Part shown: piece by piece, positions 1 to 64,000 of the stretch | How positions within the stretch are numbered: the stretch's first letter is position 1 | Layout of the letters: each line of letters begins with the position of its first letter | DNA from: Escherichia phage FL18 | Sequence record: PP400780 | Strand: one strand, 5' to 3' | DNA: 64,000 nt | Notes under the pieces: model-generated | Told to the model about the DNA's origin: nothing | The model's database searches: none | The model's input: only the letters and a program-made list of their open reading frames with translations | Translations under genes and position numbers: made by a program

Positions 1-232
1 AAACTCGTCCAGAAGTAGTATTAATTGCATAAGATTTACCCCAAGCAGCCTTAAGATTAAGACCATCAGCCGCGTCATAAGTTTTCCATGCGCCAGCGGC
101 ATAAGGAACTTCACCATCACCTAATTCATAATAGATTTCGTCAAAGTTCTCATTTATTTTTTCACCACCTCGACGAAGGTAATCGCCTTGTCCGTCATCA
201 ACGACGTTACCAATTTTAATATTTTGTTTCAT
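1..232 (-). CDS. 10: baseplate wedge/tail pin protein gp10, N-terminal part (continues beyond window)
   Basis: Minus-strand ATG at 230-232 overlapping gp9 stop; ORF open to window edge; synteny downstream of gene 9; N-terminus resembles gp9 N-terminus. Confidence 0.55.
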   Translation of the reverse strand, partial: MKQNIKIGNVVDDGQGDYLRRGGEKINENFDEIYYELGDGEVPYAAGAWKTYDAADGLNLKAAWGKSYAINTTSGRV

Positions 233-1104
233 TATTGAGCGACCCCAATTTTCTGAGTTGAGATAATTTTAACTGCCGAACGTAATCCAATAATATCGGA
301 TGTAATCGTCATAGTAGCAAAGTTGTTAATAATACTAAAGCTAATATTAGCAATCTCGTCGGTTTCATCTACATTACCAACTCGCATTACTGCAAATTCG
401 GTAGAAAGAACTTCTGAGTTAATTGTATCTATTAGAATATTTATTTCGCATGTTTTTATTTTTCTACCGTCCGCGGATTGGCATGTAACAAGCAATTTAG
501 CCATGTTATAATCTGTGCGATAAAACAGAGGAATAGAAACTGTGTTTCCTGTAAGACTCCAAGTCCCATCGACAGGAGATTCTTTCTGCCCAAACATGTT
601 ATCAGTAGAATAATTCCATACTGAAGTTGTCCCATTAAGTTCAACACAACGAAGAACAACATGTGTATAAGGGGTGGAAATAACAAGATTATTAAGAACA
701 CCTTTAATCGAACCATCGGTTACTTGGATACTTAAAGGATTGTTAACAGAAATAGACCCATTAGAGTTTATGAATTCTACAGAGTCACCTAATTCAGGAC
801 GGTCAATAATAACAATCACACCGCCATCAGAAGCATCAATATCATGCATAGTGCCTGGTTTAATAGGAGTTTGATAATCAACCGCCTTTCCTTTTTGATA
901 ATAACCTGTGGCATGAATAGTTTGACCTGTAGGTCCGGTTCCATCTGCTACAGCCATTTTACGTTGATCGCCAAATGCATTGTAAATAGCGTTGATATCG
1001 TCATTTATTTTATTACCACCGTCGAATAAGATATCACCTGTTGAGGCATTACCAATTTCGCCGGTATCGATTAATTGTTTAGGAGTTTGCTTAAAAAATG
1101 CCAT
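232..1104 (-). CDS. 9: baseplate wedge tail fiber connector gp9
   Basis: 290 aa ORF (T4 gp9 288 aa); position between gene 8 and gene 10. Confidence 0.7.
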   Translation of the reverse strand: MAFFKQTPKQLIDTGEIGNASTGDILFDGGNKINDDINAIYNAFGDQRKMAVADGTGPTGQTIHATGYYQKGKAVDYQTPIKPGTMHDIDASDGGVIVIIDRPELGDSVEFINSNGSISVNNPLSIQVTDGSIKGVLNNLVISTPYTHVVLRCVELNGTTSVWNYSTDNMFGQKESPVDGTWSLTGNTVSIPLFYRTDYNMAKLLVTCQSADGRKIKTCEINILIDTINSEVLSTEFAVMRVGNVDETDEIANISFSIINNFATMTITSDIIGLRSAVKIISTQKIGVAQ

Positions 1105-1139
1105 AATTCTGCCTTTTGTTGTCTGATATTATTATATTC

Positions 1140-1147
1140 TATTTATA
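1140..1147 (-). promoter_or_regulatory. T4-type late promoter TATAAATA upstream of gene 9
   Basis: tatttata on plus strand = TATAAATA on minus strand, intergenic 8-9. Confidence 0.4.
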
Positions 1148-1158
1148 GATACAAAAAT

Positions 1159-1176
1159 GGGAGCCCGAAGGCTCCC
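1159..1176 (-). terminator. stable hairpin (UUCG tetraloop on minus-strand transcript) after gene 8
   Basis: palindrome gggagcc-cgaa-ggctccc. Confidence 0.4.
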
Positions 1177-1179
1177 TAA

Positions 1180-2184
1180 TTAAAACATAAACAAAATGTT
1201 AATTTCTTCTGTTTGGTCCATTGCCATAATAACAGGTGGTCGGTTTTCCATATAAATCATTTCACCAGAATGACGTTGCAGATCTCTAGGGTCGTAATAA
1301 TCCTTTTCTGCTTTAACATTAGGGTCATTTGGATTTTTCTTAGCTTCTAACGGGTTTGCGATAATTGATATCTGTCTAAAACCCTTGTTACCAGGCAAAG
1401 CTGCCTCAGGGAAATAAACAGAATCAAAATATGCTTTAAACCGCATCGTATTAGCTTTAACACGGTAAATCAAACCGTAGTCATCTTGTTTCCAAGTTAA
1501 GTTATTTTCATATCCCCAACGGGTGGGGTCTTCTTTAATTTCTTCCGGCCATGGAACTACAAGATATTCATTAGTGCAACGGTTAATTGACACATCGGCA
1601 GGAATCTCATAAAGATATTCCCAAATATATCCATCACCGGTTTCGATAACCCCATTAGCATCGCCTCTGCCTTCAGGAGGAGACATAGAACGAACAGACG
1701 GAGTCCATTTACCACCCAATTTAAGACATTCATCTTTATTATCTAAAGATTCTATTGAACAGAGCCCTACGTCAGGGACATCTAAACAACGGTAAATTAA
1801 CCAACCAGCTCCAACTTCTGTCGCGTTGTACGGAGCAGTATTACATGCGACTATATCGTTAATTCTAAACGTGTAAGGGTCTGGATATCGCACATCTCCC
1901 CAATCACGTCTAGGAATAACAGAATCTAACATTGAAGGTAAAACTTTAACGGTACCCATCATATGGGTCCACATATCAGTAACACCAAGAATAGAATCTG
2001 TAGGATAAGGTGGGGCGAAGCCCACCTCATTTTCATTTGACGCCCAAGGCTCTGAACGTCCAAACGTAATATAAATGGAGTTCTTATCATCTCCATCCCC
2101 AACTGAATTGTAAAAATTCAGCATTTTCTCTGTTCTAAATTTTGATGTAACTATTGCACGATAGATAACACTTGAATCATTCAT
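1180..2184 (-). CDS. 8: baseplate wedge subunit gp8
   Basis: 334 aa ORF, same length as T4 gp8; synteny. Confidence 0.75.
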   Translation of the reverse strand: MNDSSVIYRAIVTSKFRTEKMLNFYNSVGDGDDKNSIYITFGRSEPWASNENEVGFAPPYPTDSILGVTDMWTHMMGTVKVLPSMLDSVIPRRDWGDVRYPDPYTFRINDIVACNTAPYNATEVGAGWLIYRCLDVPDVGLCSIESLDNKDECLKLGGKWTPSVRSMSPPEGRGDANGVIETGDGYIWEYLYEIPADVSINRCTNEYLVVPWPEEIKEDPTRWGYENNLTWKQDDYGLIYRVKANTMRFKAYFDSVYFPEAALPGNKGFRQISIIANPLEAKKNPNDPNVKAEKDYYDPRDLQRHSGEMIYMENRPPVIMAMDQTEEINILFMF

Positions 2185-5100
2185 CTAATTTAACCTGTGG
2201 TGGATTCACGGGGTCTCTTGGATTTCCTACATTATCGATTAACCGTTGTTCAACCAAATCTCTAAATCTAGAGAATGTTGTTCCGGACGCATCAAATAAT
2301 GGGCTCATCAGTTTACGTCGTTCCGATGGAAGTTGACCTTGAAATATGGAGTTATTGTTTTCAGCGTTATAATCTTCAGGCAATGGATAATCTTGATCAG
2401 CCATAGGGCCTATTTCATATATCGCTTTACCTGTAATAGGGTCAAACTCAACATTTCCTTGTGGGTCTAATTTAGCCACTCGGTCGGCATATTTAGTCGG
2501 TAATCCAGAATCCCACTTATAGTTTTTGTATTTATTAATAATGGTTTCAACATGTTTAAGTGTTAATCCGGTGTTAATAAACATTGTGAGAAGGGTAATT
2601 GCGATAAATCCAAATCCAACCGGATGAACAAAACGTAATACGTCTGATTTCCAACGAGATGATGGAAGTTTAGATTTAATCTTCATTACGTAGTATGCTC
2701 TACCACGATTTATGTAATCGATGTTGTTCTGAGAAAGCTCTTTACCTTTAATACCACGAACAATTTCACCTTCAAACCCAGGGAGTCTTTCAGCTTTAAC
2801 TTCCTGTCCTTGGATTAAACGTCCTAAGAGGTTGTGAATTGTTACAGTCCATTGTAATTTACCTTTAGAGTAACTTCTCTCGATATACGTCACATTACAA
2901 CGTCCTGTAGCGGTGTATATGGTTTGTCCGACCAAATCTTCTGTCAACGAATCAGATTCAATGATGATATCATATTCGGTCCCGGAACTAGATTCAATTT
3001 CAATTTCAACATCTTCATTATAAAGCACTTTAAACAAGAATTTATATGATGCTTCAGTTCCTTTAGTTGAATAGAAGTCATAACTTCTTGATTCAAAGAA
3101 ACGAGACACTAAATCGCGTTTTTCGGCGTTTAAGTAAATGTTTCGTTTATAAATCTCAGACCATAAATATTCCCACGCATGTTCTTCTCGCGGATATTGA
3201 TTTTTAATAAGATTCAAAAGGTTATTATAATGGGTCCCATAACCGTCAGAAAGATACTGAATATAAGCCTCGCAGAATGCTTCGAAGTTTGTATTATCTA
3301 AAAGATAAGACTCCGGCATCATTGTAGTGAGCAATGGTCGTAAATCTGGGTCTGCAATACCGTTCTCTTCTACAGGAGTCCATGTGGTATCTTTTTCTTG
3401 GTTTTGTAACGATGCTGTTAAGAATATATTAGTAGGCTTCCAAATTATAGAAACATTATCTCTAACACGATAACTAAAATCATAATAAGAAATAATCTCA
3501 CCTGATGATTTATAGAAAATCATGCCGGATGCATATTTTTTAAATCCGGTGAAATCTACGTTAGGCATCACTATTGTACAGTCACCGTCCTTCCAATATT
3601 CATGAACTTCACGGTCTGAAGAACTAAGTGGATGATTCTCAATAACCTTAGTGTAAAGTAAATCAGAATAAATTACAACGGCCTTGTCTGAGTTATTAAT
3701 CCAACATCGAGTACCAGACTTTCTAGAATAACTAAAGAATGGCTCAGCATAGTATTCCATCGGTTGAGGAGTGAACGATTCCCATTGAGAGTCTTCAGTT
3801 GAAATAAATGCCATCATATGATAATGTTTATCAGCCAACCATTCGCGAGGATACTCATATTTAACAGCCCCGATTAAACCGTACTTGACTTGTGTTTTTT
3901 GGTCATCAACAATATCTGATTCTAAAAATTTAAAATTACTAGATGAAATAGATAACTCAACACCATCAGTAGACATACTGGTGTACCCAGGTTCAATACG
4001 ACGGCGTTCTTCTTCAGTATTACCAAACACACGTTTAAATGTGCCGGCATCATGGTCTAGAACGTAAACACCCTTATCAGCAGAATCAACAATAGGAGTG
4101 GTCCTCGGGTCGTCATTAAGATTAACAACTTCACCGATAATCAGTGCAAATATTTTACCACCGACAGAATCCATTTTATAGCAAACTGCCTTAGGGTTAC
4201 CTGTGATGTTAAATGTTTCTTGTTCAAACAAACGTTCGGAATATGTCGGAGATAACGGGTCTGAATCAATAGGGGCATTACTAGTTTTAATAAAACGAAC
4301 TTTATCTCGAGCAGCAACGTATACATAATCGTCATTGCAAACGATAGCTTCTGCAATACGTGATACGTTAGCAGGTAATGATGCGTAGTTACCAAATATT
4401 TCTACATCAAATCCTAAATTTAATTGGTCACCAATTTTAGCAAATGTTATATCTTGAGAACTAAATCTCACATCATCAGCAGACCATCGAACGTCTGTTG
4501 ATTTACGACCGTAAAATAATTTATCGTACCCAAGAACATACGTGGTGTAATCTGTCTGGTAATACACTGTTCTTGATACAGGATACCCTACACGGTCATT
4601 AAACAATTTAACCGATTTCCAGGTTTGTCCCTTATCATTAGAGACTTTAACCACAGGCTGATACCGTTCAAACAAATAAAGAATTCCTTCGGATTCCATC
4701 AAATAAACACGGTTTATATCATGACACACTTGTTGAATCGAACCTTGAATTTCATGATACTCATTTTCGCCAATAATGAAATTTTTAATAGATGAAATAT
4801 CCGCATAAGCAGGGCTAAATTGGAACGATTCATTCATTAGAGCTGCCATTATAGTGTCGTTATTAAAATCGACATAAGCCATGTTGTTATTTGTAAATTT
4901 TTCTCTAATAAAAGTGTTAGCCAATTGCATTTCAATCATATGTTGAAATGTATACGCGTTAGTCTGAAATGATTCAAATATTTCGGTATATACCCAATCG
5001 GATCTCTCGAAGCCTTCGGCGGCAGTTGATACACGAATAATATAAGAAGTTAACGGGTCTAAGCTACTTTCGAACCAGTTGCTATTAGGAGTATATCCTA

Positions 5101-5275
5101 AATTTATCCATCTGTAGCTGGCAGTGGGAATAATTCCCCCATCTGCCGTTTTAGTCTCAGCGATTTCTACGAAATAGTAGAAATTAGCACCAACGTCATC
5201 CCAGCGTATTTGAACTTGGTTAGCGGACAACTTGGATATTCTGAGACTTGTGACTGCTGGCGCTTTTACTGTCAT
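2177..5275 (-). CDS. 7: baseplate wedge initiator gp7
   Basis: 1032 aa ORF, same length as T4 gp7; synteny. Confidence 0.8.
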   Translation of the reverse strand: MTVKAPAVTSLRISKLSANQVQIRWDDVGANFYYFVEIAETKTADGGIIPTASYRWINLGYTPNSNWFESSLDPLTSYIIRVSTAAEGFERSDWVYTEIFESFQTNAYTFQHMIEMQLANTFIREKFTNNNMAYVDFNNDTIMAALMNESFQFSPAYADISSIKNFIIGENEYHEIQGSIQQVCHDINRVYLMESEGILYLFERYQPVVKVSNDKGQTWKSVKLFNDRVGYPVSRTVYYQTDYTTYVLGYDKLFYGRKSTDVRWSADDVRFSSQDITFAKIGDQLNLGFDVEIFGNYASLPANVSRIAEAIVCNDDYVYVAARDKVRFIKTSNAPIDSDPLSPTYSERLFEQETFNITGNPKAVCYKMDSVGGKIFALIIGEVVNLNDDPRTTPIVDSADKGVYVLDHDAGTFKRVFGNTEEERRRIEPGYTSMSTDGVELSISSSNFKFLESDIVDDQKTQVKYGLIGAVKYEYPREWLADKHYHMMAFISTEDSQWESFTPQPMEYYAEPFFSYSRKSGTRCWINNSDKAVVIYSDLLYTKVIENHPLSSSDREVHEYWKDGDCTIVMPNVDFTGFKKYASGMIFYKSSGEIISYYDFSYRVRDNVSIIWKPTNIFLTASLQNQEKDTTWTPVEENGIADPDLRPLLTTMMPESYLLDNTNFEAFCEAYIQYLSDGYGTHYNNLLNLIKNQYPREEHAWEYLWSEIYKRNIYLNAEKRDLVSRFFESRSYDFYSTKGTEASYKFLFKVLYNEDVEIEIESSSGTEYDIIIESDSLTEDLVGQTIYTATGRCNVTYIERSYSKGKLQWTVTIHNLLGRLIQGQEVKAERLPGFEGEIVRGIKGKELSQNNIDYINRGRAYYVMKIKSKLPSSRWKSDVLRFVHPVGFGFIAITLLTMFINTGLTLKHVETIINKYKNYKWDSGLPTKYADRVAKLDPQGNVEFDPITGKAIYEIGPMADQDYPLPEDYNAENNNSIFQGQLPSERRKLMSPLFDASGTTFSRFRDLVEQRLIDNVGNPRDPVNPPQVKLDE

Positions 5276-7245
5276 TGTGAAATAGGCTCCAAATCTATAG
5301 TTAAGTACTGAGGACGTAAGTCATTTTCGAATACGATTAAAGAACCATCCTTTGTAAAAATAATATCATCTGCAGGGTCAGAATAAAGTTCAATTGTTTG
5401 AACTTCAAAACGGTCTGAAGTGAGGTCAATTTTAGCAATGTTCCAATAAATCGAATCGGCAGGATAATTCACTTCACCAATTGAATAGTATTTGTTTCGT
5501 CCGTCAGTAACAGTAAGTTTATTAAAATCATTACCTGTATAAGGTTGTATATTTTCGTTTTCAACAACATCACCGTCCGCAAATGGACCAATAATAACTT
5601 GACCTATACCACGGTCATTACGGTCAGAAGATACTATGCGAACACCGTATTTAATAGTTTCGTTTGCATTTTCTGGATTAGGTCTGTGCGAATCAAACGA
5701 GAATATATTAGATTCCATCGATCTATCTTTAATCTGATTATTGTATTTAATACCGGCCTCAGGCGTTTTATAGAAGTTTTGTACTTCGCGAACCATTTGA
5801 ATAGTAGCTGAAGAACCAATAATAGAAATATCTGCATCATCGACATAAGTTAGCATTTTAGATTTTGCAAACGATGAGTTAAAAATTTCTACATCTTCAA
5901 TATAATAACGGTCAATTTTATTAATAATTTGCCCTTCAAGATATTGTTCTGATTCTTGGAGTTTATTCAACGCGTATGTAACTTTGATATTCATTTTGAT
6001 AAACAAATAATCAGGCGAAATAACAACAGGTGTAATAGTCCCTAAGTTATAATCATTCAAATAGTTTTTGATATCATCGCGTTGGACAGAAGTCAAGTAC
6101 AATCCAGATTTAGGCTTAGCAGCAATATATGCGTACCCTGGTTTAGATGAATCTGTGAATGTTTGAACCGCTTGAATAATAGAACCAAACCGCTCAGAGA
6201 CGAATGTGTCATAGTCGGAAGCGGTTACACAACGTTGTTGAGTTTCGCGTTTAATTGTGCCTAATTCGCGGATACGTTCAATATCTTCAGGGTCACCACC
6301 GCCGTCGGCCCCAACAAAGTCTGGGTTATTGCTAGGGTTCTCGTTAATATCGATTACCGTGATATTAACTAATGTATCAGCATAAGAAAATCCTACAGCA
6401 CCGTTAGCATCTGCGCCATTAGTAGAAATATACTCAATTACGATTTTAGAACCCTGAACAGGTTTAAGGCCACCAATATAGTTAGATGTTAACGCACCTT
6501 CTGATGTGTTAATAGAGATTTCGCCTTCACCAAAATAAAATTCAGTGTTCCCATCAACTGTTTCACGCATATAATAGATTGTTGACGTAGAACCAGCGTG
6601 AACCATCGACTTACGAGTCCAGTTAATCCATTCTGCTCCGTCAACATACAACTTAACCAAATTACGGTCAATATTCTTATCACGAATAATGATAGGTTTT
6701 AATCTATCAAATGTTAATTCAGTGCGAACAATACGTCCTTGAGCTAATCGAAGACGTGGAAAATATTGGTTATTTTTGTCTTTAACTACAATGACATCTT
6801 CAGTAGAAACAAAGTTATACGGGTTAACAGAAGTATCTTTAGCGTATGCTAAGAAACGAGTGCCACGTGGAATGGTGATATAGTTTCTATTTAATGCATC
6901 CGTACATGTGAGCATAATTTCTGTTTGTGCTGCTGATTTAGATGAAGGCAGATATCCGTTATCTTGAGCCGCTTGTACAACAGAACTACGCAAGTTTGCA
7001 GTACGCATAAAACTTTCATACACTGCACTATTACTGAACTGTTGGATGTAAAGAGTGTTATATGCTAAAAGGTCGCACAATACGTTTAAACGCGAACCTT
7101 CAAAATCATAATCAAGAAATTCGTTCTGTCCATTGAGCCATTCAATAATGTTTTGTTTGATTTCGGCAAATGTACCCCCGATAAAAATCTCGGGAATAGC
7201 ATTCGCTGTTCGGGCTAATTGATAATTTACAGGAGTGTTTGCCAT
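5272..7245 (-). CDS. 6: baseplate wedge subunit gp6
   Basis: ORF track gives 676 aa; start moved to internal MANTPVNYQ (about 657 aa; T4 gp6 660 aa). Confidence 0.8.
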   Translation of the reverse strand: MANTPVNYQLARTANAIPEIFIGGTFAEIKQNIIEWLNGQNEFLDYDFEGSRLNVLCDLLAYNTLYIQQFSNSAVYESFMRTANLRSSVVQAAQDNGYLPSSKSAAQTEIMLTCTDALNRNYITIPRGTRFLAYAKDTSVNPYNFVSTEDVIVVKDKNNQYFPRLRLAQGRIVRTELTFDRLKPIIIRDKNIDRNLVKLYVDGAEWINWTRKSMVHAGSTSTIYYMRETVDGNTEFYFGEGEISINTSEGALTSNYIGGLKPVQGSKIVIEYISTNGADANGAVGFSYADTLVNITVIDINENPSNNPDFVGADGGGDPEDIERIRELGTIKRETQQRCVTASDYDTFVSERFGSIIQAVQTFTDSSKPGYAYIAAKPKSGLYLTSVQRDDIKNYLNDYNLGTITPVVISPDYLFIKMNIKVTYALNKLQESEQYLEGQIINKIDRYYIEDVEIFNSSFAKSKMLTYVDDADISIIGSSATIQMVREVQNFYKTPEAGIKYNNQIKDRSMESNIFSFDSHRPNPENANETIKYGVRIVSSDRNDRGIGQVIIGPFADGDVVENENIQPYTGNDFNKLTVTDGRNKYYSIGEVNYPADSIYWNIAKIDLTSDRFEVQTIELYSDPADDIIFTKDGSLIVFENDLRPQYLTIDLEPISQ

Positions 7246-7253
7246 TTTAATTC

Positions 7254-7553
7254 CTATTTTATAAAGACTTTTGACGAGGCCTGAGAAACAGTATCCCCGC
7301 ATGAAATTGGGTCAGCCATTTGAACGGCCTTTTTACCGGTGACGTATACTTTAGATGTACGAGGTTCAGTAACACCTCCATGAGTCTCGTATGGTTTTTT
7401 AATTTCTGTATGAGGTGTTATTTGGTCTCCTGCCACAAGAACAGGAATACCGCCGGTGAACACTTTAGATTGGGAAGCATTTATTACAGTAGGAGGCCAT
7501 GCTTCATGACCTGTTGTAACGCACTTGTCGTAACTTAAGCCAGACATTTTCAC
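7254..7553 (-). CDS. 5.4: PAAR-repeat baseplate spike tip protein (gp5.4-like)
   Basis: 99 aa ORF between gene 5.1 and gene 6 (T4 gp5.4 97 aa). Confidence 0.55.
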
Positions 7554-8065
7554 GGCCTCTCATAAACATAGTTTCGTAATTGATGAGCCCATTTGCTCCA
7601 ATTTCCTACTATAGTTTTTGTATAAACCTTAGTAAGAGTTTTTTGTACTGGAGCCGGTGGAGGTTCTGTACCAGAGTCACTTCTAGAACCGCCTGATGAA
7701 CTTTCTTCTTGGTGGTTATAAATCATTTCAACCGTATAACTAAACACTTTACGAAGATTCTGAGGAGCTCTCCACAAATATAACTGTGTGGATTCATCTT
7801 TTGGTAAATCATCCCATGAAGATGCGGTTTCAAAATCATCATTTAATCGGTACTTCAATGCATCTGAAGAAAAGCTAAACACACTTTCATATGTTCCATA
7901 TAAACGATTACCATCTACCGTAATGCCTTGTGTCGGTTCATAATCTGTTATATTTATTGACACTAAAGTTTCGGTTGTTTCTAACTGTGGAGTAAAAAGG
8001 ACGTCAATAGACGCCCCTTCCATGTCTTCTCCTAAGTCGGTATTTAAAGGAAGTATTTGTGCCAT
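7550..8065 (-). CDS. hypothetical protein, gene 5.1 position
   Basis: 171 aa ORF directly downstream of gene 5. Confidence 0.45.
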
Positions 8066-8068
8066 ATA

Positions 8069-9802
8069 TTACCCAATATCAATACGAGATCCGTCAACAG
8101 TGTATTGTCCTGAAGCTACTGAGCTCATTGTAGACATTGTTTCTGCCCAATCCCCGGCAACAGTCATATCAACATTACCATTAACAGTCCATTTAACGTT
8201 TCCGTTGACGGTGTAATCATGATTCCCTTCGACCTGAGTTTTAGCATCACCTTTAACAAGAATATCTGCATTTCCGTCAACAACTATTTTGATATTACCC
8301 TTAACGTAAAGAGTTCCATCGCCTTCAACAGTTTTAGATTGGTTACCACGAATAAAGATTGTGTCATTGCCGTCTATTTGATGGAGACGGTCTGCCATGT
8401 TATAATATATTTCATTAGCACCAACGTTAACAAGCTTATCGCCAGAAATCAAAAAGTTCCCATCGCCATTAGTGATGTCAAAAAGGTCTTCTACAGTTTT
8501 ACGAGTACGACGCCCGGATGGAGAAACTTCCTCATATGACCCTGTTGGATGAACTAAGCGATAACGTTCATTACCTGGAGTATCGTCAAATTCTTGGATA
8601 TGACCACTTTCTGTTTCCATAGCATGAACATATGGGTACTCACCACGATAACTTGATTCCGGTTCTTTAAAAAGGATGCGTGAATCTAATGGAACAGGAG
8701 GACCAGCCGGGTCTTCTGAATCGGTATTTCTAGTAACTAAATCGGCACCAACTCCTGGTGAAGGCGGTGTTTTAACAGGAACACCGTATGATTCCATGTT
8801 ACCGGTTAAAATAATTGTTGTTACGCGTGAAGCGCGTCCTTTAGTCTGTTGGAACCATAATGAATCGCGTCCAGATTTGTATGCAGTTTTCCAATCGCCT
8901 GTGGCCATTGCTTTAAGCATAGTATTGAATTTTGCTACACCGCCAACGCCCATCTGGAAGCACATGTTTTCTAATGCCATTTGGCGAGATCTGTTCATTT
9001 TAGCATAAACAGGACCCACTTTAGAATTAGAACGAATGTCTTTCTGCATCTTAGCAAGGTCTTTCTCAAATAATGCTGTTGCTTCTTCTAATGTAATAGT
9101 TCCCGGATTTCCTGTTACTTCACGCCCTACTTGATCAGATAACAATTTATTAATTCGAGACATATCTCTGGTCTTTTCCATTACGATAAGGTGTCCAATA
9201 CCTACTGTAGGATATCCGAGATGGTCCCAATACACTTTATCACGAAGACCTTCGTCACGACGTAACATTTCTGTTATTGTAAAATTAGGGTCATCATCTT
9301 CTGGAATATTTGCTAAATCTGTATCGTCTGGGTTTATACCATAATCCAAGTTGTTATCTTGAATTACGTTAGAGTTCGAATAATAACCAGCTTCACCACC
9401 TTGGTTTAATACGTTCGTATCATTACCTAAACGTCGCGGATACTGGCCTGTCGGGTCTGAAAAACCTTCAAGTCTATTAGGCTTTTCACGTACTATTCCG
9501 CCGTATGTACCAAGTACAATCCCGTTTGTTTTCCATTTGTCTAAGAAATGACCATATACTCGAGTTCCTTCAACAGGACCTGTAACAGAACCACCAATAC
9601 CTGACATTGATGCAGACGTAATAGGTTGAATAACAGTCATCCATGGAAGTTTTTCTGTAGGAATACCTTGTACGTCACCTTGTGCTCTCTGCGCCGGATG
9701 AAGACCAACGACTCGAACTCGAACTCGCCCTTGTTTTAATGGGTCCATTCTGTCCTCGACAACACCCACGAACCAATTAAGGCTACTGCTAATCATTTCC
9801 AT
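8069..9802 (-). CDS. 5: baseplate hub/central spike with tail lysozyme domain gp5
   Basis: 577 aa (T4 575); internal T4-lysozyme-like domain (GIGHL...TGNPG...MCFQMGVGGVAKF); C-terminal VxGN beta-helix repeats. Confidence 0.85.
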   Translation of the reverse strand: MEMISSSLNWFVGVVEDRMDPLKQGRVRVRVVGLHPAQRAQGDVQGIPTEKLPWMTVIQPITSASMSGIGGSVTGPVEGTRVYGHFLDKWKTNGIVLGTYGGIVREKPNRLEGFSDPTGQYPRRLGNDTNVLNQGGEAGYYSNSNVIQDNNLDYGINPDDTDLANIPEDDDPNFTITEMLRRDEGLRDKVYWDHLGYPTVGIGHLIVMEKTRDMSRINKLLSDQVGREVTGNPGTITLEEATALFEKDLAKMQKDIRSNSKVGPVYAKMNRSRQMALENMCFQMGVGGVAKFNTMLKAMATGDWKTAYKSGRDSLWFQQTKGRASRVTTIILTGNMESYGVPVKTPPSPGVGADLVTRNTDSEDPAGPPVPLDSRILFKEPESSYRGEYPYVHAMETESGHIQEFDDTPGNERYRLVHPTGSYEEVSPSGRRTRKTVEDLFDITNGDGNFLISGDKLVNVGANEIYYNMADRLHQIDGNDTIFIRGNQSKTVEGDGTLYVKGNIKIVVDGNADILVKGDAKTQVEGNHDYTVNGNVKWTVNGNVDMTVAGDWAETMSTMSSVASGQYTVDGSRIDIG

Positions 9803-10377
9803 TATGCAATCTCCATCTCACGAATCAAATCAGTAATAAACGAGTTTATATCTTCTTTTGCAACAATTTTTATTTTACGAAGTTTTTCGTTATCTAATAC
9901 AGCCGCTTCATAAATATCTACTGCAGCTAAAGGTCCTTTATATTGCGGATACTTACGAGCTTCATCACCTTTATCGTACCACACTAAAGGCTCGTCTGGA
10001 TATGAAACTAAATTGTAAAATTTCTCACGGTTCTCGTTAATATGATAAAGAATTTGGTCGCCGCCAGCATTAGCATATTTCTGAATAGAAGCTTGATACG
10101 CTGCTTCCTGAGATGTAATCCAACCATAATACGGATCATAGTTGTCATTACACATCAAAAGGACCCAGTATAATTGAGGGTTGCCATAAATGATATTCGC
10201 TAGTTCTTCAGGACGCGGAGAGCCTTTAATATAATAAGAACGTAATCTATAATTGGCAGCAACACGCTTAAAGTACTCTTTATAGTTACGAAATATGTCT
10301 GTCATAGGAATAGTAGGTGCATTCTTATCAACTGTTTTAGCACTATATCCTATTGGGTCGAAGAATGTAAATAACAA
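9802..10377 (-). CDS. 53: baseplate wedge subunit gp53
   Basis: 191 aa ORF upstream of gene 5; synteny. Confidence 0.6.
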   Translation of the reverse strand: MLFTFFDPIGYSAKTVDKNAPTIPMTDIFRNYKEYFKRVAANYRLRSYYIKGSPRPEELANIIYGNPQLYWVLLMCNDNYDPYYGWITSQEAAYQASIQKYANAGGDQILYHINENREKFYNLVSYPDEPLVWYDKGDEARKYPQYKGPLAAVDIYEAAVLDNEKLRKIKIVAKEDINSFITDLIREMEIA

Positions 10378-10404
10378 GATAGTCTCCTTCCAATATGAAA
10401 TTGG

Positions 10405-10412
10405 TATAAATA
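10405..10412 (+). promoter_or_regulatory. late promoter TATAAATA for gene 4
   Basis: exact TATAAATA 27 nt upstream of AAGGAGG-ATG of gene 4. Confidence 0.5.
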
Positions 10413-10419
10413 ATAATAC

Positions 10420-10427
10420 TATTTATA
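10420..10427 (-). promoter_or_regulatory. late promoter TATAAATA for gene 53 (divergent)
   Basis: tatttata on plus strand, upstream of minus-strand gp53 start. Confidence 0.45.
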
Positions 10428-10438
10428 AGGAGGACAAC

Positions 10439-10888
10439 ATGGCCTACTCTGGTAAATGGGTCCCAAAAAATTTAAAAAAATACCGTGGAGACCATACCAA
10501 AATAACGTATCGTTCAAACTGGGAAAAATTCTTTTTCGAATGGTTGGATAAAAATCCAGAAATTATTGCATGGGGTAGTGAAACAGCAGTAATTCCATAT
10601 TTCTGTAACGCAGAAGGTAAGAAACGTCGATACTATATGGACATATGGATGAAAGATGCATCAGGTCAAGAGTTCTTTGTAGAAATAAAACCAAAGAAAG
10701 AAACTCAGCCACCTATTAAACCGGTGAATCTTACAACTGCGGCTAAGAAACGTTATATGAATGAAATCTACACGTGGTCTGTGAACTGTGACAAATGGAA
10801 AGCTGCCTCAGCTGTTGCTGAAAAGAGAAATATAAAATTTCGAGTTCTAACCGAAGACGGACTTAGAAAACTCGGATACAAGGGGTAA
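10439..10888 (+). CDS. 4: head completion protein gp4
   Basis: ATG at 10439 after AAGGAGG; 149 aa (T4 150); ORF track start 10295 is an upstream extension. Confidence 0.6.
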
Positions 10889-10890
10889 TT

Positions 10891-11712
10891 ATGAGCATAT
10901 TCCAAATTATATCTGAAGGCGTACAAGCCCCTAAGATTGCTCAGTCTATGAATGAAAGAAAATGGATTGAGATAGGATTAGAATACAGGAAAGCTAAAGA
11001 GAAAGGAATCACTGCAAAAGCATTTGCAGAATCAAAAGGAATAAAATACTCGTCGTTTACATCTGCAATGTCTAGATATGCATCATCTATTAAGACTGCA
11101 CAGAAAATTGAAACGCTTGAATCTAAACCTAAAAATAAACTCAATAAGCAAGAACGTCAACTTCTGATGATAAACTCGTTTCGCAGTTCAATACGAGAAA
11201 AGATTAGAAATGAAGGCGCAGCAGTAAACAACAAATCATCTAAGTGGTTTGTTGAAACAATTAAAAAAAGTGTAAAAGGTCATAAAGTAGTCAAGCCTAC
11301 GCCAGGCAAAATTTATACTTACGTGTATGATGCTAAACACAAAGATACTCTACCATATTGGGACAGATATCCTTTGATTATTTATTTAGGATTAGGTAAA
11401 CATAATTTGATGTATGGGTTAAACTTGCACTATATCCCACCTAAAGCACGTCAACAGTTTCTTGAAGAATTGCTGAAGCAATATGCTAGCACAACTACTA
11501 TTACTAATAACACAAAGTTGAAGATAGACTGGAGCAAGGTGAAAGGATTTCAAGGTGCTGACAAAATGATTAAAGCATACCTGCCAGGCCACATTAGAGG
11601 AACAATAACAGAAATAGCTCCTAAAGACTGGGCTAACATAATCATGTTACCTACTCAGCAGTTTATGTCAAAAGGAAAACGTTTCTCTGCGAATACTGTT
11701 TGGAAATCTTAA
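10891..11712 (+). CDS. 2: DNA end protector protein gp2
   Basis: 273 aa (T4 274); synteny. Confidence 0.6.
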
Positions 11713-11814
11713 TTCTATTCTCTTCCGTTCTTCTGATATTCTGTTGAACCGGATTAATGGAAGAGACCTAAAACCATTATACTGCATTTTTATTAAAGCG
11801 TTTTTGAGGTGCTT

Positions 11815-12399
11815 ATGACTCGTCCAGCGAGACAGATTTTTAACCAAACAAATATAACAAACTTTGTTGTGGATATCCCGGATAGTACACGAACTTCAGG
11901 TTTTGTGCTCAATGCCCAAACGGCACCGTTGCCAGGTGTGAGAATTCCTGTTGTTGAAACTGTGACAGGCACAATGGGGTTAGGACGTGCAATGCGTGCA
12001 GGCACCACATTTGAATATGACCCTTTTGTTGTACGATTTATAGTTGATGAAGACATGACGTCCTGGATGAACATGTATAAATGGATGCTCAGCACTAATA
12101 ACTATATAACCGGACATAATACGGCCCACTCCGATGGTCCTGAGTTTGTTACTTTGCACATTTTAAACAACAATAAGACTGAAGTAGTTTTGACGGCAAA
12201 TTTCTATAAACCATGGATTTCTGATTTGAGTGAAATTGAATTTAGTTACACTGAAGACTCTGACCCTGCCGTTACGTGCGTAGCAACTATTCACTACGCG
12301 TATATGACGATAGAAAAGGATGGCGAAGTCATTGTGTCTCAACAACCACGTCAAGCAGTCGAATCTAAATCCATTTCTAGACACCCTTCCTTGCGTTAA
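11815..12399 (+). CDS. 3: tail completion/sheath stabilizer gp3
   Basis: ATG 11815 after GAGG; ORF track start 11809 is GTG; synteny between 2 and 1. Confidence 0.5.
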   Translation: MTRPARQIFNQTNITNFVVDIPDSTRTSGFVLNAQTAPLPGVRIPVVETVTGTMGLGRAMRAGTTFEYDPFVVRFIVDEDMTSWMNMYKWMLSTNNYITGHNTAHSDGPEFVTLHILNNNKTEVVLTANFYKPWISDLSEIEFSYTEDSDPAVTCVATIHYAYMTIEKDGEVIVSQQPRQAVESKSISRHPSLR

Positions 12400-12452
12400 T
12401 CGCTTCTAGCTCCGTATGTTATAATCACTCATAAATTATATGAGGAAAACCT

Positions 12453-13187
12453 ATGGAGCTAATCTTTTTAAGTGGCATCAAACGTAGTGGTAAAGACACT
12501 ACTGCTGATTACATCAATTCAAACTTTAAATCCGTAAAATACCAATTGGCATATCCGATTAAAGACGCTCTAGCAATAGCCTGGGGACGTAAACATGCTG
12601 AAGATCCTGATGTATTCACAGAGTTGAAATACGAATACTTTGAAGGCATTGGATATGACCGTGAAACACCATTAAATCTCAATAAGTTGGATGTTATTGA
12701 ATTATTGGAAGAAGCGCTAATTTATTTACAAAGTCAATATTTACCAATTAATAATGTTAAAGTATTATCATCATTAGAAGGTGGGTATTCATATCTAGAT
12801 ATTAAACCATATGAAGCCCTGCGTGAAGCTATAAATAATATCAACGACACATGGTCAATCCGCCGTCTTATGCAAGCCCTCGGTACGGATGTTGTCGTTA
12901 ATTTATTTGACCGTATGTATTGGGTTAAACTTTTTGCATTAAACTATATGGATTATATTGGAAGTGATTTCGATTACTATGTTGTAACCGATACACGCCA
13001 AGTCCATGAAATGGAAACCGCTAGAGCGATGGGTGCTACAGTTATTCATGTGGTTCGCTCTGGTACGGAATCCACTGATAAACATATTACAGAAGCTGGG
13101 TTGCCTATTGAAGAAGGCGATTTAGTTATTACAAACGACGGCTCTTTAGAAGAGCTTTATTCTAAAATTGAAACAATCTTAAGGTAA
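12453..13187 (+). CDS. 1: deoxynucleoside monophosphate kinase gp1
   Basis: 244 aa; N-terminal P-loop-like LSGIKRSGKDT; synteny. Confidence 0.75.
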   Translation: MELIFLSGIKRSGKDTTADYINSNFKSVKYQLAYPIKDALAIAWGRKHAEDPDVFTELKYEYFEGIGYDRETPLNLNKLDVIELLEEALIYLQSQYLPINNVKVLSSLEGGYSYLDIKPYEALREAINNINDTWSIRRLMQALGTDVVVNLFDRMYWVKLFALNYMDYIGSDFDYYVVTDTRQVHEMETARAMGATVIHVVRSGTESTDKHITEAGLPIEEGDLVITNDGSLEELYSKIETILR

Positions 13188-13191
13188 TAAA

Positions 13192-13877
<686 letters not shown>

Positions 13878-13890
13878 TTTTCACAAAACA

Positions 13891-13925
13891 GTTTACATAA
13901 GGATGATGGTGTGTTACTATCATCC
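13891..13925 (+). promoter_or_regulatory. PeSL: early promoter (GTTTACA ... TACTAT) inside inverted repeat ggatgat/atcatcc
   Basis: seen in sequence; recurring element. Confidence 0.55.
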
Positions 13926-13954
13926 TATCAAATAAACAACCTCAAGGAAATAAA

Positions 13955-14266
13955 ATGAAAACCTATCAAGAATTCATCGCGGAAGCTACTAAAGCAGATA
14001 AAAATTTTGTTATTAACACTAACGGCCCGTTAGATGATGAATACGCTAATGCTATTATTAAGTCAATTTCTAATCAAGGCGTTGAAGTATCAAATTTCGA
14101 ATATAAGAAAAATGATACTTATATGGTAATTAGTATCAAAAAAGGTTCAAAGGCTAAAATTAAATCTGCATTTGGTGTTATGCGAGTCGACCAAATCGAT
14201 AACCACGATTTTTCACAAACAGGGGTTAAACGCCAAAATACCATTTCTTCTAAAGGCATAAAATAA
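13955..14266 (+). CDS. internal protein with capsid targeting sequence (ipI position)
   Basis: N-terminus MKTYQEFIAEA; 103 aa. Confidence 0.65.
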   Translation: MKTYQEFIAEATKADKNFVINTNGPLDDEYANAIIKSISNQGVEVSNFEYKKNDTYMVISIKKGSKAKIKSAFGVMRVDQIDNHDFSQTGVKRQNTISSKGIK

Positions 14267-14300
14267 TTTACAACACGATAGGACTATGTTATAGTAGTCC
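14266..14300 (+). promoter_or_regulatory. PeSL (core ggactatgttatagtagtcc)
   Basis: -35-like ATTTACA plus stem-loop with -10-like TATAGT. Confidence 0.5.
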
Positions 14301-14327
14301 TATCAAAACAACCAAATGGAACCTAAA

Positions 14328-14591
14328 ATGAAAACTTTCAACGAATTCATCTCAGAATCATCTGGTGTGAAAATTAACAAAGCGGTCAATCAGGTTATTG
14401 CTGATATTCTTAATTTGTATAACATTGACTTAACTCCGCATATCACGCTTGGTAACAAACGAAACTTTTTCGTATTTGACACATCCGAACTTGATGAAAA
14501 TCAGTTCAATAATATTCAACGTTTTGCTAATGATAAAGGTCTTCGACACGAGCCTGGTGGCTATAAAAAATACGCAATATATTTGAAATAA
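14328..14591 (+). CDS. internal-protein-like, CTS MKTFNEFISE
   Basis: start taken at second ATG to match CTS; 87 aa. Confidence 0.55.
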   Translation: MKTFNEFISESSGVKINKAVNQVIADILNLYNIDLTPHITLGNKRNFFVFDTSELDENQFNNIQRFANDKGLRHEPGGYKKYAIYLK

Positions 14592-14593
14592 AG

Positions 14594-14630
14594 GTATACA
14601 AGCCTATAGGGATATGTTATAGTAGTCCTA
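14594..14630 (+). promoter_or_regulatory. PeSL variant
   Basis: gtataca ... gggatatgttatagtagtccta. Confidence 0.45.
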
Positions 14631-14660
14631 TCAAAACAAATGAGTAAATGGAGAAATAAA

Positions 14661-14846
14661 ATGAAACGCGCTGAACTGATTCGTAATGTTGCTGTAGTAA
14701 TTGCTTCAATGGCTTTTAGTTTTTCGATGTTTGTAGGATTCATTTGCGGACTACTGACAACAACTGAAAATTCTATCTCATTGGTAGTAGCATTTCTAAT
14801 CGGTTTAATCGCTATCGTTATGGATAAAATTGCAAAAGGCGAGTAA
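14661..14846 (+). CDS. small membrane protein
   Basis: 61 aa, hydrophobic core; SD TGGAG upstream. Confidence 0.45.
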   Translation: MKRAELIRNVAVVIASMAFSFSMFVGFICGLLTTTENSISLVVAFLIGLIAIVMDKIAKGE

Positions 14847-14847
14847 A

Positions 14848-15210
14848 ATGAAATATCACGTATATGCGGATTTTGAAGCAAATCCTTCTAAAGACCCCGA
14901 TTGTCGTTTGATACGCAGACCATTTGATTCAGCAGCTCAAGCCTGGGCCTGGATTAAAACTTGTACTCCTTCTTACACTTTCTTTGAAGTGGTAGACGAT
15001 AACGGTGTTCTGCATCCAGAACCTACAGAAACTATTAATTTCCTTCTGTTTGCTGGTTATGACTGTTATCCTCTTGGTGGTATTGACGACCTTGTTGCTA
15101 CAGGAAAAACTTTTGAAGCTCTTCGCGAAATTTATAAAAACGCGGAAGAAAATTTTGACTGGTATCATATTGTTGATGCTCATACCTTTGAAATGGTGGA
15201 ACATTCATGA
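14848..15210 (+). CDS. hypothetical protein
   Basis: 120 aa ORF, start adjusted to ATG 14848 just after upstream stop. Confidence 0.45.
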   Translation: MKYHVYADFEANPSKDPDCRLIRRPFDSAAQAWAWIKTCTPSYTFFEVVDDNGVLHPEPTETINFLLFAGYDCYPLGGIDDLVATGKTFEALREIYKNAEENFDWYHIVDAHTFEMVEHS

Positions 15211-15491
15211 TTCTTTATGCTAAAGTATCGTCCATTGAGAACGGATATGAAAGCGACCAACGTGCAGCTAAAGCACTAGTTAATGACTACGGTATTCTGA
15301 CTATCTTTGAGGTTGAAAAGGTTTATATCGACCGTTCATCTTCGCAAGTTAAATTACTCTGTGAAGACGATAAATTTAACACAGTTAACTTTGATTTCTT
15401 TATTGAAACAGAAAAAGGCCCTCTTGAATATGACATTTTCAAGAATCCTTTAGGACTTGATTGCATTCAGAACACATACACAATATGGTGA
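15207..15491 (+). CDS. hypothetical protein
   Basis: 94 aa ORF, ATGA overlap with upstream gene. Confidence 0.45.
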   Translation: MILYAKVSSIENGYESDQRAAKALVNDYGILTIFEVEKVYIDRSSSQVKLLCEDDKFNTVNFDFFIETEKGPLEYDIFKNPLGLDCIQNTYTIW

Positions 15492-15522
15492 GAAATCGTT
15501 TTGCCAACTGTTAAAATGATTG

Positions 15523-15550
15523 ATTTGCTTTAAGAATTATGTGTTATTAT
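15523..15550 (+). promoter_or_regulatory. candidate middle promoter (MotA box TGCTTTA + TATTAT) upstream of tRNAs
   Basis: tgcttta at 15526-15532, 12 nt spacer, tattat. Confidence 0.4.
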
Positions 15551-15611
15551 TAATTCATACCCTCTATTACCAAAGGTACTCTAAAGTGCCTTTCATAATA
15601 GAAAGTTATTT

Positions 15612-15685
15612 AGGCCCTGTAGCTCAATGGTTAGCAGCAGTCCCCTCATAAGGGAAAGGTTACCAGTTCGAATCTGGTCTGGGTC
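15612..15685 (+). tRNA. tRNA with anticodon CAT (Ile2/Met-type), no encoded CCA
   Basis: manual cloverleaf: anticodon loop ctCATaa, T-arm accag-ttcgaat-ctggt; acceptor stem has one mismatch and one G-U, D-stem weak. Confidence 0.5.
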
Positions 15686-15691
15686 ATATAT

Positions 15692-15768
15692 TCGAGGCAT
15701 AGCTCAATTGTATAGAGCAACGGATTTCTAATCCGTAGGTTGAAGGTTAGAATCCTTCTGCCTCGACC
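15692..15768 (+). tRNA. tRNA-Arg (anticodon TCT), CCA encoded
   Basis: manual cloverleaf with perfect 7-bp acceptor stem cgaggca/tgcctcg, D gctc/gagc, anticodon loop ttTCTaa, T-arm gaagg-ttagaat-ccttc, CCA. Confidence 0.85.
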
Positions 15769-15769
15769 A

Positions 15770-16084
15770 AATAAGAAGCCGGGTCGCTACCGGTAAGTCG
15801 TCGGACTGATGTTCCCTGAGTAAGGACTGGTCTTAATAAATCTTTACGATTTGTTAATATCCCCTTACATCACAGCAGAAACGGCGCACCGAATTATCGA
15901 TTCGAGGAAATATCTTTGCCGTAAGCCGAGTAGCGTTTTTGACGGAACGTTCGGATATGGTCGAGATATGGCCTTTTAAAAATATTGAGTAGCGTCAACT
16001 GCTTAATAACCGGGTTCGAATCCCGGCGTTTCGTACAAACACTTGCCTTAGCAGGTGGGACCCCGACAAGGTTGCCGCAAGGCT
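15770..16084 (+). ncRNA. possible small stable RNA(s) co-transcribed with tRNAs
   Basis: no ORF; contains T-arm-like ccggg-ttcgaat-cccgg at 16009-16025; ends at intrinsic terminator; T4 is reported to carry small stable RNAs in its tRNA cluster. Confidence 0.3.
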
Positions 16085-16114
16085 TAGCCCCTTCCGAAAG
16101 GTTGGGGCTTTTTT
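16085..16114 (+). terminator. intrinsic terminator (agcccc..ggggct + T7), cassette copy 1
   Basis: hairpin with GAAA loop followed by T-run. Confidence 0.6.
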
Positions 16115-16115
16115 T

Positions 16116-16123
16116 GTATAAAT
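16116..16123 (+). promoter_or_regulatory. late promoter TATAAATA immediately after terminator
   Basis: exact TATAAATA. Confidence 0.45.
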
Positions 16124-16159
16124 ATAGTAAACAATAAACCTACTTTCTAAGGACCATCA

Positions 16160-16786
16160 ATGTATACTTTTAATGAATTTTTAGCCGAAACGGAAGTAAT
16201 CACCGAAGCCGGTGTACGTATGACAAAAGAGAAATGGCAAGCTGCTTACGATGCTATTTCTGGTACAAAAACTAGTACAGAGTTTTTCAAAAACGTTCAA
16301 GCCATGTACGGTATCGACACTTCCAGCCAAAAAGAATATTACAGAGCTTCTAAAGCATTCAAAGATATTGTTAGTGGTGGCGTTTCTGCTAAATCGGGTT
16401 CGCCTAAAGTAAAACCTGCTCCTACCATTTCTAAACCTGCGACCCCTAAAGCAATAGCAAAACCTGAGCCTAAGCCGGAAGTAAAAGCAACTCCTAAAGC
16501 TCCTGCTCTTAAGTTTGATACTTCTAGCCTGGAAAAAAAATATAAACAACTATCTTCGCTTGTTCGTGATATTGAATCCGATACATCTTCACTCGTTCGT
16601 GAATTCAATAGTCTTCGTAATGGCCAACATATCAACAACCTTGATACCCCAGACCTTTATCGTCTTTATTTGACTATCGAAGGTTTGAAGTACACTCAAC
16701 CACTTCACGATGAGATTAAAGAAAAACTTCGTCAGGCAGGTCGTTTGGCTGCTGACGCTGCTCAGTATGCAAAAACTCGTAAGTAA
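16160..16786 (+). CDS. internal-protein-like with CTS-like N-terminus and Pro/Lys-rich repeat region
   Basis: N-terminus MYTFNEFLAE; repeats PKVKPAPTISKPATPKAIAKPEPKPEVKATPKAP; 208 aa. Confidence 0.55.
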   Translation: MYTFNEFLAETEVITEAGVRMTKEKWQAAYDAISGTKTSTEFFKNVQAMYGIDTSSQKEYYRASKAFKDIVSGGVSAKSGSPKVKPAPTISKPATPKAIAKPEPKPEVKATPKAPALKFDTSSLEKKYKQLSSLVRDIESDTSSLVREFNSLRNGQHINNLDTPDLYRLYLTIEGLKYTQPLHDEIKEKLRQAGRLAADAAQYAKTRK

Positions 16787-16791
16787 AGAAT

Positions 16792-16807
16792 GGGGACTTC
16801 GGTCCCC
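16792..16807 (+). terminator. UUCG-tetraloop hairpin after ORF
   Basis: ggggac-ttcg-gtcccc, no T-run. Confidence 0.35.
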
Positions 16808-16838
16808 ATTAGGGGGTCTATAACTTTCTGAAAAAGTT

Positions 16839-16880
16839 GTTTACTTCTTCCCTAGATGTGTTACTATAGACCTATAAAAA
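16839..16880 (+). promoter_or_regulatory. PeSL (GTTTAC ... TGTTACTATAGACC)
   Basis: seen in sequence. Confidence 0.5.
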
Positions 16881-16895
16881 CATGAGGAAAATATT

Positions 16896-17201
16896 ATGAG
16901 TCTTTATACTGAACTGAATAAAAAATCTGAAGAATCTGCTGAAACTATTTTTAAAAACGTGCAAAAGCGTATTTTAGAAAAGATGTATAACGCTGCAGCT
17001 AAAGGTGAAAAATCTTGCCAGTTTCCGATTAGGTGTTCTTCAGATTTATGCGCAAATACTATTGAATGGCTGGAAAGTGAAGGTCTTACGGTAAAGAAAA
17101 ACCCGGCGACTTCTATTGACGGTGAATCATATATTAGTATTTCTTGGGATAAACCACGTATGAATGAAGGATACTACAAGTTGTTAAGTTGGAAAAATTA
17201 A
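16896..17201 (+). CDS. hypothetical protein
   Basis: 101 aa ORF after PeSL with SD GAGGA. Confidence 0.5.
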   Translation: MSLYTELNKKSEESAETIFKNVQKRILEKMYNAAAKGEKSCQFPIRCSSDLCANTIEWLESEGLTVKKNPATSIDGESYISISWDKPRMNEGYYKLLSWKN

Positions 17202-17210
17202 AAATAATGA

Positions 17211-17240
17211 TGTACAAGCACCAAGGATGGTGATACTATA
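17211..17240 (+). promoter_or_regulatory. PeSL-like early promoter (TGTACA ... TACTAT)
   Basis: 17 nt spacing. Confidence 0.4.
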
Positions 17241-17269
17241 GACTTATCAACTACAGAGGAGTAAACAAA

Positions 17270-17434
17270 ATGACTACTTTAATTATTTGGTTCGATGAAA
17301 ATGAAGAAACATACTGTGTGAATATTGGTGAAAGTCCAATGCCTGAATTTGAATCCTCGGATAAAAACTCTGTTGTATCTTGGGCTGAAGGTTATAAAGC
17401 CGCTAAAGGTGACGTTGAAATAATTTACATCTAA
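17270..17434 (+). CDS. small hypothetical protein (54 aa, below ORF-track cutoff)
   Basis: ATG after SD GAGGAG; translated by eye. Confidence 0.35.
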   Translation: MTTLIIWFDENEETYCVNIGESPMPEFESSDKNSVVSWAEGYKAAKGDVEIIYI

Positions 17435-17453
17435 GTACGTTTATGTTATAGTA
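17424..17453 (+). promoter_or_regulatory. PeSL-like early promoter
   Basis: atttaca ... tatgttatagta. Confidence 0.4.
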
Positions 17454-17481
17454 ATCACATCAAATCAAGAGGAGAAACAAA

Positions 17482-17709
17482 ATGGCTACAGTTAGTATTG
17501 ATGTCGTTGATTATGAATACACTGAAGAAGTTATTCGCAACCGTCACCCTGAAGTTCGTATCGATTCAGTCCAAGATTCCAAGTTTTGGACAACTGAGCT
17601 TAATCTGAGCGGTCCTTATGAAGCTGTTAAGAAGTTCATGGTTGAAGAATACTGCGAAGGCATGCACCCCGAAGACACCAAGTTTTATGTCAATTTGATT
17701 AAAAAATAA
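17482..17709 (+). CDS. hypothetical protein
   Basis: 75 aa ORF, SD AGAGGAG. Confidence 0.5.
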   Translation: MATVSIDVVDYEYTEEVIRNRHPEVRIDSVQDSKFWTTELNLSGPYEAVKKFMVEEYCEGMHPEDTKFYVNLIKK

Positions 17710-17779
17710 TTTACAAACTCTTGAGAGCAGAGTATAATGCTCTCGTTGGATAATAAACCACCAATTGAAAGGTAATAAT

Positions 17780-18373
17780 ATGAACACACTGAAGAAACTT
17801 GTTGAATTCATCCGCACTAAACTGGGTACTGCTATGGCTAAAAATCTGACTGTCGAAGAACAGTATAACGCAGCTGCAGATAAGTTGATCACCCAAATCA
17901 AAGAACTAAAAACGGCTTCTGTTAAATCTATTAATGAAGAAAAACGTATTCGCGAACTTGTTAATGAAAAGAACAAGCAAGCCGCTTCTAAGGAACGTGA
18001 AATTCGTAAGCTCCTGGCTGAAGGACAAGATGTTACTATGCATGCTAAGCTTGGTCTTCTGTATCGTCGAACCGCCGAACAACTTAATACAAAAGCTGAC
18101 GGGTATGCCGCTATGCGAATTGAAATTGCTCGTAAGGTGGTTGAACTTGATGATGCTCGTCAGAATCTGGCAATCAAACTCGAATACATTCGTGAAACTC
18201 GAGCAGCCAATGCCCTTGGTATCTCTACGGCCGATGATGTAATTGAAATCGCTGCACTGACTAAGGTTGATATCGAAGACACTCTGACTCGTGTTGAAAC
18301 GTTCAATGGCACTCCAGCTGGTGTTGAAACCACTTCTGCTGATGTACAAGAATATATTAACTCTTTGAAATAA
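17780..18373 (+). CDS. hypothetical coiled-coil protein
   Basis: 197 aa from ATG 17780; charged/helical composition. Confidence 0.5.
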
Positions 18374-18382
18374 AATAATACG

Positions 18383-18405
18383 GAGGACTCCGGTCCTCCT
18401 TTTGG
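18383..18405 (+). terminator. intrinsic terminator (ggaggac-tccg-gtcctcc + TTTT)
   Basis: seen in sequence. Confidence 0.55.
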
Positions 18406-18422
18406 ATAATAAAGGAGTTAAC

Positions 18423-19025
18423 ATGCGAAACCAAAATAATGATATTGACTCAATGTTCGAAGAGTTCCGAGATAAGGTAAATCCACCTACGTCTTTAGTT
18501 GATTCATTACGATATGTTGCAACTGGACGTAAATGGTACTGGTCGTCTTCTTATGAGACCACCGAGAAAACGGCTAGCCATAGCAGAAAATCTTTATTAG
18601 CCCCAGGTATTATGATTCATGATATCGGAGCTATTGCTAAACTAGTTGCAGACCATGATATTAGATTCACTGATTTCGTTGCTACTACATGGTCTGTTTG
18701 TTGTTTAAACACCGAATTGGAATATATCAGTGAACGTTCAGATGATTACATAGGCTTTAGAGACAAGCTTTTAAGGTCTAACATGTTTTATATTGATACA
18801 GAAGTTCTAGTCAATAATAAAAAATACTACTTCACTTTAATCGTCGATTCTGAAACTATGTATGAAGGCAAGCCTTTGCTTAAGAGAGTTGATGCTTTAA
18901 GTGCTATTGATGCGCTTTATGAAACTATGGTTGTTAGTCCTAATTTCACTAACAATTTAATCCTTGAGCAATTTATTATGGAATGTAGAGAATATGTCAA
19001 AGCCAACCCTGTACATGCCAATTAA
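18423..19025 (+). CDS. hypothetical protein (C-terminus contains FIMECR)
   Basis: 200 aa from ATG 18423 after AAAGGAG. Confidence 0.5.
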   Translation: MRNQNNDIDSMFEEFRDKVNPPTSLVDSLRYVATGRKWYWSSSYETTEKTASHSRKSLLAPGIMIHDIGAIAKLVADHDIRFTDFVATTWSVCCLNTELEYISERSDDYIGFRDKLLRSNMFYIDTEVLVNNKKYYFTLIVDSETMYEGKPLLKRVDALSAIDALYETMVVSPNFTNNLILEQFIMECREYVKANPVHAN

Positions 19026-19389
19026 GCCCTGGGCATACGAATACAAACGTAAATTAATCCCAAATGAAGTACTATTTGGCCCTATTTTAGCTTTAGCATT
19101 TTTAATCTTTATGATTATAGGAGCCGTTTTAGATTCTAGTGAAGTTATATCTTCTGATGCGGTGTTTTTACTTATTATACCTGGGTCGTTTATTGTGCCA
19201 TTTTTATTAATGCCTATTAACTGGGTGGGATATTGGTATCAAGGCCGTCATCACAGAGCTCGAGTTCGTGAGTGGAAAGTTCAGTGCGCAAAAGCCCAAG
19301 CTCAGTATGATGAAGCTGTTAAAAAGTATGAATATGAAGAAGCTATGGAATTCGTTAAGGAAATAAGATGCAAAAGCCTCAACTCTTAA
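19015..19389 (+). CDS. membrane protein
   Basis: hydrophobic segments; start uncertain (18994 or 19015). Confidence 0.4.
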   Translation: MPIKPWAYEYKRKLIPNEVLFGPILALAFLIFMIIGAVLDSSEVISSDAVFLLIIPGSFIVPFLLMPINWVGYWYQGRHHRARVREWKVQCAKAQAQYDEAVKKYEYEEAMEFVKEIRCKSLNS

Positions 19390-19727
19390 CCATATGGCCT
19401 TCTCTTGGTGAGAACATTCTAATTTTTATTATGAGTATTGGCATGGGATTTGCCTTTGGATTAGTTGGATTTCTTATTGACGGCGTTGTGTTAGGATTTA
19501 TAGGGAACACTGGTGGATTCACAGACCAATGGCAGGACTTACGGTATACCAAAGCCTTTGCATCCATCGCATCATTTTGTACTGTAGTCTATTTTTACTA
19601 CGATTTTATAAACCATAACAAGAAAAATAAAAAGGTTTACGCTTCTCAAATGATTAGTTATAATGAACTCCTAGCTAGACGTGAAAATGAAACAATCGAA
19701 AACTTTATTAAGGAATGTAGAAAATGA
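19368..19727 (+). CDS. membrane protein ending NFIKECRK
   Basis: 119 aa; SD AAGGA 7 nt upstream. Confidence 0.5.
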   Translation: MQKPQLLTIWPSLGENILIFIMSIGMGFAFGLVGFLIDGVVLGFIGNTGGFTDQWQDLRYTKAFASIASFCTVVYFYYDFINHNKKNKKVYASQMISYNELLARRENETIENFIKECRK

Positions 19728-20029
19728 GTAAGATTATTGAAATTAAAGTACCAGAGTTTAATGATGCCAAATCCGCTTCAGATGCAATTTATAAACTTCT
19801 GAATCAAGCTGAACGTATCGAAGAAGAAGCAACAAAGATCGCAGACCAATATGCCGTATCATTTTCTGTAGGTGATTATGGTAGCGGTCGTACTTATTAT
19901 CCTAAGGGTGAAATCGTATCCCAGTGGATGAAAAATGAAATTGAAAATAACGGTGGCTATGTTAAGCGTGAAGGTAATGGTTACGTTATTACTGAAGGTG
20001 CTTGGGTTTCGTCTTCTGCGTTGTGCTAA
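19724..20029 (+). CDS. small protein, WVSSSxxC-terminus family member 1
   Basis: 101 aa; ends GAWVSSSALC. Confidence 0.5.
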   Translation: MSKIIEIKVPEFNDAKSASDAIYKLLNQAERIEEEATKIADQYAVSFSVGDYGSGRTYYPKGEIVSQWMKNEIENNGGYVKREGNGYVITEGAWVSSSALC

Positions 20030-20038
20030 GGAATCATT

Positions 20039-20311
20039 ATGTCTAAAGAACAAACCGAACTGGCTGAAGCTGTAGCAAAAATCTATGCAGCTATTGAGGC
20101 TGCCAAAGAAATTGCTGATAAACAAAACACAACATTCGATTTGTACCCAGCTTATGGTATGGGTGGAACCTATCATTCACCAGGACATCTTAAAGCCGAT
20201 CTTGAACGTTGTACAAAAAACGGCTATGCTGAATGGGCTGACGTTTACCAATACGACTACAACCTGAGCCTCGAAACTGGTGGTTGGGTCGCATCTTCTC
20301 ACACTTGCTAA
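20039..20311 (+). CDS. small protein, WVSSSxxC-terminus family member 2
   Basis: 90 aa; ends GGWVASSHTC. Confidence 0.5.
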   Translation: MSKEQTELAEAVAKIYAAIEAAKEIADKQNTTFDLYPAYGMGGTYHSPGHLKADLERCTKNGYAEWADVYQYDYNLSLETGGWVASSHTC

Positions 20312-20320
20312 GGAAACAAT

Positions 20321-20518
20321 ATGTCTCGTGAATTAGATTGTGCTGTACGTACGGCAGTAGCTGCCCTGGAAAACCTGTTCCAAATTGCAACAGAAGAACG
20401 CGAAGAAGTTACATTATGGATTGAAGATAACGCAGGTCTGAATCTCCAGAACGCAATCTCATTATCAAATAATAGTATTACTGTTCAAGGCTGGGTATCA
20501 TCTAGTTATTCTTGCTAA
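20321..20518 (+). CDS. small protein, WVSSSxxC-terminus family member 3
   Basis: 65 aa; ends QGWVSSSYSC. Confidence 0.5.
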   Translation: MSRELDCAVRTAVAALENLFQIATEEREEVTLWIEDNAGLNLQNAISLSNNSITVQGWVSSSYSC

Positions 20519-20522
20519 AACA

Positions 20523-20560
20523 GTTTACAACAAGATAGGGCTATGTTATAGTAGTCCTAT
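20523..20560 (+). promoter_or_regulatory. PeSL
   Basis: GTTTACA + stem-loop tagggctatgttatagtagtcctat. Confidence 0.55.
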
Positions 20561-20580
20561 CAAATTAAATGGAGTCCACA

Positions 20581-20820
20581 ATGATTTATTACGAAAGTAT
20601 TGGAACCAAAGTGGTTGCTAAAACCATTACTCGTGAAAAGTTTGCAAAGATATTTGATATGCGTTATAAAAAATCTGAACACAAAGGCATCCGATTCGAA
20701 GATGCGCACTGTACAATTTGCCCTTATAATGAAGACATAAACGGTACAATCGTTCCATTGGTAGAAGCTTCACATGATGACCTTTGGGATGAATATAATA
20801 TCGCATGTCGTGAAATTTAA
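20581..20820 (+). CDS. hypothetical protein
   Basis: 79 aa from ATG 20581 after TGGAG. Confidence 0.45.
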   Translation: MIYYESIGTKVVAKTITREKFAKIFDMRYKKSEHKGIRFEDAHCTICPYNEDINGTIVPLVEASHDDLWDEYNIACREI

Positions 20821-20848
20821 GTTAATGAATTAATCCGAGGAAAATATT

Positions 20849-21805
20849 ATGATGTTAGTTATTGGTTCTCGTGCACTTCACTATCACGGTCTTATTGATT
20901 CTAGCGCTATCAAAAATAGTGATTGGGACTTTATTGCGGACCAAGGTTCTTGGAATGCATTCAAAAATCAAATGATGGGTGTATATGTCCACCAAGATAA
21001 CCATGATGTCCAAGTTTTCAAATGCTTCCATAATGGACGCGAAACTCATTTTGAAGCATATATTGTTCCGGCAATCACTAATGTCCGTGAATTAGTCGGT
21101 GAACTCACTCCTGAAGATTTCACGTCTTCTTATGACCTTTTAAAATACGCCAAGAAAAATTTGACTAAAGACCGTTTGAACGGGTTTTACTGGGCAACTC
21201 CTGAGATATGTCTTGCAATTAAGATGTCTCATCGTTTCAAGAAAAATAATCCATTCTTTTTAAAGACTATGAACCATATTCAGTATCTTCGTGGTAAAGG
21301 TGTTACACTGAACGATGAACTTACTGAAATTATGCTGAAACGCCAGAAAGAAACCTTGAACTATGCTCACCCGGTTCTTGACACTTCTAAAAGTGCGTTC
21401 TTTAAAGATGACATCTATACATATGACCATGATACTATTCATGAAGCCATTGCACTAACAGACCGTCCAGCGTATACATTTTATATGAAAGACGGTTCTG
21501 AAGTCATGACCTCACGAGAGAAGTTCGAATCGTTACCAGAAATGGTCAAATTGGCCGGTGTATATGAAGAATCATGTGTACTAGCATTAGAACGTTCTCA
21601 GATTCCTAATGACTTTAAAATTAACCCTGAAGCCAGTTTCATGATGGCATTGGAAAAGGTCTGTACAAGCATCACCTCCGGTTGGTTCCGTGAATACGCC
21701 TGGGAAAGCTACAGCAAAGTAGTAAGTATGTACCAAAGTTTAGGACATGACGATTACGTCAAACGTTTCAAACAAAATTTCCATATGGTAAAACCTTTCA
21801 AATAA
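20849..21805 (+). CDS. hypothetical protein (318 aa)
   Basis: long ORF with SD GAGGA; no motif recognised. Confidence 0.5.
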   Translation: MMLVIGSRALHYHGLIDSSAIKNSDWDFIADQGSWNAFKNQMMGVYVHQDNHDVQVFKCFHNGRETHFEAYIVPAITNVRELVGELTPEDFTSSYDLLKYAKKNLTKDRLNGFYWATPEICLAIKMSHRFKKNNPFFLKTMNHIQYLRGKGVTLNDELTEIMLKRQKETLNYAHPVLDTSKSAFFKDDIYTYDHDTIHEAIALTDRPAYTFYMKDGSEVMTSREKFESLPEMVKLAGVYEESCVLALERSQIPNDFKINPEASFMMALEKVCTSITSGWFREYAWESYSKVVSMYQSLGHDDYVKRFKQNFHMVKPFK

Positions 21806-21817
21806 TTTCGCAAAACT

Positions 21818-21854
21818 GTTTACACAATTATAGGACTATGTTATAGTAGTCCTA
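21818..21854 (+). promoter_or_regulatory. PeSL
   Basis: GTTTACA + taggactatgttatagtagtccta. Confidence 0.55.
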
Positions 21855-21875
21855 TTAAAACATGAGGAGAATATT

Positions 21876-22181
21876 ATGAAATTAGGCGAAACCAATCGAA
21901 TCGGTCTTTTTACAATATTTGCATCACCTTTTTACGTAGCTCTTTCTGTTGCAGTATTACAAAAGGCTTACAGTATGGATGGTGTTCCTGGTTTTGTATT
22001 CTTATCACCGTTTTTATTATTCGTCGGAGCTTTGTTATTATATGCCACGACTAGTTTCGACCATAACGTCTGGGTTAATTATAAATGTAAATTGTCTGAA
22101 GAAGAACACGCAGAAGCTCGTAAAAAAGCTATTGAATCTACCAATCTAGAAAATTTCATTAAAGAATGCCGAGGAAAATAA
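21876..22181 (+). CDS. membrane protein ending NFIKECRGK
   Basis: 101 aa, two hydrophobic helices. Confidence 0.5.
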   Translation: MKLGETNRIGLFTIFASPFYVALSVAVLQKAYSMDGVPGFVFLSPFLLFVGALLLYATTSFDHNVWVNYKCKLSEEEHAEARKKAIESTNLENFIKECRGK

Positions 22182-22182
22182 T

Positions 22183-22869
22183 ATGAATAGTTCTAAAGTG
22201 TTTAATAGTCAAGCTCGTGCAGTAGGTGGTTTTGCTCATGCGATTAAAAACGACCAGATTAAAAACGAGCCTATGTTCTTTAACTGCGATTTGAATTTTG
22301 CTTTTGATAATGGCGGTCCAATTACTCGTAGCTTTATCCAAAATCTCCCTGACGATTGGAAAGACTCGGATGTAGTATTTGATTCACGAGTCCACATGCT
22401 GATGCCTGGTTGGTACCCTGCTATCCCAGGTTATCACCATGACGATGTACCACGCCCGGATATTCCGGTTGGTCAACACTTTATTACTGCAGGACAACCT
22501 GACTATGACAATCCTCGCTATTTGTCTGAACATATTCTTGGTCTTGTTAACGCTGATGTGTGTCCTACTCATTTTGCAACAGGAACTGCAGAGTTCAGTC
22601 AGATTCCTGATGGTGAACTTATCTATCGCCAGTGGCACAAAGAAGTCCTCGAAAAAATCGAAAAAGGCGAACTAGAGAAATGGGAAGCTCCAGATCGTAC
22701 TCTTCTTCAGTTTGATTGGCAAACATGGCACACTGGTTCTCGTGCAATTAGTAACGGATGGCGTTGGTTCGGGCGTGTATCTCGTAATACAGACCGAGTT
22801 AAAAAGATTACCAATGAAATTCGTGTCAATGCCCAAGTTTATCTGGAATTCCCTATGGAAGGCTGGTAA
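22183..22869 (+). CDS. hypothetical protein (228 aa)
   Basis: ORF with SD; no motif recognised. Confidence 0.5.
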   Translation: MNSSKVFNSQARAVGGFAHAIKNDQIKNEPMFFNCDLNFAFDNGGPITRSFIQNLPDDWKDSDVVFDSRVHMLMPGWYPAIPGYHHDDVPRPDIPVGQHFITAGQPDYDNPRYLSEHILGLVNADVCPTHFATGTAEFSQIPDGELIYRQWHKEVLEKIEKGELEKWEAPDRTLLQFDWQTWHTGSRAISNGWRWFGRVSRNTDRVKKITNEIRVNAQVYLEFPMEGW

Positions 22870-23348
22870 TGATTAACAATAATATAGACGATGGCAACGA
22901 AGGTATTTCGTATTATTCAGTAGATTGGACAGGATGTCCATCCTACTTAGTGAAACATATTTGCCAAGAATTTAAAATCAACCAGCCAGCAGGTATTATC
23001 GTGAACAGATACATTAATGGATATCAACCTATGGATGAAGTAATACGAACAACTCAAGCTGAGCTTGAAAAGTTTTTCAATAAGTGCCAATGGATAACAG
23101 GATGGATTATATTTGTACCGTCAGTGTGGTTTTTTAGTACTAAAGTAAGTGCCTTTGCTATACTAGATATTATCGCTATCTTATTAGCATCTACTATCGT
23201 AAGTATAATTGGCGGTATAATTGGTGGAGGTACTGTAGGCATCATTATTAATCTTGTTAAAAGTAGTTTACAAGAACGTAAAGACAAGATAAAGGCCAAG
23301 AATAATGAAGTTGAACGTTTTATTACCGAATGCAGGAATTTGAGATGA
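22869..23348 (+). CDS. membrane protein ending RFITECRNLR
   Basis: 159 aa; Gly-rich TM segment IIGGIIGGGTVGIII. Confidence 0.5.
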   Translation: MINNNIDDGNEGISYYSVDWTGCPSYLVKHICQEFKINQPAGIIVNRYINGYQPMDEVIRTTQAELEKFFNKCQWITGWIIFVPSVWFFSTKVSAFAILDIIAILLASTIVSIIGGIIGGGTVGIIINLVKSSLQERKDKIKAKNNEVERFITECRNLR

Positions 23349-23581
23349 GTATAGCAATTTACATTAAATCAGAATCATGTGATAGTTATCTGTACACATA
23401 CGATAAAGATGTGTCAGAAGAAAAAATCAAAGACGATCTTAATATGGACCTTGATATGTTCTGTCCTATTGCAGATTACAAACTTGCGGTCTCTAATAGT
23501 GAAAGTCCATCTAAAGAAACGCGCATTGAAGAATTTATATCTGAACTAATGGCCAAATCATGGGACCGAGATGATGAGTAA
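23345..23581 (+). CDS. hypothetical protein
   Basis: 78 aa from ATG 23345. Confidence 0.4.
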   Translation: MSIAIYIKSESCDSYLYTYDKDVSEEKIKDDLNMDLDMFCPIADYKLAVSNSESPSKETRIEEFISELMAKSWDRDDE

Positions 23582-24029
23582 GAAAAATAAAGTGAAAGAA
23601 CTATCAGCCGGTATTATTTTCCTTACCGAAGATAAAGAATTATTCATGGGGCGTGTAACTGGTTCTCGTCATAAAGGTGCATTAGCTCATCGGTGGGATA
23701 TTCCTAAAGGCCGTGTCGAACCTGGCGAATCTCCTATTGAAGCCGCTATTCGTGAATGCGAAGAAGAAACTGGGTTTACACAATATGACCCTGCCTTCCT
23801 GAAAGACCTAGGTGAACATCATTACTCAGACAATAAGAATATTCATCTGTTCCTATATACCATCCCTGTAGAGCACGAGCAATTCAGAAACAGTGTTTGT
23901 AATTCATATCATACATTCCCAGACGGACGACAGATTCCTGAATTTGATGCATTCGCTTTAATTAAACCTTCTCAATGGGAATATGTAATGGGCAAATCAT
24001 TATATAAGGTGCTCACTACACTCCTATAA
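23571..24029 (+). CDS. nudE: Nudix hydrolase
   Basis: Nudix box GRVEPGESPIEAAIRECEEETGF; 152 aa; adjacent to lysozyme gene as in T4. Confidence 0.75.
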   Translation: MMSKKNKVKELSAGIIFLTEDKELFMGRVTGSRHKGALAHRWDIPKGRVEPGESPIEAAIRECEEETGFTQYDPAFLKDLGEHHYSDNKNIHLFLYTIPVEHEQFRNSVCNSYHTFPDGRQIPEFDAFALIKPSQWEYVMGKSLYKVLTTLL

Positions 24030-24063
24030 GTAATAAATACCTCCTATAAACGTGGGAGGTATT

Positions 24064-24552
24064 ATGAATATATTTGAAATGCTTCGTAATGACGAAGGTC
24101 TTAGACTGACTTTATACAAAGACACTGAAGGCTTTTGGACGATTGGCATAGGCCATTTGGTAACAAAGAACCCGTCTTTAGCCATAGCTAAAGCTGAACT
24201 TGACAGAATTATCGGACGTAAATGCAACGGTACAATTACCCTTGATGAGGCTGAAAAGCTATTTAATGAAGACGTTGATAAAGCCGTTCGCGGAATCTTG
24301 GGTAATGCTAAACTTAAACCGGTATATGATTCTTTAGATGCGGTTCGTCGATGTGCATTGGTCAATATGGTCTTCCAAATGGGTGTAGCAGGCGTCGCCG
24401 GTTTTACTAATTCTCTTCGTATGCTTCAACAGAAACGTTGGGACGAAGCGGCAGTAAATCTAGCCCAATCTAAATGGTATCGTCAGACACCTAATCGCGC
24501 GAAACGCGTAATCTCAACATTTAAAACAGGAACTTGGAAAGCGTATATATGA
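24064..24552 (+). CDS. e: endolysin (T4 lysozyme family)
   Basis: [15 protein letters not shown]...TIGIGHL...; length about 162 aa. Confidence 0.9.
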
Positions 24553-24830
24553 AAACATACAATGAATTTTTATCAGAATCTATTCTTAACGAAGCTACTG
24601 ACACATTTGCAACTAAGCTAGGTGCAGCTTTGGTTGAAGCCGAAAGTCTATTAGCACGTATTTCTGAACTTGCTAGTAAGATAGATACTCGCAAATTTGA
24701 ACGTACCAGCGATATCGCTAAGCTTGAAGCCTTGTTACGTATGTGCGATAAACCGGAAGAAATCGCTAAGAACGGCTCGCTGATGAAACAACGTCTTGAA
24801 AAATATATTTCAGGCGCTTCAGAAAAATAG
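24549..24830 (+). CDS. internal-protein-like, [13 protein letters not shown]
   Basis: ATGA overlap with e; 93 aa. Confidence 0.6.
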
Positions 24831-24832
24831 TT

Positions 24833-24884
24833 GTTTACTTCCTCCAAGGGTTTTGATACTATACATTCATCAACTACTTGGAGG
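24833..24884 (+). promoter_or_regulatory. PeSL (inverted repeat cctccaag/cttggagg around GATACTATA)
   Basis: seen in sequence. Confidence 0.5.
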
Positions 24885-24889
24885 AAATT

Positions 24890-24993
24890 ATGACCCGTCC
24901 GAAGCGTCCATTGCGATAAATCAAGCACGCTTAGATGAAAAAATTGCTCAACGTCCGACTTGGTACAAATACTTTGGTAAATCAATTTACTAA
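24890..24993 (+). pseudogene. denV: denV (endonuclease V) remnant: start codon plus frameshifted C-terminal about 31 codons
   Basis: ATG ACC CGT (MTR) then out-of-frame ...[30 protein letters not shown], matching recalled T4 EndoV C-terminus; about 100 internal codons absent. Confidence 0.6.
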
Positions 24994-24999
24994 GGAAAA

Positions 25000-25260
25000 A
25001 TGAAAATGTATCAAGAATTTATCGTTGAAGCAGATGCCAAAGGTCCTAAATTTAAAGTTAAAGCTTTCATTGGTGATGCGGAAGACTTTGGCTCATTAAA
25101 ACGTAATGGGTATTCTTTCTTAGGTGGCAATGGTAAAGAAATCAACACCTATGCAAAACGTAGTGAAATTGCTTATGTTGTAGCAAGTCCTAAAGTAGAT
25201 GTTGACGATATTGGATACGATTTTAACAACTTCGGAATTATTTCTGGCGGTAAAGCTTAA
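25000..25260 (+). CDS. internal-protein-like, CTS MKMYQEFIVE
   Basis: 86 aa. Confidence 0.55.
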   Translation: MKMYQEFIVEADAKGPKFKVKAFIGDAEDFGSLKRNGYSFLGGNGKEINTYAKRSEIAYVVASPKVDVDDIGYDFNNFGIISGGKA

Positions 25261-25263
25261 ATT

Positions 25264-25295
25264 GTTTACGCTTAAGTATTAATATGGTATATAAT
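25264..25295 (+). promoter_or_regulatory. early-type promoter (GTTTAC ... TATAAT)
   Basis: spacing about 20 nt, weaker match. Confidence 0.3.
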
Positions 25296-25325
25296 TACTC
25301 TATCAAAACAAACAAGGAAACAAAA

Positions 25326-25628
25326 ATGAAAACATATCAAGAATTTATTACTGAAGCGCGAGTGAGTGCAGGTAAATTAGAAGCCGCTATAAATAAAAAG
25401 GCCCATTCATTTCATGATTTGTCCGATAAAGACCGTAAGAAACTTGTAAGCCTTTATATTGACAAAGAGCGTATTCTCGCTCTTCCTGGCGCTAATGAAG
25501 GTAAACAGGCCAAGCCTTTGAATGCTGTCGAAAAGAAAATTGATAACTTTGCTTCTAAATTCGGTATGTCTATGGATGACCTTCAGCAAGCGGCTATCGA
25601 AGCAGCTAAAGTAATTAAAGGTAAATAA
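25326..25628 (+). CDS. internal-protein-like, CTS MKTYQEFITE
   Basis: 100 aa; SD AAGGA. Confidence 0.6.
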   Translation: MKTYQEFITEARVSAGKLEAAINKKAHSFHDLSDKDRKKLVSLYIDKERILALPGANEGKQAKPLNAVEKKIDNFASKFGMSMDDLQQAAIEAAKVIKGK

Positions 25629-25630
25629 CA

Positions 25631-25676
25631 GTTTACTTCTCCTAGAATTGTGATAGTATATTCATAATTCTAGGAG
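25631..25676 (+). promoter_or_regulatory. PeSL (11-bp inverted repeat ctcctagaatt/aattctaggag)
   Basis: GTTTAC then stem-loop containing GATAGTATA. Confidence 0.55.
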
Positions 25677-25739
25677 GGGTAAATACAGAAATGGACAATT
25701 CATGTGCCACGGAATGGCCCAACATAAAAGAGAAACTAA

Positions 25740-26279
25740 ATGAGAACATTTTTAACTGGACCTTATCTATCCCTGATGAATGCTTTTACACACCATTCTG
25801 ATGCTAGAGTAGAAGAAATTTGTAAGAACGGTTACGTCCCACCATTTGAAGACGTACTCAAGCAGTACTGTACACTTCGTTTAGACGGCGGCAGACAATC
25901 AGGTAAATCGACCGCAGTAACTAATTTTGCTGTTAATTGGCTGTATGATGGTGGAACAGTTATTGTTCTTTCTAATACTTCAGCTTATGCTAAAATTTCT
26001 GCTGGCAACATTAAAAAAGAATTTTCTCGTTATTCTAGCGATGATATTCGATTCCGTTTATTTACTGATTCTGTTCGTAGTTTTATTGGCAATGAAGGTT
26101 CTAAATTCCGTGGATTAACGCTTTCTCGTATTCTGTACATAATTGACGAGCCTATTAAAGCTCCTGATATGGATAAGATTTACAATGTCCATATTAAAAC
26201 AGCCCAACACTGTTGCAAAAGCAAATATTGCATCGGCGGTATTGCTCGTCCTCAATTTTTTGTGATTGGAATGCAATGA
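25740..26279 (+). CDS. small P-loop NTPase-like protein
   Basis: Walker A-like GGRQSGKST, Walker B-like ILYIIDEP; 179 aa. Confidence 0.45.
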   Translation: MRTFLTGPYLSLMNAFTHHSDARVEEICKNGYVPPFEDVLKQYCTLRLDGGRQSGKSTAVTNFAVNWLYDGGTVIVLSNTSAYAKISAGNIKKEFSRYSSDDIRFRLFTDSVRSFIGNEGSKFRGLTLSRILYIIDEPIKAPDMDKIYNVHIKTAQHCCKSKYCIGGIARPQFFVIGMQ

Positions 26280-26584
26280 TGACCACTATTGAAGTTTTTG
26301 AGTATTGTTATAACAGCCCAGTATGCAATAAAAGGGCTCTTGTAGAAAATTATGAGATTTACCATTTTAAACCTAAACGATATCGTTTGACTAAAGGACC
26401 GTTCGCAGGGCAGCAGGTTCTTTGTACTGCTCCTAATGCACGGTTGATGACTAGTATTCCGCATTTCAAAATGGAATTTATTGATGGGCCATTTAAGGGA
26501 TTAATCACTCAAAGTTTAATGGCGTTTAATTCCGACCCATTTTTGATTAAAGAAAAAACTTGGATAAATTTATTTTCTAATTGA
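26276..26584 (+). CDS. hypothetical protein
   Basis: ATGA overlap; about 102 aa. Confidence 0.4.
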   Translation: MMTTIEVFEYCYNSPVCNKRALVENYEIYHFKPKRYRLTKGPFAGQQVLCTAPNARLMTSIPHFKMEFIDGPFKGLITQSLMAFNSDPFLIKEKTWINLFSN

Positions 26585-26590
26585 GGTTAT

Positions 26591-26953
26591 ATGAAAGCAT
26601 ATCAAATTCTTGAAGGTGCACATAAAGGCACTATTTATTTTGAAGACGGTACTCAAGCCAGGATTATTGTCTCTAAGACTTTTAAAGAAGACTCTATTGT
26701 AGACCCGGAAATTTTCTACGGTTTGAAGGCCCGTGAAATTGAAATTGAACATCAACCTAAAGTTAAAATTGAAGGTGGTCAACATCTGAACGTTAACGTT
26801 CTGCGTCGTGAAACTCTTGAAGATGCAGTTAAGCATCCGGAAAAATATCCGCAGCTGACCATCCGTGTATCTGGTTATGCAGTTCGCTTTAACTCTCTGA
26901 CTCAGGAACAGCAGCGCGACGTTATCGCTCGTACCTTTACTGAGAGTCTATAA
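26591..26953 (+). CDS. autonomous glycyl radical cofactor (GrcA/YfiD-like)
   Basis: C-terminal about 64 aa nearly identical to recalled E. coli GrcA incl. glycyl-radical motif [13 protein letters not shown]; a T4 homologue (Y06I) is described in the literature. Confidence 0.8.
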
Positions 26954-27177
26954 TGGCTAAATTGATTATAGAAGGGTCTGAAGATGTTTTAAAATGTTTT
27001 GCCGCCTGGTTTAGTTGCTCAGGCGAGCAATCATTCACTGAAACATTTAGAATGGGTGATATTACTGGGAACTATCCGACAACTGATATCACTGTACGTG
27101 GATATGGTATTAATGAGCCTATCCAATTGGTCGAATATGACCTTGCCACTGATGAGGAAATTCCTTATGTCGATTGA
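26953..27177 (+). CDS. hypothetical protein
   Basis: 74 aa ORF, ATGA-type overlap. Confidence 0.4.
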   Translation: MAKLIIEGSEDVLKCFAAWFSCSGEQSFTETFRMGDITGNYPTTDITVRGYGINEPIQLVEYDLATDEEIPYVD

Positions 27178-27433
27178 AGACATCAAAGGCCACAAGCCGC
27201 ATACCAATGATAAAATTGGTAAAGTGAACGCTATTAAAGATGCTGAAGTCCGTCTTGGATTGTTGTTTGATGCTCTGATTGAAGAAGCATATATCTTGAA
27301 AGAAAATGAAACAGAGCAACAAACCAAAGAAGATATGGATGCAGTGCAGGCTCTTAAGTACGCTAAGCAACATCTAAAAGAAGCCAGCATGTGGGCATGT
27401 CGTGCAGTATTTCGACCTGAGGAAAAATACTAA
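27167..27433 (+). CDS. hypothetical protein
   Basis: 88 aa from internal ATG of ORF 26999..27433. Confidence 0.4.
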   Translation: MSIEDIKGHKPHTNDKIGKVNAIKDAEVRLGLLFDALIEEAYILKENETEQQTKEDMDAVQALKYAKQHLKEASMWACRAVFRPEEKY

Positions 27434-27648
27434 TGGCTTCTACTATTACTGGGTTATTGGACTTCCAAGAAAAGGTCAACAAAATTTGTAGTGAATACTT
27501 AAAGTATCTTGAAGAAGACCTTGAAGATTGTAAGGAAGAAGGCGAAGAAGACTATGCTGATCAGCGTCGACGCCAAATCGAAGAGATGAGGCGTTTCGCC
27601 AATATAGTATCTAAAGAATCTTGGGCTTTAACTCCATTTTATCAATAA
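27433..27648 (+). CDS. hypothetical acidic protein
   Basis: 71 aa. Confidence 0.4.
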   Translation: MASTITGLLDFQEKVNKICSEYLKYLEEDLEDCKEEGEEDYADQRRRQIEEMRRFANIVSKESWALTPFYQ

Positions 27649-27652
27649 AGTA

Positions 27653-27701
27653 GTTTACTTCTCCTCTAGTTGTGTTACTATAGACCTGTCAACTAGAGGA
27701 G
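27653..27701 (+). promoter_or_regulatory. PeSL (perfect 12-bp inverted repeat ctcctctagttg/caactagaggag)
   Basis: GTTTAC + TGTTACTATAG in loop; 3' arm supplies SD GAGGAG. Confidence 0.6.
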
Positions 27702-27709
27702 AAATCAAA

Positions 27710-28168
27710 ATGACTATCAATTCAGACGTTTTTATCCGCCGTAATAAACTCCGTCGAATCTTTGAAACGGAGTTCCGCAAAATAAATGCCGGTATAAAAG
27801 ATGCTGCAAAGTCTCTTGGACTACCAGGCTTTCATATCAAGTATTCTCAACATCTCTTAGATCGTGCCATCCAGAGAGAAATAGATGAGAATTACGTTTT
27901 TGAATTATTTCATAAAGTAAAAAATCATGTTAAAGAAGTTGCAGAATTTTTATCAATGCCGGCACGTCCAGATGTTGATGAAGATTTTGTCGAAGGTGTC
28001 GAATATCGCCCAGGCCGTTTAGAAATAACTGATGGAAATCTTTGGTTAGGACTTACAGTTTGTCGCGAAAATCCAGCATTCAAAATGAAGACTCTTCAAT
28101 GCAGAATGGCTATTATTAACAGTAAACGACTACCAGGAAAAGCTTCTAAAGCAGTGATTAAAATCTAG
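27710..28168 (+). CDS. hypothetical protein, possibly RegB endoribonuclease (position and size)
   Basis: 152 aa; location in tk-e interval; identity not verified. Confidence 0.35.
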   Translation: MTINSDVFIRRNKLRRIFETEFRKINAGIKDAAKSLGLPGFHIKYSQHLLDRAIQREIDENYVFELFHKVKNHVKEVAEFLSMPARPDVDEDFVEGVEYRPGRLEITDGNLWLGLTVCRENPAFKMKTLQCRMAIINSKRLPGKASKAVIKI

Positions 28169-28176
28169 AGGTAAAC

Positions 28177-28719
28177 ATGAGAAAAGCACTACTCGCTGGT
28201 CTATTTGCTCTTTCGTTATCAGCATATAGCTCCGAGCATACTTTTAGTAATGTCCAACTCGATAACTTGAATTATGCTTATCAGTTCGGGGAACAGTTTT
28301 CTAAGGACGGAAAATTTAAAACGCATGAAAATATGCATAAGAAAGGACTTGGATACATAATGGCCGCAATACTATGGCAAGAATCGTCTGCCGGTATTAA
28401 TCTTAAAGATAAGAAAGGTCACCATGTGTATGGAATGTTCCAAAATTATCTACCAACAATGAGGGCAAGAATTAACCAGCTTGGTTATAATATGACTGAT
28501 GCCCAAATTAAGAAAATGCTATCTAAGCGGTCTAATTCAGCCAGATGGGCTTATATCGAATTTTCTTATTGGTTAAATATACATAATGGGGATATAAGAA
28601 AAGCTATATCCTCATATAATGCAGGATGTAAGACAAGTGCTGGAAGTAAATATGCTTCTGAAGTCCTAGAAAAGGCTAATTACCTTAAATCAAATAAACT
28701 ACTGGAAATAAAAGAATGA
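28177..28719 (+). CDS. secreted lytic-transglycosylase-like protein
   Basis: N-terminal signal peptide; SLT-like motifs WQESS, GMFQ, SYNAG. Confidence 0.5.
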   Translation: MRKALLAGLFALSLSAYSSEHTFSNVQLDNLNYAYQFGEQFSKDGKFKTHENMHKKGLGYIMAAILWQESSAGINLKDKKGHHVYGMFQNYLPTMRARINQLGYNMTDAQIKKMLSKRSNSARWAYIEFSYWLNIHNGDIRKAISSYNAGCKTSAGSKYASEVLEKANYLKSNKLLEIKE

Positions 28720-29063
28720 CCAAAATGTTGGCTTTAATAGTTGGCTTGGTTTCATTTAACGCTCTTGCTAATACTACATATACTGATGTAACGGAGTATA
28801 CAAACAGAACGGCGTCTGATTATTGTGGTAAAAGTCGAGAGTGTAAAGTAGATTTTTCACAAAAATTGTTATATGCGTATAAAGACGGAGAAAAAGATGG
28901 GGCGTCTAGTAGGTTCAAGGCGTCTACTTTAATTAAAAGATACTATAAAAAATGGCAAATATTAGAATGCTCGGTGGCGGAACCTAAAGATAAGGCAGCA
29001 TGCAATTCTATGGTGGACCGTCTAGTTGACTCTTATACTAGAGGACTTGCAGCAAGTGATTAA
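28716..29063 (+). CDS. secreted hypothetical protein (vs position/size)
   Basis: 115 aa with signal-peptide-like N-terminus. Confidence 0.4.
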   Translation: MTKMLALIVGLVSFNALANTTYTDVTEYTNRTASDYCGKSRECKVDFSQKLLYAYKDGEKDGASSRFKASTLIKRYYKKWQILECSVAEPKDKAACNSMVDRLVDSYTRGLAASD

Positions 29064-29520
29064 AAACTATATCAAGGGCGATATTGTCGCCCTGTTTTCT
29101 AAAGGTAATAATATTGCTCACGGGTGTAATTGTTTTCATACAATGGGCGCTGGTGTGGCAGGACAATTAGCAAAGGCTTATCCAAAAATTCTGGAAGCCG
29201 ATAAACTTCAAACCGAATTCGGAGACAAGTCTAAACTCGGGACTTATTCGGTTTATGAAAAATATTTTAAGACCCATAAAGCTTATTGCTTTAATCTTTA
29301 TACACAGTTTGGGCCGGGACCTAATTTTGAGTACTCTGCTTTAATGAATTGTATAATAGAATTAAATGAATTCGGAAAGAATAAGATAACAAAGCCTGTA
29401 ATTTATATGCCAAGAATTGGTGCAGGTATTGGTGGTGGAAACTGGGATGTCATCGAAGAGATTTTAGATACGTATTCCACTAAACTAGAAATTGTGATTG
29501 TTGATTGGGAACCTAAATGA
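29056..29520 (+). CDS. macro-domain protein (ADP-ribose binding/hydrolase fold)
   Basis: GDI...AHGCNCFHTMGAGVAGQL and IGAGIGGG motifs; start codon uncertain (GTG 29056 or TTG 29026). Confidence 0.55.
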   Translation: MIKNYIKGDIVALFSKGNNIAHGCNCFHTMGAGVAGQLAKAYPKILEADKLQTEFGDKSKLGTYSVYEKYFKTHKAYCFNLYTQFGPGPNFEYSALMNCIIELNEFGKNKITKPVIYMPRIGAGIGGGNWDVIEEILDTYSTKLEIVIVDWEPK

Positions 29521-29699
29521 AATTAACTAAAGAAGAGAAAGCTAAACTGTTCGAACTTATCCATGACCTATTGGATGAACAAGCAGCCACCAATGCGTAC
29601 GATGAATATGCTCCTTTAACAGATGAAGAATATCACGCATTGATGGAATCATTTGACAGGAAAGAACAAGAACTCATTGACTACGTGAATTCACTATAA
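29517..29699 (+). CDS. hypothetical protein
   Basis: 60 aa. Confidence 0.4.
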   Translation: MKLTKEEKAKLFELIHDLLDEQAATNAYDEYAPLTDEEYHALMESFDRKEQELIDYVNSL

Positions 29700-29708
29700 G
29701 GGACTCTT

Positions 29709-30290
29709 ATGGCTAGTTTAATTTTTACATATGCCGCTATGAACGCTGGTAAGTCTGCTTCATTACTTACTGCCGCACATAACTATAAAGAACGTGGCAT
29801 GGGTGTATTAGTTCTTAAACCGGCTATTGATACTCGTGATTCAAAAGGTGAAATAGTCTCTCGTATTGGTATTCGTCAGGACGCCAATATAATTACAAAA
29901 GACATGGATATCTTTGAATTCTATAAATGGGCTGCAGCACAAAAGGATATTCACTGCGTATTTGTTGACGAAGCTCAGTTCTTAACTACTGAAAAGGTGT
30001 ATCAACTTAGTCGTATTGTTGACGTATACAATGTGCCGGTAATGGCATATGGACTACGAACAGATTTTAAAGGTAATCTATTTGAAGGTTCTCAAGCATT
30101 AATGGCTATTGCCGATAAGCTTGTTGAACTTAAAGGTGTCTGTCATTGCGGTAAAAAGGCCACAATGGTAGCTAGAGTCACGGAAGACGGACTTCCAATT
30201 ACAGATGGCAGTCAAATTGAAATTGGTGATACCGATAGATATGTGTCATTATGCCGGAAGCATTGGAACGATTTGACAGGGTTGTTATAA
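29709..30290 (+). CDS. tk: thymidine kinase
   Basis: P-loop AMNAGKSASL, zinc ribbon CHCGKKA...C; 193 aa. Confidence 0.85.
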   Translation: MASLIFTYAAMNAGKSASLLTAAHNYKERGMGVLVLKPAIDTRDSKGEIVSRIGIRQDANIITKDMDIFEFYKWAAAQKDIHCVFVDEAQFLTTEKVYQLSRIVDVYNVPVMAYGLRTDFKGNLFEGSQALMAIADKLVELKGVCHCGKKATMVARVTEDGLPITDGSQIEIGDTDRYVSLCRKHWNDLTGLL

Positions 30291-30293
30291 ATA
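30286..30293 (+). promoter_or_regulatory. late promoter TATAAATA
   Basis: exact match overlapping tk stop. Confidence 0.35.
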
Positions 30294-30317
30294 CTAATAT
30301 CTAACCAAGAGGTATAT

Positions 30318-30530
30318 ATGCAGCAATTAAACGAAAGACAACTTCGTAATCTTACTGTAACCCAATTGGATGAAATCCGAAGAGAATTAGGACATTCTAT
30401 TTCTCATTTAAACGAGGATATCCGTCAAACTGGTTCTAAAGCTGATTATACACGCAAGCGCAAGCTGGAAAAATACCTCACAGATGTTAAGGCCGTCCAA
30501 AGGCGAAAAATAAATACTGGCCAAAATTAA
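30318..30530 (+). CDS. hypothetical protein
   Basis: 70 aa, SD GAGG. Confidence 0.45.
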
Positions 30531-30542
30531 CAGGAGGCCTAT

Positions 30543-30845
30543 ATGGCCTTAAGAGCGATAGCTGTCATGGCGAGGCTGGGGTTTTTTGCAGCAACAACTC
30601 CTATCGTTGGTACTGCATATATCGACCCATATTTTGATAACTTTATGGAATCAGGGATTAAAAACGTATATACTTTGTTTGAAATTCAAAATGTCGAGAA
30701 TTCTGAAAAATTCTATAAGTATATGGCAAAGCATTACAAAAATAGCCCCTGTGATGATGCATTTGAATGTCATGAACAAGGCATAAAAACTGCCAGACAA
30801 TTTGCCGAGTTCATGAAAATAAAATTAGAGCCTACGTCTATCTAA
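30543..30845 (+). CDS. rI: lysis inhibition regulator RI
   Basis: 100 aa; N-terminal hydrophobic segment, DPYFDNFMESGI...CDDAFEC similar to recalled T4 RI. Confidence 0.7.
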   Translation: MALRAIAVMARLGFFAATTPIVGTAYIDPYFDNFMESGIKNVYTLFEIQNVENSEKFYKYMAKHYKNSPCDDAFECHEQGIKTARQFAEFMKIKLEPTSI

Positions 30846-30851
30846 TTTACT

Positions 30852-30880
30852 AGCCCCTTCCGAAAGGTTGGGGCTTTTTT
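30852..30880 (+). terminator. intrinsic terminator, cassette copy 2
   Basis: agccccttccgaaaggttggggct + T-run. Confidence 0.6.
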
Positions 30881-30881
30881 G

Positions 30882-30889
30882 TATAAATA
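30882..30889 (+). promoter_or_regulatory. late promoter TATAAATA after terminator
   Basis: exact match. Confidence 0.45.
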
Positions 30890-30913
30890 TCCTTGTAAAC
30901 TAAGAGAGGATAT

Positions 30914-31471
30914 ATGAAATTTTTAAAATATGTAAGTTGGGTTGTTCTTGTTCCTATAGATTGGATCGCAGCGATTTTAGCAATTATTCTAGCACCATTT
31001 GTAGTTCCATTCCATAGTGAAAAAACCGGTAAACTACCTTATGGCTTTGACTGGATGATGACTTACGATAATCCTATCGATGGTGACCGCGGCCATGTTG
31101 AACGTTGGTCTAAAATACGTAAAATTCCTGTTATAGGTAAATATGCTCAACGCGTAGCTTGGCTATGGCGCAACAAAGCATATAATTTTTCTTATCATGT
31201 TTTAGGTCGCGAAGCTTCATCAGAATGGCACTATAAAGGCAACGCCGAAACTAAATCTGGATCTCCTGATCCGGCACATCATGGATATCTTTTAGTTTGG
31301 AACGAGTCTGCATGGGGATTATTCGCTGCTATACCTTATCTTAAGGTTGGTGGTATTACATTTTATCTGCGTGTTTACTGTGGTTGGAAACTTAAGAGTC
31401 TTTTGAGTCGTCCTATTCCACGCGCAATGCTTTCATTCCATATCAACCCTTTACGATATTACAAAAACTAA
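30914..31471 (+). CDS. membrane protein
   Basis: 185 aa, N-terminal TM helix. Confidence 0.5.
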   Translation: MKFLKYVSWVVLVPIDWIAAILAIILAPFVVPFHSEKTGKLPYGFDWMMTYDNPIDGDRGHVERWSKIRKIPVIGKYAQRVAWLWRNKAYNFSYHVLGREASSEWHYKGNAETKSGSPDPAHHGYLLVWNESAWGLFAAIPYLKVGGITFYLRVYCGWKLKSLLSRPIPRAMLSFHINPLRYYKN

Positions 31472-31475
31472 TCAA

Positions 31476-31504
31476 AGCCCCTTCCGAAAGGTTGGGGCTT
31501 TTTT
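31476..31504 (+). terminator. intrinsic terminator, cassette copy 3
   Basis: same hairpin sequence + T-run. Confidence 0.6.
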
Positions 31505-31514
31505 GCATTTAGCA

Positions 31515-31565
31515 GTTTACTTCTCCTCAGGTTGTGTTATAGTAGACCTTACTTACTAGAGGAGA
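31515..31565 (+). promoter_or_regulatory. PeSL
   Basis: GTTTAC + tctcctc ... gaggaga inverted repeat. Confidence 0.5.
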
Positions 31566-31570
31566 ACGTT

Positions 31571-31750
31571 ATGTCACGTAAAGAAAAAATTTCTAAGTTA
31601 ATGTTTTTTATTGAAGAGTACGCTAACGCTGTATCCGATTGGGAAAATGCCCACGGGTGTGAAGACGGTGATATCGATATCAATAAGGCAATGAAAAAGA
31701 TGGCTGATACGCACACTGAATTGCAAATGTATGTTAACGAGATTATGTGA
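31571..31750 (+). CDS. hypothetical protein
   Basis: 59 aa. Confidence 0.4.
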   Translation: MSRKEKISKLMFFIEEYANAVSDWENAHGCEDGDIDINKAMKKMADTHTELQMYVNEIM

Positions 31751-31757
31751 GGATATT

Positions 31758-31964
31758 ATGCTTTACGATTATACTGGAAAATCTGAAGACGGTGTACTTG
31801 AACTTTTACCTGAAAGCGCTGAAGATGATGATATAGTGGTGATGTTTTGTAAAAATGGTCCTGGGGATAAGGGATGGATTTATCTTCGCCAAGAAAATGA
31901 CTTAATTGTTTTGGACCCTAAACAAGTTGAAGAACTTTATCAACATTTAAAATACAATCGGTAG
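31758..31964 (+). CDS. hypothetical protein
   Basis: 68 aa, SD GAGGA. Confidence 0.4.
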   Translation: MLYDYTGKSEDGVLELLPESAEDDDIVVMFCKNGPGDKGWIYLRQENDLIVLDPKQVEELYQHLKYNR

Positions 31965-32003
31965 TTTACATCTTGGTAGGACTACTATAACATAGTCCTA
32001 CCA
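31964..32003 (+). promoter_or_regulatory. PeSL with inverted core (ggtaggactactataacatagtcctacc)
   Basis: same stem as other copies but loop sequence is the reverse complement. Confidence 0.45.
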
Positions 32004-32021
32004 AAACAAATGGAGAACAAA

Positions 32022-32132
32022 ATGAAACTTTTGCTTATTGCTTATGTTATAGTACAATACAATTATCCAATGTTTACGTATAACATGGTAAATGGTGTAA
32101 TGAATCTTATTGAAGCGAGTATGGTAAAATGA
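32022..32132 (+). CDS. very small hydrophobic ORF (36 aa)
   Basis: SD TGGAG; low confidence. Confidence 0.25.
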   Translation: MKLLLIAYVIVQYNYPMFTYNMVNGVMNLIEASMVK

Positions 32133-32308
32133 CACGTGAACAAGCTAATAAATTGATGGACCTTATCCGTGACTTACGTGAAGCCGATTCAGATTTGAAT
32201 GATGTAGCTTATCATGCGGTAAATGATAACGGAGACTTTTATGAAAATCAGGTTGATGCTTGTCAGAATGATTTGGTGAATTTTGTTGAAACTTTAATTG
32301 GTGAATAA
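32129..32308 (+). CDS. small acidic protein (59 aa)
   Basis: ATGA overlap. Confidence 0.35.
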   Translation: MTREQANKLMDLIRDLREADSDLNDVAYHAVNDNGDFYENQVDACQNDLVNFVETLIGE

Positions 32309-32309
32309 T

Positions 32310-32840
32310 ATGAAAACTGTAATTGAAACGACTGAGTTGTTTGGTGATTTATGTATCGAAAAACGTGGTTATGCTTACGTTCTGACACAAGAAGATGATG
32401 CGGTTACTATTCTTCCTATGGAACTGGACAAGATTTTGAAACTCAATCCATCAGGCCATGCATCTGTAATTAACATTGGTGAAGACCTTCAAGTTCGTTT
32501 TTATCACGGACTTTATAGTGGGGTTAATATCGAAACCGAAGATGAATGTTTTTCTATTAATAATTGGAAAACATTTGTCACTAAGGTGAAAGAATTCATG
32601 GAATCTGAAACAGCCAAAAAGGCCAAACTTCAATGGGCTAAATGCCGTAATGCTTTTATTACAAATCAGGACCGCCCTGACTATACAACAGTCCTAGGCG
32701 TTAATCCTTCTTATGAAGATGGTGATGTCATAGTTATTCGCCAAATTGATGACCTTCGTCAACATATCATTACATTAGACAAAGATGAGGCAGTTGCTCT
32801 TAAAGCTTATCTCGATTCTATTATCCCGACTTTGAAATAA
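32310..32840 (+). CDS. hypothetical protein
   Basis: 176 aa. Confidence 0.5.
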   Translation: MKTVIETTELFGDLCIEKRGYAYVLTQEDDAVTILPMELDKILKLNPSGHASVINIGEDLQVRFYHGLYSGVNIETEDECFSINNWKTFVTKVKEFMESETAKKAKLQWAKCRNAFITNQDRPDYTTVLGVNPSYEDGDVIVIRQIDDLRQHIITLDKDEAVALKAYLDSIIPTLK

Positions 32841-32849
32841 GGAATTATT

Positions 32850-33323
32850 ATGATTATCAATGAAAACTCTTGGCACTTTAAAATTTATACCGCGTTTAAT
32901 AGTACATGGAATCGTCCGAAAACGTTGTGTGCTTATTTTTGGAAAACGTTAATCCCAGTATTGGCTGCTTCAATTATTGGATTTGCGATTTTAGCAGCAG
33001 TCACAATCATTGGCCAGGAAATTTTAACTAAATTCTTTGTTTTTAGCAGTCTATGGACATTAGTTCCGGCTTCAATTGGTGTAGGCATTTTAATGGTAGC
33101 AGTCATGGCTTTTATTGCTACCGGGTTGGTAATTGGTCCGTCTTGGTTGTTAGACAAATATAACGACAGAAAATATTATAAAGAAATTGAGCTCATTGCG
33201 CAAAACCAAGAACGAATTAAAAATGGACTTGAGCCTATTGAACGTAAGAAATCATTAATAGGTGAATACCTTAAAGCTCGTAAAGAAAAAGTCTGTCCTA
33301 CTCTTGAATATAAGGCTAAATGA
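32850..33323 (+). CDS. membrane protein
   Basis: 157 aa, two TM segments. Confidence 0.5.
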   Translation: MIINENSWHFKIYTAFNSTWNRPKTLCAYFWKTLIPVLAASIIGFAILAAVTIIGQEILTKFFVFSSLWTLVPASIGVGILMVAVMAFIATGLVIGPSWLLDKYNDRKYYKEIELIAQNQERIKNGLEPIERKKSLIGEYLKARKEKVCPTLEYKAK

Positions 33324-34309
33324 TGAAAACGATTGTTAAGTCTTACTTTGGTAGCCACCTTTATGGAACGTCTACTCCTGAATCTGACGTCGATTTTAAA
33401 GAAATTTATGTCCCTCATGCTCGTGATATCTTGACCGGTAACGTTAAAGAACATATGAGCAAGAACACGAATAACACATCTTCTAAGAACACAAAAGACG
33501 ATGTGGATCATGAGTTGTATAGTCTCAAATATTTCTTTAAACTAGCTGCGGATGGTGAAACCGTCGCATTAGATATGCTTCACACTCCACCAAGTCTAGT
33601 AGTTAAATCTGATTTGCCTGATGTATGGAAGTATATTCAAGATAACAGGTCTCGTTTCTATACTACTAACATGAAATCTTATTTAGGGTATGTCCGTAAG
33701 CAAGCTTCTAAATACGGTGTCAAGGGTTCTCGACTGGCTGTTCTTCGTCAAGCCCTTAAACGTTCTAATGAATGGGGACAATACTTTGATAATGGTGCAG
33801 TAATTCGTTTATCACATATGAAGAATGTTCTGCCTGTAGGTGAATTTGCTTCGTGGGTTGAAACCGAAAACGAGAAAACAGGTAAGCAAACATTCTATAA
33901 TCTGTTAGACCGTAAATTCCAAGATACGTTAACCAATAAAGAGTTCAATGCCATCCTGGTTAAACTGGAAGAGAACTATGGCGAACGTGCTCGTAAGGCA
34001 GAAGCCAACGAAGGTATTGACTGGAAAGCATTGAGTCATGCATGTCGTGGTGGACTTCAATTATTGGAAATTTACAAAACCGGCGACCTGGTTTACCCAC
34101 TTCAGGATGCTCCATTTATTCTCGATGTTAAGCTTGGTAAACATACGTTTAAAACTGTACAAGAATTCCTAGAAGATATCGTTGACCAAGTTGAACATGC
34201 GTCAGAACAAGCCGCTAAGAACGGTATGCAACAAAAAGTAGATATGAGTTTCTGGGATGACTTCCTTGAACAAGTCTACTTAGAAAACCACAATTCGTAC
34301 TATAAATGA
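33320..34309 (+). CDS. nucleotidyltransferase-fold protein (Pol-beta superfamily)
   Basis: motif GSHLYGTSTPESDVDF (GS-x10-DxD) and downstream acidic DHE; 329 aa. Confidence 0.5.
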   Translation: MMKTIVKSYFGSHLYGTSTPESDVDFKEIYVPHARDILTGNVKEHMSKNTNNTSSKNTKDDVDHELYSLKYFFKLAADGETVALDMLHTPPSLVVKSDLPDVWKYIQDNRSRFYTTNMKSYLGYVRKQASKYGVKGSRLAVLRQALKRSNEWGQYFDNGAVIRLSHMKNVLPVGEFASWVETENEKTGKQTFYNLLDRKFQDTLTNKEFNAILVKLEENYGERARKAEANEGIDWKALSHACRGGLQLLEIYKTGDLVYPLQDAPFILDVKLGKHTFKTVQEFLEDIVDQVEHASEQAAKNGMQQKVDMSFWDDFLEQVYLENHNSYYK

Positions 34310-34312
34310 TAA

Positions 34313-34329
34313 GGGCCTTCGGGCCCTTT
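34313..34329 (+). terminator. UUCG hairpin (gggcc-ttcg-ggccc + TTT)
   Basis: seen in sequence. Confidence 0.45.
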
Positions 34330-34357
34330 AGGGGGTCAAAATATTTTTAAAAAGTAG

Positions 34358-34390
34358 TGTACACGCTTTTAGGATATGTTATTATAGACC
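34358..34390 (+). promoter_or_regulatory. PeSL-like early promoter
   Basis: TGTACA ... TATGTTATTATAGACC. Confidence 0.45.
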
Positions 34391-34415
34391 TATCAAAACA
34401 AGAGGAGAAAACAAA

Positions 34416-34634
34416 ATGAAAACCAAAATGTTAGAAATGATTCGTGAAGCAGGTGATAAAGGTCTTATGGTTAACACTCGTGATGCAGACCAACGTCAAG
34501 CATTCGGTGAACTGAAAGCTAAAGGTCTAGTTAAAGCATCCTTAGGAATTGGTAATGCATTACGAGTCACCTTAACCCCAGCCGGTAAAGCAGTGTTCTT
34601 TCAACCTCTTACCAAAAAATCTCGTCGCAAATAA
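34416..34634 (+). CDS. small basic protein
   Basis: 72 aa. Confidence 0.45.
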   Translation: MKTKMLEMIREAGDKGLMVNTRDADQRQAFGELKAKGLVKASLGIGNALRVTLTPAGKAVFFQPLTKKSRRK

Positions 34635-34636
34635 TT

Positions 34637-34673
34637 GTTTACTTTTGCTTTAAACATGTTATTATAGACCTAT
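34637..34673 (+). promoter_or_regulatory. PeSL-like early promoter
   Basis: GTTTAC + TGCTTTA + CATGTTATTATAGACC. Confidence 0.45.
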
Positions 34674-34703
34674 CGAAACGAAATGAGTAAATTGGAGAAT
34701 AAA

Positions 34704-35684
34704 ATGTTCAACGTTCAAATCAAAAAAGGTATCTATCGTAATAACGAAATCTCTGGTTCTTATGTTGCCACAAAGACCTGGTTCCCGGCAAAGCTTAATC
34801 CTGAATGTTCCCACTTAGGTGATGGTAAAATTTTCGTTATGATTGATGGTTCTGAACGTGGAGTATGGGTCTTCAAATCAGACATCATAATGGAAGGAGT
34901 TGAGACATCGCCAGTTGCAGTTGTTGAAAGCACTGAAGATATGAAAACTCGTATCAACAAACGCTTTAAAGTAATGAACATGATGACGAATGGCATTATC
35001 GATGGCAAAATTCGTTCACTCATTATTTCAGGTGCAGCTGGTATTGGTAAGACGTATTCTCTGGATAAAGCACTTAATAATGCTAATGATAACGGTTTCA
35101 TCAAATACAAAAGCATTAATGGTAAAATCTCTGGTATTGGCCTTTACGAACAACTTTGGCCCAACCGTGATGCAGACAGCGTTCTCTTAATCGACGACGT
35201 TGACGTATTCTCAGATATGGACATCTTGAACCTTCTTAAAGCAGCATTAGATACCGGAGATAAACGCAAAGTTTGTTGGAGCACTGCGTCATCTTATCTC
35301 GACGATAAGGGTATTGATAAAGAATTTGAGTTTGAAGGTACTATCGTTTTCATTACAAACGTTGATATCGATAAAGAGTTAGAACGCGGTTCTAAACTTG
35401 CTCCACACCTTCAAGCTTTAGTATCTCGTTCAGTGTATCTCGACCTTGGAGTACACTCTAATGAAGAGATTATGGTTCGAGTTGAAGATGTAATATTATC
35501 TACTGACATGATGCAGAAACGTGGTCTGACGGATGCAGAAACGTATAAAGCATTGTCCTGGATGAAGGCTAACGTATCTCGTCTTCGCAATGTATCATTA
35601 CGTACGGCTCTTTATGTAGCAGATTTTATTTCAACTGATAAAGATGGTTGGGAAGAAATCTCGGAAGTTACTTTACTGAAATAA
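34704..35684 (+). CDS. AAA+/P-loop ATPase
   Basis: Walker A GAAGIGKT, Walker B LLIDDVD; 326 aa. Confidence 0.55.
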   Translation: MFNVQIKKGIYRNNEISGSYVATKTWFPAKLNPECSHLGDGKIFVMIDGSERGVWVFKSDIIMEGVETSPVAVVESTEDMKTRINKRFKVMNMMTNGIIDGKIRSLIISGAAGIGKTYSLDKALNNANDNGFIKYKSINGKISGIGLYEQLWPNRDADSVLLIDDVDVFSDMDILNLLKAALDTGDKRKVCWSTASSYLDDKGIDKEFEFEGTIVFITNVDIDKELERGSKLAPHLQALVSRSVYLDLGVHSNEEIMVRVEDVILSTDMMQKRGLTDAETYKALSWMKANVSRLRNVSLRTALYVADFISTDKDGWEEISEVTLLK

Positions 35685-35822
35685 GCTTATAGGAAGTTCT
35701 GAGGTAACAAAAGCCATAAAGATGAATAATCATATGGCTTACCTCAAAGAAGGACACCAGGAACCTACTGAGGGCATAGAAATATTTAAAAATAATGATG
35801 TACAAATCAAAGAGGATATGTT

Positions 35823-36110
35823 ATGGATTTTATGCAAAAAATTAAAGCCGCAGTCGAACTCTATGCTCATCGTATGGTTAGTTCTACAATGCAATATAGC
35901 GAGGAGGTTCGCCAGGACTCTTCCTTGAAAGGAAAAACTAAAGCCTTAATTACCTTAGATCGTTTGCAAAAGAATGCTATAGAGATGCTCCAGTACGACA
36001 AGGGTGTATATAAGAAAGAGCAGGAAGAGAAACTTAAATCTGAAAAATTACAAAAAATCCCGAAGTCTGTTTGGTTCAGTGGAAAAAATACCGAAAAAAG
36101 TTTCTTTTAG
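35823..36110 (+). CDS. hypothetical protein
   Basis: 95 aa; preferred over overlapping ORF 35722..35928. Confidence 0.4.
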   Translation: MDFMQKIKAAVELYAHRMVSSTMQYSEEVRQDSSLKGKTKALITLDRLQKNAIEMLQYDKGVYKKEQEEKLKSEKLQKIPKSVWFSGKNTEKSFF

Positions 36111-36112
36111 TT

Positions 36113-36146
36113 GTTTACAAGGTCTATGGTTATGTTATTATAGACC
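36113..36146 (+). promoter_or_regulatory. PeSL (ggtctat ... atagacc)
   Basis: GTTTAC + stem-loop with TATGTTATTATAG. Confidence 0.5.
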
Positions 36147-36168
36147 TATCAACTACTGGAGGTAAAAC

Positions 36169-36696
36169 ATGAACGCTAAAGATATTTTCAACCTGGTAAA
36201 TTATAACGACGGTAAATTTAAATCTGAAGCACAAAGTAAGTTCTTTAATGACATTGCTTATGGTAATGAGATTACCGTGGACGGAGGTCAGATTTTCAAA
36301 TCTCGCTGGAATTGGATTGTTATCATAGATTCAGTTGGAATTGTTGAAGTCTACAAAAACACTAACAAAAAACGTACATTATTCTGGTCTCGTGAAACTA
36401 ACGAGCAGTACAAAAAGGATAAAGCATCTCGTTTATCCAAAGTAACCCAGGAAGATATCGAGTTTATCAAGAAAGATATCGAGATGTACGAAAATTTAAT
36501 TGCTGAAGACCAGGCAGTACTCGATAAGTTTGATGAAATTAAAGCTTCTCGTGAAATCCCTGACTTCATGAAAGAAACAGTAAACGAACGATACGCTCTC
36601 ACTTCAGAACGTATTGCAAACTATACAAAACAGAAAGCAGAACGTATTAGTACTCTTCGGAAATTTGAAGAACGTTTAAAGACGGTTCACGCATAA
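36169..36696 (+). CDS. hypothetical protein
   Basis: 175 aa. Confidence 0.5.
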   Translation: MNAKDIFNLVNYNDGKFKSEAQSKFFNDIAYGNEITVDGGQIFKSRWNWIVIIDSVGIVEVYKNTNKKRTLFWSRETNEQYKKDKASRLSKVTQEDIEFIKKDIEMYENLIAEDQAVLDKFDEIKASREIPDFMKETVNERYALTSERIANYTKQKAERISTLRKFEERLKTVHA

Positions 36697-36698
36697 AC

Positions 36699-36723
36699 GC
36701 TTTACCCAAGGACGGGTTATAAT
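36699..36723 (+). promoter_or_regulatory. candidate middle promoter (GCTTTA + 13 nt + TATAAT)
   Basis: seen in sequence. Confidence 0.35.
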
Positions 36724-36758
36724 GGTTTTGAGTTCCAATTCAATCTGAGGAAATAGTT

Positions 36759-37754
36759 ATGAGCATTACATCTTATGCGGTAAAACATGAAATTAACGGT
36801 TTATGTGCTTCACAGATTAAAGTGTGGTTTAAAGACCATAATGATCGCAGAGCACTTAATTATGAACAAATTGCTATCCAAGTTCATCAATTACTGGTTA
36901 GTAAATTTGATTTTCATATGCCGTCTGAAATCTATACTAATCTACCGCGAGCGCTTATTAAAGCGTGTAAAGGTTATGGAAAATCAATGGCTGATGGAAT
37001 CTTCAGCGCGCTGAATAAACTTAACGTTCTGTCGATGATTAACTCTAACAATATCCTGCGTAATTTAGGACGTACTGATTTGTTCGGTCGTGAACAGGGT
37101 AAAATGCCTTTGAAATGGATTGTTGCTCATCTTAACGAGAACCAAACACGTTTTCTGGCTGTATCAGCACGTTTACAAATGGGCCTAGATCGTCAGATGA
37201 ACTTTAAAACTCATCCACGTTATTCAGGTTCAACAGACTTTTATAAATGTGAGCTTCAAAAGGTCGGTGGCAAAACTGTCTTAGTAGTTCGTGTAACTTT
37301 TGAAGGACGACGTCAAGGATATTTTAACCTAATTGGCTCTGGTCTTAAACATTGCGGATTTATCGACGAAGTTGATATCAAGCGAGACGGCATTGGATAT
37401 CGTATTGGATATGTTTGTACTCTTAAAGAAGAGATTTTAGGCCCGATCCCAGGACTAAAAGACGTTAGATATAAAGACGAGCTCGTTGAAGAAATAAAAG
37501 AAGTTGAATATGATATCAACCAAGAAGATGCTCTTAAAGACCTTATTGATGAACTAAACCAAGACGTTATTCCGGTTCAGAAATTTGAATCAAAACATGC
37601 TGAGCAAATCAAATACTTTGAAGCTTTGATTAACGAACTTAATGTAACTATTCAACAGACTGACGATGAAATCTCACGATTAGCAGGCTTAAACGGTAAA
37701 AATAAAACAGAACGAGCTAATCTTATTCAAGTAGTAAAACTTCTTAAGGAATGA
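36759..37754 (+). CDS. hypothetical protein with C-terminal coiled coil
   Basis: 331 aa. Confidence 0.5.
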   Translation: MSITSYAVKHEINGLCASQIKVWFKDHNDRRALNYEQIAIQVHQLLVSKFDFHMPSEIYTNLPRALIKACKGYGKSMADGIFSALNKLNVLSMINSNNILRNLGRTDLFGREQGKMPLKWIVAHLNENQTRFLAVSARLQMGLDRQMNFKTHPRYSGSTDFYKCELQKVGGKTVLVVRVTFEGRRQGYFNLIGSGLKHCGFIDEVDIKRDGIGYRIGYVCTLKEEILGPIPGLKDVRYKDELVEEIKEVEYDINQEDALKDLIDELNQDVIPVQKFESKHAEQIKYFEALINELNVTIQQTDDEISRLAGLNGKNKTERANLIQVVKLLKE

Positions 37755-37783
37755 TGTACAACCAAGGATGGTTGGAGTATAAT
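37755..37783 (+). promoter_or_regulatory. early promoter (TGTACA 17 nt TATAAT)
   Basis: seen in sequence. Confidence 0.4.
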
Positions 37784-37811
37784 GAATCTATCTTAACGAG
37801 AGGAAAATATT

Positions 37812-38765
37812 ATGACACGTTCACATTACATTGATTATTTTGCAGGTCTTATCGCTAACGTTCATGCCCAACGTGCTTCTGGTTCATTAGGATTTGATGT
37901 TCCACACCGAGTTGTAGTAAGTGGTATTCTTCGCGATTTTGGTACATACACAGGCCAAGAAAATCATATCTGTAAAGATACTCAGAATGCGTATTCTCAT
38001 TCATTAGGGACACTGCTTCAATGGTTCAAACGTTCTCGTTTATTATCTTCGACTGTAGCTCGCGATAACATTAAAAACTTTATGAAGCCGAGCTTTATTA
38101 AATCTGCGACATCTAAAACCGATTTGGTTGAATTCACTATTGTTAATGATGTTAAAAAGACTCATTTGGCTGATTGGTTATCTACCATTCCTGAAACTAA
38201 ATTTGCTGATAAATTTGCTTGTGAATTCAATAACCAAGTGAATATGCTTTTTAAACATTCTCGTAAATTATTTACAGGTGGCGATGGTCGTACAAATAAA
38301 GTTCATGCTAAAGATTGGGTTACTGCAGTATTCAAACCAACCGGTAATGGTAACGCATCATTGTCAATTGATATCCAGGTTCCTTATTACTACTCACGTA
38401 ATCTCGGTACCATGAAAGCCGAAGAAATTAATAAGCGCAACAAAACCGTTCGTTCGCTGTCTTATAAACTTTGTACGATGTTACAGATTATGGATGTTGT
38501 TGAAATGTTCGACGAAACCGAAGATAACGGTTCAATGTTATTCAGTTCTAATATTCGAATTAAGCTGAAGAACCCTAATACATATAAACCTAAGCCTATT
38601 AAAGAACCTAAAGTAGAAAAAGTTGATAACTTAAGAGAAGAACGCGAATATCTCAAATCTCGTCTGAAAGAAGTCGAAGCCCAGATTGCAGAACAGACTA
38701 AATCGTTAAAAGCTCTGAATGCGAAAGCGGATGGTTTACGAAATGCCATTGAGGTATTGAAATGA
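37812..38765 (+). CDS. hypothetical protein with C-terminal coiled coil
   Basis: 317 aa. Confidence 0.5.
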   Translation: MTRSHYIDYFAGLIANVHAQRASGSLGFDVPHRVVVSGILRDFGTYTGQENHICKDTQNAYSHSLGTLLQWFKRSRLLSSTVARDNIKNFMKPSFIKSATSKTDLVEFTIVNDVKKTHLADWLSTIPETKFADKFACEFNNQVNMLFKHSRKLFTGGDGRTNKVHAKDWVTAVFKPTGNGNASLSIDIQVPYYYSRNLGTMKAEEINKRNKTVRSLSYKLCTMLQIMDVVEMFDETEDNGSMLFSSNIRIKLKNPNTYKPKPIKEPKVEKVDNLREEREYLKSRLKEVEAQIAEQTKSLKALNAKADGLRNAIEVLK

Positions 38766-39076
38766 AAAAGCGTCTATTAGAAGACATTGCAGCTTCAAGT
38801 AATTCCAGTTTAATTAAAATTATTATGGCCGGTGAAGAAGACGATCTGGAAATGCGCGGAAAGATTCATGGTTGTGATGATTATAGCAGCCCTATTAATT
38901 GGAATTCTGTAATGGTCATGGTTGAACGCCGCGAACGTGCTTCTAAAAACGTTCCTAATTGCCCTGAATGTGGAACTGAACAGGTGCAATTGGTCCATTG
39001 GCAGACTAATAATCTTCGTTATAAATGTCGCCATTGTAAACACCGATTTGACCGAGAAGAAAATGACCAAGCGTAA
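38762..39076 (+). CDS. zinc-ribbon protein
   Basis: CPECG...CRHCKH; 104 aa. Confidence 0.5.
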
Positions 39077-39221
39077 AGAATATATGGAGACTGCTGAAAA
39101 GGCAGTCCGTGAATTAGCAATAGCTTATTATAATGAACATGGTAAATTTCCTGATAGATACAGCGTGCTTAAATCAGCTTTAACTCGTTCATATAAAAAA
39201 TATGCTATCAGAAGTAAGTGA
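39063..39221 (+). CDS. small hypothetical protein (52 aa)
   Basis: ATG within end of previous gene. Confidence 0.3.
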
Positions 39222-39307
39222 TATTATATACAAACATAAAGAACAAACGGGCCAAAGTCTTGATTACGACGAGACTTTTAAACAAGTACTAGGAATTAAG
39301 GAATAAT

Positions 39308-39571
39308 ATGTTTAAAGTATATGGTTATGATAGCAACATCCATAAATGTGTGTATTGCGATAATGCAAAACGTCTTTTGACCGTGAAGAAACAGCCATTT
39401 GAATTTATCAATATTATGCCGGAAAAAGGTGTTTTTGATGATGAGAAAATTGCTGAGCTTCTGACTAAACTAGGTCGTGATACTCAAATCGGCTTGACAA
39501 TGCCTCAGGTATTTGCTCCTGATGGAAGTCATATTGGTGGATTTGACCAACTGCGAGAATATTTTAAATGA
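39308..39571 (+). CDS. nrdC: glutaredoxin/thioredoxin (NrdC)
   Basis: 87 aa; CVYC active site; sequence matches recalled T4 thioredoxin. Confidence 0.85.
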   Translation: MFKVYGYDSNIHKCVYCDNAKRLLTVKKQPFEFINIMPEKGVFDDEKIAELLTKLGRDTQIGLTMPQVFAPDGSHIGGFDQLREYFK

Positions 39572-39903
39572 ACGATATTGATTTTGCCAAAGCATATAAA
39601 TTTGTAGCAACTCTTCTCGGCCCTGACGCTCCTACTAAGCTTGAAGTTTTAAATTCGATTCCGACTTCATTGGTTCGAGATGCTGAAATATGGACATGGG
39701 ACGACCCAGCTGTTTGTGAAGACCTGTACATTCTGATGAATGACATGATGGTTAAAAAGCCTGAAACAATGGTTACTATTACTGTTGAAGAATATAATCG
39801 CCTACAAGCCATCGAAGAGCTTCTGTGGAATGTTGAATCTGATTTGCCATCTGGGCTAGAATCCTGGGTTGATTATGAAGAGCTCAATAAGCTCCGCGGT
39901 TAA
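39568..39903 (+). CDS. hypothetical protein
   Basis: 111 aa. Confidence 0.5.
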   Translation: MNDIDFAKAYKFVATLLGPDAPTKLEVLNSIPTSLVRDAEIWTWDDPAVCEDLYILMNDMMVKKPETMVTITVEEYNRLQAIEELLWNVESDLPSGLESWVDYEELNKLRG

Positions 39904-39952
39904 ACCGTGGTATTCGGCTCGACTGTCTCCCATCGAGCCAGACGTCGAAACA

Positions 39953-39982
39953 GTTTACAACGACGAAGAAACATGTTATGAT
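39953..39982 (+). promoter_or_regulatory. early-type promoter (GTTTACA ... TATGAT)
   Basis: seen in sequence. Confidence 0.35.
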
Positions 39983-40031
39983 GAGCCTTCAATAAATGAA
40001 TTAATTGATATGGAAATGGGAAGAGATTATT

Positions 40032-40202
40032 ATGCAAGTTAAATTATTGTACCGTTTATTAAAAAATGGCAAGCATGATTGGTATTTGCTTATTAAAACC
40101 GATCAGAATTTTTTCTCCGGACACCCATTTACAGTTCGTCCTACTAAACGTCAGCTTCGCAAAGCTAAACGTTCTCATCGTAACTTTTATAACGTTTACT
40201 AA
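40032..40202 (+). CDS. small basic protein
   Basis: 56 aa from ATG 40032. Confidence 0.35.
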   Translation: MQVKLLYRLLKNGKHDWYLLIKTDQNFFSGHPFTVRPTKRQLRKAKRSHRNFYNVY

Positions 40203-40204
40203 AT

Positions 40205-40212
40205 TATAAATA
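40205..40212 (+). promoter_or_regulatory. late promoter TATAAATA upstream of gene 49
   Basis: exact match 30 nt upstream of gene 49 ATG, followed by hairpin. Confidence 0.45.
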
Positions 40213-40241
40213 CCCTTATCTATTTAAGGTAAGGGTTTATC

Positions 40242-40715
40242 ATGTTATTATCAGGCGCAAAATATAAAGAAGAAAAACAAAAATTTTATGATGCACAGAA
40301 TGGTAAGTGTCCTATTTGCCACCGTGAATTAGACCCTGATGTTCAAGGTAACCATCTTGACCACGACCACGAATTAAACGGGCCAAAAGCCGGTAGAGTT
40401 CGTGGATTACTCTGTAATCTGTGCAACGCAGCAGAAGGTCAAATGAAGCATAAGTTCAACCGTTCCGGTCTTAAAGGACGTGGTGTCGACTACCTCGAAT
40501 GGCTTGAAGCTCTTCTTGTTTATTTGAAACAAGATTATTCTGATAATAATATCCATCCTAATTTTGTTCCAGACAAAACTAAAGAGTTCTCAAGACTAGG
40601 TAAAGAGGAAATGATGGCTGAGATGCTTCAAAGAGGATTTGAATATAATGAATCTGACACCAAAACACAGTTAATAACTTCATTTAAGAAGCAGCTTAGA
40701 AAGAGTTTAAAATGA
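40242..40715 (+). CDS. 49: endonuclease VII (Holliday junction resolvase)
   Basis: 157 aa; zinc motif CPIC...C..C and HLDHDHE; strong similarity to recalled T4 gp49. Confidence 0.85.
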   Translation: MLLSGAKYKEEKQKFYDAQNGKCPICHRELDPDVQGNHLDHDHELNGPKAGRVRGLLCNLCNAAEGQMKHKFNRSGLKGRGVDYLEWLEALLVYLKQDYSDNNIHPNFVPDKTKEFSRLGKEEMMAEMLQRGFEYNESDTKTQLITSFKKQLRKSLK

Positions 40716-41380
40716 ATGTAGTATATAAACTATCATTTATTAGTAGAATTAATGCTAAAACCCCGCCATATTATTATATTGGAAGTAAAACCAATTGCAC
40801 TTTTGACGGAACGAATATTATTGATAAAAATGGTAAATTTTATTATTCGTCTTCGTCATCTTCCGAATTTCAAAAAGCTTTGTTGAAAGAAACACCGAAA
40901 GTTGAAATATTATATTTTCAATTAGTCGGAGATGAACAAATAACTAGCATTGAAGCTGAATTTCAAAAGAATATAGAAAAAGATATATGGAATAAAGAGT
41001 ATTTTAATTTAGCATATGCTAATGGTCAATTTACAACGTACGGTGTTTCTCCTTCTAAAGAAACTAGAGAAAAGCAATCAATAACCATGATTAAAAGAAA
41101 TCGTAATAAAGGTAAAAATCATGGATTTTATGGAAAGCATCATACTAATTTAGCCAGAAAGAAAATATCAGAAGCTTCTAAAAAATACTGGAAAGAAAAT
41201 CCACATCATGGATTTTCGCACACAAAGGAAGCTAAAATTAAAATTGGAATTTCATCTTCTATCAGGCATAAAGGAAGTGGAAATCCGATGTACGGCGTAA
41301 AACCTTGGAAAACTCCTAGCGTTGTTCCATGGAATTTAGGTAAAATGAAAGAAATGGTAAAACGAGTAAAACATGCATAG
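40712..41380 (+). CDS. GIY-YIG family endonuclease (short form)
   Basis: VYKL...YYYIGSK plus NUMOD3-like GKNHGFYGKHHT motifs; 222 aa. Confidence 0.55.
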   Translation: MNVVYKLSFISRINAKTPPYYYIGSKTNCTFDGTNIIDKNGKFYYSSSSSSEFQKALLKETPKVEILYFQLVGDEQITSIEAEFQKNIEKDIWNKEYFNLAYANGQFTTYGVSPSKETREKQSITMIKRNRNKGKNHGFYGKHHTNLARKKISEASKKYWKENPHHGFSHTKEAKIKIGISSSIRHKGSGNPMYGVKPWKTPSVVPWNLGKMKEMVKRVKHA

Positions 41381-42203
41381 GTATTATATAATTTATAAAA
41401 TAACAAATATAATTAATTCAAAGGAATATATCGGTGCGCATAGCACCGATAACATAAATGATGGTTATATGGGATCAGGAACATTGATTCGTGCCGCTTT
41501 ATTAAAATATGGTAGAAAAAATTTTAATAAAGAAATTTTACATGTTTTTGATAATGAAAAACAAATGTATGATAAAGAAGCTGAACTCGTAACCGAAGAG
41601 TATTGTCTAAAAGAAAATACATATAATATTAAACCTGGTGGAAAAGGTGGAACTGCCTATGAACAGACACTTGAACATCGCCGCAAAAATAGTTTAGCAA
41701 ATAAAGGTAAAAAGAGAACAGAAGAAACTAAAATAGCTATTTCACGTGCTTTAAAGAAATATAAACGTACGCCAGAGCATCAAGCAAATTTAAATAAAGC
41801 CGTAAGCATAGCTATGAAGCGAAAAGATGTTAGAAGTAAATTAGCTGGAGAGCGGTCTGAGAAAGATAAATTACCTATATCAAACGGTGTTAAAAAATAT
41901 TACAATTCTTTGAGTGAAGAAGAACGCGAACTTCATCGCAAGCGAATTATTGAAGGTAAAAAGAATTCTCCCATGTCATTGGAATCTAGACAAAAGCTTT
42001 CAAAAGCTTTAAAAGGACTTCAAGTTGGTTCAAAAAATCCAATGTATGGAAAAATTTCTCCAACTAGCAAAACCGTTTCAGTTGACGGTATTAAATATGA
42101 TTCAATTAAAAAGTGCTCAAATGCCATAAAAGTTTCTAGACATCTTATACTAAAACGCTGTAATTCTACTGATGAAGCTTGGAAAAATTGGATATTATTA
42201 TGA
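41373..42203 (+). CDS. GIY-YIG homing endonuclease
   Basis: YIIYKITN...EYIGAH...GSG, three NUMOD3-like repeats, C-terminal HTH; 276 aa. Confidence 0.65.
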   Translation: MHRYYIIYKITNIINSKEYIGAHSTDNINDGYMGSGTLIRAALLKYGRKNFNKEILHVFDNEKQMYDKEAELVTEEYCLKENTYNIKPGGKGGTAYEQTLEHRRKNSLANKGKKRTEETKIAISRALKKYKRTPEHQANLNKAVSIAMKRKDVRSKLAGERSEKDKLPISNGVKKYYNSLSEEERELHRKRIIEGKKNSPMSLESRQKLSKALKGLQVGSKNPMYGKISPTSKTVSVDGIKYDSIKKCSNAIKVSRHLILKRCNSTDEAWKNWILL

Positions 42204-42670
42204 ATTATGACAGAATATACCCGTGTTGCTTTGTGAATGGCCCTGGATGCAGGGTCGTTCTTTTCGTTACAGGTTGTTTGCATAAATGCGAAGGGTGTTA
42301 TAATAAATCAACATGGAATGCTAGAAATGGTGTTCCATTCACTGGTGAAACACTAGAACAATTAATTGAATGTTTGAATAATGATTATATAGAAGGATTG
42401 ACTATAACCGGAGGTGACCCTCTTTATCCTGATAACAGAGACGTGATTCACTCTGTGGTTCAAACTATTAAAAATCTTTATCCCAATAAAAGCATTTGGT
42501 TGTGGACAGGATATAAGTTTGAAGATATTAAACAACTAGAAATGCTTAAATATGTTGATGTTATTATTGATGGGAAGTATGAGAAAAATCTTCCGACTAA
42601 AAAGCTGTGGCGAGGATCAGATAATCAGCGACTTTGGTCAAATACCGATGTGGTGTGGAAACATGATTAA
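42203..42670 (+). CDS. nrdG: anaerobic ribonucleotide reductase activating protein (radical SAM)
   Basis: CLHKCEGCYN cluster; 155 aa. Confidence 0.75.
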   Translation, partial: NYDRIYPCCFVNGPGCRVVLFVTGCLHKCEGCYNKSTWNARNGVPFTGETLEQLIECLNNDYIEGLTITGGDPLYPDNRDVIHSVVQTIKNLYPNKSIWLWTGYKFEDIKQLEMLKYVDVIIDGKYEKNLPTKKLWRGSDNQRLWSNTDVVWKHD

Positions 42671-42785
42671 ATTGAATTATATTATGGATACTATAAATGA
42701 TATGATTTTTCATTTTGGTCCAGAATTTTATTCGCAGTATAGTTTAGTGCTTATCAATGCTTGGTTAATCAATTAAGGGTAAAAT

Positions 42786-43001
42786 ATGTATAAATTTCGT
42801 AAAGGTTTAGCTGATTTTCTTACAACTGTAACATTCTTTCTGTTTATGGCAGTTGGAGCTATTTTCCTTATTCCTTTTATTGCTATATTTTTCGTGATTA
42901 GTTTGATTTCTCCAGAAAAAGGACTATCTTCTAGTGAGTTCAATGAGCGTCTGGATAAAATTACTAACAAGCTGAATGCGGTTCTTGATAAAAAGGATTA
43001 A
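42786..43001 (+). CDS. small membrane protein
   Basis: 71 aa, TM helix. Confidence 0.45.
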   Translation: MYKFRKGLADFLTTVTFFLFMAVGAIFLIPFIAIFFVISLISPEKGLSSSEFNERLDKITNKLNAVLDKKD

Positions 43002-43003
43002 TT

Positions 43004-43315
43004 ATGATTAGTTTTGAGCGGTATGTAGTAGAGAGTTGGAATGGTTTTGATATGTTCGGTAATGACTATTATTTCTATGAATGTAGTCTGAACCCAAGCT
43101 TCTGGGCTGGACGTGAACAAGACCTCGAAGAAATCAACGCTCGTGCCGATTTGTTAGGTGAACTGCCTACGGTTTATTTTACCTTTGATGAATCCGGCTT
43201 CGTTATCCAGGTTTATTTTCCTGAAGAAAACTCTGGTGAGGATTCTGTTAATCCTCCTTATTGGGCTTACCAAGGAATTATTTCTCGTGGAACAAAACTC
43301 GAACTTAAAGAATAA
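43004..43315 (+). CDS. hypothetical protein
   Basis: 103 aa. Confidence 0.45.
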   Translation: MISFERYVVESWNGFDMFGNDYYFYECSLNPSFWAGREQDLEEINARADLLGELPTVYFTFDESGFVIQVYFPEENSGEDSVNPPYWAYQGIISRGTKLELKE

Positions 43316-43610
43316 GATTGAAGTCTATGGAATTCCAGATGAAGTAGGTCGTTGTCCTGGATGTCAATCAGTTACAAAACTTCTAAAGGAGCTCAATGCT
43401 CCTTTTACTTTCTATAAAGTTCTTACAAATAATGGTAAGATTGAGTATGATCGTCCACTGATTGTATCTCTTGCTAAACGCGCTGGATTCACATCTCTTA
43501 ACATTCGTTATCCAGTCATTTTCATTAATGATTCTAGACAAAAGAATATTAAACACTTCAAAGAAACTCTCATTTCACTTGGATATGATAGAGATATCAT
43601 AGAAGATTAA
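43277..43610 (+). CDS. glutaredoxin-like protein (CPGC), start codon uncertain
   Basis: KIEVYGIPDEVGRCPGCQ resembles NrdC fold; no in-frame ATG near the domain start. Confidence 0.4.
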
Positions 43611-43614
43611 GACG

Positions 43615-43634
43615 GGCCCTCTGGGCCTTTCTTT
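43615..43634 (+). terminator. hairpin ggccc-tct-gggcc + T-rich
   Basis: seen in sequence. Confidence 0.4.
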
Positions 43635-43708
43635 CTCACATTCTGTATATTACCATTCTAAGCTATCGTTCCTTTCTTATCATTCCCTAAAATATTTTTC
43701 ACAAAGTT

Positions 43709-43738
43709 GTTTACAACGAGCTCAAACCGTGGTATTAT
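43709..43738 (+). promoter_or_regulatory. early promoter (GTTTACA 17 nt TATTAT)
   Basis: seen in sequence. Confidence 0.45.
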
Positions 43739-43768
43739 TAACATATGAATTGCCTTTGAGGATTTGAT

Positions 43769-43951
43769 ATGGTTGTGGTTGATAAAGAAATTAAAAAGGG
43801 ACAGTATTATCTTATTAATGGTAATGCTGTTCGCGTTACCTACGTAAATGGTTATGATGTTTATTATCTTATACTTAAGTTACATAAACACATGATTTGT
43901 GACCGTGCTGTATTTAGTTCAGTTGCTAAGGAAATTAAACTCCATGGGTAA
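43769..43951 (+). CDS. hypothetical protein
   Basis: 60 aa. Confidence 0.4.
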   Translation: MVVVDKEIKKGQYYLINGNAVRVTYVNGYDVYYLILKLHKHMICDRAVFSSVAKEIKLHG

Positions 43952-44237
43952 AACGTATCGTCGTAAAGACTTAAAAGTGCGTGATTATGACTATTTCGGA
44001 AAGCGTAAAGCTCCTGACGGTGTAAGTCATAAAGATATGGTTGAAAACATTTTTCGCTCAGATAAATGGCGTAGAATGAAAGGTATTGATTCAGAAGTTA
44101 AAGATGAGTTAAATCGTCAATTACGCGGTGAAGTAAGAAAGTTGAAAAAATCAGTTTACATTGACGATGATTTTGATTATAATACTTCTCAACGAGTTGC
44201 TAAACGTAAATCAAACGAGTGTTATCGTTACAGCTGA
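43944..44237 (+). CDS. basic hypothetical protein
   Basis: 97 aa from ATG 43944. Confidence 0.4.
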   Translation: MGKTYRRKDLKVRDYDYFGKRKAPDGVSHKDMVENIFRSDKWRRMKGIDSEVKDELNRQLRGEVRKLKKSVYIDDDFDYNTSQRVAKRKSNECYRYS

Positions 44238-44244
44238 GGAAAAT

Positions 44245-44376
44245 ATGAATATCAAACGCATGCTTTTTAAGCAAGGGCTATATACTTTAAATGTTACTCC
44301 AAAAGGCGATACAACTAAGTGGTCAGTAAATGACTGGATTAAATTTATTGATGAAAACGGTAATTGGGAAATTTAA
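44245..44376 (+). CDS. small hypothetical protein (43 aa)
   Basis: SD GAGGA. Confidence 0.3.
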   Translation: MNIKRMLFKQGLYTLNVTPKGDTTKWSVNDWIKFIDENGNWEI

Positions 44377-44577
44377 ATGAATCCTGAATCTAAATTATCG
44401 CAGCGAATTGCTGAAGAACGCGCCAAATTTTTCCAGAACATGAAACACAATGGTATTGAGGATGAAGTTTTTCTAAATTGGTTCTGGAATAATAAGTATG
44501 CAGCATGTGAAGGAGCTTTGTCATTGTCAGTCGCAATGATGTACGAAGGCTGGAAGGGTGCCAAAAAGTTTAGCTAA
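44377..44577 (+). CDS. hypothetical protein
   Basis: 66 aa. Confidence 0.4.
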   Translation: MNPESKLSQRIAEERAKFFQNMKHNGIEDEVFLNWFWNNKYAACEGALSLSVAMMYEGWKGAKKFS

Positions 44578-44595
44578 GGGCTTCGGCCCTTTTTG
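44578..44595 (+). terminator. intrinsic terminator (gggc-ttcg-gccc + TTTTT)
   Basis: seen in sequence. Confidence 0.55.
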
Positions 44596-44630
44596 GATAA
44601 TAAAATTTTTAACGTAATTGAGGATAATGT

Positions 44631-44957
44631 ATGACTATTCAAATTAAAAACGCCATCAATTCTTACGCATATGATAAAGTAGTTTCTTTGCTAGAAAAAG
44701 GCGATATTGTAACTCCTCAAATTTTGGATAAATGGGAAAAAGAGCTTCATCAAATGATGAAACAGAATGATCAGAAGATTGGACGCAACACTGTACGTGA
44801 ATTGTTGGTTCAATATATCTTGTCAGAATTTGATGTTAAAGCTTTTGGTGTAGAATCTAAAGCTTATCAAAAGCATGAAATTTCCGATAAAACTATTCGT
44901 CGCATGAAAAATCAACGCAAGAAAAAAATTGCAGACCTGAAAATTACTAAGGTATAA
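44631..44957 (+). CDS. hypothetical protein
   Basis: 108 aa. Confidence 0.5.
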   Translation: MTIQIKNAINSYAYDKVVSLLEKGDIVTPQILDKWEKELHQMMKQNDQKIGRNTVRELLVQYILSEFDVKAFGVESKAYQKHEISDKTIRRMKNQRKKKIADLKITKV

Positions 44958-44959
44958 TT

Positions 44960-45175
44960 ATGAACGAAGCTCTTATTAACGATTTGCGTCTTGCTGGATA
45001 TGAAGTAAATACAAATGGCATTGGTTTAACTCAAATTGAAGGAAACGGATTCATCCTTGAGTATGAATTTAGCCAATGGTGGTTATATGCCAATTACGGC
45101 GAATTGATTGAATATGTTGACCAATTTGATTCACTAGATGCAGCTCTTGAAGCGGCTAAGTTGATGAATGTATGA
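44960..45175 (+). CDS. hypothetical protein
   Basis: 71 aa. Confidence 0.45.
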   Translation: MNEALINDLRLAGYEVNTNGIGLTQIEGNGFILEYEFSQWWLYANYGELIEYVDQFDSLDAALEAAKLMNV

Positions 45176-45441
45176 AATTTATTAATATTTCTATTACTAT
45201 TGAAAATTATGGCATTTTCTATGTTGACCAATACATGAAAATTTCATTTTTCCCAAATAAGACTGGTGTTGGATATTGGGAAAGTCATGTTTCTGAATTA
45301 AATGAAAGTGAATATGTTAGCACACATGAAAAGTTTTTAGACTTTTTATATCATGCAGATTTAACTAGTCATTATATAGATATTCATGAATTTAAAAAGA
45401 TGATGGAGAAAGTGTTCCAAGCATACTGTTTACTTAGATAA
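45172..45441 (+). CDS. hypothetical protein
   Basis: 89 aa. Confidence 0.45.
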   Translation: MKFINISITIENYGIFYVDQYMKISFFPNKTGVGYWESHVSELNESEYVSTHEKFLDFLYHADLTSHYIDIHEFKKMMEKVFQAYCLLR

Positions 45442-45453
45442 CTGATATCCTCT

Positions 45454-45489
45454 ATGCTTTAAGATAGATCTTCAAATATTATGATATAA
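45454..45489 (+). promoter_or_regulatory. possible middle promoter (TGCTTTA, TATTAT/TATAAT) upstream of gene 55
   Basis: spacing non-ideal. Confidence 0.25.
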
Positions 45490-45519
45490 TAGATCTATGA
45501 ATTGAGCTAAGAGGTGAAA

Positions 45520-46077
45520 ATGTCAGAAACTAAGCCTAAATATAATTACGTAAACAATAAAGAGCTTTTACAAGCTATTATTGATTGGAAAACAGAATTA
45601 GCAAATAATAAAGACCCAAATAAAGTAGTTCGTCAGAATGATACTATCGGATTAGCCATTATGCTTATTGCAGAAGGCTTATCTAAACGTTTCAACTTTT
45701 CAGGATACACCCAGTCTTGGAAACAAGAGATGATTGCAGATGGGATTGAAGCCTCTATTAAGGGACTTCATAATTTCGACGAAACTAAGTACAATAACCC
45801 GCATGCATACATAACTCGAGCTTGTTTTAATGCTTTTGTCCAACGTATCAAAAAAGAACGTAAGGAAGTTGCAAAGAAATATAGTTACTTCGTTCATAAT
45901 GTCTACGACAGTCATGACGATGATATGGTAGCGTTGGTAGATGAAACGTTTATTCAAGACATCTACGATAAAATGACGCATTATGAAGAATCCGCTTATA
46001 AAGCTCCTGGGGCTGAAAAGAAGGAAGTTGTTAGCGATTCGCCTAGTTTGGATTTTTTATATGAGGACGACAATTGA
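45520..46077 (+). CDS. 55: late-transcription sigma factor gp55
   Basis: 185 aa, same length as T4 gp55; synteny. Confidence 0.75.
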
Positions 46078-46276
46078 CATCTCTAACTACTTAGAAGAAC
46101 CTTTTGACGAAGCAATCCCTTATTTGGTAAAACTGTTGGGTCGAGAATTTAAAATTAATTTTGACATCGACCCTTTGAACCCACATGACGTGTCATTTTC
46201 GATAAATGGGACTCCAGTTGAGTACGAGTTCCGTATTGAAGAGGACGGACGTTTTTATTTTAATTTAATGAGATAA
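46061..46276 (+). CDS. hypothetical protein
   Basis: 71 aa from internal ATG. Confidence 0.35.
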
Positions 46277-46277
46277 T

Positions 46278-46601
46278 ATGACTACCGAGATTATTGAAAA
46301 TAAAGAAGCAGAAGATGCAGTAGCTAAAATGCTACAAGAAATCCAAAAGAAAAATGAAGCTGAAGCACGTAAAAAATCCGAAAAGATTCTTAAAAAGAAT
46401 CGTTTTGAACTAAACCGTCTTTATGCTCATGCTCAAGAAGCAGCAATTCAAAACAACTTCGAAGCTTACGAATATGCTATTAAGAAATCTCGGGATATTC
46501 TACGACAACCATATAATGACAAGTTAATTAAAATCCAGTGGGTTACTACTCGTCAGGCTATTGAGGACATCATTAATGGCGCTAGTTCAAACAAAGTTTA
46601 A
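46278..46601 (+). CDS. hypothetical protein
   Basis: 107 aa. Confidence 0.45.
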   Translation: MTTEIIENKEAEDAVAKMLQEIQKKNEAEARKKSEKILKKNRFELNRLYAHAQEAAIQNNFEAYEYAIKKSRDILRQPYNDKLIKIQWVTTRQAIEDIINGASSNKV

Positions 46602-46782
46602 ACGTCTGAAGCTGAACGCAGGGTTCACCCTTAAATTGGGAGGTCCTCTTTGTGTTAAAATTTCTGAAAAGGAATATCACGACGGTTCTATTACAGAAAT
46701 TTGTCCGCCTATTGTAAAGGCACACCCAAAACAACTCGTGTGGGTTGATTCATTTCAAGTTAAGAAATGGTGGAAACGATGA
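46576..46782 (+). CDS. hypothetical protein
   Basis: 68 aa. Confidence 0.4.
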   Translation: MALVQTKFKRLKLNAGFTLKLGGPLCVKISEKEYHDGSITEICPPIVKAHPKQLVWVDSFQVKKWWKR

Positions 46783-46821
46783 GAGAAATTGATTTAGGCA
46801 TTTTCTGAGAGGTGCTTATGC

Positions 46822-46995
46822 ATGACGAACATCCCGACTTCTGAAAATTTCGATAAAATCCGTAAAGGCAAAGCAGAAAGAATGAGACGTTTTAAAGAGT
46901 CTTATGATAAAGCTAAAGCCGAAGGAACTATTACATACAAGCCCATTCGATTTAAAAGTTCAAATGAGCCTCTGTACGGTGTACTATGTGGATAG
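46822..46995 (+). CDS. small basic protein (57 aa)
   Basis: SD GAGGTG; below ORF-track cutoff. Confidence 0.35.
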   Translation: MTNIPTSENFDKIRKGKAERMRRFKESYDKAKAEGTITYKPIRFKSSNEPLYGVLCG

Positions 46996-47018
46996 GAACT
47001 CTTCGGAGTTCCTTTTTT
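46996..47018 (+). terminator. intrinsic terminator (aggaactc-ttcg-gagttcct + T6)
   Basis: seen in sequence. Confidence 0.6.
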
Positions 47019-47041
47019 GCTTTATAAACGGATGATAGAAT
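47018..47041 (+). promoter_or_regulatory. candidate middle promoter (TGCTTTA + 11 nt + TAGAAT) for gene 47
   Basis: seen in sequence. Confidence 0.4.
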
Positions 47042-47064
47042 GAATTAACTAATGAGGAAATAAT

Positions 47065-48084
47065 ATGAAAATTTTGCACTTAGGCGACTTCCATATCGGA
47101 GTCAAACAAGACGACCCATGGGTTCAAGATATTCAACGTGATGGTATTCGACAAGCAATTGAATACTCTAAGAAACACGGGATTAAAACTTGGATTCAGT
47201 ACGGTGATTGGTTTGACGTCCGTAAAGCAATAACACATCGTACAATGGAATTCAATCGTGAAATCGTTGATATGATTTCTAAAGCAGGCATTCACGTTCA
47301 TGTCACGATAGGAAACCATGACATGGCGTTTAAGAATACAATAACACCTAACACTGTTTCTGAATTGTTAACTCAATTTGAAAACTTTACTATTTACGAG
47401 CATCCGACTACTGTAGATTTTGACGGATGTCTGATTGATATCGTTCCATGGATGTGTGAAGAAAATACAGGTGAAATCTTAGAGCACATCAAGACTTCTT
47501 CTGCCGCATATTGTGTTGGGCACTGGGAACTGAATGGCTTTTATTTCTATAAAGGGATGAAGTCTCATGGGCTTGAACCTGATTTCTTAAAGACCTATAA
47601 ACAAGTCTGGTCTGGCCACTTCCATACAATCTCTGAAGCTGCTAACGTCAAATATATTGGGACACCATGGACCCTTACTGCAGGTGATGAGAACGACCCT
47701 CGCGGATTCTGGGTATTTGACACTGATGTTGAACGTATGGAATTTATTCCTAATGAAACAACATGGCATCGACGAATCACTTATCCATTTAAAGGCAAAA
47801 TCAATTATTCTGATTATACTAATCTAGCCGTACGTGTTATAGTATCAGAAATTGATTCAGAGTTGACTAAGTTTGAATCTGAACTTGAAAAAGTAGTTCA
47901 CTCTCTTCGTATGGTTTCTAAAGTTGATAACAGTGTTGAATCTGATGACGACCAGGAAATCGAGATTAAATCACTTCAAGATATCATTAAAGAATATATT
48001 GACGCGATTCCAGATATCTCAGACGAAGACAGAGAAGCGCTGGTCAAATATTCCAACGAACTTTATATTGAGGCGACACAATGA
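47065..48084 (+). CDS. 47: recombination endonuclease subunit gp47 (Mre11-like)
   Basis: 339 aa; phosphoesterase motifs HLGDFH, GNHD. Confidence 0.85.
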   Translation: MKILHLGDFHIGVKQDDPWVQDIQRDGIRQAIEYSKKHGIKTWIQYGDWFDVRKAITHRTMEFNREIVDMISKAGIHVHVTIGNHDMAFKNTITPNTVSELLTQFENFTIYEHPTTVDFDGCLIDIVPWMCEENTGEILEHIKTSSAAYCVGHWELNGFYFYKGMKSHGLEPDFLKTYKQVWSGHFHTISEAANVKYIGTPWTLTAGDENDPRGFWVFDTDVERMEFIPNETTWHRRITYPFKGKINYSDYTNLAVRVIVSEIDSELTKFESELEKVVHSLRMVSKVDNSVESDDDQEIEIKSLQDIIKEYIDAIPDISDEDREALVKYSNELYIEATQ

Positions 48085-48338
48085 CTTTAGATGAATTTAA
48101 TAATGCTGGTCTTGGGCTTGAAGTTGAAATAGACGTTAAAGATGATGATGGATTCGAGAACACTATCAAGTATTGGATTGAACCATTACGTGTTGAAGGC
48201 AATGAAGTTAAAGCAGTTCATGTCTGCACCGACTGGGCTATTGAATTTAGCTTTAATATAATGGACAACGATACTCCCGGCTCTATTCTTAAAATGGCTG
48301 AAGCGTGTATTGAGGATGCGTATAATGACGAAGACTGA
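48081..48338 (+). CDS. hypothetical protein
   Basis: 85 aa. Confidence 0.45.
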   Translation: MTLDEFNNAGLGLEVEIDVKDDDGFENTIKYWIEPLRVEGNEVKAVHVCTDWAIEFSFNIMDNDTPGSILKMAEACIEDAYNDED

Positions 48339-48564
48339 TTATGAAATCCATCGTCATGAATTTAGTATTGGTGACGGTTATATTGGTATCGTTGAATGGA
48401 CTGAGAATTACGAGGAATCAACTCCTCGTTTCTTTGGAACAATGTATGTTACCTGTGAGTACGCACCAGGTGTTGTTATGTATGCAGAACTAGATGAATA
48501 TTTTGCTGATAGGGATGACATGTTAAAATATGTAGAGGACTTCATTCGAAGAGAATACATATGA
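48310..48564 (+). CDS. hypothetical protein
   Basis: 84 aa. Confidence 0.45.
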   Translation: MRMRIMTKTDYEIHRHEFSIGDGYIGIVEWTENYEESTPRFFGTMYVTCEYAPGVVMYAELDEYFADRDDMLKYVEDFIRREYI

Positions 48565-50249
48565 AATCATTTAAATTAAATCGTGTTCGTTATCAAAACA
48601 TCATGTCGGTAGGTGGGAATCCTATTGATATCCAATTAGATAAAGTCCAAAAGACATTAATCACCGGTAAAAATGGCGGCGGTAAATCTACGATGTTAGA
48701 AGCCGTTACTTTCGGACTTTTCGGTAAACCATTTCGTGATGTTAAGAAAGGACAAATCATTAATAGCACGAACAAGAAAGAGCTCTTAGTTGAGCTTTGG
48801 ATGGAATTCGATGATAAAAAATACTTCATTAAACGTGGCCAAAAGCCCAATATTTTCGAAATCTCCGTTGACGGTGTTCGTCTCGATGAATCTGCCAGCA
48901 GTCGTGACTTCCAAGAAGAATTTGAACGTAGCATCGGAATGTCATACGCGTCTTTTAAACAGATCGTTGTGCTTGGGACGGCAGGGTATACCCCTTTCAT
49001 GGCTCTTAGCACCCCTGCTCGTAGAAAACTTGTCGAAGACCTTTTAGAAGTCGGCACACTCGCTGAAATGGATAAAATCAATAAGTCTCAAGTTCGCGAA
49101 CTTAATTCTCAGGGACAAGTTCTTGATGCCAAGAAAGATGGTGTTATCCAACAAATTAAGATTTATAACGAGAATATCGAACGTCAAAAGAAATTATCTG
49201 GTGATAATGTAGCGCGTCTACAGAATATGTATGACGACCTAGCCAAAGAAGCTCGTTCATTAAAAGCAGAAATCGAAGAAGCTAATGAGCGACTACTTAA
49301 TATCGTTCTTGATGAAGACCCTACTGAGGCATTCAACAAGATAGGACAAGAAGCATTCTTGATTAAATCTAAAATCGACTCATACAACAAAGTTATTAAG
49401 ATGTATCATGACGGTGGCACATGTCCTACTTGTGCATCACAATTGCACCAGGGTGACCCTATTGTCTCTAAGATTACCGATAAGCTTCATGAATGTAATC
49501 ACTCATTCGAGCAACTTACCTGTCACAGAGATAATCTGAGTGTCCTAGTTGATGAATATAGAGCTAATGTTAAGACTAAGCAGGACCTTGCATCTGATAT
49601 TCGTACCAAGAAACAAGCAATGATTGCCACTATTGATAAAGCTAAGAAAGTTAAAGCTGCAATAGAACAAGCCTCGGCGGAATTTATCGACCATGCTGAT
49701 GAGGTAGCTTTGCTTCAAAAAGAACTTGATAAAATCATTAAAACAAAATCAGATATCGTTCTTGAAAAATATCATCGTGGTATTATCACAGATATGTTAA
49801 AAGATTCTGGTATTAAAGGTGCTATCATTAAAAAATATGTGCCTCTGTTTAATAAGCAGATTAACCATTATCTTAAAATCATGGAAGCCGATTACGTGTT
49901 TTCTATTGACGAAGAATTCAATGAATCTATAAAATCACGTGGCCGTGAAGAGTTCAGTTATGCTTCATTTAGTCAAGGTGAAAAGGCACGTATCGATATC
50001 GCATTGTTGTTTACATGGCGAGATATTGCTGAAAAGGTTTCTGGTGTTAAAATCAACACTCTAATTCTTGATGAGGTTTTTGATGGTGCTGTCGATTCTG
50101 AGGCTGTTAAGGCTATAGATACCATCCTTGGTAGTTTACAAAATACTAACGTGTTCATTATCTCTCATCGAGACCATGACCCTCAACGTTATGGACAACA
50201 TCTTCAAATGAGCAAAGTTGGACGATTTACTGTGATGACTGTCTCATAA
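48561..50249 (+). CDS. 46: recombination endonuclease subunit gp46 (Rad50-like ATPase)
   Basis: 562 aa; Walker A GKNGGGKST, central coiled coil, CPTC zinc hook, C-terminal signature region. Confidence 0.85.
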   Translation: MKSFKLNRVRYQNIMSVGGNPIDIQLDKVQKTLITGKNGGGKSTMLEAVTFGLFGKPFRDVKKGQIINSTNKKELLVELWMEFDDKKYFIKRGQKPNIFEISVDGVRLDESASSRDFQEEFERSIGMSYASFKQIVVLGTAGYTPFMALSTPARRKLVEDLLEVGTLAEMDKINKSQVRELNSQGQVLDAKKDGVIQQIKIYNENIERQKKLSGDNVARLQNMYDDLAKEARSLKAEIEEANERLLNIVLDEDPTEAFNKIGQEAFLIKSKIDSYNKVIKMYHDGGTCPTCASQLHQGDPIVSKITDKLHECNHSFEQLTCHRDNLSVLVDEYRANVKTKQDLASDIRTKKQAMIATIDKAKKVKAAIEQASAEFIDHADEVALLQKELDKIIKTKSDIVLEKYHRGIITDMLKDSGIKGAIIKKYVPLFNKQINHYLKIMEADYVFSIDEEFNESIKSRGREEFSYASFSQGEKARIDIALLFTWRDIAEKVSGVKINTLILDEVFDGAVDSEAVKAIDTILGSLQNTNVFIISHRDHDPQRYGQHLQMSKVGRFTVMTVS

Positions 50250-50251
50250 AC

Positions 50252-50284
50252 GCTTTAACATGATGTGGTTATAATGACCACATC
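50252..50284 (+). promoter_or_regulatory. PeSL-like promoter (GCTTTA, TATAAT in loop of gatgtggt/accacatc)
   Basis: seen in sequence. Confidence 0.45.
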
Positions 50285-50303
50285 AAATTAAATGGAGAAC
50301 AAC

Positions 50304-50492
50304 ATGGAGTATTCAACCGGTCAACATCTTCTTGTTGTCCCTGAAATTAAAAAATATGTTTTGACCAATACGTTTTCAGGTGAAGAACATATTGTTACTG
50401 AACAAATGCTCAAATCTGCTTTTAAAGATGAGTATAATAAAATAATGTCTAATCGCAATTCCGCATGGACAGTTACCGACTTCTACGAATAA
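50304..50492 (+). CDS. hypothetical protein
   Basis: 62 aa. Confidence 0.45.
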   Translation: MEYSTGQHLLVVPEIKKYVLTNTFSGEEHIVTEQMLKSAFKDEYNKIMSNRNSAWTVTDFYE

Positions 50493-50504
50493 GAGAGAAA
50501 TAAT

Positions 50505-50921
50505 ATGTTTACTACTGTTAAAGGTTTCACTGCTGCTGATCTGAAAGTTACTTCTATCCGTACTGACGCTAACCCACATAACCATAATCGTGTTCGTAAA
50601 GCATGGGTCCTGCATTGTGATGAAGCAAGTGCTAAAAAACTCCAATCTTTGCCACAAGAAACTCGTTTTATGATTTATGGTTTTATTGATAACGATGTAT
50701 CTGATATGTGGATTCATCTGATGCGTAAGCACTATAAAGATTCTATCGAAGCAGGTGCTAAAATCGTTCTTGATAAAGACGGTTCTGAGCGTCTGGAAGA
50801 TTTCTACTGTGTTGATGCCGACGAACAACTAATTGCAGCTGGCGAAATTGTTGCTTCTAAAATTCCAGAATATATTGAATCACTGCCTGAAGCTATTAAA
50901 AAGCAGATGGTTGCTGCTTGA
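50505..50921 (+). CDS. hypothetical protein (rpbA position)
   Basis: 138 aa between 46 and 45. Confidence 0.4.
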   Translation: MFTTVKGFTAADLKVTSIRTDANPHNHNRVRKAWVLHCDEASAKKLQSLPQETRFMIYGFIDNDVSDMWIHLMRKHYKDSIEAGAKIVLDKDGSERLEDFYCVDADEQLIAAGEIVASKIPEYIESLPEAIKKQMVAA

Positions 50922-51451
50922 TAATTATGAATTTAATATATCTTATAACCTTTTATAATCGTGAGATTAAAAATGAATACCCGTGTTATTATATAGGTTC
51001 TAAAGTTTCGTGTCATTTTAATGGAAAGGATATTATTGAAGATTCTACCGGTAAAATATATACCGGTAGTGTTAATTCCTCGTATTCTCCTTTATATAAC
51101 AGATTAATAGACCAAGGCGAATATTCTGTAAAAATTTTAGGCGAAACCACATTAGACCCTAGAAGAATAGAAAGACTATTCCAACTCAATGTTAAAGCCG
51201 TTTCAAATGAAAAATATTTTAATAAGGCTTATGCTAACGAGAAGTCTAGAATATCAGCTAAAGGATATGCACCGTATAAAAATTTAAAAACAGGCAAAAT
51301 AGTAAAACTTTCTAAAAACGAAATAAACGAAGATTACGTCGGTGTTAGAAAAAATTGCAAATTGTCGGAGAATCATTTAAACGCAATTAGAGAATTTCAA
51401 AAAAACATATTGGACCAAAGAACGAAGAGAGAAAGTTTCTATTCGTTCTAA
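50918..51451 (+). CDS. GIY-YIG-like endonuclease N-terminal fragment
   Basis: IYLITF...YYIGSK; paralogous to ORF 40712. Confidence 0.45.
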   Translation: MIIMNLIYLITFYNREIKNEYPCYYIGSKVSCHFNGKDIIEDSTGKIYTGSVNSSYSPLYNRLIDQGEYSVKILGETTLDPRRIERLFQLNVKAVSNEKYFNKAYANEKSRISAKGYAPYKNLKTGKIVKLSKNEINEDYVGVRKNCKLSENHLNAIREFQKNILDQRTKRESFYSF

Positions 51452-51455
51452 AAAA

Positions 51456-51818
51456 ATGTTTAACGATAGAGATTTTGCTTTAAAATTTAAAGATATAATG
51501 AATTCTCCTAATGTTAAAGATAAAATAAAAATATCTAAAACATTGTATTGGTCTAAACCTGAAAATAGAGCAAAGGCCTCTATCGCAGCTTCGAAAAGAA
51601 ATGCAACCAAAGAATTTAAGGATAAATTCAGAAAATCTAAAGCTAGAGGTACATGGATATTTCATGAACAAAAATTAAAGGAATTGTGGATTGCTTTAGG
51701 AAAACCAAGTTATATTACATTTAGAAAACATGCAATTCAGCATGGTTTTAATGATGAATCATACCAAGGTGCTATCCGGTCTTGGACAAATTATTATGCT
51801 AATAGGAAACCTAAATGA
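51456..51818 (+). CDS. endonuclease C-terminal DNA-binding-like fragment
   Basis: basic NUMOD-like region in a different frame directly after the 50918 ORF; possible split or decaying homing endonuclease gene. Confidence 0.35.
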   Translation: MFNDRDFALKFKDIMNSPNVKDKIKISKTLYWSKPENRAKASIAASKRNATKEFKDKFRKSKARGTWIFHEQKLKELWIALGKPSYITFRKHAIQHGFNDESYQGAIRSWTNYYANRKPK

Positions 51819-52501
51819 AACTTAGCCGTGAAACCGTAAATATTCTGAAAAACTTCGCTTCTATTAACTCTGGCATTCTGCTGAGTCAAGGTAAATTTAT
51901 TATGACTCGTGCAGTTAATGGCACCACTTATGCGGAAGCAAATATCTCTGATGAAATTGATTTTGACGTAGCACTTTATGATTTGAATAGCTTCTTAAGC
52001 ATTTTGAGTCTAGTGTCTGATGATGCTGAAATTTCAATGCACACTGATGGCAATATTAAAATTGCAGATACACGTTCCACAGTTTATTGGCCTGCCGCTG
52101 ACAAGAGCACCATTGTTTTTCCTAATAAGCCAATTCAATTCCCAGTGGCTTCTGTGATTACTGAAATTAAAGCTGAAGACCTTCAACAATTGCTTCGAGT
52201 TTCACGTGGACTTCAGATTGATACAATTGCTATTACAAATAAAGATGGTAAAATTGTTATCAATGGCTATAATAAAGTTGAAGATTCCGGACTAACTCGT
52301 CCTAAGTATTCTTTGACTCTTACTGATTATGACGGTTCTAATAACTTTAACTTCGTAATCAATATGGCTAATATGAAAATCCAGCCAGGTAACTATAAAG
52401 TAATGTTGTGGGGAGCTGGTGATAAAGTTGCAGCTAAGTTTGAAAGCTCTCAAGTAAGTTATGTTATTGCGATGGAAGCCGATTCTACTCACGACTTCTA
52501 A
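51815..52501 (+). CDS. 45: sliding clamp gp45
   Basis: 228 aa, same length as T4 gp45; synteny with 44/62. Confidence 0.85.
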   Translation: MKLSRETVNILKNFASINSGILLSQGKFIMTRAVNGTTYAEANISDEIDFDVALYDLNSFLSILSLVSDDAEISMHTDGNIKIADTRSTVYWPAADKSTIVFPNKPIQFPVASVITEIKAEDLQQLLRVSRGLQIDTIAITNKDGKIVINGYNKVEDSGLTRPKYSLTLTDYDGSNNFNFVINMANMKIQPGNYKVMLWGAGDKVAAKFESSQVSYVIAMEADSTHDF

Positions 52502-52507
52502 GTCAAA

Positions 52508-52531
52508 GCTTTACGTTTATTGTGATACGAT
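52508..52531 (+). promoter_or_regulatory. candidate middle promoter (GCTTTA + 12 nt + TACGAT) for gene 44
   Basis: seen in sequence. Confidence 0.3.
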
Positions 52532-52576
52532 TATGGAGGAGAAATCCTCCAGTTTAATGATAATGAGGAAAATTAC

Positions 52577-53539
52577 ATGATTACTATCAATTCCAAAGAA
52601 CACATTCTAGAACAGAAATATCGTCCTTCTTCCATTGACGAATGTATTCTGCCTGCGTATGACCATGAAACATTCAAGTCTTTAGTATCTAAAGGAAAAC
52701 TTCCTCATATTATTTTGCACTCTCCATCTCCTGGTACCGGTAAAACAACCGTAGCAAAAGCATTATGTAATGATATCAATGCCGAAATGATGTTCGTCAA
52801 CGGTTCTGATTGTAAGATTGATTTTGTGCGTGGTCCATTAACTGCATTCGCTCGTTCAGTCTCAATGGAAGGCAAGCCTAAAGTTATTGTTATTGATGAA
52901 TTTGACCGTAGTGGCCTCGCCGAATCACAACGGCACCTTCGTACATTCATGGAAGAATTCTCTAGTAACTGTTCTATTATTATTACTGCCAACAACATCG
53001 ATGGAATTATTGAACCATTACGTAGTCGTTGTCGAGTTATCGAATTCGGACGTCCAACCGAAGAAGATAAAATCTCAATGATGAAGAAAATGATTCATCG
53101 TATGGTTGAAATCTGTAAGAACGAAAATATCGAAATCGCTGATATGAAAGTTGTTGCAGCTCTGGTTAAAAAGAACTTCCCAGACTTTCGTCGTACAATT
53201 GGTCAATTAGACCAGTACTCGTCTAAAGGTGTTCTTGATGCGGGTATTTTGTCTATCGTAACTAATGACCGTGGCACAGTCTCTGATGTTATCGAAGCAA
53301 TGAAGAACAAAGATATCAAACAGCTTCGTGCATTAGCTCCAAAATATGCCGCTGATTATTCATGGTTCATCGATAAATTAGTTTCAGAATGTTATGACCA
53401 AGTTGCGCCTGGTAAAAGTATTATTTCGCTTTACGAAATTGCAGGTGAAAATAATAAGTTTCATGGACTAGCTAGTAATATTGAATTACATGTTATGTAT
53501 ATGCTTCTTCAACTGACTTGTGAATTGACTTGGAAATAA
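52577..53539 (+). CDS. 44: clamp loader large subunit gp44 (AAA+)
   Basis: 320 aa; Walker [11 protein letters not shown], Walker B VIVIDEFD. Confidence 0.85.
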
Positions 53540-53540
53540 T

Positions 53541-54104
53541 ATGAACTTATTTGATGATGACGTCCAGCTTAACGAGCACCAAATTGCATGGAAGTCTAAC
53601 GACGCTGATGCGATTCAAAAATGTGCTGACATGTTTAAAGAAAAACCTGAGAATGAATTCTTTAAAATCATTAATGCTATTAATGAAAAGAAATCTATGT
53701 CAATTGCTCAGGTCGACTACTCAAAATTTATGGTTGAGAACTCATTATCCCAGTTCCCAGAATGTATGCCAGCCGTTTACATGATGAACTTAGTCGGTTC
53801 TGAATTAAGTGATGAAGCGCACTTCAACTATATGATGGCGGCAATTCCACGTGGCCGACGATTCTCTAAATGGGCTAAACTAGTCGAAGACACTTCAGAG
53901 TTACTAGTTATCAAACTGTTGATGAAACATTACACAATCAACATGAATGATGCTACCGAGTATAAGCGGCTCCTTGAAAAAAATAACAAGTTGCCAATAG
54001 TCCTTAAAGAACTGAAGGCCATGGTCACTGATGAGTTTCTCAAAGAAGTTACAAAAAATGTGAAAGAACAAAAACAATTTAAAAAATTAGCATTGGAATG
54101 GTAA
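53541..54104 (+). CDS. 62: clamp loader small subunit gp62
   Basis: 187 aa, same length as T4 gp62. Confidence 0.8.
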
Positions 54105-54106
54105 AA

Positions 54107-54475
54107 ATGATCGAAATTAAATTGAAGAACCCCGAAGATTTTCTGAAAGTCAAAGAGACTCTGACCCGTATGGGCATCGCTAATAACAAGGATAAAGTTC
54201 TTTATCAGTCCTGTCATATCCTCCAAAAGCAAGGTAAATATTACATCGTCCACTTTAAAGAAATGCTGCGTATGGACGGACGTCAGGTTGATATTGATGG
54301 TGAAGACTATCAGCGACGTGATTCGATTGCTCAGTTGCTTGAAGACTGGGGCTTGATTGTTATTGAAGACTCTGCTCGTGAAGATCTGTTTGGCCTGACT
54401 AATAACTTCCGTGTTATCTCTTTTAAACAGAAAGATGACTGGACTTTGAAAGCAAAATATACAATTGGTAATTAA
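54107..54475 (+). CDS. regA: translational repressor RegA
   Basis: 122 aa; MIEIKLKNPEDFLKVKETLTRMGIANNKDKVLYQSCHILQK similar to recalled T4 RegA. Confidence 0.85.
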   Translation: MIEIKLKNPEDFLKVKETLTRMGIANNKDKVLYQSCHILQKQGKYYIVHFKEMLRMDGRQVDIDGEDYQRRDSIAQLLEDWGLIVIEDSAREDLFGLTNNFRVISFKQKDDWTLKAKYTIGN

Positions 54476-54481
54476 AGCAAT

Positions 54482-54495
54482 GGGACTTCGGTCCC
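54482..54495 (+). terminator. UUCG hairpin (gggac-ttcg-gtccc) between regA and 43
   Basis: no T-run; could be stabiliser or part of a gene 43 translational operator. Confidence 0.35.
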
Positions 54496-54556
54496 ATTTG
54501 GAGTATAATAAGTTCATCAACAAACAAAAGACAATAACTCGTCTAAAGGAAATTAA

Positions 54557-57268
54557 ATGAAAGAATTTTACTTAACGGTTGAACAGATTGGTGATTCAAT
54601 TTTTGAACGTTACATCGATTCTAATGGCCGTGAACGTACTCGTGAAGTAGAATATAAACCATCACTGTTTGCTCATTGTCCAGAAAGTCAGGCTACGAAA
54701 TATTTCGATATCTACGGTAAGCCGTGTACTCGTAAGTTGTTCGCTAATATGCGTGATGCCTCCCAATGGATTAAACGCATGGAAGATATCGGACTTGAAG
54801 CACTTGGCATGGACGATTTCAAATTGGCGTATTTGTCTGACACTTATAACTATGAAATCAAATACGACCATACAAAAATTCGTGTGGCTAACTTCGACAT
54901 CGAAGTAACATCTCCGGATGGGTTCCCTGAGCCATCACAAGCAAAACATCCGATTGATGCTATCACCCATTATGACTCAATTGACGACAGGTTCTACGTA
55001 TTTGATCTATTGAATTCTCCATATGGTAATGTAGAAGAATGGTCTATTGAAATCGCTGCTAAGCTTCAAGAACAAGGCGGTGATGAAGTTCCATCTGAAA
55101 TTATCGATAAAATCATTTATATGCCGTTCGATAACGAAAAAGAATTGTTGATGGAATATCTCAACTTCTGGCAACAGAAAACTCCTGTCATTTTGACTGG
55201 ATGGAACGTTGAGTCATTCGATATTCCATATGTGTATAACCGAATCAAGAATATTTTTGGCGAATCTACTGCGAAACGTTTATCACCGCATCGTAAAACT
55301 CGTGTTAAAGTTATCGAAAACATGTATGGTTCTCGTGAAATCATTACATTGTTCGGTATCTCTGTTCTTGATTACATTGACCTTTACAAAAAATTCTCTT
55401 TTACCAATCAACCGTCGTATTCTCTGGATTACATTTCAGAATTTGAATTGAACGTTGGTAAACTGAAATATGATGGCCCTATTTCTAAGCTTCGTGAAAG
55501 CAATCACCAACGATATATAAGCTATAACATCATCGACGTGTATCGTGTATTGCAAATTGATGCTAAGCGTCAGTTCATCAACTTGAGTTTGGACATGGGT
55601 TATTATGCTAAGATACAGATTCAATCTGTGTTTAGCCCAATTAAAACATGGGATGCTATTATTTTTAATAGCCTTAAAGAGCAGAACAAGGTGATTCCAC
55701 AAGGTCGTTCTCACCCGGTTCAACCTTATCCCGGCGCTTTTGTTAAGGAACCTATTCCAAATCGATACAAATATGTAATGAGTTTCGACCTTACATCTCT
55801 GTATCCAAGTATTATTCGCCAAGTGAATATTAGCCCGGAAACAATAGCAGGAACGTTTAAAGTAGCTCCATTGCATGATTATATTAACGCAATCGCTGAA
55901 CGTCCTTCAGATGTGTACAGTTGCTCTCCTAACGGCATGATGTATTATAAAGACCGTGATGGTGTAGTTCCAACTGAAATCACTAAGGTCTTTAATCAAC
56001 GTAAAGAACATAAAGGTTACATGCTTGCAGCTCAACGTAATGGTGAAATAATTAAAGAGGCATTGCATAATCCTAATCTTTCTGTTGACGAACCATTAGA
56101 TGTTGATTATCGTTTCGACTTCAGCGATGAGATTAAAGAAAAGATTAAAAAGTTGTCTGCTAAATCTCTTAATGAAATGTTGTTTAGAGCTCAACGTACT
56201 GAAGTTGCAGGTATGACTGCACAAATTAACCGTAAATTGCTTATCAACTCGCTTTATGGTGCACTTGGAAACGTTTGGTTCCGTTATTACGATTTGCGTA
56301 ATGCAACTGCAATCACAACATTCGGGCAAATGGCTTTACAGTGGATTGAACGTAAAGTTAATGAATATCTGAATGAAGTTTGTGGTACAGAAGGTGAAGC
56401 TTTCGTTCTATATGGTGATACAGACTCCATTTATGTATCTGCAGATAAAATTATTGATAAGGTTGGTGAATCTAAATTCCGTGATACCAACCATTGGGTA
56501 GACTTCTTAGATAAGTTTGCACGTGAACGTATGGAACCTGCTATTGATAGAGGTTTCCGTGAAATGTGCGAATACATGAACAATAAACAACACTTAATGT
56601 TCATGGACCGAGAAGCTATCGCTGGGCCTCCGCTTGGTTCTAAAGGTATTGGCGGATTTTGGACTGGTAAGAAACGTTATGCATTAAACGTGTGGGATAT
56701 GGAAGGTACTCGTTACGCTGAGCCTAAACTCAAAATCATGGGTCTAGAAACTCAGAAATCTTCGACCCCTAAAGCAGTACAGAAAGCTCTTAAAGAATGT
56801 ATTCGTCGTATGCTTCAAGAAGGTGAAGAATCATTACAAGAATATTTTAAAGAGTTTGAAAAAGAATTCCGTCAATTGAATTATATTAGCATCGCGTCGG
56901 TATCTTCTGCGAATAACATTGCTAAATATGACGTAGGTGGATTCCCTGGTCCTAAATGCCCGTTCCATATTCGTGGAATTCTGACATATAACCGAGCTAT
57001 CAAAGGTAATATCGATGCACCACAAGTTGTAGAAGGTGAAAAAGTATATGTTCTGCCTTTACGTGAAGGAAACCCATTCGGTGATAAATGTATCGCATGG
57101 CCTTCTGGTACTGAAATCACAGATTTAATTAAAGACGATGTACTTCATTGGATGGACTACACTGTTCTCCTTGAGAAGACATTTATTAAACCACTTGAAG
57201 GATTCACATCAGCAGCGAAACTCGATTATGAGAAGAAAGCATCTCTGTTCGATATGTTCGATTTTTGA
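54557..57268 (+). CDS. 43: DNA polymerase gp43 (family B)
   Basis: 903 aa; exonuclease FDIE, polymerase YGDTDS and KxxxNSxYG motifs; length and N-terminus as recalled for RB69 gp43. Confidence 0.95.
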   Translation: MKEFYLTVEQIGDSIFERYIDSNGRERTREVEYKPSLFAHCPESQATKYFDIYGKPCTRKLFANMRDASQWIKRMEDIGLEALGMDDFKLAYLSDTYNYEIKYDHTKIRVANFDIEVTSPDGFPEPSQAKHPIDAITHYDSIDDRFYVFDLLNSPYGNVEEWSIEIAAKLQEQGGDEVPSEIIDKIIYMPFDNEKELLMEYLNFWQQKTPVILTGWNVESFDIPYVYNRIKNIFGESTAKRLSPHRKTRVKVIENMYGSREIITLFGISVLDYIDLYKKFSFTNQPSYSLDYISEFELNVGKLKYDGPISKLRESNHQRYISYNIIDVYRVLQIDAKRQFINLSLDMGYYAKIQIQSVFSPIKTWDAIIFNSLKEQNKVIPQGRSHPVQPYPGAFVKEPIPNRYKYVMSFDLTSLYPSIIRQVNISPETIAGTFKVAPLHDYINAIAERPSDVYSCSPNGMMYYKDRDGVVPTEITKVFNQRKEHKGYMLAAQRNGEIIKEALHNPNLSVDEPLDVDYRFDFSDEIKEKIKKLSAKSLNEMLFRAQRTEVAGMTAQINRKLLINSLYGALGNVWFRYYDLRNATAITTFGQMALQWIERKVNEYLNEVCGTEGEAFVLYGDTDSIYVSADKIIDKVGESKFRDTNHWVDFLDKFARERMEPAIDRGFREMCEYMNNKQHLMFMDREAIAGPPLGSKGIGGFWTGKKRYALNVWDMEGTRYAEPKLKIMGLETQKSSTPKAVQKALKECIRRMLQEGEESLQEYFKEFEKEFRQLNYISIASVSSANNIAKYDVGGFPGPKCPFHIRGILTYNRAIKGNIDAPQVVEGEKVYVLPLREGNPFGDKCIAWPSGTEITDLIKDDVLHWMDYTVLLEKTFIKPLEGFTSAAKLDYEKKASLFDMFDF

Positions 57269-57308
57269 TATAATGTCATGGACGGTAAACTAATTAAATG
57301 AGAGAAAT

Positions 57309-57944
57309 ATGAAAACTACTCCTATTACTATCGCTATTGACGCAATCATAAAACAAGCTTCTTCTTTGGCCGCTATGGCCAAAGTAATTAGTCAAAACCC
57401 TGCTCGTTATAATGCTATTCTAGAAACTCTTCGACGCCCTGGACTTAGTAATTATGAAAGCCGGGTAATTATTACAGGTGTTGGTAAGAATGCTAATATC
57501 GCAACTAAAGCTTCCGAGACATTTGCTTCACTAGGTATTCCTAGCATGTATTTGAACACTGGGCATTATTCTCACGGTGATGCAGGATTCATTGCGCCTA
57601 ATGATGTGTTGATTCATATTAGTCGTTCTGGTAAGACTGAAGAAATGATAGGTGTTGCTAAACATCTTCGTATGATTCGTCCTCAGGTTAAACAGATTCT
57701 GTTACATTGTAACCCAGACATTCCACAAGAATACGAAGCTCTTTTTGATTATACGTTCTGTACTGGCATCGCGGTAGAGGTTGATGAGAATTCTCTGGCT
57801 CCGACTATGTCCACTACATTGTTGTTAGCGCTTATCGATACGTTTGCTATCAACCTTTCGTCTGAACGTGGATTTACCTCTAATGATTTCCTTAAGTTCC
57901 ATCCAGGCGGTGCACTAGGTGCCATGTTACGAGGCGAACAATGA
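57309..57944 (+). CDS. SIS-domain sugar-phosphate isomerase (arabinose-5-phosphate isomerase KdsD/GutQ-like, no CBS domains)
   Basis: ITGVGKN, HGDAGF, SRSGKTEE, LAPTMSTT, FHPGGALG motifs; 211 aa. Confidence 0.7.
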   Translation: MKTTPITIAIDAIIKQASSLAAMAKVISQNPARYNAILETLRRPGLSNYESRVIITGVGKNANIATKASETFASLGIPSMYLNTGHYSHGDAGFIAPNDVLIHISRSGKTEEMIGVAKHLRMIRPQVKQILLHCNPDIPQEYEALFDYTFCTGIAVEVDENSLAPTMSTTLLLALIDTFAINLSSERGFTSNDFLKFHPGGALGAMLRGEQ

Positions 57945-58084
57945 AAGCAATAACAATAGGACTTTTACTATTGATGCTTGTCATGACTATCTACTGGAGC
58001 TTAACGGCTCCGGTAATGATTCCAACACTTGTAATTGGATGGATTATGATTGGACTACAAGCAAAGTATGAATGCTTTAACTAG
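57941..58084 (+). CDS. small membrane protein (47 aa)
   Basis: ATGA overlap; hydrophobic. Confidence 0.3.
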   Translation: MKAITIGLLLLMLVMTIYWSLTAPVMIPTLVIGWIMIGLQAKYECFN

Positions 58085-58125
58085 AATAGTGTACAATACT
58101 CCTACTTACCAATGAGGACTTTAAC

Positions 58126-59811
58126 ATGAAAAAAGCTGTTATTCTTGGTGCTGGACTGGCAACTCGTTTGTATCCAATAACGCATCATATTCCTAAGGTG
58201 CTTGTTAACTATAAACAAGATACTATTCTGAGCAATTTGTATACAATTTATTCTGACCTTGGCGCAGATGAAATTATTGTAGTAGTTCATTCAAAATTTG
58301 CTGAAACTGTTCGAGCTTATTGTGAACAAGAAGGGTTCAATGTGACTATTCGTACAGTTGATGAAGCGTATGGTTCTGCTTATGCTCTTGCTAAATTACA
58401 CAAAGATTTAGACGGCCATAATGTAATTGTTAACTGGTGTGATATTATTCCTGATTTTGGTTCATGGTCTTGGAATGTTAACGCAATCTATGTTAAGGGT
58501 GACGAATGTCGATATAATTTCGACGGTGAAAATATCACTAACGTAGGTTCAACAGGTGGTAATGTTGTAGGAATTTATCAGTTCAAAGACTGGGAATTCT
58601 ATATGGGTTCTACTGATGAGGAAATTCATGAATACTGCAAAGGACGTGATTTCGTAGAATTCCTTTACGGCAGCGCATTCAATAAATCAGAGCTTATGAA
58701 TCTAATTGATTTAGGTGATATGCCTAAACTTGAAAAAGCTCATGAAGTTCGTGAACTTAATCGTAGTTTTAATGCAGTTGAAATTGGTGAAGAAACTGTA
58801 ACTAAATTCGCATTAACCGAACAGGGTCGAGCTCTTCAGAAAGATGAGATTTCGTGGTATCTTAAAGTGAAATCAGATTCAGTTCCTCAGTTAGTTTCTG
58901 TTAATGAAAATAACTTTGAAATGGAACGCATTAAAGGTAAGCCTGCATTTGAATATATTAAATCCAAATCAAGTCTTGCTCGTCCACAAATTGTTGATGC
59001 AATTTTAGATGCACTGAAATTCAGCACAGACACTTATTTTGTAAGTCCTGAAACTGTTCGTCGTGATTTCACTAAAGAATTCTATACGAAAGTTATTGAT
59101 CGTTGTGAAAGCATTCAACCATTGATTGATTCATTTGGTAAAATCACACATGTGAACTACACTAAGATTGGACGTCTGAAGCCAATGCTGAAACAAGCTT
59201 TAGAACACCTCATTCGTTATCATAACCGTTCTCAGGGACAGTACTCTGTTATTCACGGTGACCCGAACTTCAGTAATACTATGATTACTGATAATGGCGA
59301 AGTCAAGTTTATCGACCCTCGTGGATATTTTGGTGAAACCAAGATTTACGGGCCAAAATTGTACGATGAAGCTAAAGTGCTTTATGCTGTTTCAGGTTAT
59401 GATGAATTCAATGCTAATCCGACCTGGGGGCAGTTTACTATTGATGAAACAACTTGTAATGTGACTATTAACATCAATCCATTAGTTTACAAATATAGAA
59501 AGATGAGTTCGTTTAACGAGTATCATCATTTGGCAGTGGCAATTATCTGGATTGCATTAGGCGGTTATTTCAAGAATAATCCACTTAAAGCGGTAGCCGC
59601 ATATTATAAAGGTATGGAACTTCTGACTAAGCAATTACGTAACATGGGCCGTGTACTTCAGGACGGCTCTATTAGTTATGACGTAGCAGAACCTGTAACG
59701 GCTACTCTGATTACAAAAAATCCTGGTAAATGGGTACTAACTGATAAAGAAACTGGTGTTTCCTATCGTCCAATCGGTGGCGATATCACTCATCAATGGG
59801 AACGAATCTAA
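58126..59811 (+). CDS. bifunctional sugar-1-phosphate nucleotidyltransferase / sugar kinase
   Basis: N-terminal GAGLATRLYPITHHIPKVLV (NTP-transferase signature); C-terminal HGDPNFSN and FIDPRG (APH/choline-kinase-like catalytic motifs); 561 aa. Confidence 0.65.
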   Translation: MKKAVILGAGLATRLYPITHHIPKVLVNYKQDTILSNLYTIYSDLGADEIIVVVHSKFAETVRAYCEQEGFNVTIRTVDEAYGSAYALAKLHKDLDGHNVIVNWCDIIPDFGSWSWNVNAIYVKGDECRYNFDGENITNVGSTGGNVVGIYQFKDWEFYMGSTDEEIHEYCKGRDFVEFLYGSAFNKSELMNLIDLGDMPKLEKAHEVRELNRSFNAVEIGEETVTKFALTEQGRALQKDEISWYLKVKSDSVPQLVSVNENNFEMERIKGKPAFEYIKSKSSLARPQIVDAILDALKFSTDTYFVSPETVRRDFTKEFYTKVIDRCESIQPLIDSFGKITHVNYTKIGRLKPMLKQALEHLIRYHNRSQGQYSVIHGDPNFSNTMITDNGEVKFIDPRGYFGETKIYGPKLYDEAKVLYAVSGYDEFNANPTWGQFTIDETTCNVTININPLVYKYRKMSSFNEYHHLAVAIIWIALGGYFKNNPLKAVAAYYKGMELLTKQLRNMGRVLQDGSISYDVAEPVTATLITKNPGKWVLTDKETGVSYRPIGGDITHQWERI

Positions 59812-60197
59812 TGCACCGTGTAGAAAACATGCTTAATCTTTGTTTTGATGTCGATGATTGTATAACAGAGTGGAATAACAATCGTGATTACGTGAACTTC
59901 AAACCTGACGTCGAAATGGTGTCTGCCATTAATGCCCTGTATGATGCAGGGCATACCATAACGCTTTACACTGCTCGCGGTATGAAGTCAGTAGGTCCTG
60001 GACGTATAGCAATTGACATTCTCCCAAGTCTGATTCAGAACTTGGAAAACATTGGTTTGAAGTACCATAATTTGCTAACACATAAACCAGTATATGATTG
60101 GATTATCGACGACAAAGCTATGCGTCCTGACGAATTCAAAGCTCTTATGAATAAAGGCGAATTCGAAACATTTAAATCGTATAAACCGAATCTATAA
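59811..60197 (+). CDS. HAD-superfamily phosphatase-like protein
   Basis: motif I FDVDDCIT; 128 aa. Confidence 0.5.
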   Translation: MHRVENMLNLCFDVDDCITEWNNNRDYVNFKPDVEMVSAINALYDAGHTITLYTARGMKSVGPGRIAIDILPSLIQNLENIGLKYHNLLTHKPVYDWIIDDKAMRPDEFKALMNKGEFETFKSYKPNL

Positions 60198-60253
60198 TAA
60201 TTTAAGTAAGACCTGCAAAAACCATCGCGTCAATTAACGTGAGATGCAAAAAA

Positions 60254-61414
60254 ATGAATACTTTTAAAATTGGAACGAATTTTGATTTAGCTCTTCTTGA
60301 TAAAATCGTAGAGCTCAATAAAACTTATCCTAATAGCTTGATAAACGAAGTATACGGCTCTACAAGAGAAATGGCTTTTGTAGCAGCCAGACCTGATTTT
60401 AGGCTTCCTGACGTTGACAAAAAGATGTTAGAAGATTACGTTAAACGTTGTAACGAATTAGGTATTTGCTTTAACTATACACTCAACACGATAAATCCTG
60501 GTTCAAAAAGAGAACTAGTTGAGTGGAAGAAGAAAGCTATTCAGGATTATGTTCAGTATCTTTGGTCAATAGGTGTATGGCGTATTACTATCGCTAACCC
60601 TGTTGTTATGGAAATTGTTCGTGAAGTCAATAAAGACATTGAGATTGAAGTTTCAACAATTCTACATGTCGATGCTGTAACTCAAATCAAATACTTGCAT
60701 GACCAGTATAATATCAAAAAGGTCTGCTGTGGAATTCATAAGAACCGTTCAGTTTCTTTCCTGAAGCGTGCAGCAGAGTTTTGCAATAAGAACAATATAA
60801 TATTTGAAGTTCTTGTAAATGAGTTCTGTTCTAATGCTGGTAAAGGGTATACAACACATTGTAGCTATCGTGACTCTTGCTATATTTTCCATAGTACTGA
60901 TGTTACAGCTGATGATGCTAAATCCTTAAACGGATATCCTATGCAGCACTGTATTAAAGCTCGTGATACAGACCCATTTAACTGGTTGAGAACTCGTTTT
61001 GTTCGTCCTCAAGATTTGAAACTTTATAATGATATTGGTATCACTCAATTCAAAGTTTCAGGACGTACAGGTAGCACAGACTACATTTTGAAAGTTCTTG
61101 AAGCATACGCTTCTGAAAAGTTTGAAGGTAATTTGTTAGAACTGTGGAAGCCTTTAGAGACTATTTTCACTCTTGAAAACGAAACTGAGTTTTCACATAC
61201 AGTAAATATTGAAACCTCTTTGTTAGATGGCTTTTTAGAAAAAAGGTGGTTCAGACATCCAGATTTCGATTGTGCTAATGAAATCTGCGGGACGACGTGT
61301 ACATATTGTGAAAGATATTATAAACGTCAATTATCTAAAAACGGGTTAGCAGAAAACTCTATATCTATTATTGATATAACTAACTCTGATGACGCTTTGA
61401 GGTACCCGGAATGA
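60254..61414 (+). CDS. cysteine-rich hypothetical protein
   Basis: 386 aa; C-terminal CANEICGTTCTYCERYY cluster; function not recognised. Confidence 0.5.
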   Translation: MNTFKIGTNFDLALLDKIVELNKTYPNSLINEVYGSTREMAFVAARPDFRLPDVDKKMLEDYVKRCNELGICFNYTLNTINPGSKRELVEWKKKAIQDYVQYLWSIGVWRITIANPVVMEIVREVNKDIEIEVSTILHVDAVTQIKYLHDQYNIKKVCCGIHKNRSVSFLKRAAEFCNKNNIIFEVLVNEFCSNAGKGYTTHCSYRDSCYIFHSTDVTADDAKSLNGYPMQHCIKARDTDPFNWLRTRFVRPQDLKLYNDIGITQFKVSGRTGSTDYILKVLEAYASEKFEGNLLELWKPLETIFTLENETEFSHTVNIETSLLDGFLEKRWFRHPDFDCANEICGTTCTYCERYYKRQLSKNGLAENSISIIDITNSDDALRYPE

Positions 61415-61650
61415 TTTCTAGAAAAACTTTTAATCACCAACTTAATGAAGAGATTTTGACTACGAAACTGAACACTAACGAACAAATTCTTAAAAAGGCC
61501 CTTATGGGCCTGTTTGAAACCAAAGCGGCTAAAGTGATTAAAGGACCTGTTCAATTAGAATATTACGCTGATACATTTCTTCATAGTGTTCTTGGAAGTA
61601 TCGATGCTGAAGCTTTACGTTATATCAACATTGCCAAGAAATTCAAATAA
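61411..61650 (+). CDS. hypothetical protein
   Basis: 79 aa. Confidence 0.45.
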   Translation: MISRKTFNHQLNEEILTTKLNTNEQILKKALMGLFETKAAKVIKGPVQLEYYADTFLHSVLGSIDAEALRYINIAKKFK

Positions 61651-61673
61651 GCTTTACGAATTGAGTATATAAT
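61651..61673 (+). promoter_or_regulatory. candidate middle promoter (GCTTTA + 11 nt + TATAAT)
   Basis: seen in sequence. Confidence 0.35.
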
Positions 61674-61692
61674 AAATTGTATTGAGGTAAAC

Positions 61693-62409
61693 ATGGGGAA
61701 ACATAACACAATGAAATATATCAAAGCCGCAGATTTTCAAACCGCATTTAAAGCAGTCAATCGTGAAATTTTAGAAAACCCGGAATTCGTAACTGATTCT
61801 CGTATTGGACGTTGTAATGAAATTGGGTCTATGACAGTAGTTGTTGACACTCCATCATCATTCAAAATGACTGACCCACGTATTAACCGCATCTCTTATG
61901 AATATGCCGAAGACTTCTGGAAGTTTATGATTTCTGGTGGTACCAACGCAGAAGAAGCGTTTAAGGCATATCCTAATGTCGCTAAATTTATTTCTAAACC
62001 AAAATCAGATGTTTTGCCGGCGAACTTCAATACTTTCTATGGTCCTCGCATTGCGGCCCAATTACCAGCTCTTCTAAAAGAACTTAAAGAGAAGCCTAAC
62101 TCTCGAAGAGTTGTGTTCCAAATTCTAGAAAGTTCTGATCAGGCTTTGCTTGATTCGGATGAAACGCTTGAATATCCATGTACTGACTCAGTGACTTATT
62201 ATATTCGTGATGGTAAGCTTTATACCCACTGTCATATGCGTTCTCAGAACTGTGCTGTTGTTATGCAGTTGGATTTTTATCTCCAAGGAAAATTACTTCA
62301 TTATATCGCTAACGAATGCGGTGTAGAAGTTGGTGATTATACTCATACCATGGTAAGTGCCCATGTGTTTGAACGTGATTTTGATTATGTTAAAGGATTC
62401 CTTGACTAA
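61693..62409 (+). CDS. 42: thymidylate-synthase-family pyrimidine hydroxymethylase (gene 42-like dCMP hydroxymethylase, divergent)
   Basis: NSRRVVF, YPCTDSV (catalytic Cys), HMRSQN...QLDFY; synteny before uvsX; 238 aa. Confidence 0.55.
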   Translation: MGKHNTMKYIKAADFQTAFKAVNREILENPEFVTDSRIGRCNEIGSMTVVVDTPSSFKMTDPRINRISYEYAEDFWKFMISGGTNAEEAFKAYPNVAKFISKPKSDVLPANFNTFYGPRIAAQLPALLKELKEKPNSRRVVFQILESSDQALLDSDETLEYPCTDSVTYYIRDGKLYTHCHMRSQNCAVVMQLDFYLQGKLLHYIANECGVEVGDYTHTMVSAHVFERDFDYVKGFLD

Positions 62410-63308
62410 TGGCTATTTTCCGCGTACCAATCTTGAGTATGCGGTCTTATGAAACTGGACAGTATGCTATCCTTAAGGATGGCAACTTCCAACTTCATTT
62501 GCACCGTGCTAATCCGGGTGATGTGATTACATATCCACGTAATGCATCTGATATTAAAGAATGCGAACGTCTTTTCCCAGAATTTAAGTTTGTTCCATTA
62601 TGGTATAAAGATAACGCTTATAACACTCGTAAATATTTCTGGTCTGAAAATGAATTTGTGGTTGATTCATTAATTGCTTATTATGATTGCGATTTTCTAA
62701 TCACAGATATAACTGGATATGACGGCGCTTTTGATGTAGAATTCAATTTCAATATCACTGCAGACCCTAATAAACCACGTTTTTATATTGACGAATTCTT
62801 AAAAACCGACATGTTGTCGGTTAATCGTTCAATCCAAACAACTGTGTTGAATGAACGTCAAAAAGAAGTGCTGGTTAACGCAGGTGCAGATGGTAATAAG
62901 ATTATCGTAACGCAGAAAGTTATACGTCCTTCCATCATGCAGCGTCTTGTAGGTGATTTGGCTCCTATTTATCTAGATGGTATTTTTCATCCATTTCGAA
63001 TTAGTGACCCGTGCTATCGTTTTGAACAAGTGGTTGAATGTGCAATTCAATTAGGTCAACCGCTTTATATAACCGATCCAAATAATAGCTTTGACAGAAA
63101 TAAGTATCCTGAAGAAGCGTTGATTCGAATTTTTAAACCAACTAAAACTGAGTACTATCAAATTCTTAAAGGACGTCCGAAGATTCAATATTTCGAAAAT
63201 CCTGAAGAGGTATTTCATCCAGGTCTTGGTGAGTTCATCTACTTTAATGCTTTAATTTCTTCACCGTATAATATACCTAAATATGAAGATGTCGTAATCG
63301 AGGAATAA
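62409..63308 (+). CDS. hypothetical protein at beta-glucosyltransferase position
   Basis: 299 aa; no resemblance to recalled T4 beta-gt. Confidence 0.45.
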   Translation: MAIFRVPILSMRSYETGQYAILKDGNFQLHLHRANPGDVITYPRNASDIKECERLFPEFKFVPLWYKDNAYNTRKYFWSENEFVVDSLIAYYDCDFLITDITGYDGAFDVEFNFNITADPNKPRFYIDEFLKTDMLSVNRSIQTTVLNERQKEVLVNAGADGNKIIVTQKVIRPSIMQRLVGDLAPIYLDGIFHPFRISDPCYRFEQVVECAIQLGQPLYITDPNNSFDRNKYPEEALIRIFKPTKTEYYQILKGRPKIQYFENPEEVFHPGLGEFIYFNALISSPYNIPKYEDVVIEE

Positions 63309-63309
63309 A

Positions 63310-63858
63310 ATGGCTAAAATTATTTTAGTAGATGGCCCGGATAATGCTGGTAAAACAACTTTCATTAATGACATAATGGAAATTAGTGAAAGATATGTAA
63401 AAATTGATTTCCCTAAACGAACAGTTGATGGACGTTTCGATGTTAAGTCTCGAAATGAAGTTGGCTGTTTTGAAACGATGTTGAATTATTTAGACCCTAC
63501 TAAGATTTATCTGTTAGACCGTGGATATATTAGTAACTGGGTTTACGGACGTATTCGACAAGATGCGGACTCGGTTCTTGACGTTTATGAACAGGATTAT
63601 ATTCGTCTTTGCCAAAACCATGATGTGTTCACAATTATTTTAACACGTAACGAAATGACTGAAAGTTTTGAAGACGACCTTATTACTTTGTCTTCATTCG
63701 GTTTTAATACAGTCATTTCACATTTTGAAGAGTTTGCAATTCATAACAAAATCCAAACGTATCAATTACTTAATCATGATGGTGCTAACAAAGTTATAGG
63801 ATTTAATGCAAGCGAACGTAATGGTTTGATTACAGAAATCATCAAATGGGCTCGTTAA
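63310..63858 (+). CDS. P-loop nucleotide kinase (thymidylate/dNMP kinase-like)
   Basis: LVDGPDNAGKTT and DRGYIS motifs; 182 aa. Confidence 0.55.
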   Translation: MAKIILVDGPDNAGKTTFINDIMEISERYVKIDFPKRTVDGRFDVKSRNEVGCFETMLNYLDPTKIYLLDRGYISNWVYGRIRQDADSVLDVYEQDYIRLCQNHDVFTIILTRNEMTESFEDDLITLSSFGFNTVISHFEEFAIHNKIQTYQLLNHDGANKVIGFNASERNGLITEIIKWAR

Positions 63859-63956
63859 GAGCCATTTAAAGTTTTAAATGCTGTATAACCCTTAGTATAT
63901 AATCATCTTATCTTTTAAACATGAGTAAAATATAATGATGCCTATGGAAAAAATAC

Positions 63957-64000
63957 AATGTCTGATTTAAAATCTCGTCTGATTAAAGCTTCTACTTCTA
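63957..64000 (+). CDS. uvsX: recombinase UvsX, first codons (continues beyond window)
   Basis: MSDLKSRLIKASTS matches recalled T4 UvsX N-terminus. Confidence 0.7.

Follow-up and report, generated by a model that had tools for sequence, protein, structure and literature searches.

Predicted arabinosylation of 5-hydroxycytosine, and absence of T4 glucosyltransferase genes from a 64,000-nt stretch, in an RB69-like Escherichia phage

The gene 55-gene 47 interval and the search for T4 glucosyltransferases

The DNA analysed here is a 64,000-nt stretch of phage sequence, referred to as the window. Between genes 55 and 47, where T4 encodes its alpha-glucosyltransferase (a-gt), exactly four small ORFs of 57-107 aa were found, as the initial annotation had described, and these correspond to a-gt.5, a-gt.4, a-gt.3 and a-gt.2 of T4 (Table 1). 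The a-gt.5 orthologue, the first 17 nt of which are shared with gene 55 as in T4, is 98% identical to that of RB69 and matches PF17595 (positions 2-67 of 68) and phrog_1169. The a-gt.4 orthologue is 100% identical to its RB69 counterpart and matches PF10849 and phrog_951; the two shorter proteins cover phrog_1648 (a-gt.3, profile positions 1-67 of 67) and phrog_2140 (a-gt.2, profile positions 1-57 of 57, with an additional match to PF17588). Since all four match their respective families over the full length, they are not remnants of a-gt. The possibility that they are a-gt fragments was rejected, the sole overlap being a 44-aa tblastn match with E = 1.7, and T4 itself keeps all four genes together with an intact a-gt.

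T4 remains collinear with the window until just past the a-gt.2 stop codon (74.8% over 1572 columns). At that point T4 continues with mobB, a-gt and 47.1 (~2.2 kb), whereas in the window a 69-bp intergenic spacer (46996-47064) separates a-gt.2 from gene 47, in agreement with the earlier claim that no alpha-gt is present at the T4-syntenic site. Reading the junction directly, we found a hairpin with a UUCG loop and a T-run (46994-47013), a terminator-like match, and, 3′ of the hairpin, a MotA-box-like TGCTTTA (47018-47024) separated by an 11-nt spacer from TAGAAT (47036-47041). These two elements would constitute a middle promoter, a reading based on the established T4 MotA-box consensus. Two hairpin-plus-GCTTTATA modules flank mobB and a-gt in T4, whereas the slot in the window contains one module.

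The a-gt slot is likewise empty in RB69, which also retains a-gt.2 to a-gt.5, and the same order of gene 55, a-gt.5 to a-gt.2 and gene 47 without a-gt is annotated in APCEc01 and JM17 as well as RB69. At least 80% of an 8-kb query around the slot was covered by 105 phage records. By megablast, the Mosigvirus JM17 was 98.7% identical over 89% of 25 kb, most of the window is ~99% identical to JM17, and gene order from gene 55 to uvsX matches that of RB69 and APCEc01; judged by its sequence, the source of the window is a Mosigvirus, an RB69-like coliphage. The 299-aa and 561-aa genes of the window are single intact ORFs, whereas the RB69 reference splits them into gp46/47 and gp52/53 because of sequencing errors. 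Some features of the window are less typical: nrdD is missing though nrdG is present, a private-looking gap; segH is Tequatrovirus-like, unlike that of RB69; and the homing-endonuclease content is not the same as that of JM17.

Table 1. Features of the window discussed in the text, in order of position.
Feature	Position	Strand	Match or remark
dNMP kinase, gene 1 homologue	12453..13187	+	PF21448 DNMK, E = 1.7e-96, full length; JM17 annotation
Gene 55, late sigma factor	45514..46077	+	95.6% aa identity to T4 gp55, 94% to RB69 gp55; upstream landmark
a-gt.5 orthologue, 71 aa, DUF5491	46061..46276	+	tblastn 47% to T4 a-gt.5, E = 1.7e-14
a-gt.4 orthologue, 107 aa, DUF2654	46278..46601	+	58% to T4 a-gt.4, E = 2.5e-32
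a-gt.3 orthologue, 68 aa	46576..46782	+	69% to T4 a-gt.3, E = 1.8e-28
a-gt.2 orthologue, 57 aa, DUF5486	46822..46995	+	76% to T4 a-gt.2, E = 3e-24
Empty a-gt slot, hairpin and promoter-like module	46994..47041	+	Sequence read directly
Gene 47, SbcD-like nuclease subunit	47065..48084	+	100% to RB69 gp47, 75.8% to T4 gp47; downstream landmark
Arabinose-5-phosphate isomerase (API), SIS domain	57309..57944	+	RB69 gp55 equivalent, 98.1%; PF01380
47-aa ORF	57941..58084	+	RB69 gp54 equivalent, 100% identity
Bifunctional sugar-1-phosphate nucleotidyltransferase and kinase, 561 aa	58126..59811	+	RB69 gp52:53 / HY126 AfhE equivalent
HAD-like sugar phosphatase, 133 aa	59796..60197	+	RB69 gp51 / HY126 AfhF equivalent, 98.5% to RB69
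U32-family Fe-S-type protein	60254..61414	+	RB69 gp50 equivalent; PF01136, E = 7.5e-11
79-aa ORF	61411..61650	+	RB69 gp49 equivalent, 92.4%
Putative ThyA-family dCMP 5-hydroxylase (5hodCMP synthase), 238 aa	61693..62409	+	Gene 42 position; 99.2% to RB69 gp48
GT-B-fold glycosyltransferase, 299 aa	62409..63308	+	RB69 gp46:47 equivalent, in b-gt slot
Thymidylate-kinase-like nucleotide kinase, 182 aa	63310..63858	+	phrog_761, E = 6.8e-45; 98.4% to RB69 gp45
uvsX start	63958..64000	+	First 14 codons as in JM17 recombinase; downstream landmark of b-gt slot

The absence of both T4 transferases was borne out by tblastn. Searches of the whole window with T4 a-gt (400 aa) and b-gt (351 aa) gave best E-values of 0.016 and 1.7, both at chance level, and the same queries found no homologue in the complete JM17 genome (168,588 bp; best E = 0.029 and 2.7). 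Two a-gt matches with E of about 0.016 were discarded. One (34830-35069) lies within a 333-aa AAA/STAND-like ORF and the other (18510-18689) within a 207-aa ORF without a family match, and both recurred at chance level in JM17. ORFs of 318, 329, 331 and 317 aa were also considered as hidden transferases and are probably not such by their family matches: two carry unrelated domains (DUF7275/DUF7277; RlaP nucleotidyltransferase), and the other two, which lack a Pfam match, fall into PHROGs without an assigned function. Homologues of T4 a-gt and b-gt are reportedly lacking from RB69 and its relatives (PMC6024577; PMC13326640; PMC13390438).

Sugar, hydroxylase and transferase genes of the 57.3-63.9 kb block

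The initial annotation had proposed that an alternative modification is supplied by the block at 57.3-63.9 kb, and the identity of all block proteins to RB69 gp45-gp55 (92-100%) upholds this proposal. The co-oriented block mixes sugar genes with a hydroxylase, a GT-B enzyme and a nucleotide kinase, and is conserved across many Straboviridae genera. A complete set of genes for the supply of UDP-arabinofuranose is present in the window, comprising API, the kinase/nucleotidyltransferase and the HAD-type phosphatase. The API ORF (57309..57944) matches the KpsF/GutQ and KdsD families. The 561-aa ORF, 99.4-99.5% identical to RB69, has an N-terminal NTP_transferase domain and matches kinase-like families at residues 308-409, and UDP-arabinofuranose is the product of its equivalent (PMC13326640). 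The phosphatase matches TIGR01689, a capsule-biosynthesis phosphatase family (E = 1.9e-13), and phrog_1238. In HY126, AfhE and AfhF correspond to these 561-aa and 133-aa ORFs, and structures of the Afh pathway are represented by PDB entries 9iqc, 9ir2, 9iqu and 9iqz. Two short ORFs complete this part of the block. The 47-aa ORF matches an unannotated stretch between imm and gene 42 of T4 (L002 5231-5320; 57% over 30 aa, E = 1.6e-10), and represents a relic of T4 synteny; the 79-aa ORF had no family match.

The ORF described as gene 42-like does occupy the gene 42 position, but it is no hydroxymethylase: it is 99.2% identical to RB69 gp48, bears the D169N signature, and has only 24.8% identity to T4 gp42. 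It matches PDB 9iqc/9ir2, the 'thymidylate synthase' chain of HY126, over its full length (E = 7.9e-161). Aligned to E. coli ThyA, T4 gp42 and RB69 gp48, it keeps the catalytic Cys and has L143E, N177D and D169N. RB69 gp48 yields 5hodC rather than 5hmdC, and dCMP 5-hydroxylases of this type run on flavin and O2, not folate (PMC13326640). The predicted product of the window ORF is 5-hydroxy-dCMP instead of 5-hydroxymethyl-dCMP, so that no hmC acceptor would be formed at all.

Between this ORF and uvsX, in the slot that holds b-gt in T4, the previously described layout of a 299-aa ORF followed by a kinase was confirmed. The 299-aa ORF had been called unrelated to b-gt, a description that stands at the level of sequence and fails at the level of fold. 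In hhalign comparisons its family scored probabilities of 0.13% against a-gt and 0.09% against b-gt, a PDB profile search with the family found no glycosyltransferase, and no sequence-level link to ORF003c or any PDB chain was found; the GT-B glycosyltransferase fold was seen by structure comparison only. The protein resembles BGT in position and fold only and is not a member of the BGT family. Members of its own family occur in 348 phage records, and that of the window is predicted to be the first DNA arabinosyltransferase (arabinosyltransferase 1). When individual purified DLP3 transferases were supplied with 5hoC DNA, Lee et al. saw no arabinosylation (PMC13326640).

A second GT-B enzyme, the homologue of RB69 ORF003c/gp3, is encoded in JM17 at 72426-73523. 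The JM17 protein is 98.6% identical to its RB69 counterpart and matches, with E = 8.5e-248, PDB 9iqz, which is annotated as the phage HY126 glycosyltransferase. Its gene, located between gene 39 and rIIA.1, and that for the dCTPase gp56 (JM17 60822-61343) both fall to the right of the window; their presence in the window's phage is presumed from the 99%-identical JM17. The initial annotation had raised the possibility of a glucosyltransferase homologue elsewhere in the genome. At the level of fold such a protein does exist in the ORF003c homologue of JM17, but it is a candidate arabinosyltransferase, not a glucosyltransferase.

Predicted DNA chemistry and alternative readings

We consider it very probable that the window derives from an RB69-type Mosigvirus whose DNA contains arabinosylated 5-hydroxycytosine rather than glucosylated 5-hydroxymethylcytosine, an assignment based on proteins 98-100% identical to those of characterised relatives. 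With a-gt and b-gt absent and an RB69-type block present, the earlier claim that the DNA is not glucosylated in the T4 manner is supported. RB69-like phages lack the T4 glucosyltransferases because they make arabinosylated 5-hydroxycytosine instead, and the absence observed here is already known, explained biology of this group. RB69 DNA carries arabinose, not glucose (Thomas 2018, PMC6024577), the 5hoC base, the activity of gp48 and the gene assignments for the RB69-type cluster were described by Lee (2026, PMC13326640), and the products of this cluster are mono- and di-arabinosylated 5-hydroxycytosine (PMC6024577; PMC13326640; PMC13390438). DNA of the Mosigvirus NicPhage (NP) has the same modifications as that of RB69 (PMC13390438). 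Mono- and di-arabinosyl-5-hydroxy-dC in virion DNA is also cited for Bas46, Bas47 and HY126. The present analysis established which genes occur, their order, the fold and the signature residues; for base chemistry, the activities of the hydroxylase and of the dNMP kinase, and the steps to UDP-Araf it draws on the RB69/HY126/NP literature. He (2026) and Mahler (2025) have reportedly also published on the arabinosyl-5-hydroxycytosine pathway, the paper by He (Nat Chem Biol, cited in PMC13326640) being on the Afh pathway of Escherichia phage HY126.

In the proposed pathway, dCMP would be hydroxylated at C5 by the flavin-dependent ThyA-family enzyme at the gene 42 position, the resulting 5hodCMP would be converted to 5hodCTP by the dNMP kinase (gene 1 homologue) together with host enzymes, and the phage polymerase would place 5hodCTP in DNA instead of dCTP. 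Conversion of 5hodCMP to 5hodCDP has been shown for RB69 gp159 (PMC13326640). In parallel, ribulose-5-phosphate would be converted to UDP-arabinofuranose by API, the bifunctional kinase/uridylyltransferase and the HAD-type phosphatase. The 299-aa GT-B enzyme is predicted to add the first arabinose to the 5-hydroxyl and the ORF003c homologue to add the second. The division of labour between the two transferases is inferred, as is the substrate of the first transfer (DNA or the nucleotide).

This scheme resembles that of T4 in that a ThyA-family enzyme yields C5-oxygenated dCMP, cytosine is fully replaced, GT-B enzymes use a UDP-sugar, and in both the first transferase is encoded between the ThyA-like gene and uvsX. 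It differs in that neither a-gt nor b-gt is homologous in sequence to the window transferase. The acceptor is 5-CH2OH in T4, whereas it is 5-OH with an ether linkage in the RB69 type, where the sugar is arabinofuranose and the donor, unlike that of T4, is synthesised by the phage itself. Among more distant phages, DLP3 (Acinetobacter) and Thanatos (Shewanella) encode proteins homologous to the 299-aa transferase, the ThyA-like hydroxylase, API, the AfhE-like protein, the phosphatase and the kinase; DLP3 has three transferases and tri-arabinosyl-5hoC, and Thanatos has one transferase.

Homologues of the API, nucleotidyltransferase and phosphatase act in capsule and LPS pathways, and the sugar genes could on this basis serve, for example, host envelope metabolism, leaving the DNA with unglycosylated 5-hydroxycytosine or plain cytosine. 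The interleaving of the sugar genes with the hydroxylase, GT-B enzyme and kinase in a block conserved across many Straboviridae genera argues against such a separation, as does the mono- and di-arabinosylated virion DNA of relatives, and we regard this reading as highly improbable. Slightly less credible still is the idea that a-gt is missing from this sequence alone, through a private deletion or an error of assembly, and that the absence is not a lineage trait; the lack of nrdD beside nrdG and the difference from JM17 in homing-endonuclease content would fit it, but RB69, APCEc01 and JM17 have the same a-gt-less arrangement, the 8-kb query is matched over at least 80% of its length in the 105 phage records, and the junction consists of a clean single hairpin-promoter module. 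Equally implausible is a phage that still makes glucosyl-hmC, with the 299-aa GT-B protein as a cryptic b-gt analogue transferring glucose from UDP-glucose to hmC, given that the sole ThyA-family protein in the gene 42 slot bears D169N and is an RB69 gp48 type, that the full UDP-arabinose pathway adjoins the transferase gene, and that RB69 and NicPhage (NP) DNA hold arabinose, not glucose.

Arabinosylated 5-hydroxycytosine, the modification favoured here, shapes the sensitivity of RB69-like phages to restriction, CRISPR and type IV systems. For annotation, the DNA chemistry of the window would be classed with that of RB69 and not with that of T4.

The U32-family gene as a possible second hydroxylase

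The present labels of the RB69 gp50-type gene within the block are 'peptidase' and 'sugar or heterocycle reductase'. A model of the encoded U32 protein had a pLDDT of 90, and its top PDB match was the U32 structure 5d88 (TM 0.73, normalised to target). The O2-independent hydroxylases of the U32 family include RlhA (ho5C in rRNA), TrhP (ho5U in tRNA) and UbiU/UbiV; their canonical [4Fe-4S] motif consists of four Cys (CX6CX15-16CX3-4C), and prephenate is their oxygen donor. Ten Cys are invariant among 40 homologues of the phage protein. Their spacing (C203-X5-C209-X23-C233) is unlike the canonical motif. When phage U32 was aligned by MAFFT with the four E. coli proteins UbiU, UbiV, RlhA and TrhP, the Cys did not fall on the E. 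coli motif, the five sequences being too divergent for the Fe-S cysteines to be located.

As a tentative reading, which we hold to be possible though on balance doubtful, the U32 gene may encode an Fe-S, O2-independent pyrimidine C5 hydroxylase that provides a second, anaerobic route to 5-hydroxycytosine, with prephenate boosted by a phage DAHP synthase. The anaerobic route would operate alongside the O2- and flavin-dependent ThyA-like enzyme, and the DAHP synthase encoded elsewhere in Mosigvirus genomes would raise prephenate levels. The dual TrhO/TrhP and UbiIHF/UbiUV systems offer a parallel to the proposed ThyA-like and U32 pair. Such a hydroxylase, which may be a new element of the pathway, would, if real, explain full cytosine replacement by a gut phage without oxygen, be the third kind of enzyme from which oxygenated pyrimidines of viral DNA arise, and widen the range of prephenate-dependent hydroxylation, which includes RNA and quinones, to the precursors of DNA. 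The non-canonical Cys spacing counts against it, as does the existence of Dhakavirus coliphages that have the arabinosylation pathway without U32; the arabinosylation cluster of Dhakavirus IME08, for instance, is without the gene.

In favour of the reading, the distribution of the gene was compared with that of DAHP synthase at the level of host genus, where the tallies were similar (221 records for U32 and 212 for DAHP synthase), and the two appear to co-occur. Also on the supporting side, no U32 gene is listed in gp76-83 of DLP3, and no Acinetobacter phages appeared in the U32 tally, though 57 carry the 299-aa transferase. The genomic context of U32 was also followed into unrelated phage contigs that encode PolIII-alpha. 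In five of the eight contigs, U32 is closely preceded by a gene homologous to that of the 299-aa transferase, which directly adjoins it in four and is separated from it in the fifth only by API-like and AfhE-like genes. No ThyA-like gene was found in the retrieved flanks (about 4-10 kb each side) of these contigs; one could be located further out, beyond those flanks. Contig L014 carries consecutive genes for a GT, API, an AfhE-like protein, U32 and DAHP synthase, and in other contigs U32 adjoins genes for dCMP deaminase, NT5C, dNK, or dUTPase together with a TAGT-like transferase.

Absence of T4-type glucosyltransferases

The initial annotation had reported neither alpha- nor beta-glucosyltransferase (alpha-gt, beta-gt) at the T4-syntenic positions. 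Searches by tblastn with the two T4 proteins found no homologue in the window (best E = 0.016 and 1.7, respectively) or in the complete 168,588-bp genome of its nearest relative, JM17 (best E = 0.029 and 2.7). The weak alpha-gt matches in the window are situated in unrelated ORFs and were dismissed. In the phage collection, alpha-gt is present in 657 records and beta-gt in 126.

The interval between genes 55 and 47 contains four small ORFs, as originally described. These are orthologues of alpha-gt.5 to alpha-gt.2, which in T4 lie upstream of alpha-gt, alongside the intact gene. Since each ORF corresponds over its whole length to a distinct family (DUF5491, DUF2654, phrog_1648 and DUF5486, from alpha-gt.5 to alpha-gt.2), the possibility that they are fragments of alpha-gt was ruled out. 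In a DNA alignment, the window and T4 are collinear from gene 55 to just beyond the alpha-gt.2 stop (74.8% over 1572 columns). Beyond this point T4 carries mobB, alpha-gt and 47.1 (∼2.2 kb), whereas the window has 69 bp. This spacer holds a UUCG hairpin and then a T-run and, 3′ of the hairpin, TGCTTTA, 11 nt and TAGAAT. The consensus of T4 MotA-type middle promoters is established, and by comparison with it these elements would constitute such a promoter, the hairpin-promoter module spanning 46994-47041. T4 has two modules of this kind (UUCG hairpin, GCTTTATA and -10 element), one after alpha-gt.2 and one after alpha-gt, which bracket the mobB and alpha-gt cassette (17700-17760 and 15590-15640, minus strand, of T4 region L002), whereas only one module occurs at the matching place in the window. 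Because the modules are repeated around the cassette in T4 and single in the window, recombination between them may have led to gain or loss of the cassette.

Coordinates of features in the window
Feature	Position	Remark
dNMP kinase	12453-13187	phosphorylates 5-hydroxy-dCMP
gene 55	45514-46077	upstream edge of alpha-gt interval
alpha-gt.5 orthologue, 71 aa	46061-46276	47% aa identity to T4 (tblastn)
alpha-gt.4 orthologue, 107 aa	46278-46601	58% aa identity to T4 (tblastn)
alpha-gt.3 orthologue, 68 aa	46576-46782	69% aa identity to T4 (tblastn)
alpha-gt.2 orthologue, 57 aa	46822-46995	76% aa identity to T4 (tblastn)
gene 47	47065-48084	downstream edge of alpha-gt interval
SIS-domain arabinose-5-phosphate isomerase	57309-57944	RB69 gp55
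47-aa ORF, homologue of T4 imm-42 intergenic stretch	57941-58084	RB69 gp54
nucleotidyltransferase + kinase, 561 aa	58126-59811	RB69 gp52:53, HY126 AfhE
phosphatase	59796-60197	RB69 gp51, HY126 AfhF
U32-family protein	60254-61414	RB69 gp50
79-aa ORF	61411-61650	RB69 gp49
dCMP 5-hydroxylase (ThyA-like)	61693-62409	RB69 gp48
GT-B transferase, 299 aa	62409-63308	RB69 gp46:47; directly after ThyA-like ORF
nucleotide kinase, thymidylate-kinase-like, 182 aa	63310-63858	RB69 gp45; phrog_761

The arabinosyl-hydroxycytosine gene block

RB69 DNA carries arabinose, not glucose, and ORF003c was proposed as the transferase (Thomas et al. 2018, PMC6024577). The base was later revised to arabinosylated 5-hydroxycytosine, the cluster genes were assigned, and homologues of T4 alpha-gt and beta-gt were stated to be missing in RB69 (Lee et al. 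2026, PMC13326640). Mosigvirus NicPhage (NP) has the same modifications and two arabinosyltransferases, one of which is encoded within the cluster and the other between rIIA and the topoisomerase gene (Durham collection paper, PMC13390438). For phages Bas46, Bas47 and HY126 the sources cited are Mahler 2025 and He 2026. Together with the RB69-type cluster of the window, this literature supports the earlier proposal that the DNA is not glucosylated the T4 way and that the block at 57.3-63.9 kb supplies the modification. Since these papers report arabinosylation without alpha-gt or beta-gt, the absence of both genes and its interpretation are correct and already published; the one element that may be new is the U32 lead described below.

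Identity of the block proteins to RB69 gp45-gp55 is 92-100% throughout. The second transferase (RB69 ORF003c, PDB 9iqz) and a dCTPase lie past the window end, and both were found in JM17. The ORF initially called gene 42-like is indeed ThyA-like, but its likeness to T4 gp42 is low (24.8% identity) and it is instead of the RB69 gp48 type (99.2%). It matches PDB chains 9iqc (E = 7.9e-161), 9ir2 and 9iqu over its full length. Aligned with T4 gp42, RB69 gp48 and E. coli ThyA, it preserves the catalytic Cys. Its L143E and N177D substitutions agree with specificity for dCMP and a non-methyl product, and it also carries D169N, the published signature of 5-hydroxy-dCMP synthase; T4 gp42, in contrast, retains D169. 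Because RB69 gp48 uses flavin and O2 to yield 5-hydroxy-dCMP (PMC13326640), the window phage would be without any hydroxymethyl acceptor.

In the beta-gt interval the ThyA-like ORF is followed, as claimed, by the 299-aa ORF, the kinase and uvsX. The 299-aa ORF, at first termed unrelated, gave zero matches in Pfam and NCBIfam, and a profile built from 46 homologues had no relevant match among PDB sequences. Comparison of the family with alpha-gt, beta-gt and RB69 ORF003c by hhalign detected no similarity (probabilities 0.09-0.34%), so the term is correct in sequence. It fails beyond sequence, as structure comparison links the protein to glycosyltransferases: sucrose-phosphate synthase 6kih (17.7), BshA (16.8), PimA (15.9), phage HY126 glycosyltransferase 9iqz (14.5) and T4 alpha-glucosyltransferase 1y6f (13.2).

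The 561-aa and 299-aa ORFs are each single and intact in the window, whereas the RB69 reference record divides each in two (gp52/53 and gp46/47). The intact forms are independent support for the published interpretation of the RB69 splits as sequencing errors. The 47-aa ORF, which marks old synteny within the inserted block, shows 57% over 30 aa to a translated unannotated stretch between T4 imm and gene 42, and could be a small conserved gene that went unannotated in T4.

A U32-family gene as candidate hydroxylase

Lee et al. list the U32 protein as a 'sugar or heterocycle reductase' without further discussion (PMC13326640). The U32 family takes in the O2-independent, prephenate-dependent hydroxylases UbiU/UbiV, TrhP (ho5U) and RlhA (ho5C), and the known phage hydroxylase requires O2. 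We propose the U32 protein as a candidate O2-independent pyrimidine C5 hydroxylase, which might stand in for the flavin enzyme under anaerobic conditions.

On unrelated phage-like metagenomic contigs (loci L012-L020), genes for homologues of ∼360 aa with 46-58% identity lie beside deoxypyrimidine and DNA-glycosylation genes, including dCMP deaminase, NT5C, dNK, nucleoside deoxyribosyltransferase, a TAGT-like transferase, dUTPase/DCD and UDP-galactopyranose mutase. Five of eight loci have a 299-aa transferase homologue close upstream of U32, directly adjacent in four and separated in the fifth only by API-like (arabinose-5-phosphate isomerase) and AfhE-like genes. One contig has, in a row, the transferase homologue, API, an AfhE-like gene, U32 and DAHP synthase. 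The retrieved flanks (∼4-10 kb either side, contigs being partly covered) contained no ThyA-like gene. Ten Cys are invariant in 40 members of the phage-borne subfamily, and the protein model (pLDDT 90) matches U32 structure 5d88, to our knowledge the only one solved. Taken together, a base-hydroxylating role has moderate support; against it stand the non-canonical Cys spacing of the phage protein and the absence of the gene from Dhakavirus IME08, which has the cluster.

The U32 gene has 221 records in the phage collection, all at least 80% identical, from phages of enterobacteria, with Shewanella among the matches listed; Acinetobacter is not among the ten host genera tallied. The 299-aa transferase has 348 records, 57 of them Acinetobacter phages. 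For DLP3, no U32 gene is listed in cluster gp76-83 (PMC13326640). Mosigviruses also encode a full-length AroFGH-type DAHP synthase, located in JM17 at 111774-112766 (11774-12766 of region L005), beyond the window (TIGR00034, E = 3e-128). Its 212 records have a host-genus tally resembling that of the U32 gene; from these tallies and the records common to both sampled tables we infer that the two genes co-occur, and the synthase may supply prephenate.

Relatives and homing endonucleases

By megablast the window falls among the RB69-like T-even coliphages (genus Mosigvirus), with 98.7% identity to JM17 across 89% of its final 25 kb, and 96% to both AV111 and APCEc01. Local alignment with the complete JM17 genome gave ∼99% identity across most of the window. 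Gene order runs from baseplate genes through the dNMP kinase, the nrdC region, gene 49, nrdG, gene 55, genes 47 and 46, 45, 44 and 62, regA and 43 to the 6.5-kb block and the first 43 bp of uvsX, where the window ends.

Between gene 49 (40242-40715) and the activase gene nrdG (42179-42670), nrdD (anaerobic ribonucleotide reductase large subunit) is missing from the window (40242-42670). This interval holds two ORFs: a homing-endonuclease ORF that is truncated (40712-41380; it matches residues 1-205 of the 273-aa JM17 product) and a 276-aa GIY-YIG/NUMOD3 ORF (41373-42203), which with its flanks has 99.3% DNA identity to segH-nrdG of Tequatrovirus RB3. The gap could reflect either a genuine deletion, brought about by homing-endonuclease traffic, or a chimeric assembly.

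Near-identical genomes such as those of the window and JM17 differ mainly in their homing-endonuclease content. A GIY-YIG homing-endonuclease gene separates the AfhE-like and phosphatase genes of JM17 (48195-48956) and is absent from the window (59807-59833). Between rpbA and gene 45 the window has a homing-endonuclease-like ORF (50918-51451) with 33% identity to the JM17 endonuclease.

Follow-up and report, generated by a model that had tools for sequence, protein, structure and literature searches.

The gene block between DNA polymerase and uvsX of Escherichia phage FL18 very probably specifies arabinosylated 5-hydroxycytosine and encodes a candidate oxygen-independent hydroxylase

Introduction

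A gene cluster for arabinosyl-5-hydroxycytosine has already been published for RB69-type phages, and He et al. (Nat Chem Biol 2026) and Mahler et al. (Cell Host Microbe 2025) are said to have worked on these clusters. Those of RB69, HY126 and DLP3 were described by Lee et al. (NAR 2026, PMC13326640). In RB69 virion DNA, dC is replaced by mono- and di-arabinosyl-5-hydroxy-dC, and NMR/MS of the base places an ether bond straight onto C5 through 5-hydroxycytosine (PMC13326640). A 2018 report had read the RB69 modification as arabinosyl-hmC (PMC6024577), a reading that the published NMR/MS has refuted. For proteins near-identical to those described below, dCMP hydroxylation, the kinase activity of gp1, the sugar steps of the AfhE/AfhF type and the structure of the base have been demonstrated in the literature.

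Results and discussion

Gene content and distribution of the block

The window analysed here is a 64,000 nucleotide stretch of Escherichia phage FL18 (PP400780), a Mosigvirus (RB69-like). The features of interest are as follows.

12453-13187, + strand: gp1 deoxynucleotide monophosphate kinase, RB69 gp159 orthologue (Pfam DNMK, 322.7 bits)
57309-57944, + strand: SIS-domain D-arabinose-5-phosphate isomerase, RB69 gp55 orthologue (Pfam, phrog_5670, NCBIfam)
57941-58084, + strand: 47-aa hydrophobic ORF overlapping the isomerase stop codon (phrog_3610, 6.8e-27)
58126-59811, + strand: bifunctional kinase/nucleotidyltransferase of 561 aa, RB69 gp52:53, analogue of HY126 AfhE (Pfam, phrog_4098)
59811-60197, + strand: HAD-family phosphatase, RB69 gp51, analogue of HY126 AfhF (PDB 9iqw, NCBIfam)
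60254-61414, + strand: Cys-rich TIM-barrel protein of the Peptidase U32 family, 386 aa, RB69 gp50 (Pfam Peptidase_U32)
61411-61650, + strand: 79-aa protein, RB69 gp49, its start overlapping the U32 stop codon (phrog_8601)
61693-62409, + strand: thymidylate synthase (TS) homolog, 5-hydroxy-dCMP synthase, RB69 gp48 (PDB 9iqc/9ir2, Pfam Thymidylat_synt)
62409-63308, + strand: compact GT-B glycosyltransferase (GT) of 299 aa, RB69 gp46:47, proposed first (alpha) arabinosyltransferase (fold matches)
63310-63858, + strand: P-loop thymidylate-kinase-like nucleotide kinase, RB69 gp45 (phrog_761)

All ORFs named in the original prediction were recovered on the + strand, within a few codons of where it had placed them, and its domain labels agree with Pfam, PHROG and NCBIfam profile calls (SIS, NTP_transferase with weak kinase matches at residues 350-405, Peptidase_U32, Thymidylat_synt and thymidylate kinase). 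The 47-aa and 79-aa ORFs were absent from it. Its placement of the block between DNA polymerase and uvsX also held: gp43 (54557-57268) lies directly 5′, and uvsX, although past the end of the window, is 3′ of the block in every relative examined.

Over the full length of the block, JM17, APCEc01 and about 150 further Mosigviruses, RB69 among them, share 98-99.5% DNA identity with the window, the figure for RB69 being about 98%. Since the block occurs at a coverage of at least 80% in 151 phage records, and the U32 protein is at least 99% identical in 152 records, its genes are evidently real and under selection. The order of the isomerase, bifunctional enzyme, HAD, TS, GT and kinase genes is kept in Acinetobacter, Pseudomonas, Shewanella and many enterobacterial Straboviridae.

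RB69 gp45-gp55 are the same genes in the same order, with 98-100% protein identity. The genes for the 299-aa and 561-aa proteins, both split in the reference entry of RB69, are intact single ORFs in the window; the undivided 561-aa ORF supports the view that the gp52/gp53 split is a sequencing error (PMC13326640). Compared with DLP3 of Acinetobacter (gp76-83), the window has extra U32 and 79-aa genes and is without two additional GTs. The dCTPase and second GT of the RB69 pathway are encoded outside the window. We consider it very probable that the block is the Mosigvirus (RB69-type) cluster for arabinosylated 5-hydroxycytosine, with cytosine fully replaced in virion DNA.

The base branch

The TS homolog (Pfam Thymidylat_synt, 56.9 bits) is identical to PDB 9iqc/9ir2 at 233 of 238 residues (98%, E 8e-161), 9iqc being a crystal structure of the HY126 hydroxylase. 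Aligned to E. coli ThyA, it retains the catalytic Cys146 and carries L143E, D169N and N177D (ThyA numbering), which completes the 5hodCMP synthase signature. The RB69, HY126 (Afh) and DLP3 systems share these signature residues, and the HY126 crystal structures 9iqc and 9iqw are near-identical to the TS homolog and the HAD protein.

The original prediction of a divergent TS-family hydroxymethylase was thus right about the family but not about the chemistry, given D169N and the 98% identity to the flavin hydroxylase 9iqc. The hydroxymethylated pyrimidine that was to receive the sugar gives way to 5-hydroxycytosine (PMC13326640; D169N in the window enzyme), and the arabinosyl-hmC cited there for RB69-type phages has been superseded by the NMR/MS of arabinosyl-5-hydroxycytosine (PMC13326640). 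That the enzyme is nevertheless a dCMP hydroxymethylase like T4 gp42, with arabinose on 5-hydroxymethylcytosine as read in 2018 (PMC6024577), is very improbable. Many GenBank records annotate it in this way, and N177D and L143E, which specify dCMP, are common to the TS homolog and T4-type hydroxymethylases; however, D169N is the residue of 5hodCMP synthases, the HY126 hydroxylase of known structure matches the enzyme at 98% identity, and the RB69 base is a C5 ether formed via 5-hydroxycytosine, RB69 gp48 producing 5hodC (243 Da) with FMN binding and incorporation of 18O2 (PMC13326640).

The gp1 kinase gene is 45 kb from the block, yet belongs to the pathway. RB69 gp159 phosphorylates 5hodCMP to 5hodCDP, and gp48 and gp159 expressed together in vivo under aerobic conditions are enough for 5hodC (PMC13326640). 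In FL18 the TS homolog would hydroxylate C5 of dCMP using flavin and O2, after which gp1 and the host NDP kinase would carry 5hodCMP to the triphosphate for incorporation by the polymerase.

In T4 the same slot, gene 43 to uvsX, holds the glucosyl-hmC system. The logic is shared: a TS-family enzyme acting on dCMP, phosphorylation by gp1, polymerase incorporation and GT-B glycosylation. The groups added differ, being hydroxymethyl from methylene-tetrahydrofolate in T4 and hydroxyl from flavin/O2 (D169N) in the window, as do the sugars, host UDP-glucose in the former and arabinofuranose from a phage-made UDP-sugar in the latter. A T4-type glucosyl-hmC system was rejected for the window on the replacement of D169 by N and the near-identity to 9iqc. 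The block has no alpha-gt or beta-gt homologs, its GT being a relative of T4 alpha-GT at the level of fold only.

The sugar branch

By domain matches and full-length PHROG matches, the UDP-arabinofuranose branch is complete in the window, comprising the SIS isomerase, the bifunctional kinase/nucleotidyltransferase and the HAD phosphatase. The SIS protein matches Pfam SIS (39.8 bits), phrog_5670 'arabinose 5-phosphate isomerase' (1.6e-116) and, over partial length, the NCBIfam models KpsF/GutQ (111 bits) and KdsD (106 bits); KdsD has CBS domains, whereas the phage enzyme is a SIS domain only. The 561-aa protein matches NTP_transferase at residues 3-99 (39.1 bits) and, weakly, APH/fructosamine-kinase/EcKL at residues 308-409 (Pfam), as well as phrog_4098 (3e-295) and the cytidylyltransferase PDB 1jyk (2e-5). 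The HAD protein matches the NCBIfam EcbF-BcbF capsule biosynthesis phosphatase (50.7 bits) and is identical at 127 of 128 residues (99%, E 9e-87) to the HY126 crystal structure 9iqw. A further open ATG lies upstream, at 59796; the 9iqw alignment, however, begins at 59811.

An isomerase role has been proposed for RB69 gp55, and the activities of the 561-aa enzyme have been given by analogy to AfhE, its C-terminal kinase acting on C1 of Araf-5-P and its N-terminal domain converting Araf-1-P to UDP-Araf, while the AfhF-type HAD phosphatase takes the 5-phosphate off Araf-1,5-bisphosphate (PMC13326640). Accordingly, the earlier idea that the block makes an activated pentose stands, but the order isomerase, phosphatase, kinase does not; it runs isomerase, kinase, phosphatase, UDP-sugar (PMC13326640). 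In FL18 arabinose-5-P would be formed from ribulose-5-P by the SIS isomerase and phosphorylated at C1 by the C-terminal kinase domain of the 561-aa protein; the HAD phosphatase would then remove the 5-phosphate, and the N-terminal domain of the 561-aa protein would finally form UDP-arabinofuranose.

The best family names here (KpsF/GutQ/KdsD arabinose-5-P isomerase, 'capsule biosynthesis phosphatase', GlmU-like transferase) would also suit auxiliary metabolic or host-takeover genes that remodel the host envelope (KDO, capsule, LPS) rather than DNA, and PHROG files two of the sugar genes under 'moron, auxiliary metabolic gene and host takeover'. We regard this as exceedingly unlikely: in the interval from DNA polymerase to uvsX the sugar genes are packed tightly with those for the dCMP hydroxylase, GT and nucleotide kinase, the block lacks genes of the KdsA/KdsB type, and the HY126 homologs (AfhE/AfhF) make UDP-Araf, arabinose being found on the DNA base (PMC13326640).

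Transfer of arabinose and accessory genes

Both the 299-aa and the 386-aa ORFs had been put forward as the transferase. The former is supported by a GT-B fold whose matches include a phage HY126 GT and T4 alpha-GT; the latter is of the Peptidase_U32 family. The GT-B gene adjoins the 5hodCMP synthase gene, as in the RB69-type cluster, and its RB69 counterpart (gp46:47) is the proposed first transferase on 5-hydroxycytosine; individual GTs showed no activity on 5hoC-DNA, and whether DNA or the mononucleotide accepts arabinose was left undecided (PMC13326640). By its likely role, the 299-aa enzyme would put the first arabinose on O5 of the base, and another enzyme, which RB69 encodes as gp3 beyond the region covered by the window, would add the second.

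The P-loop protein matches phrog_761 'thymidylate kinase' (6.8e-45), its Pfam and NCBIfam P-loop matches are weak, and a PDB search returned no sequence relative. Fold matches led to RB69 gp45 being entered as 'nucleotide kinase' (PMC13326640). In phages of Acinetobacter, Pseudomonas, Shewanella and enterobacteria, a Tmk-like kinase gene adjoins that of the GT. The kinase may act in the pathway. An ORF of about 47 aa between the isomerase and bifunctional genes is also present in LC53, TG1, PEi26, PM2 and EcS1; that of LC53 is annotated with transmembrane segments.

The Peptidase-U32 protein

Members of the Peptidase U32 family include O2-independent hydroxylases: RlhA, a prephenate- and Fe-S-dependent 5-hydroxycytidine synthase (ho5C2501 of 23S rRNA), TrhP (ho5U34 of tRNA) and UbiU/UbiV (ubiquinone). 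In RlhA, E161, C169 and C176 are essential, and further essential cysteines are presumed Fe-S ligands. To our knowledge, reductase activity has been demonstrated for no U32 member. For the phage protein, the literature search found no published role apart from a Table 1 label of RB69 gp50, 'sugar or heterocycle reductase' and nothing more (PMC13326640).

The 386-aa protein matches PF01136 Peptidase_U32 (42.2 bits, cutoff 22.4), and its AF2 model (pLDDT 92.5) has the U32 structure 5d88 as top PDB fold match (E 1.9e-7); phmmer and profile searches gave no match to any PDB U32 sequence. A GTG at 60239 is also open, PHROG and RB69 annotations favouring 60254. Ten cysteines are invariant or nearly so; across 121 U32 sequences E190, C158, C192, C203, C209, C233, C340, C345, C349 and C352 are invariant.

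RlhA is the closest characterised relative (E. coli RlhA, hhalign probability 84.5%, E 7e-6, 205 columns, about 22% identity), the probabilities for TrhP and UbiU being 14% and 5%. The alignment pairs E190, C203 and C209 with the essential E161, C169 and C176, only two canonical U32-motif cysteines aligning, and the invariant C-terminal cysteine cluster parallels the essential C-terminal cysteines of RlhA. However, DUF3656 is lacking, and the cysteine spacing (CX10CX5C...C and CX4CX3CX2C) differs from that of RlhA, TrhP and UbiU/V. Some of these cysteines would be putative Fe-S cluster ligands. C5 hydroxylation of cytosine by RlhA is the chemistry that the arabinosyl-5-hydroxycytosine pathway needs, although the presumed phage substrate is a deoxynucleotide or DNA, and RlhA, TrhP and UbiU/V act on RNA or quinone.

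The prephenate dependence of RlhA-type enzymes may have an indirect counterpart in gene context. A CM_2 chorismate mutase (CM) adjoins the U32 gene in 9/9 non-Mosigvirus Straboviridae loci, and a DAHPS-CM fusion or standalone CM does so in six distant loci; the linkage spans two different architectures and includes distant phages of anaerobes. No CM was detected in any frame of the window with an HMM from nine phage CMs. Its slot is held by the 79-aa ORF, which is homologous to small ORFs between the U32 and CM genes of Yersinia TG1 and Pectobacterium PM2. This ORF was rejected as an AroQ (CM_2) chorismate mutase (no Pfam match at E<=10, none to the phage-CM HMM). In Straboviridae and unrelated large phages, U32 neighbours comprise dCMP deaminase, Tmk, dNK, NT5C, dUTPase, GT, SIS and NTP-transferase genes.

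We propose that the U32 protein may hydroxylate pyrimidines at C5 with the help of prephenate and without O2, as a back-up route to the hydroxylated base. It is possible, though rather unlikely, that it is no base hydroxylase but a 'sugar or heterocycle reductase', a protease (legacy 'collagenase') or an enzyme that, like RlhA and TrhP, hydroxylates rRNA or tRNA, of the host or of the phage, and thereby tunes translation. The similarity to RlhA is remote, CM is missing from the window's lineage, GenBank annotates a peptidase, T4-like phages have tRNAs that make an RNA substrate conceivable, and aerobic gp48 and gp159 suffice for 5hodC (PMC13326640). Protease activity of the family is, however, mechanistically unsupported (PMC5727448), and the U32 gene lies within clusters for DNA precursors and glycosylation, accompanies CM in both architectures and, at the distant loci examined, sits beside the same sugar and GT genes with no TS-type hydroxylase nearby.

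The phyletic pattern bears on the proposed C5 hydroxylase. U32 was not found in phages of strict aerobes, which have the TS homolog only, whereas in anaerobe-associated phages only U32 was seen near the sugar and GT genes. Pairing is not complete, as some enterobacterial phages, the Dhakaviruses of E. coli, have the pathway with the O2-dependent enzyme only, which favours the alternatives to a base hydroxylase. Paired O2-dependent and O2-independent enzymes exist elsewhere, namely UbiI/H/F with UbiU/V and NrdAB with NrdDG. For ho5U34, TrhO (O2) is paired with TrhP (prephenate) (PMC6599085); likewise, the flavin TS homolog and the putative O2-independent U32 protein are adjacent in phages of facultative anaerobes. 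The U32 protein and its small partner would form a second, O2-independent hydroxylation route, and, judging by gene distribution, the TS homolog and U32 may be redundant as an aerobic/anaerobic pair.

Gene content of the block

The phage is a Mosigvirus, a T-even phage of the RB69 kind. The 6.8-kb stretch between DNA polymerase gp43 and uvsX shares 99.5% identity with Escherichia phage JM17 and about 98% with roughly 150 further records, including RB69. All of the ORFs listed in the original prediction were found, on the plus strand, and profile searches reproduced their domain labels. Two small ORFs were found in addition. The features are as follows:

57309-57944, plus strand, SIS-domain arabinose-5-phosphate isomerase
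57941-58084, small ORF of 47 aa, absent from the original prediction
58126-59811, plus strand, 561-aa bifunctional protein (sugar-1-phosphate nucleotidyltransferase domain at the N-terminus, kinase-like region at the C-terminus)
59811-60197, plus strand, small HAD phosphatase
60254-61414, plus strand, 386-aa Cys-rich protein of the Peptidase_U32 family (42.2 bits, cutoff 22.4), orthologue of RB69 gp50
61411-61650, small ORF of 79 aa, absent from the original prediction
61693-62409, plus strand, thymidylate synthase (TS) homolog, RB69 gp48
62409-63308, plus strand, 299-aa ORF with no relative of known function at the sequence level, RB69 gp46:47
63310-63858, plus strand, thymidylate-kinase-like (Tmk-like) P-loop protein

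The 47-aa ORF is hydrophobic and overlaps the isomerase stop codon. Its position is conserved across at least five other genera and is that of imm (superinfection immunity) in T4 and some relatives. Homing endonuclease genes are variably present within the block. JM17 has about 700 bp more than the window's 57200-64000, annotated as a GIY-YIG endonuclease, and a SegC-like gene lies between the HAD and U32 genes in the related phages LC53 and PEi26 (L002:3854-4492; L010:3352-3990).

Correspondence with the published pathway

The block is the RB69-type arabinosyl-5-hydroxycytosine pathway, which has been published, and as a discovery it carries little weight. In RB69 and Acinetobacter phage DLP3, the phages studied by Lee et al. 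(NAR 2026, PMC13326640), the modified base is 5-hydroxycytosine bearing one or two arabinoses, with arabinose joined straight to C5 by an ether bond, superseding the arabinosyl-hydroxymethylcytosine proposed in 2018 (PMC6024577). The TS homolog RB69 gp48, which binds FMN and takes up 18O from O2, converts dCMP to 5-hydroxy-dCMP, and this is phosphorylated by gp159, the gp1 dNMP kinase (PMC13326640). The sugar is made in four steps (PMC13326640, citing He et al. 2026): the SIS isomerase converts ribulose-5-P to Araf-5-P, the kinase domain of the bifunctional enzyme yields Araf-1,5-P2, the HAD phosphatase yields Araf-1-P, and the nucleotidyltransferase domain yields UDP-Araf. The 299-aa protein (gp46:47) is the proposed candidate for the first arabinosyltransferase (PMC13326640).

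The window matches this scheme closely. Its TS homolog is identical to PDB 9iqc/9ir2 at 233 of 238 positions, and its HAD protein to PDB 9iqw at 127 of 128. Alignment in E. coli ThyA numbering revealed that the TS homolog keeps Cys146 and carries L143E, D169N and N177D, the signature of 5hodCMP synthases in PMC13326640. The gp1 dNMP kinase lies at 12453-13187 (DNMK, 322.7 bits), 45 kb away from the block. The original prediction of an activated pentose joined to a hydroxymethylated pyrimidine was therefore right in outline; the base is 5-hydroxycytosine, and the order isomerase, phosphatase, kinase, NDP-sugar does not stand (PMC13326640; TS signature residues here). Both the 299-aa and the 386-aa ORFs had been put forward as the transferase. 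The former is the proposed arabinosyltransferase (PMC13326640), and the latter is ruled out by its U32 fold and family. The value of analysing the block lies mainly in the corrected chemistry (hydroxy, not hydroxymethyl) and in this transferase assignment.

The synthase, transferase and Tmk-like kinase genes (61693-63858) abut or overlap, with stop and start codons meeting at 62409 and 63308/63310, and their order is kept from Acinetobacter to Shewanella phages. Taken with the reported lack of 5hoC-DNA arabinosylation in vitro (PMC13326640), this conserved abutting order hints that the first arabinose may go onto the mononucleotide, in which case the Tmk-like kinase would phosphorylate the bulky product.

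The U32 protein remotely resembles RlhA

In PMC13326640, RB69 gp50 is confined to a row of Table 1, under the label 'sugar or heterocycle reductase'; neither gp50 nor U32 is named in the running text, and the Discussion cites RNA hydroxylation by RlhA and TrhP/TrhO only as not using homologs of the TS-type enzyme. The structural model of the window's U32 protein is confident (pLDDT 92.5) and its best match among solved structures is 5d88, the one U32 structure. Sequence and profile searches against PDB sequences returned no match, or a spurious match to BIM1. To our knowledge, all functionally characterised U32 proteins are O2-independent hydroxylases. RlhA makes 5-hydroxycytidine in 23S rRNA and needs Fe-S cluster biogenesis, prephenate, E161, C169, C176 and two C-terminal cysteines (PMC5727448). 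TrhP makes ho5U34 with prephenate and is redundant with the O2-dependent TrhO, a pairing read as an adaptation to aerobic and anaerobic life (PMC6599085).

When the phage-clade profile was compared with three E. coli proteins using hhalign, RlhA was the best of the three (probability 84.5%, E 7e-6, 205 columns), against probabilities of 14% for TrhP and 5% for UbiU. The alignment pairs E190, C203 and C209 of the U32 protein with E161, C169 and C176 of RlhA. These three residues vary little or not at all in 121 sequences with identities down to 48%, and the same holds for seven more cysteines, a C-terminal CX4CX3CX2C cluster among them. Straboviridae U32 proteins have an extra C-terminal tail of about 25 residues ending in a conserved acidic motif, SDDxxRYPE (window 61330-61414). 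The tail is not found in the metagenomic U32 clade, and may serve to dock a partner protein.

Chorismate mutase is linked to U32

A CM_2 (AroQ) chorismate mutase (CM) gene follows the U32 gene, either immediately or after one small intervening gene, at all nine non-Mosigvirus Straboviridae loci examined (33-47 bits, cutoff 27). These phages infect Enterobacter, Edwardsiella, Serratia, Klebsiella, Proteus, Yersinia, Pectobacterium, E. coli (phage EcS1) and Shewanella. Stop and start codons usually overlap there, and the U32-CM pair of Shewanella phage Thanatos-2 has been relocated as a unit to another spot in the cluster. A tblastn search with a single phage CM query found 51 phage records, all from phages of Enterobacterales or Shewanella, and in every one (51/51) the CM lies beside the U32 gene and the synthase. 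The Straboviridae CMs (79-97 aa; e.g. L001:6158-6397) are putative enzymes that keep the N-terminal Arg/Arg/Lys and C-terminal Ser...Gln positions; they have about 12 residues fewer between helices 2 and 3 than the CM domains of fusion proteins at the distant loci L050, L051 and L047.

The window's lineage departs from this pattern: an HMM built from the nine phage CMs found no CM in any frame of the 64 kb. The 79-aa ORF (61411-61650), which overlaps the U32 gene and whose counterparts at this position in Entb_45 and LC53 carry a CM annotation, was rejected as a candidate, matching neither CM_2 nor the phage-CM HMM. It belongs to a different small-protein family, found between the U32 and CM genes in Yersinia phage TG1 and Pectobacterium phage PM2.

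Distribution of the two enzymes

The TS-type hydroxylase was found in 373 phage records, including 57 Acinetobacter phages and about 20 Rhizobium/Agrobacterium phages. The U32 protein was found in 221 records; identity was at least 80% in each, and every phage has a facultatively anaerobic host. Inspected loci of Acinetobacter, Pseudomonas and E. coli Dhakavirus phages contain the sugar genes, synthase, transferase and kinase, and have neither U32 nor CM.

A U32 clade at 37-58% identity was found on large non-Straboviridae viral contigs, on which 6 kb to either side of each U32 gene was covered. At 24 of 32 distant loci, U32 occurs with homologs of the window's 299-aa transferase, bifunctional enzyme and/or SIS isomerase, and at some it lies among genes for dCMP deaminase, thymidylate kinase, dNK, NT5C, dUTPase and a UDG-fused polymerase. 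No TS-type hydroxylase was present within 6 kb of U32 at any of the 32; the single TS, at L038, retains L143, D169 and N177 and is therefore an ordinary ThyA. A census of the neighbours (121 proteins) had DAHP_synth_1 and CM_2 as its commonest families. A DAHP-synthase/CM fusion (CM_2, 39-86 bits) lies one or two genes from U32 at five distant loci, among them the following, each on a contig of a large uncultured phage from IMG/VR:

L047:4411-5433, DAHP_synth_1 with C-terminal CM
L050:4321-5376, DAHP_synth_1 with C-terminal CM
L051:4332-5387, DAHP_synth_1 with C-terminal CM
L061:7079-8197, DAHP_synth_1 with C-terminal CM

We know of no description in phages of such a fusion as a shikimate-pathway auxiliary gene.

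A scan of bacteria and archaea, with one genome for each of 100,044 species, found the distant clade at seven loci, each belonging to an obligate anaerobe or an anoxic habitat (Erysipelotrichales, Lachnospiraceae, two Romboutsia MAGs, a Bacillota MAG, Phocaeicola faecalis and a subsurface BRC1 MAG). One has U32, a free-standing CM (68 bits), a P-loop kinase and a transferase like the 299-aa protein; another has U32 with a transferase and the bifunctional enzyme. A different context, GP88, a SAM methyltransferase and a 265-267-aa protein followed by U32, was seen at L080:2996-7089 (Phocaeicola faecalis), where the methyltransferase is fused to guanylate kinase, and at L014/L076:5135-9098, where U32 is followed by NT5C, an NMN transporter, dNK, a radical-SAM gene, a second U32 paralog and a nucleoside deoxyribosyltransferase. 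This context might mark a base modification by hydroxylation and then O-methylation.

Three configurations exist. The TS-type O2-dependent hydroxylase occurs alone in phages of strict aerobes and some enterobacterial phages; both enzymes occur in phages of facultative anaerobes, the window included; and U32 occurs alone near the sugar and transferase genes, often with CM, in anaerobe-associated phages.

Anaerobic growth genes

RB69 has gene 49, nrdD (605 aa) and nrdG in that order. In the window the nrdD slot (40712-42203) holds two GIY-YIG/NUMOD3 Seg-like homing-endonuclease ORFs of 222 and 276 aa, nrdG (42179-42670) is kept as an orphan, and RB69 NrdD has no tblastn match anywhere in the 64 kb. 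As evidence that this phage replicates anaerobically, nrdD/nrdG fails because nrdD is missing; the argument is valid for the genus, not for the window's genome.

An O2-independent route to the modified base

Homology, conserved residues, gene linkage and distribution lead us to lean slightly towards the U32 protein being a prephenate-dependent, Fe-S, O2-independent C5 hydroxylase acting on a cytosine deoxynucleotide or on cytosine in DNA. For the three configurations, the simplest explanation would be a second, prephenate-consuming hydroxylase giving the same or a similar acceptor base. U32 would make 5-hydroxycytosine when the flavin- and O2-dependent TS homolog cannot work, in phages of enteric and other facultative anaerobes, and the translationally coupled phage CM would supply its co-substrate in most genera. 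In phages associated with obligate anaerobes, U32 would apparently be the sole hydroxylase near the sugar and transferase genes. One prephenate would be needed per modified base, a demand that DAHP-synthase/CM fusions in some of these phages may feed and that would account for phage-borne CM and even DAHP synthase.

Against this reading, U32 and RlhA are only remotely similar, there is no CM in the window's lineage, Dhakaviruses do without U32, the distant contigs are seen only to 6 kb either side, and nrdD has been lost from this phage, though RB69 has nrdD and nrdG. Prephenate could alternatively serve the CmoA/Cx-SAM route, as in Synechococcus phage S-B43 (PMC12783734); no CmoA-like family is among the block's Pfam matches or the top neighbour-census families. 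A U32/prephenate route to phage 5-hydroxycytosine has no prior statement in the literature searched, from which He et al. 2026 and Mahler et al. 2025 are excepted.

RB69-type phages infect gut bacteria. The published hydroxylase is O2-dependent, yet these phages, among them RB69 with its anaerobic ribonucleotide reductase genes nrdD and nrdG, replace all cytosine, and anoxic synthesis of the modified base is not addressed in the literature examined. A prephenate-dependent U32 enzyme, if confirmed, would answer how the base arises without oxygen and would be the first of the U32 hydroxylases with a DNA precursor as substrate. It would extend the aerobic/anaerobic enzyme pairing of TrhO/TrhP and UbiIHF/UbiUV to viral DNA chemistry, and would explain the presence of CM and DAHP synthase genes in phages. 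The U32 lead could matter more than the block as reported. The U32 clade beside a kinase and a transferase or methyltransferase would also be a marker for new hydroxylated-base modifications in phages of anaerobes, phages relevant to phage therapy and to the restriction and CRISPR resistance of phage DNA.
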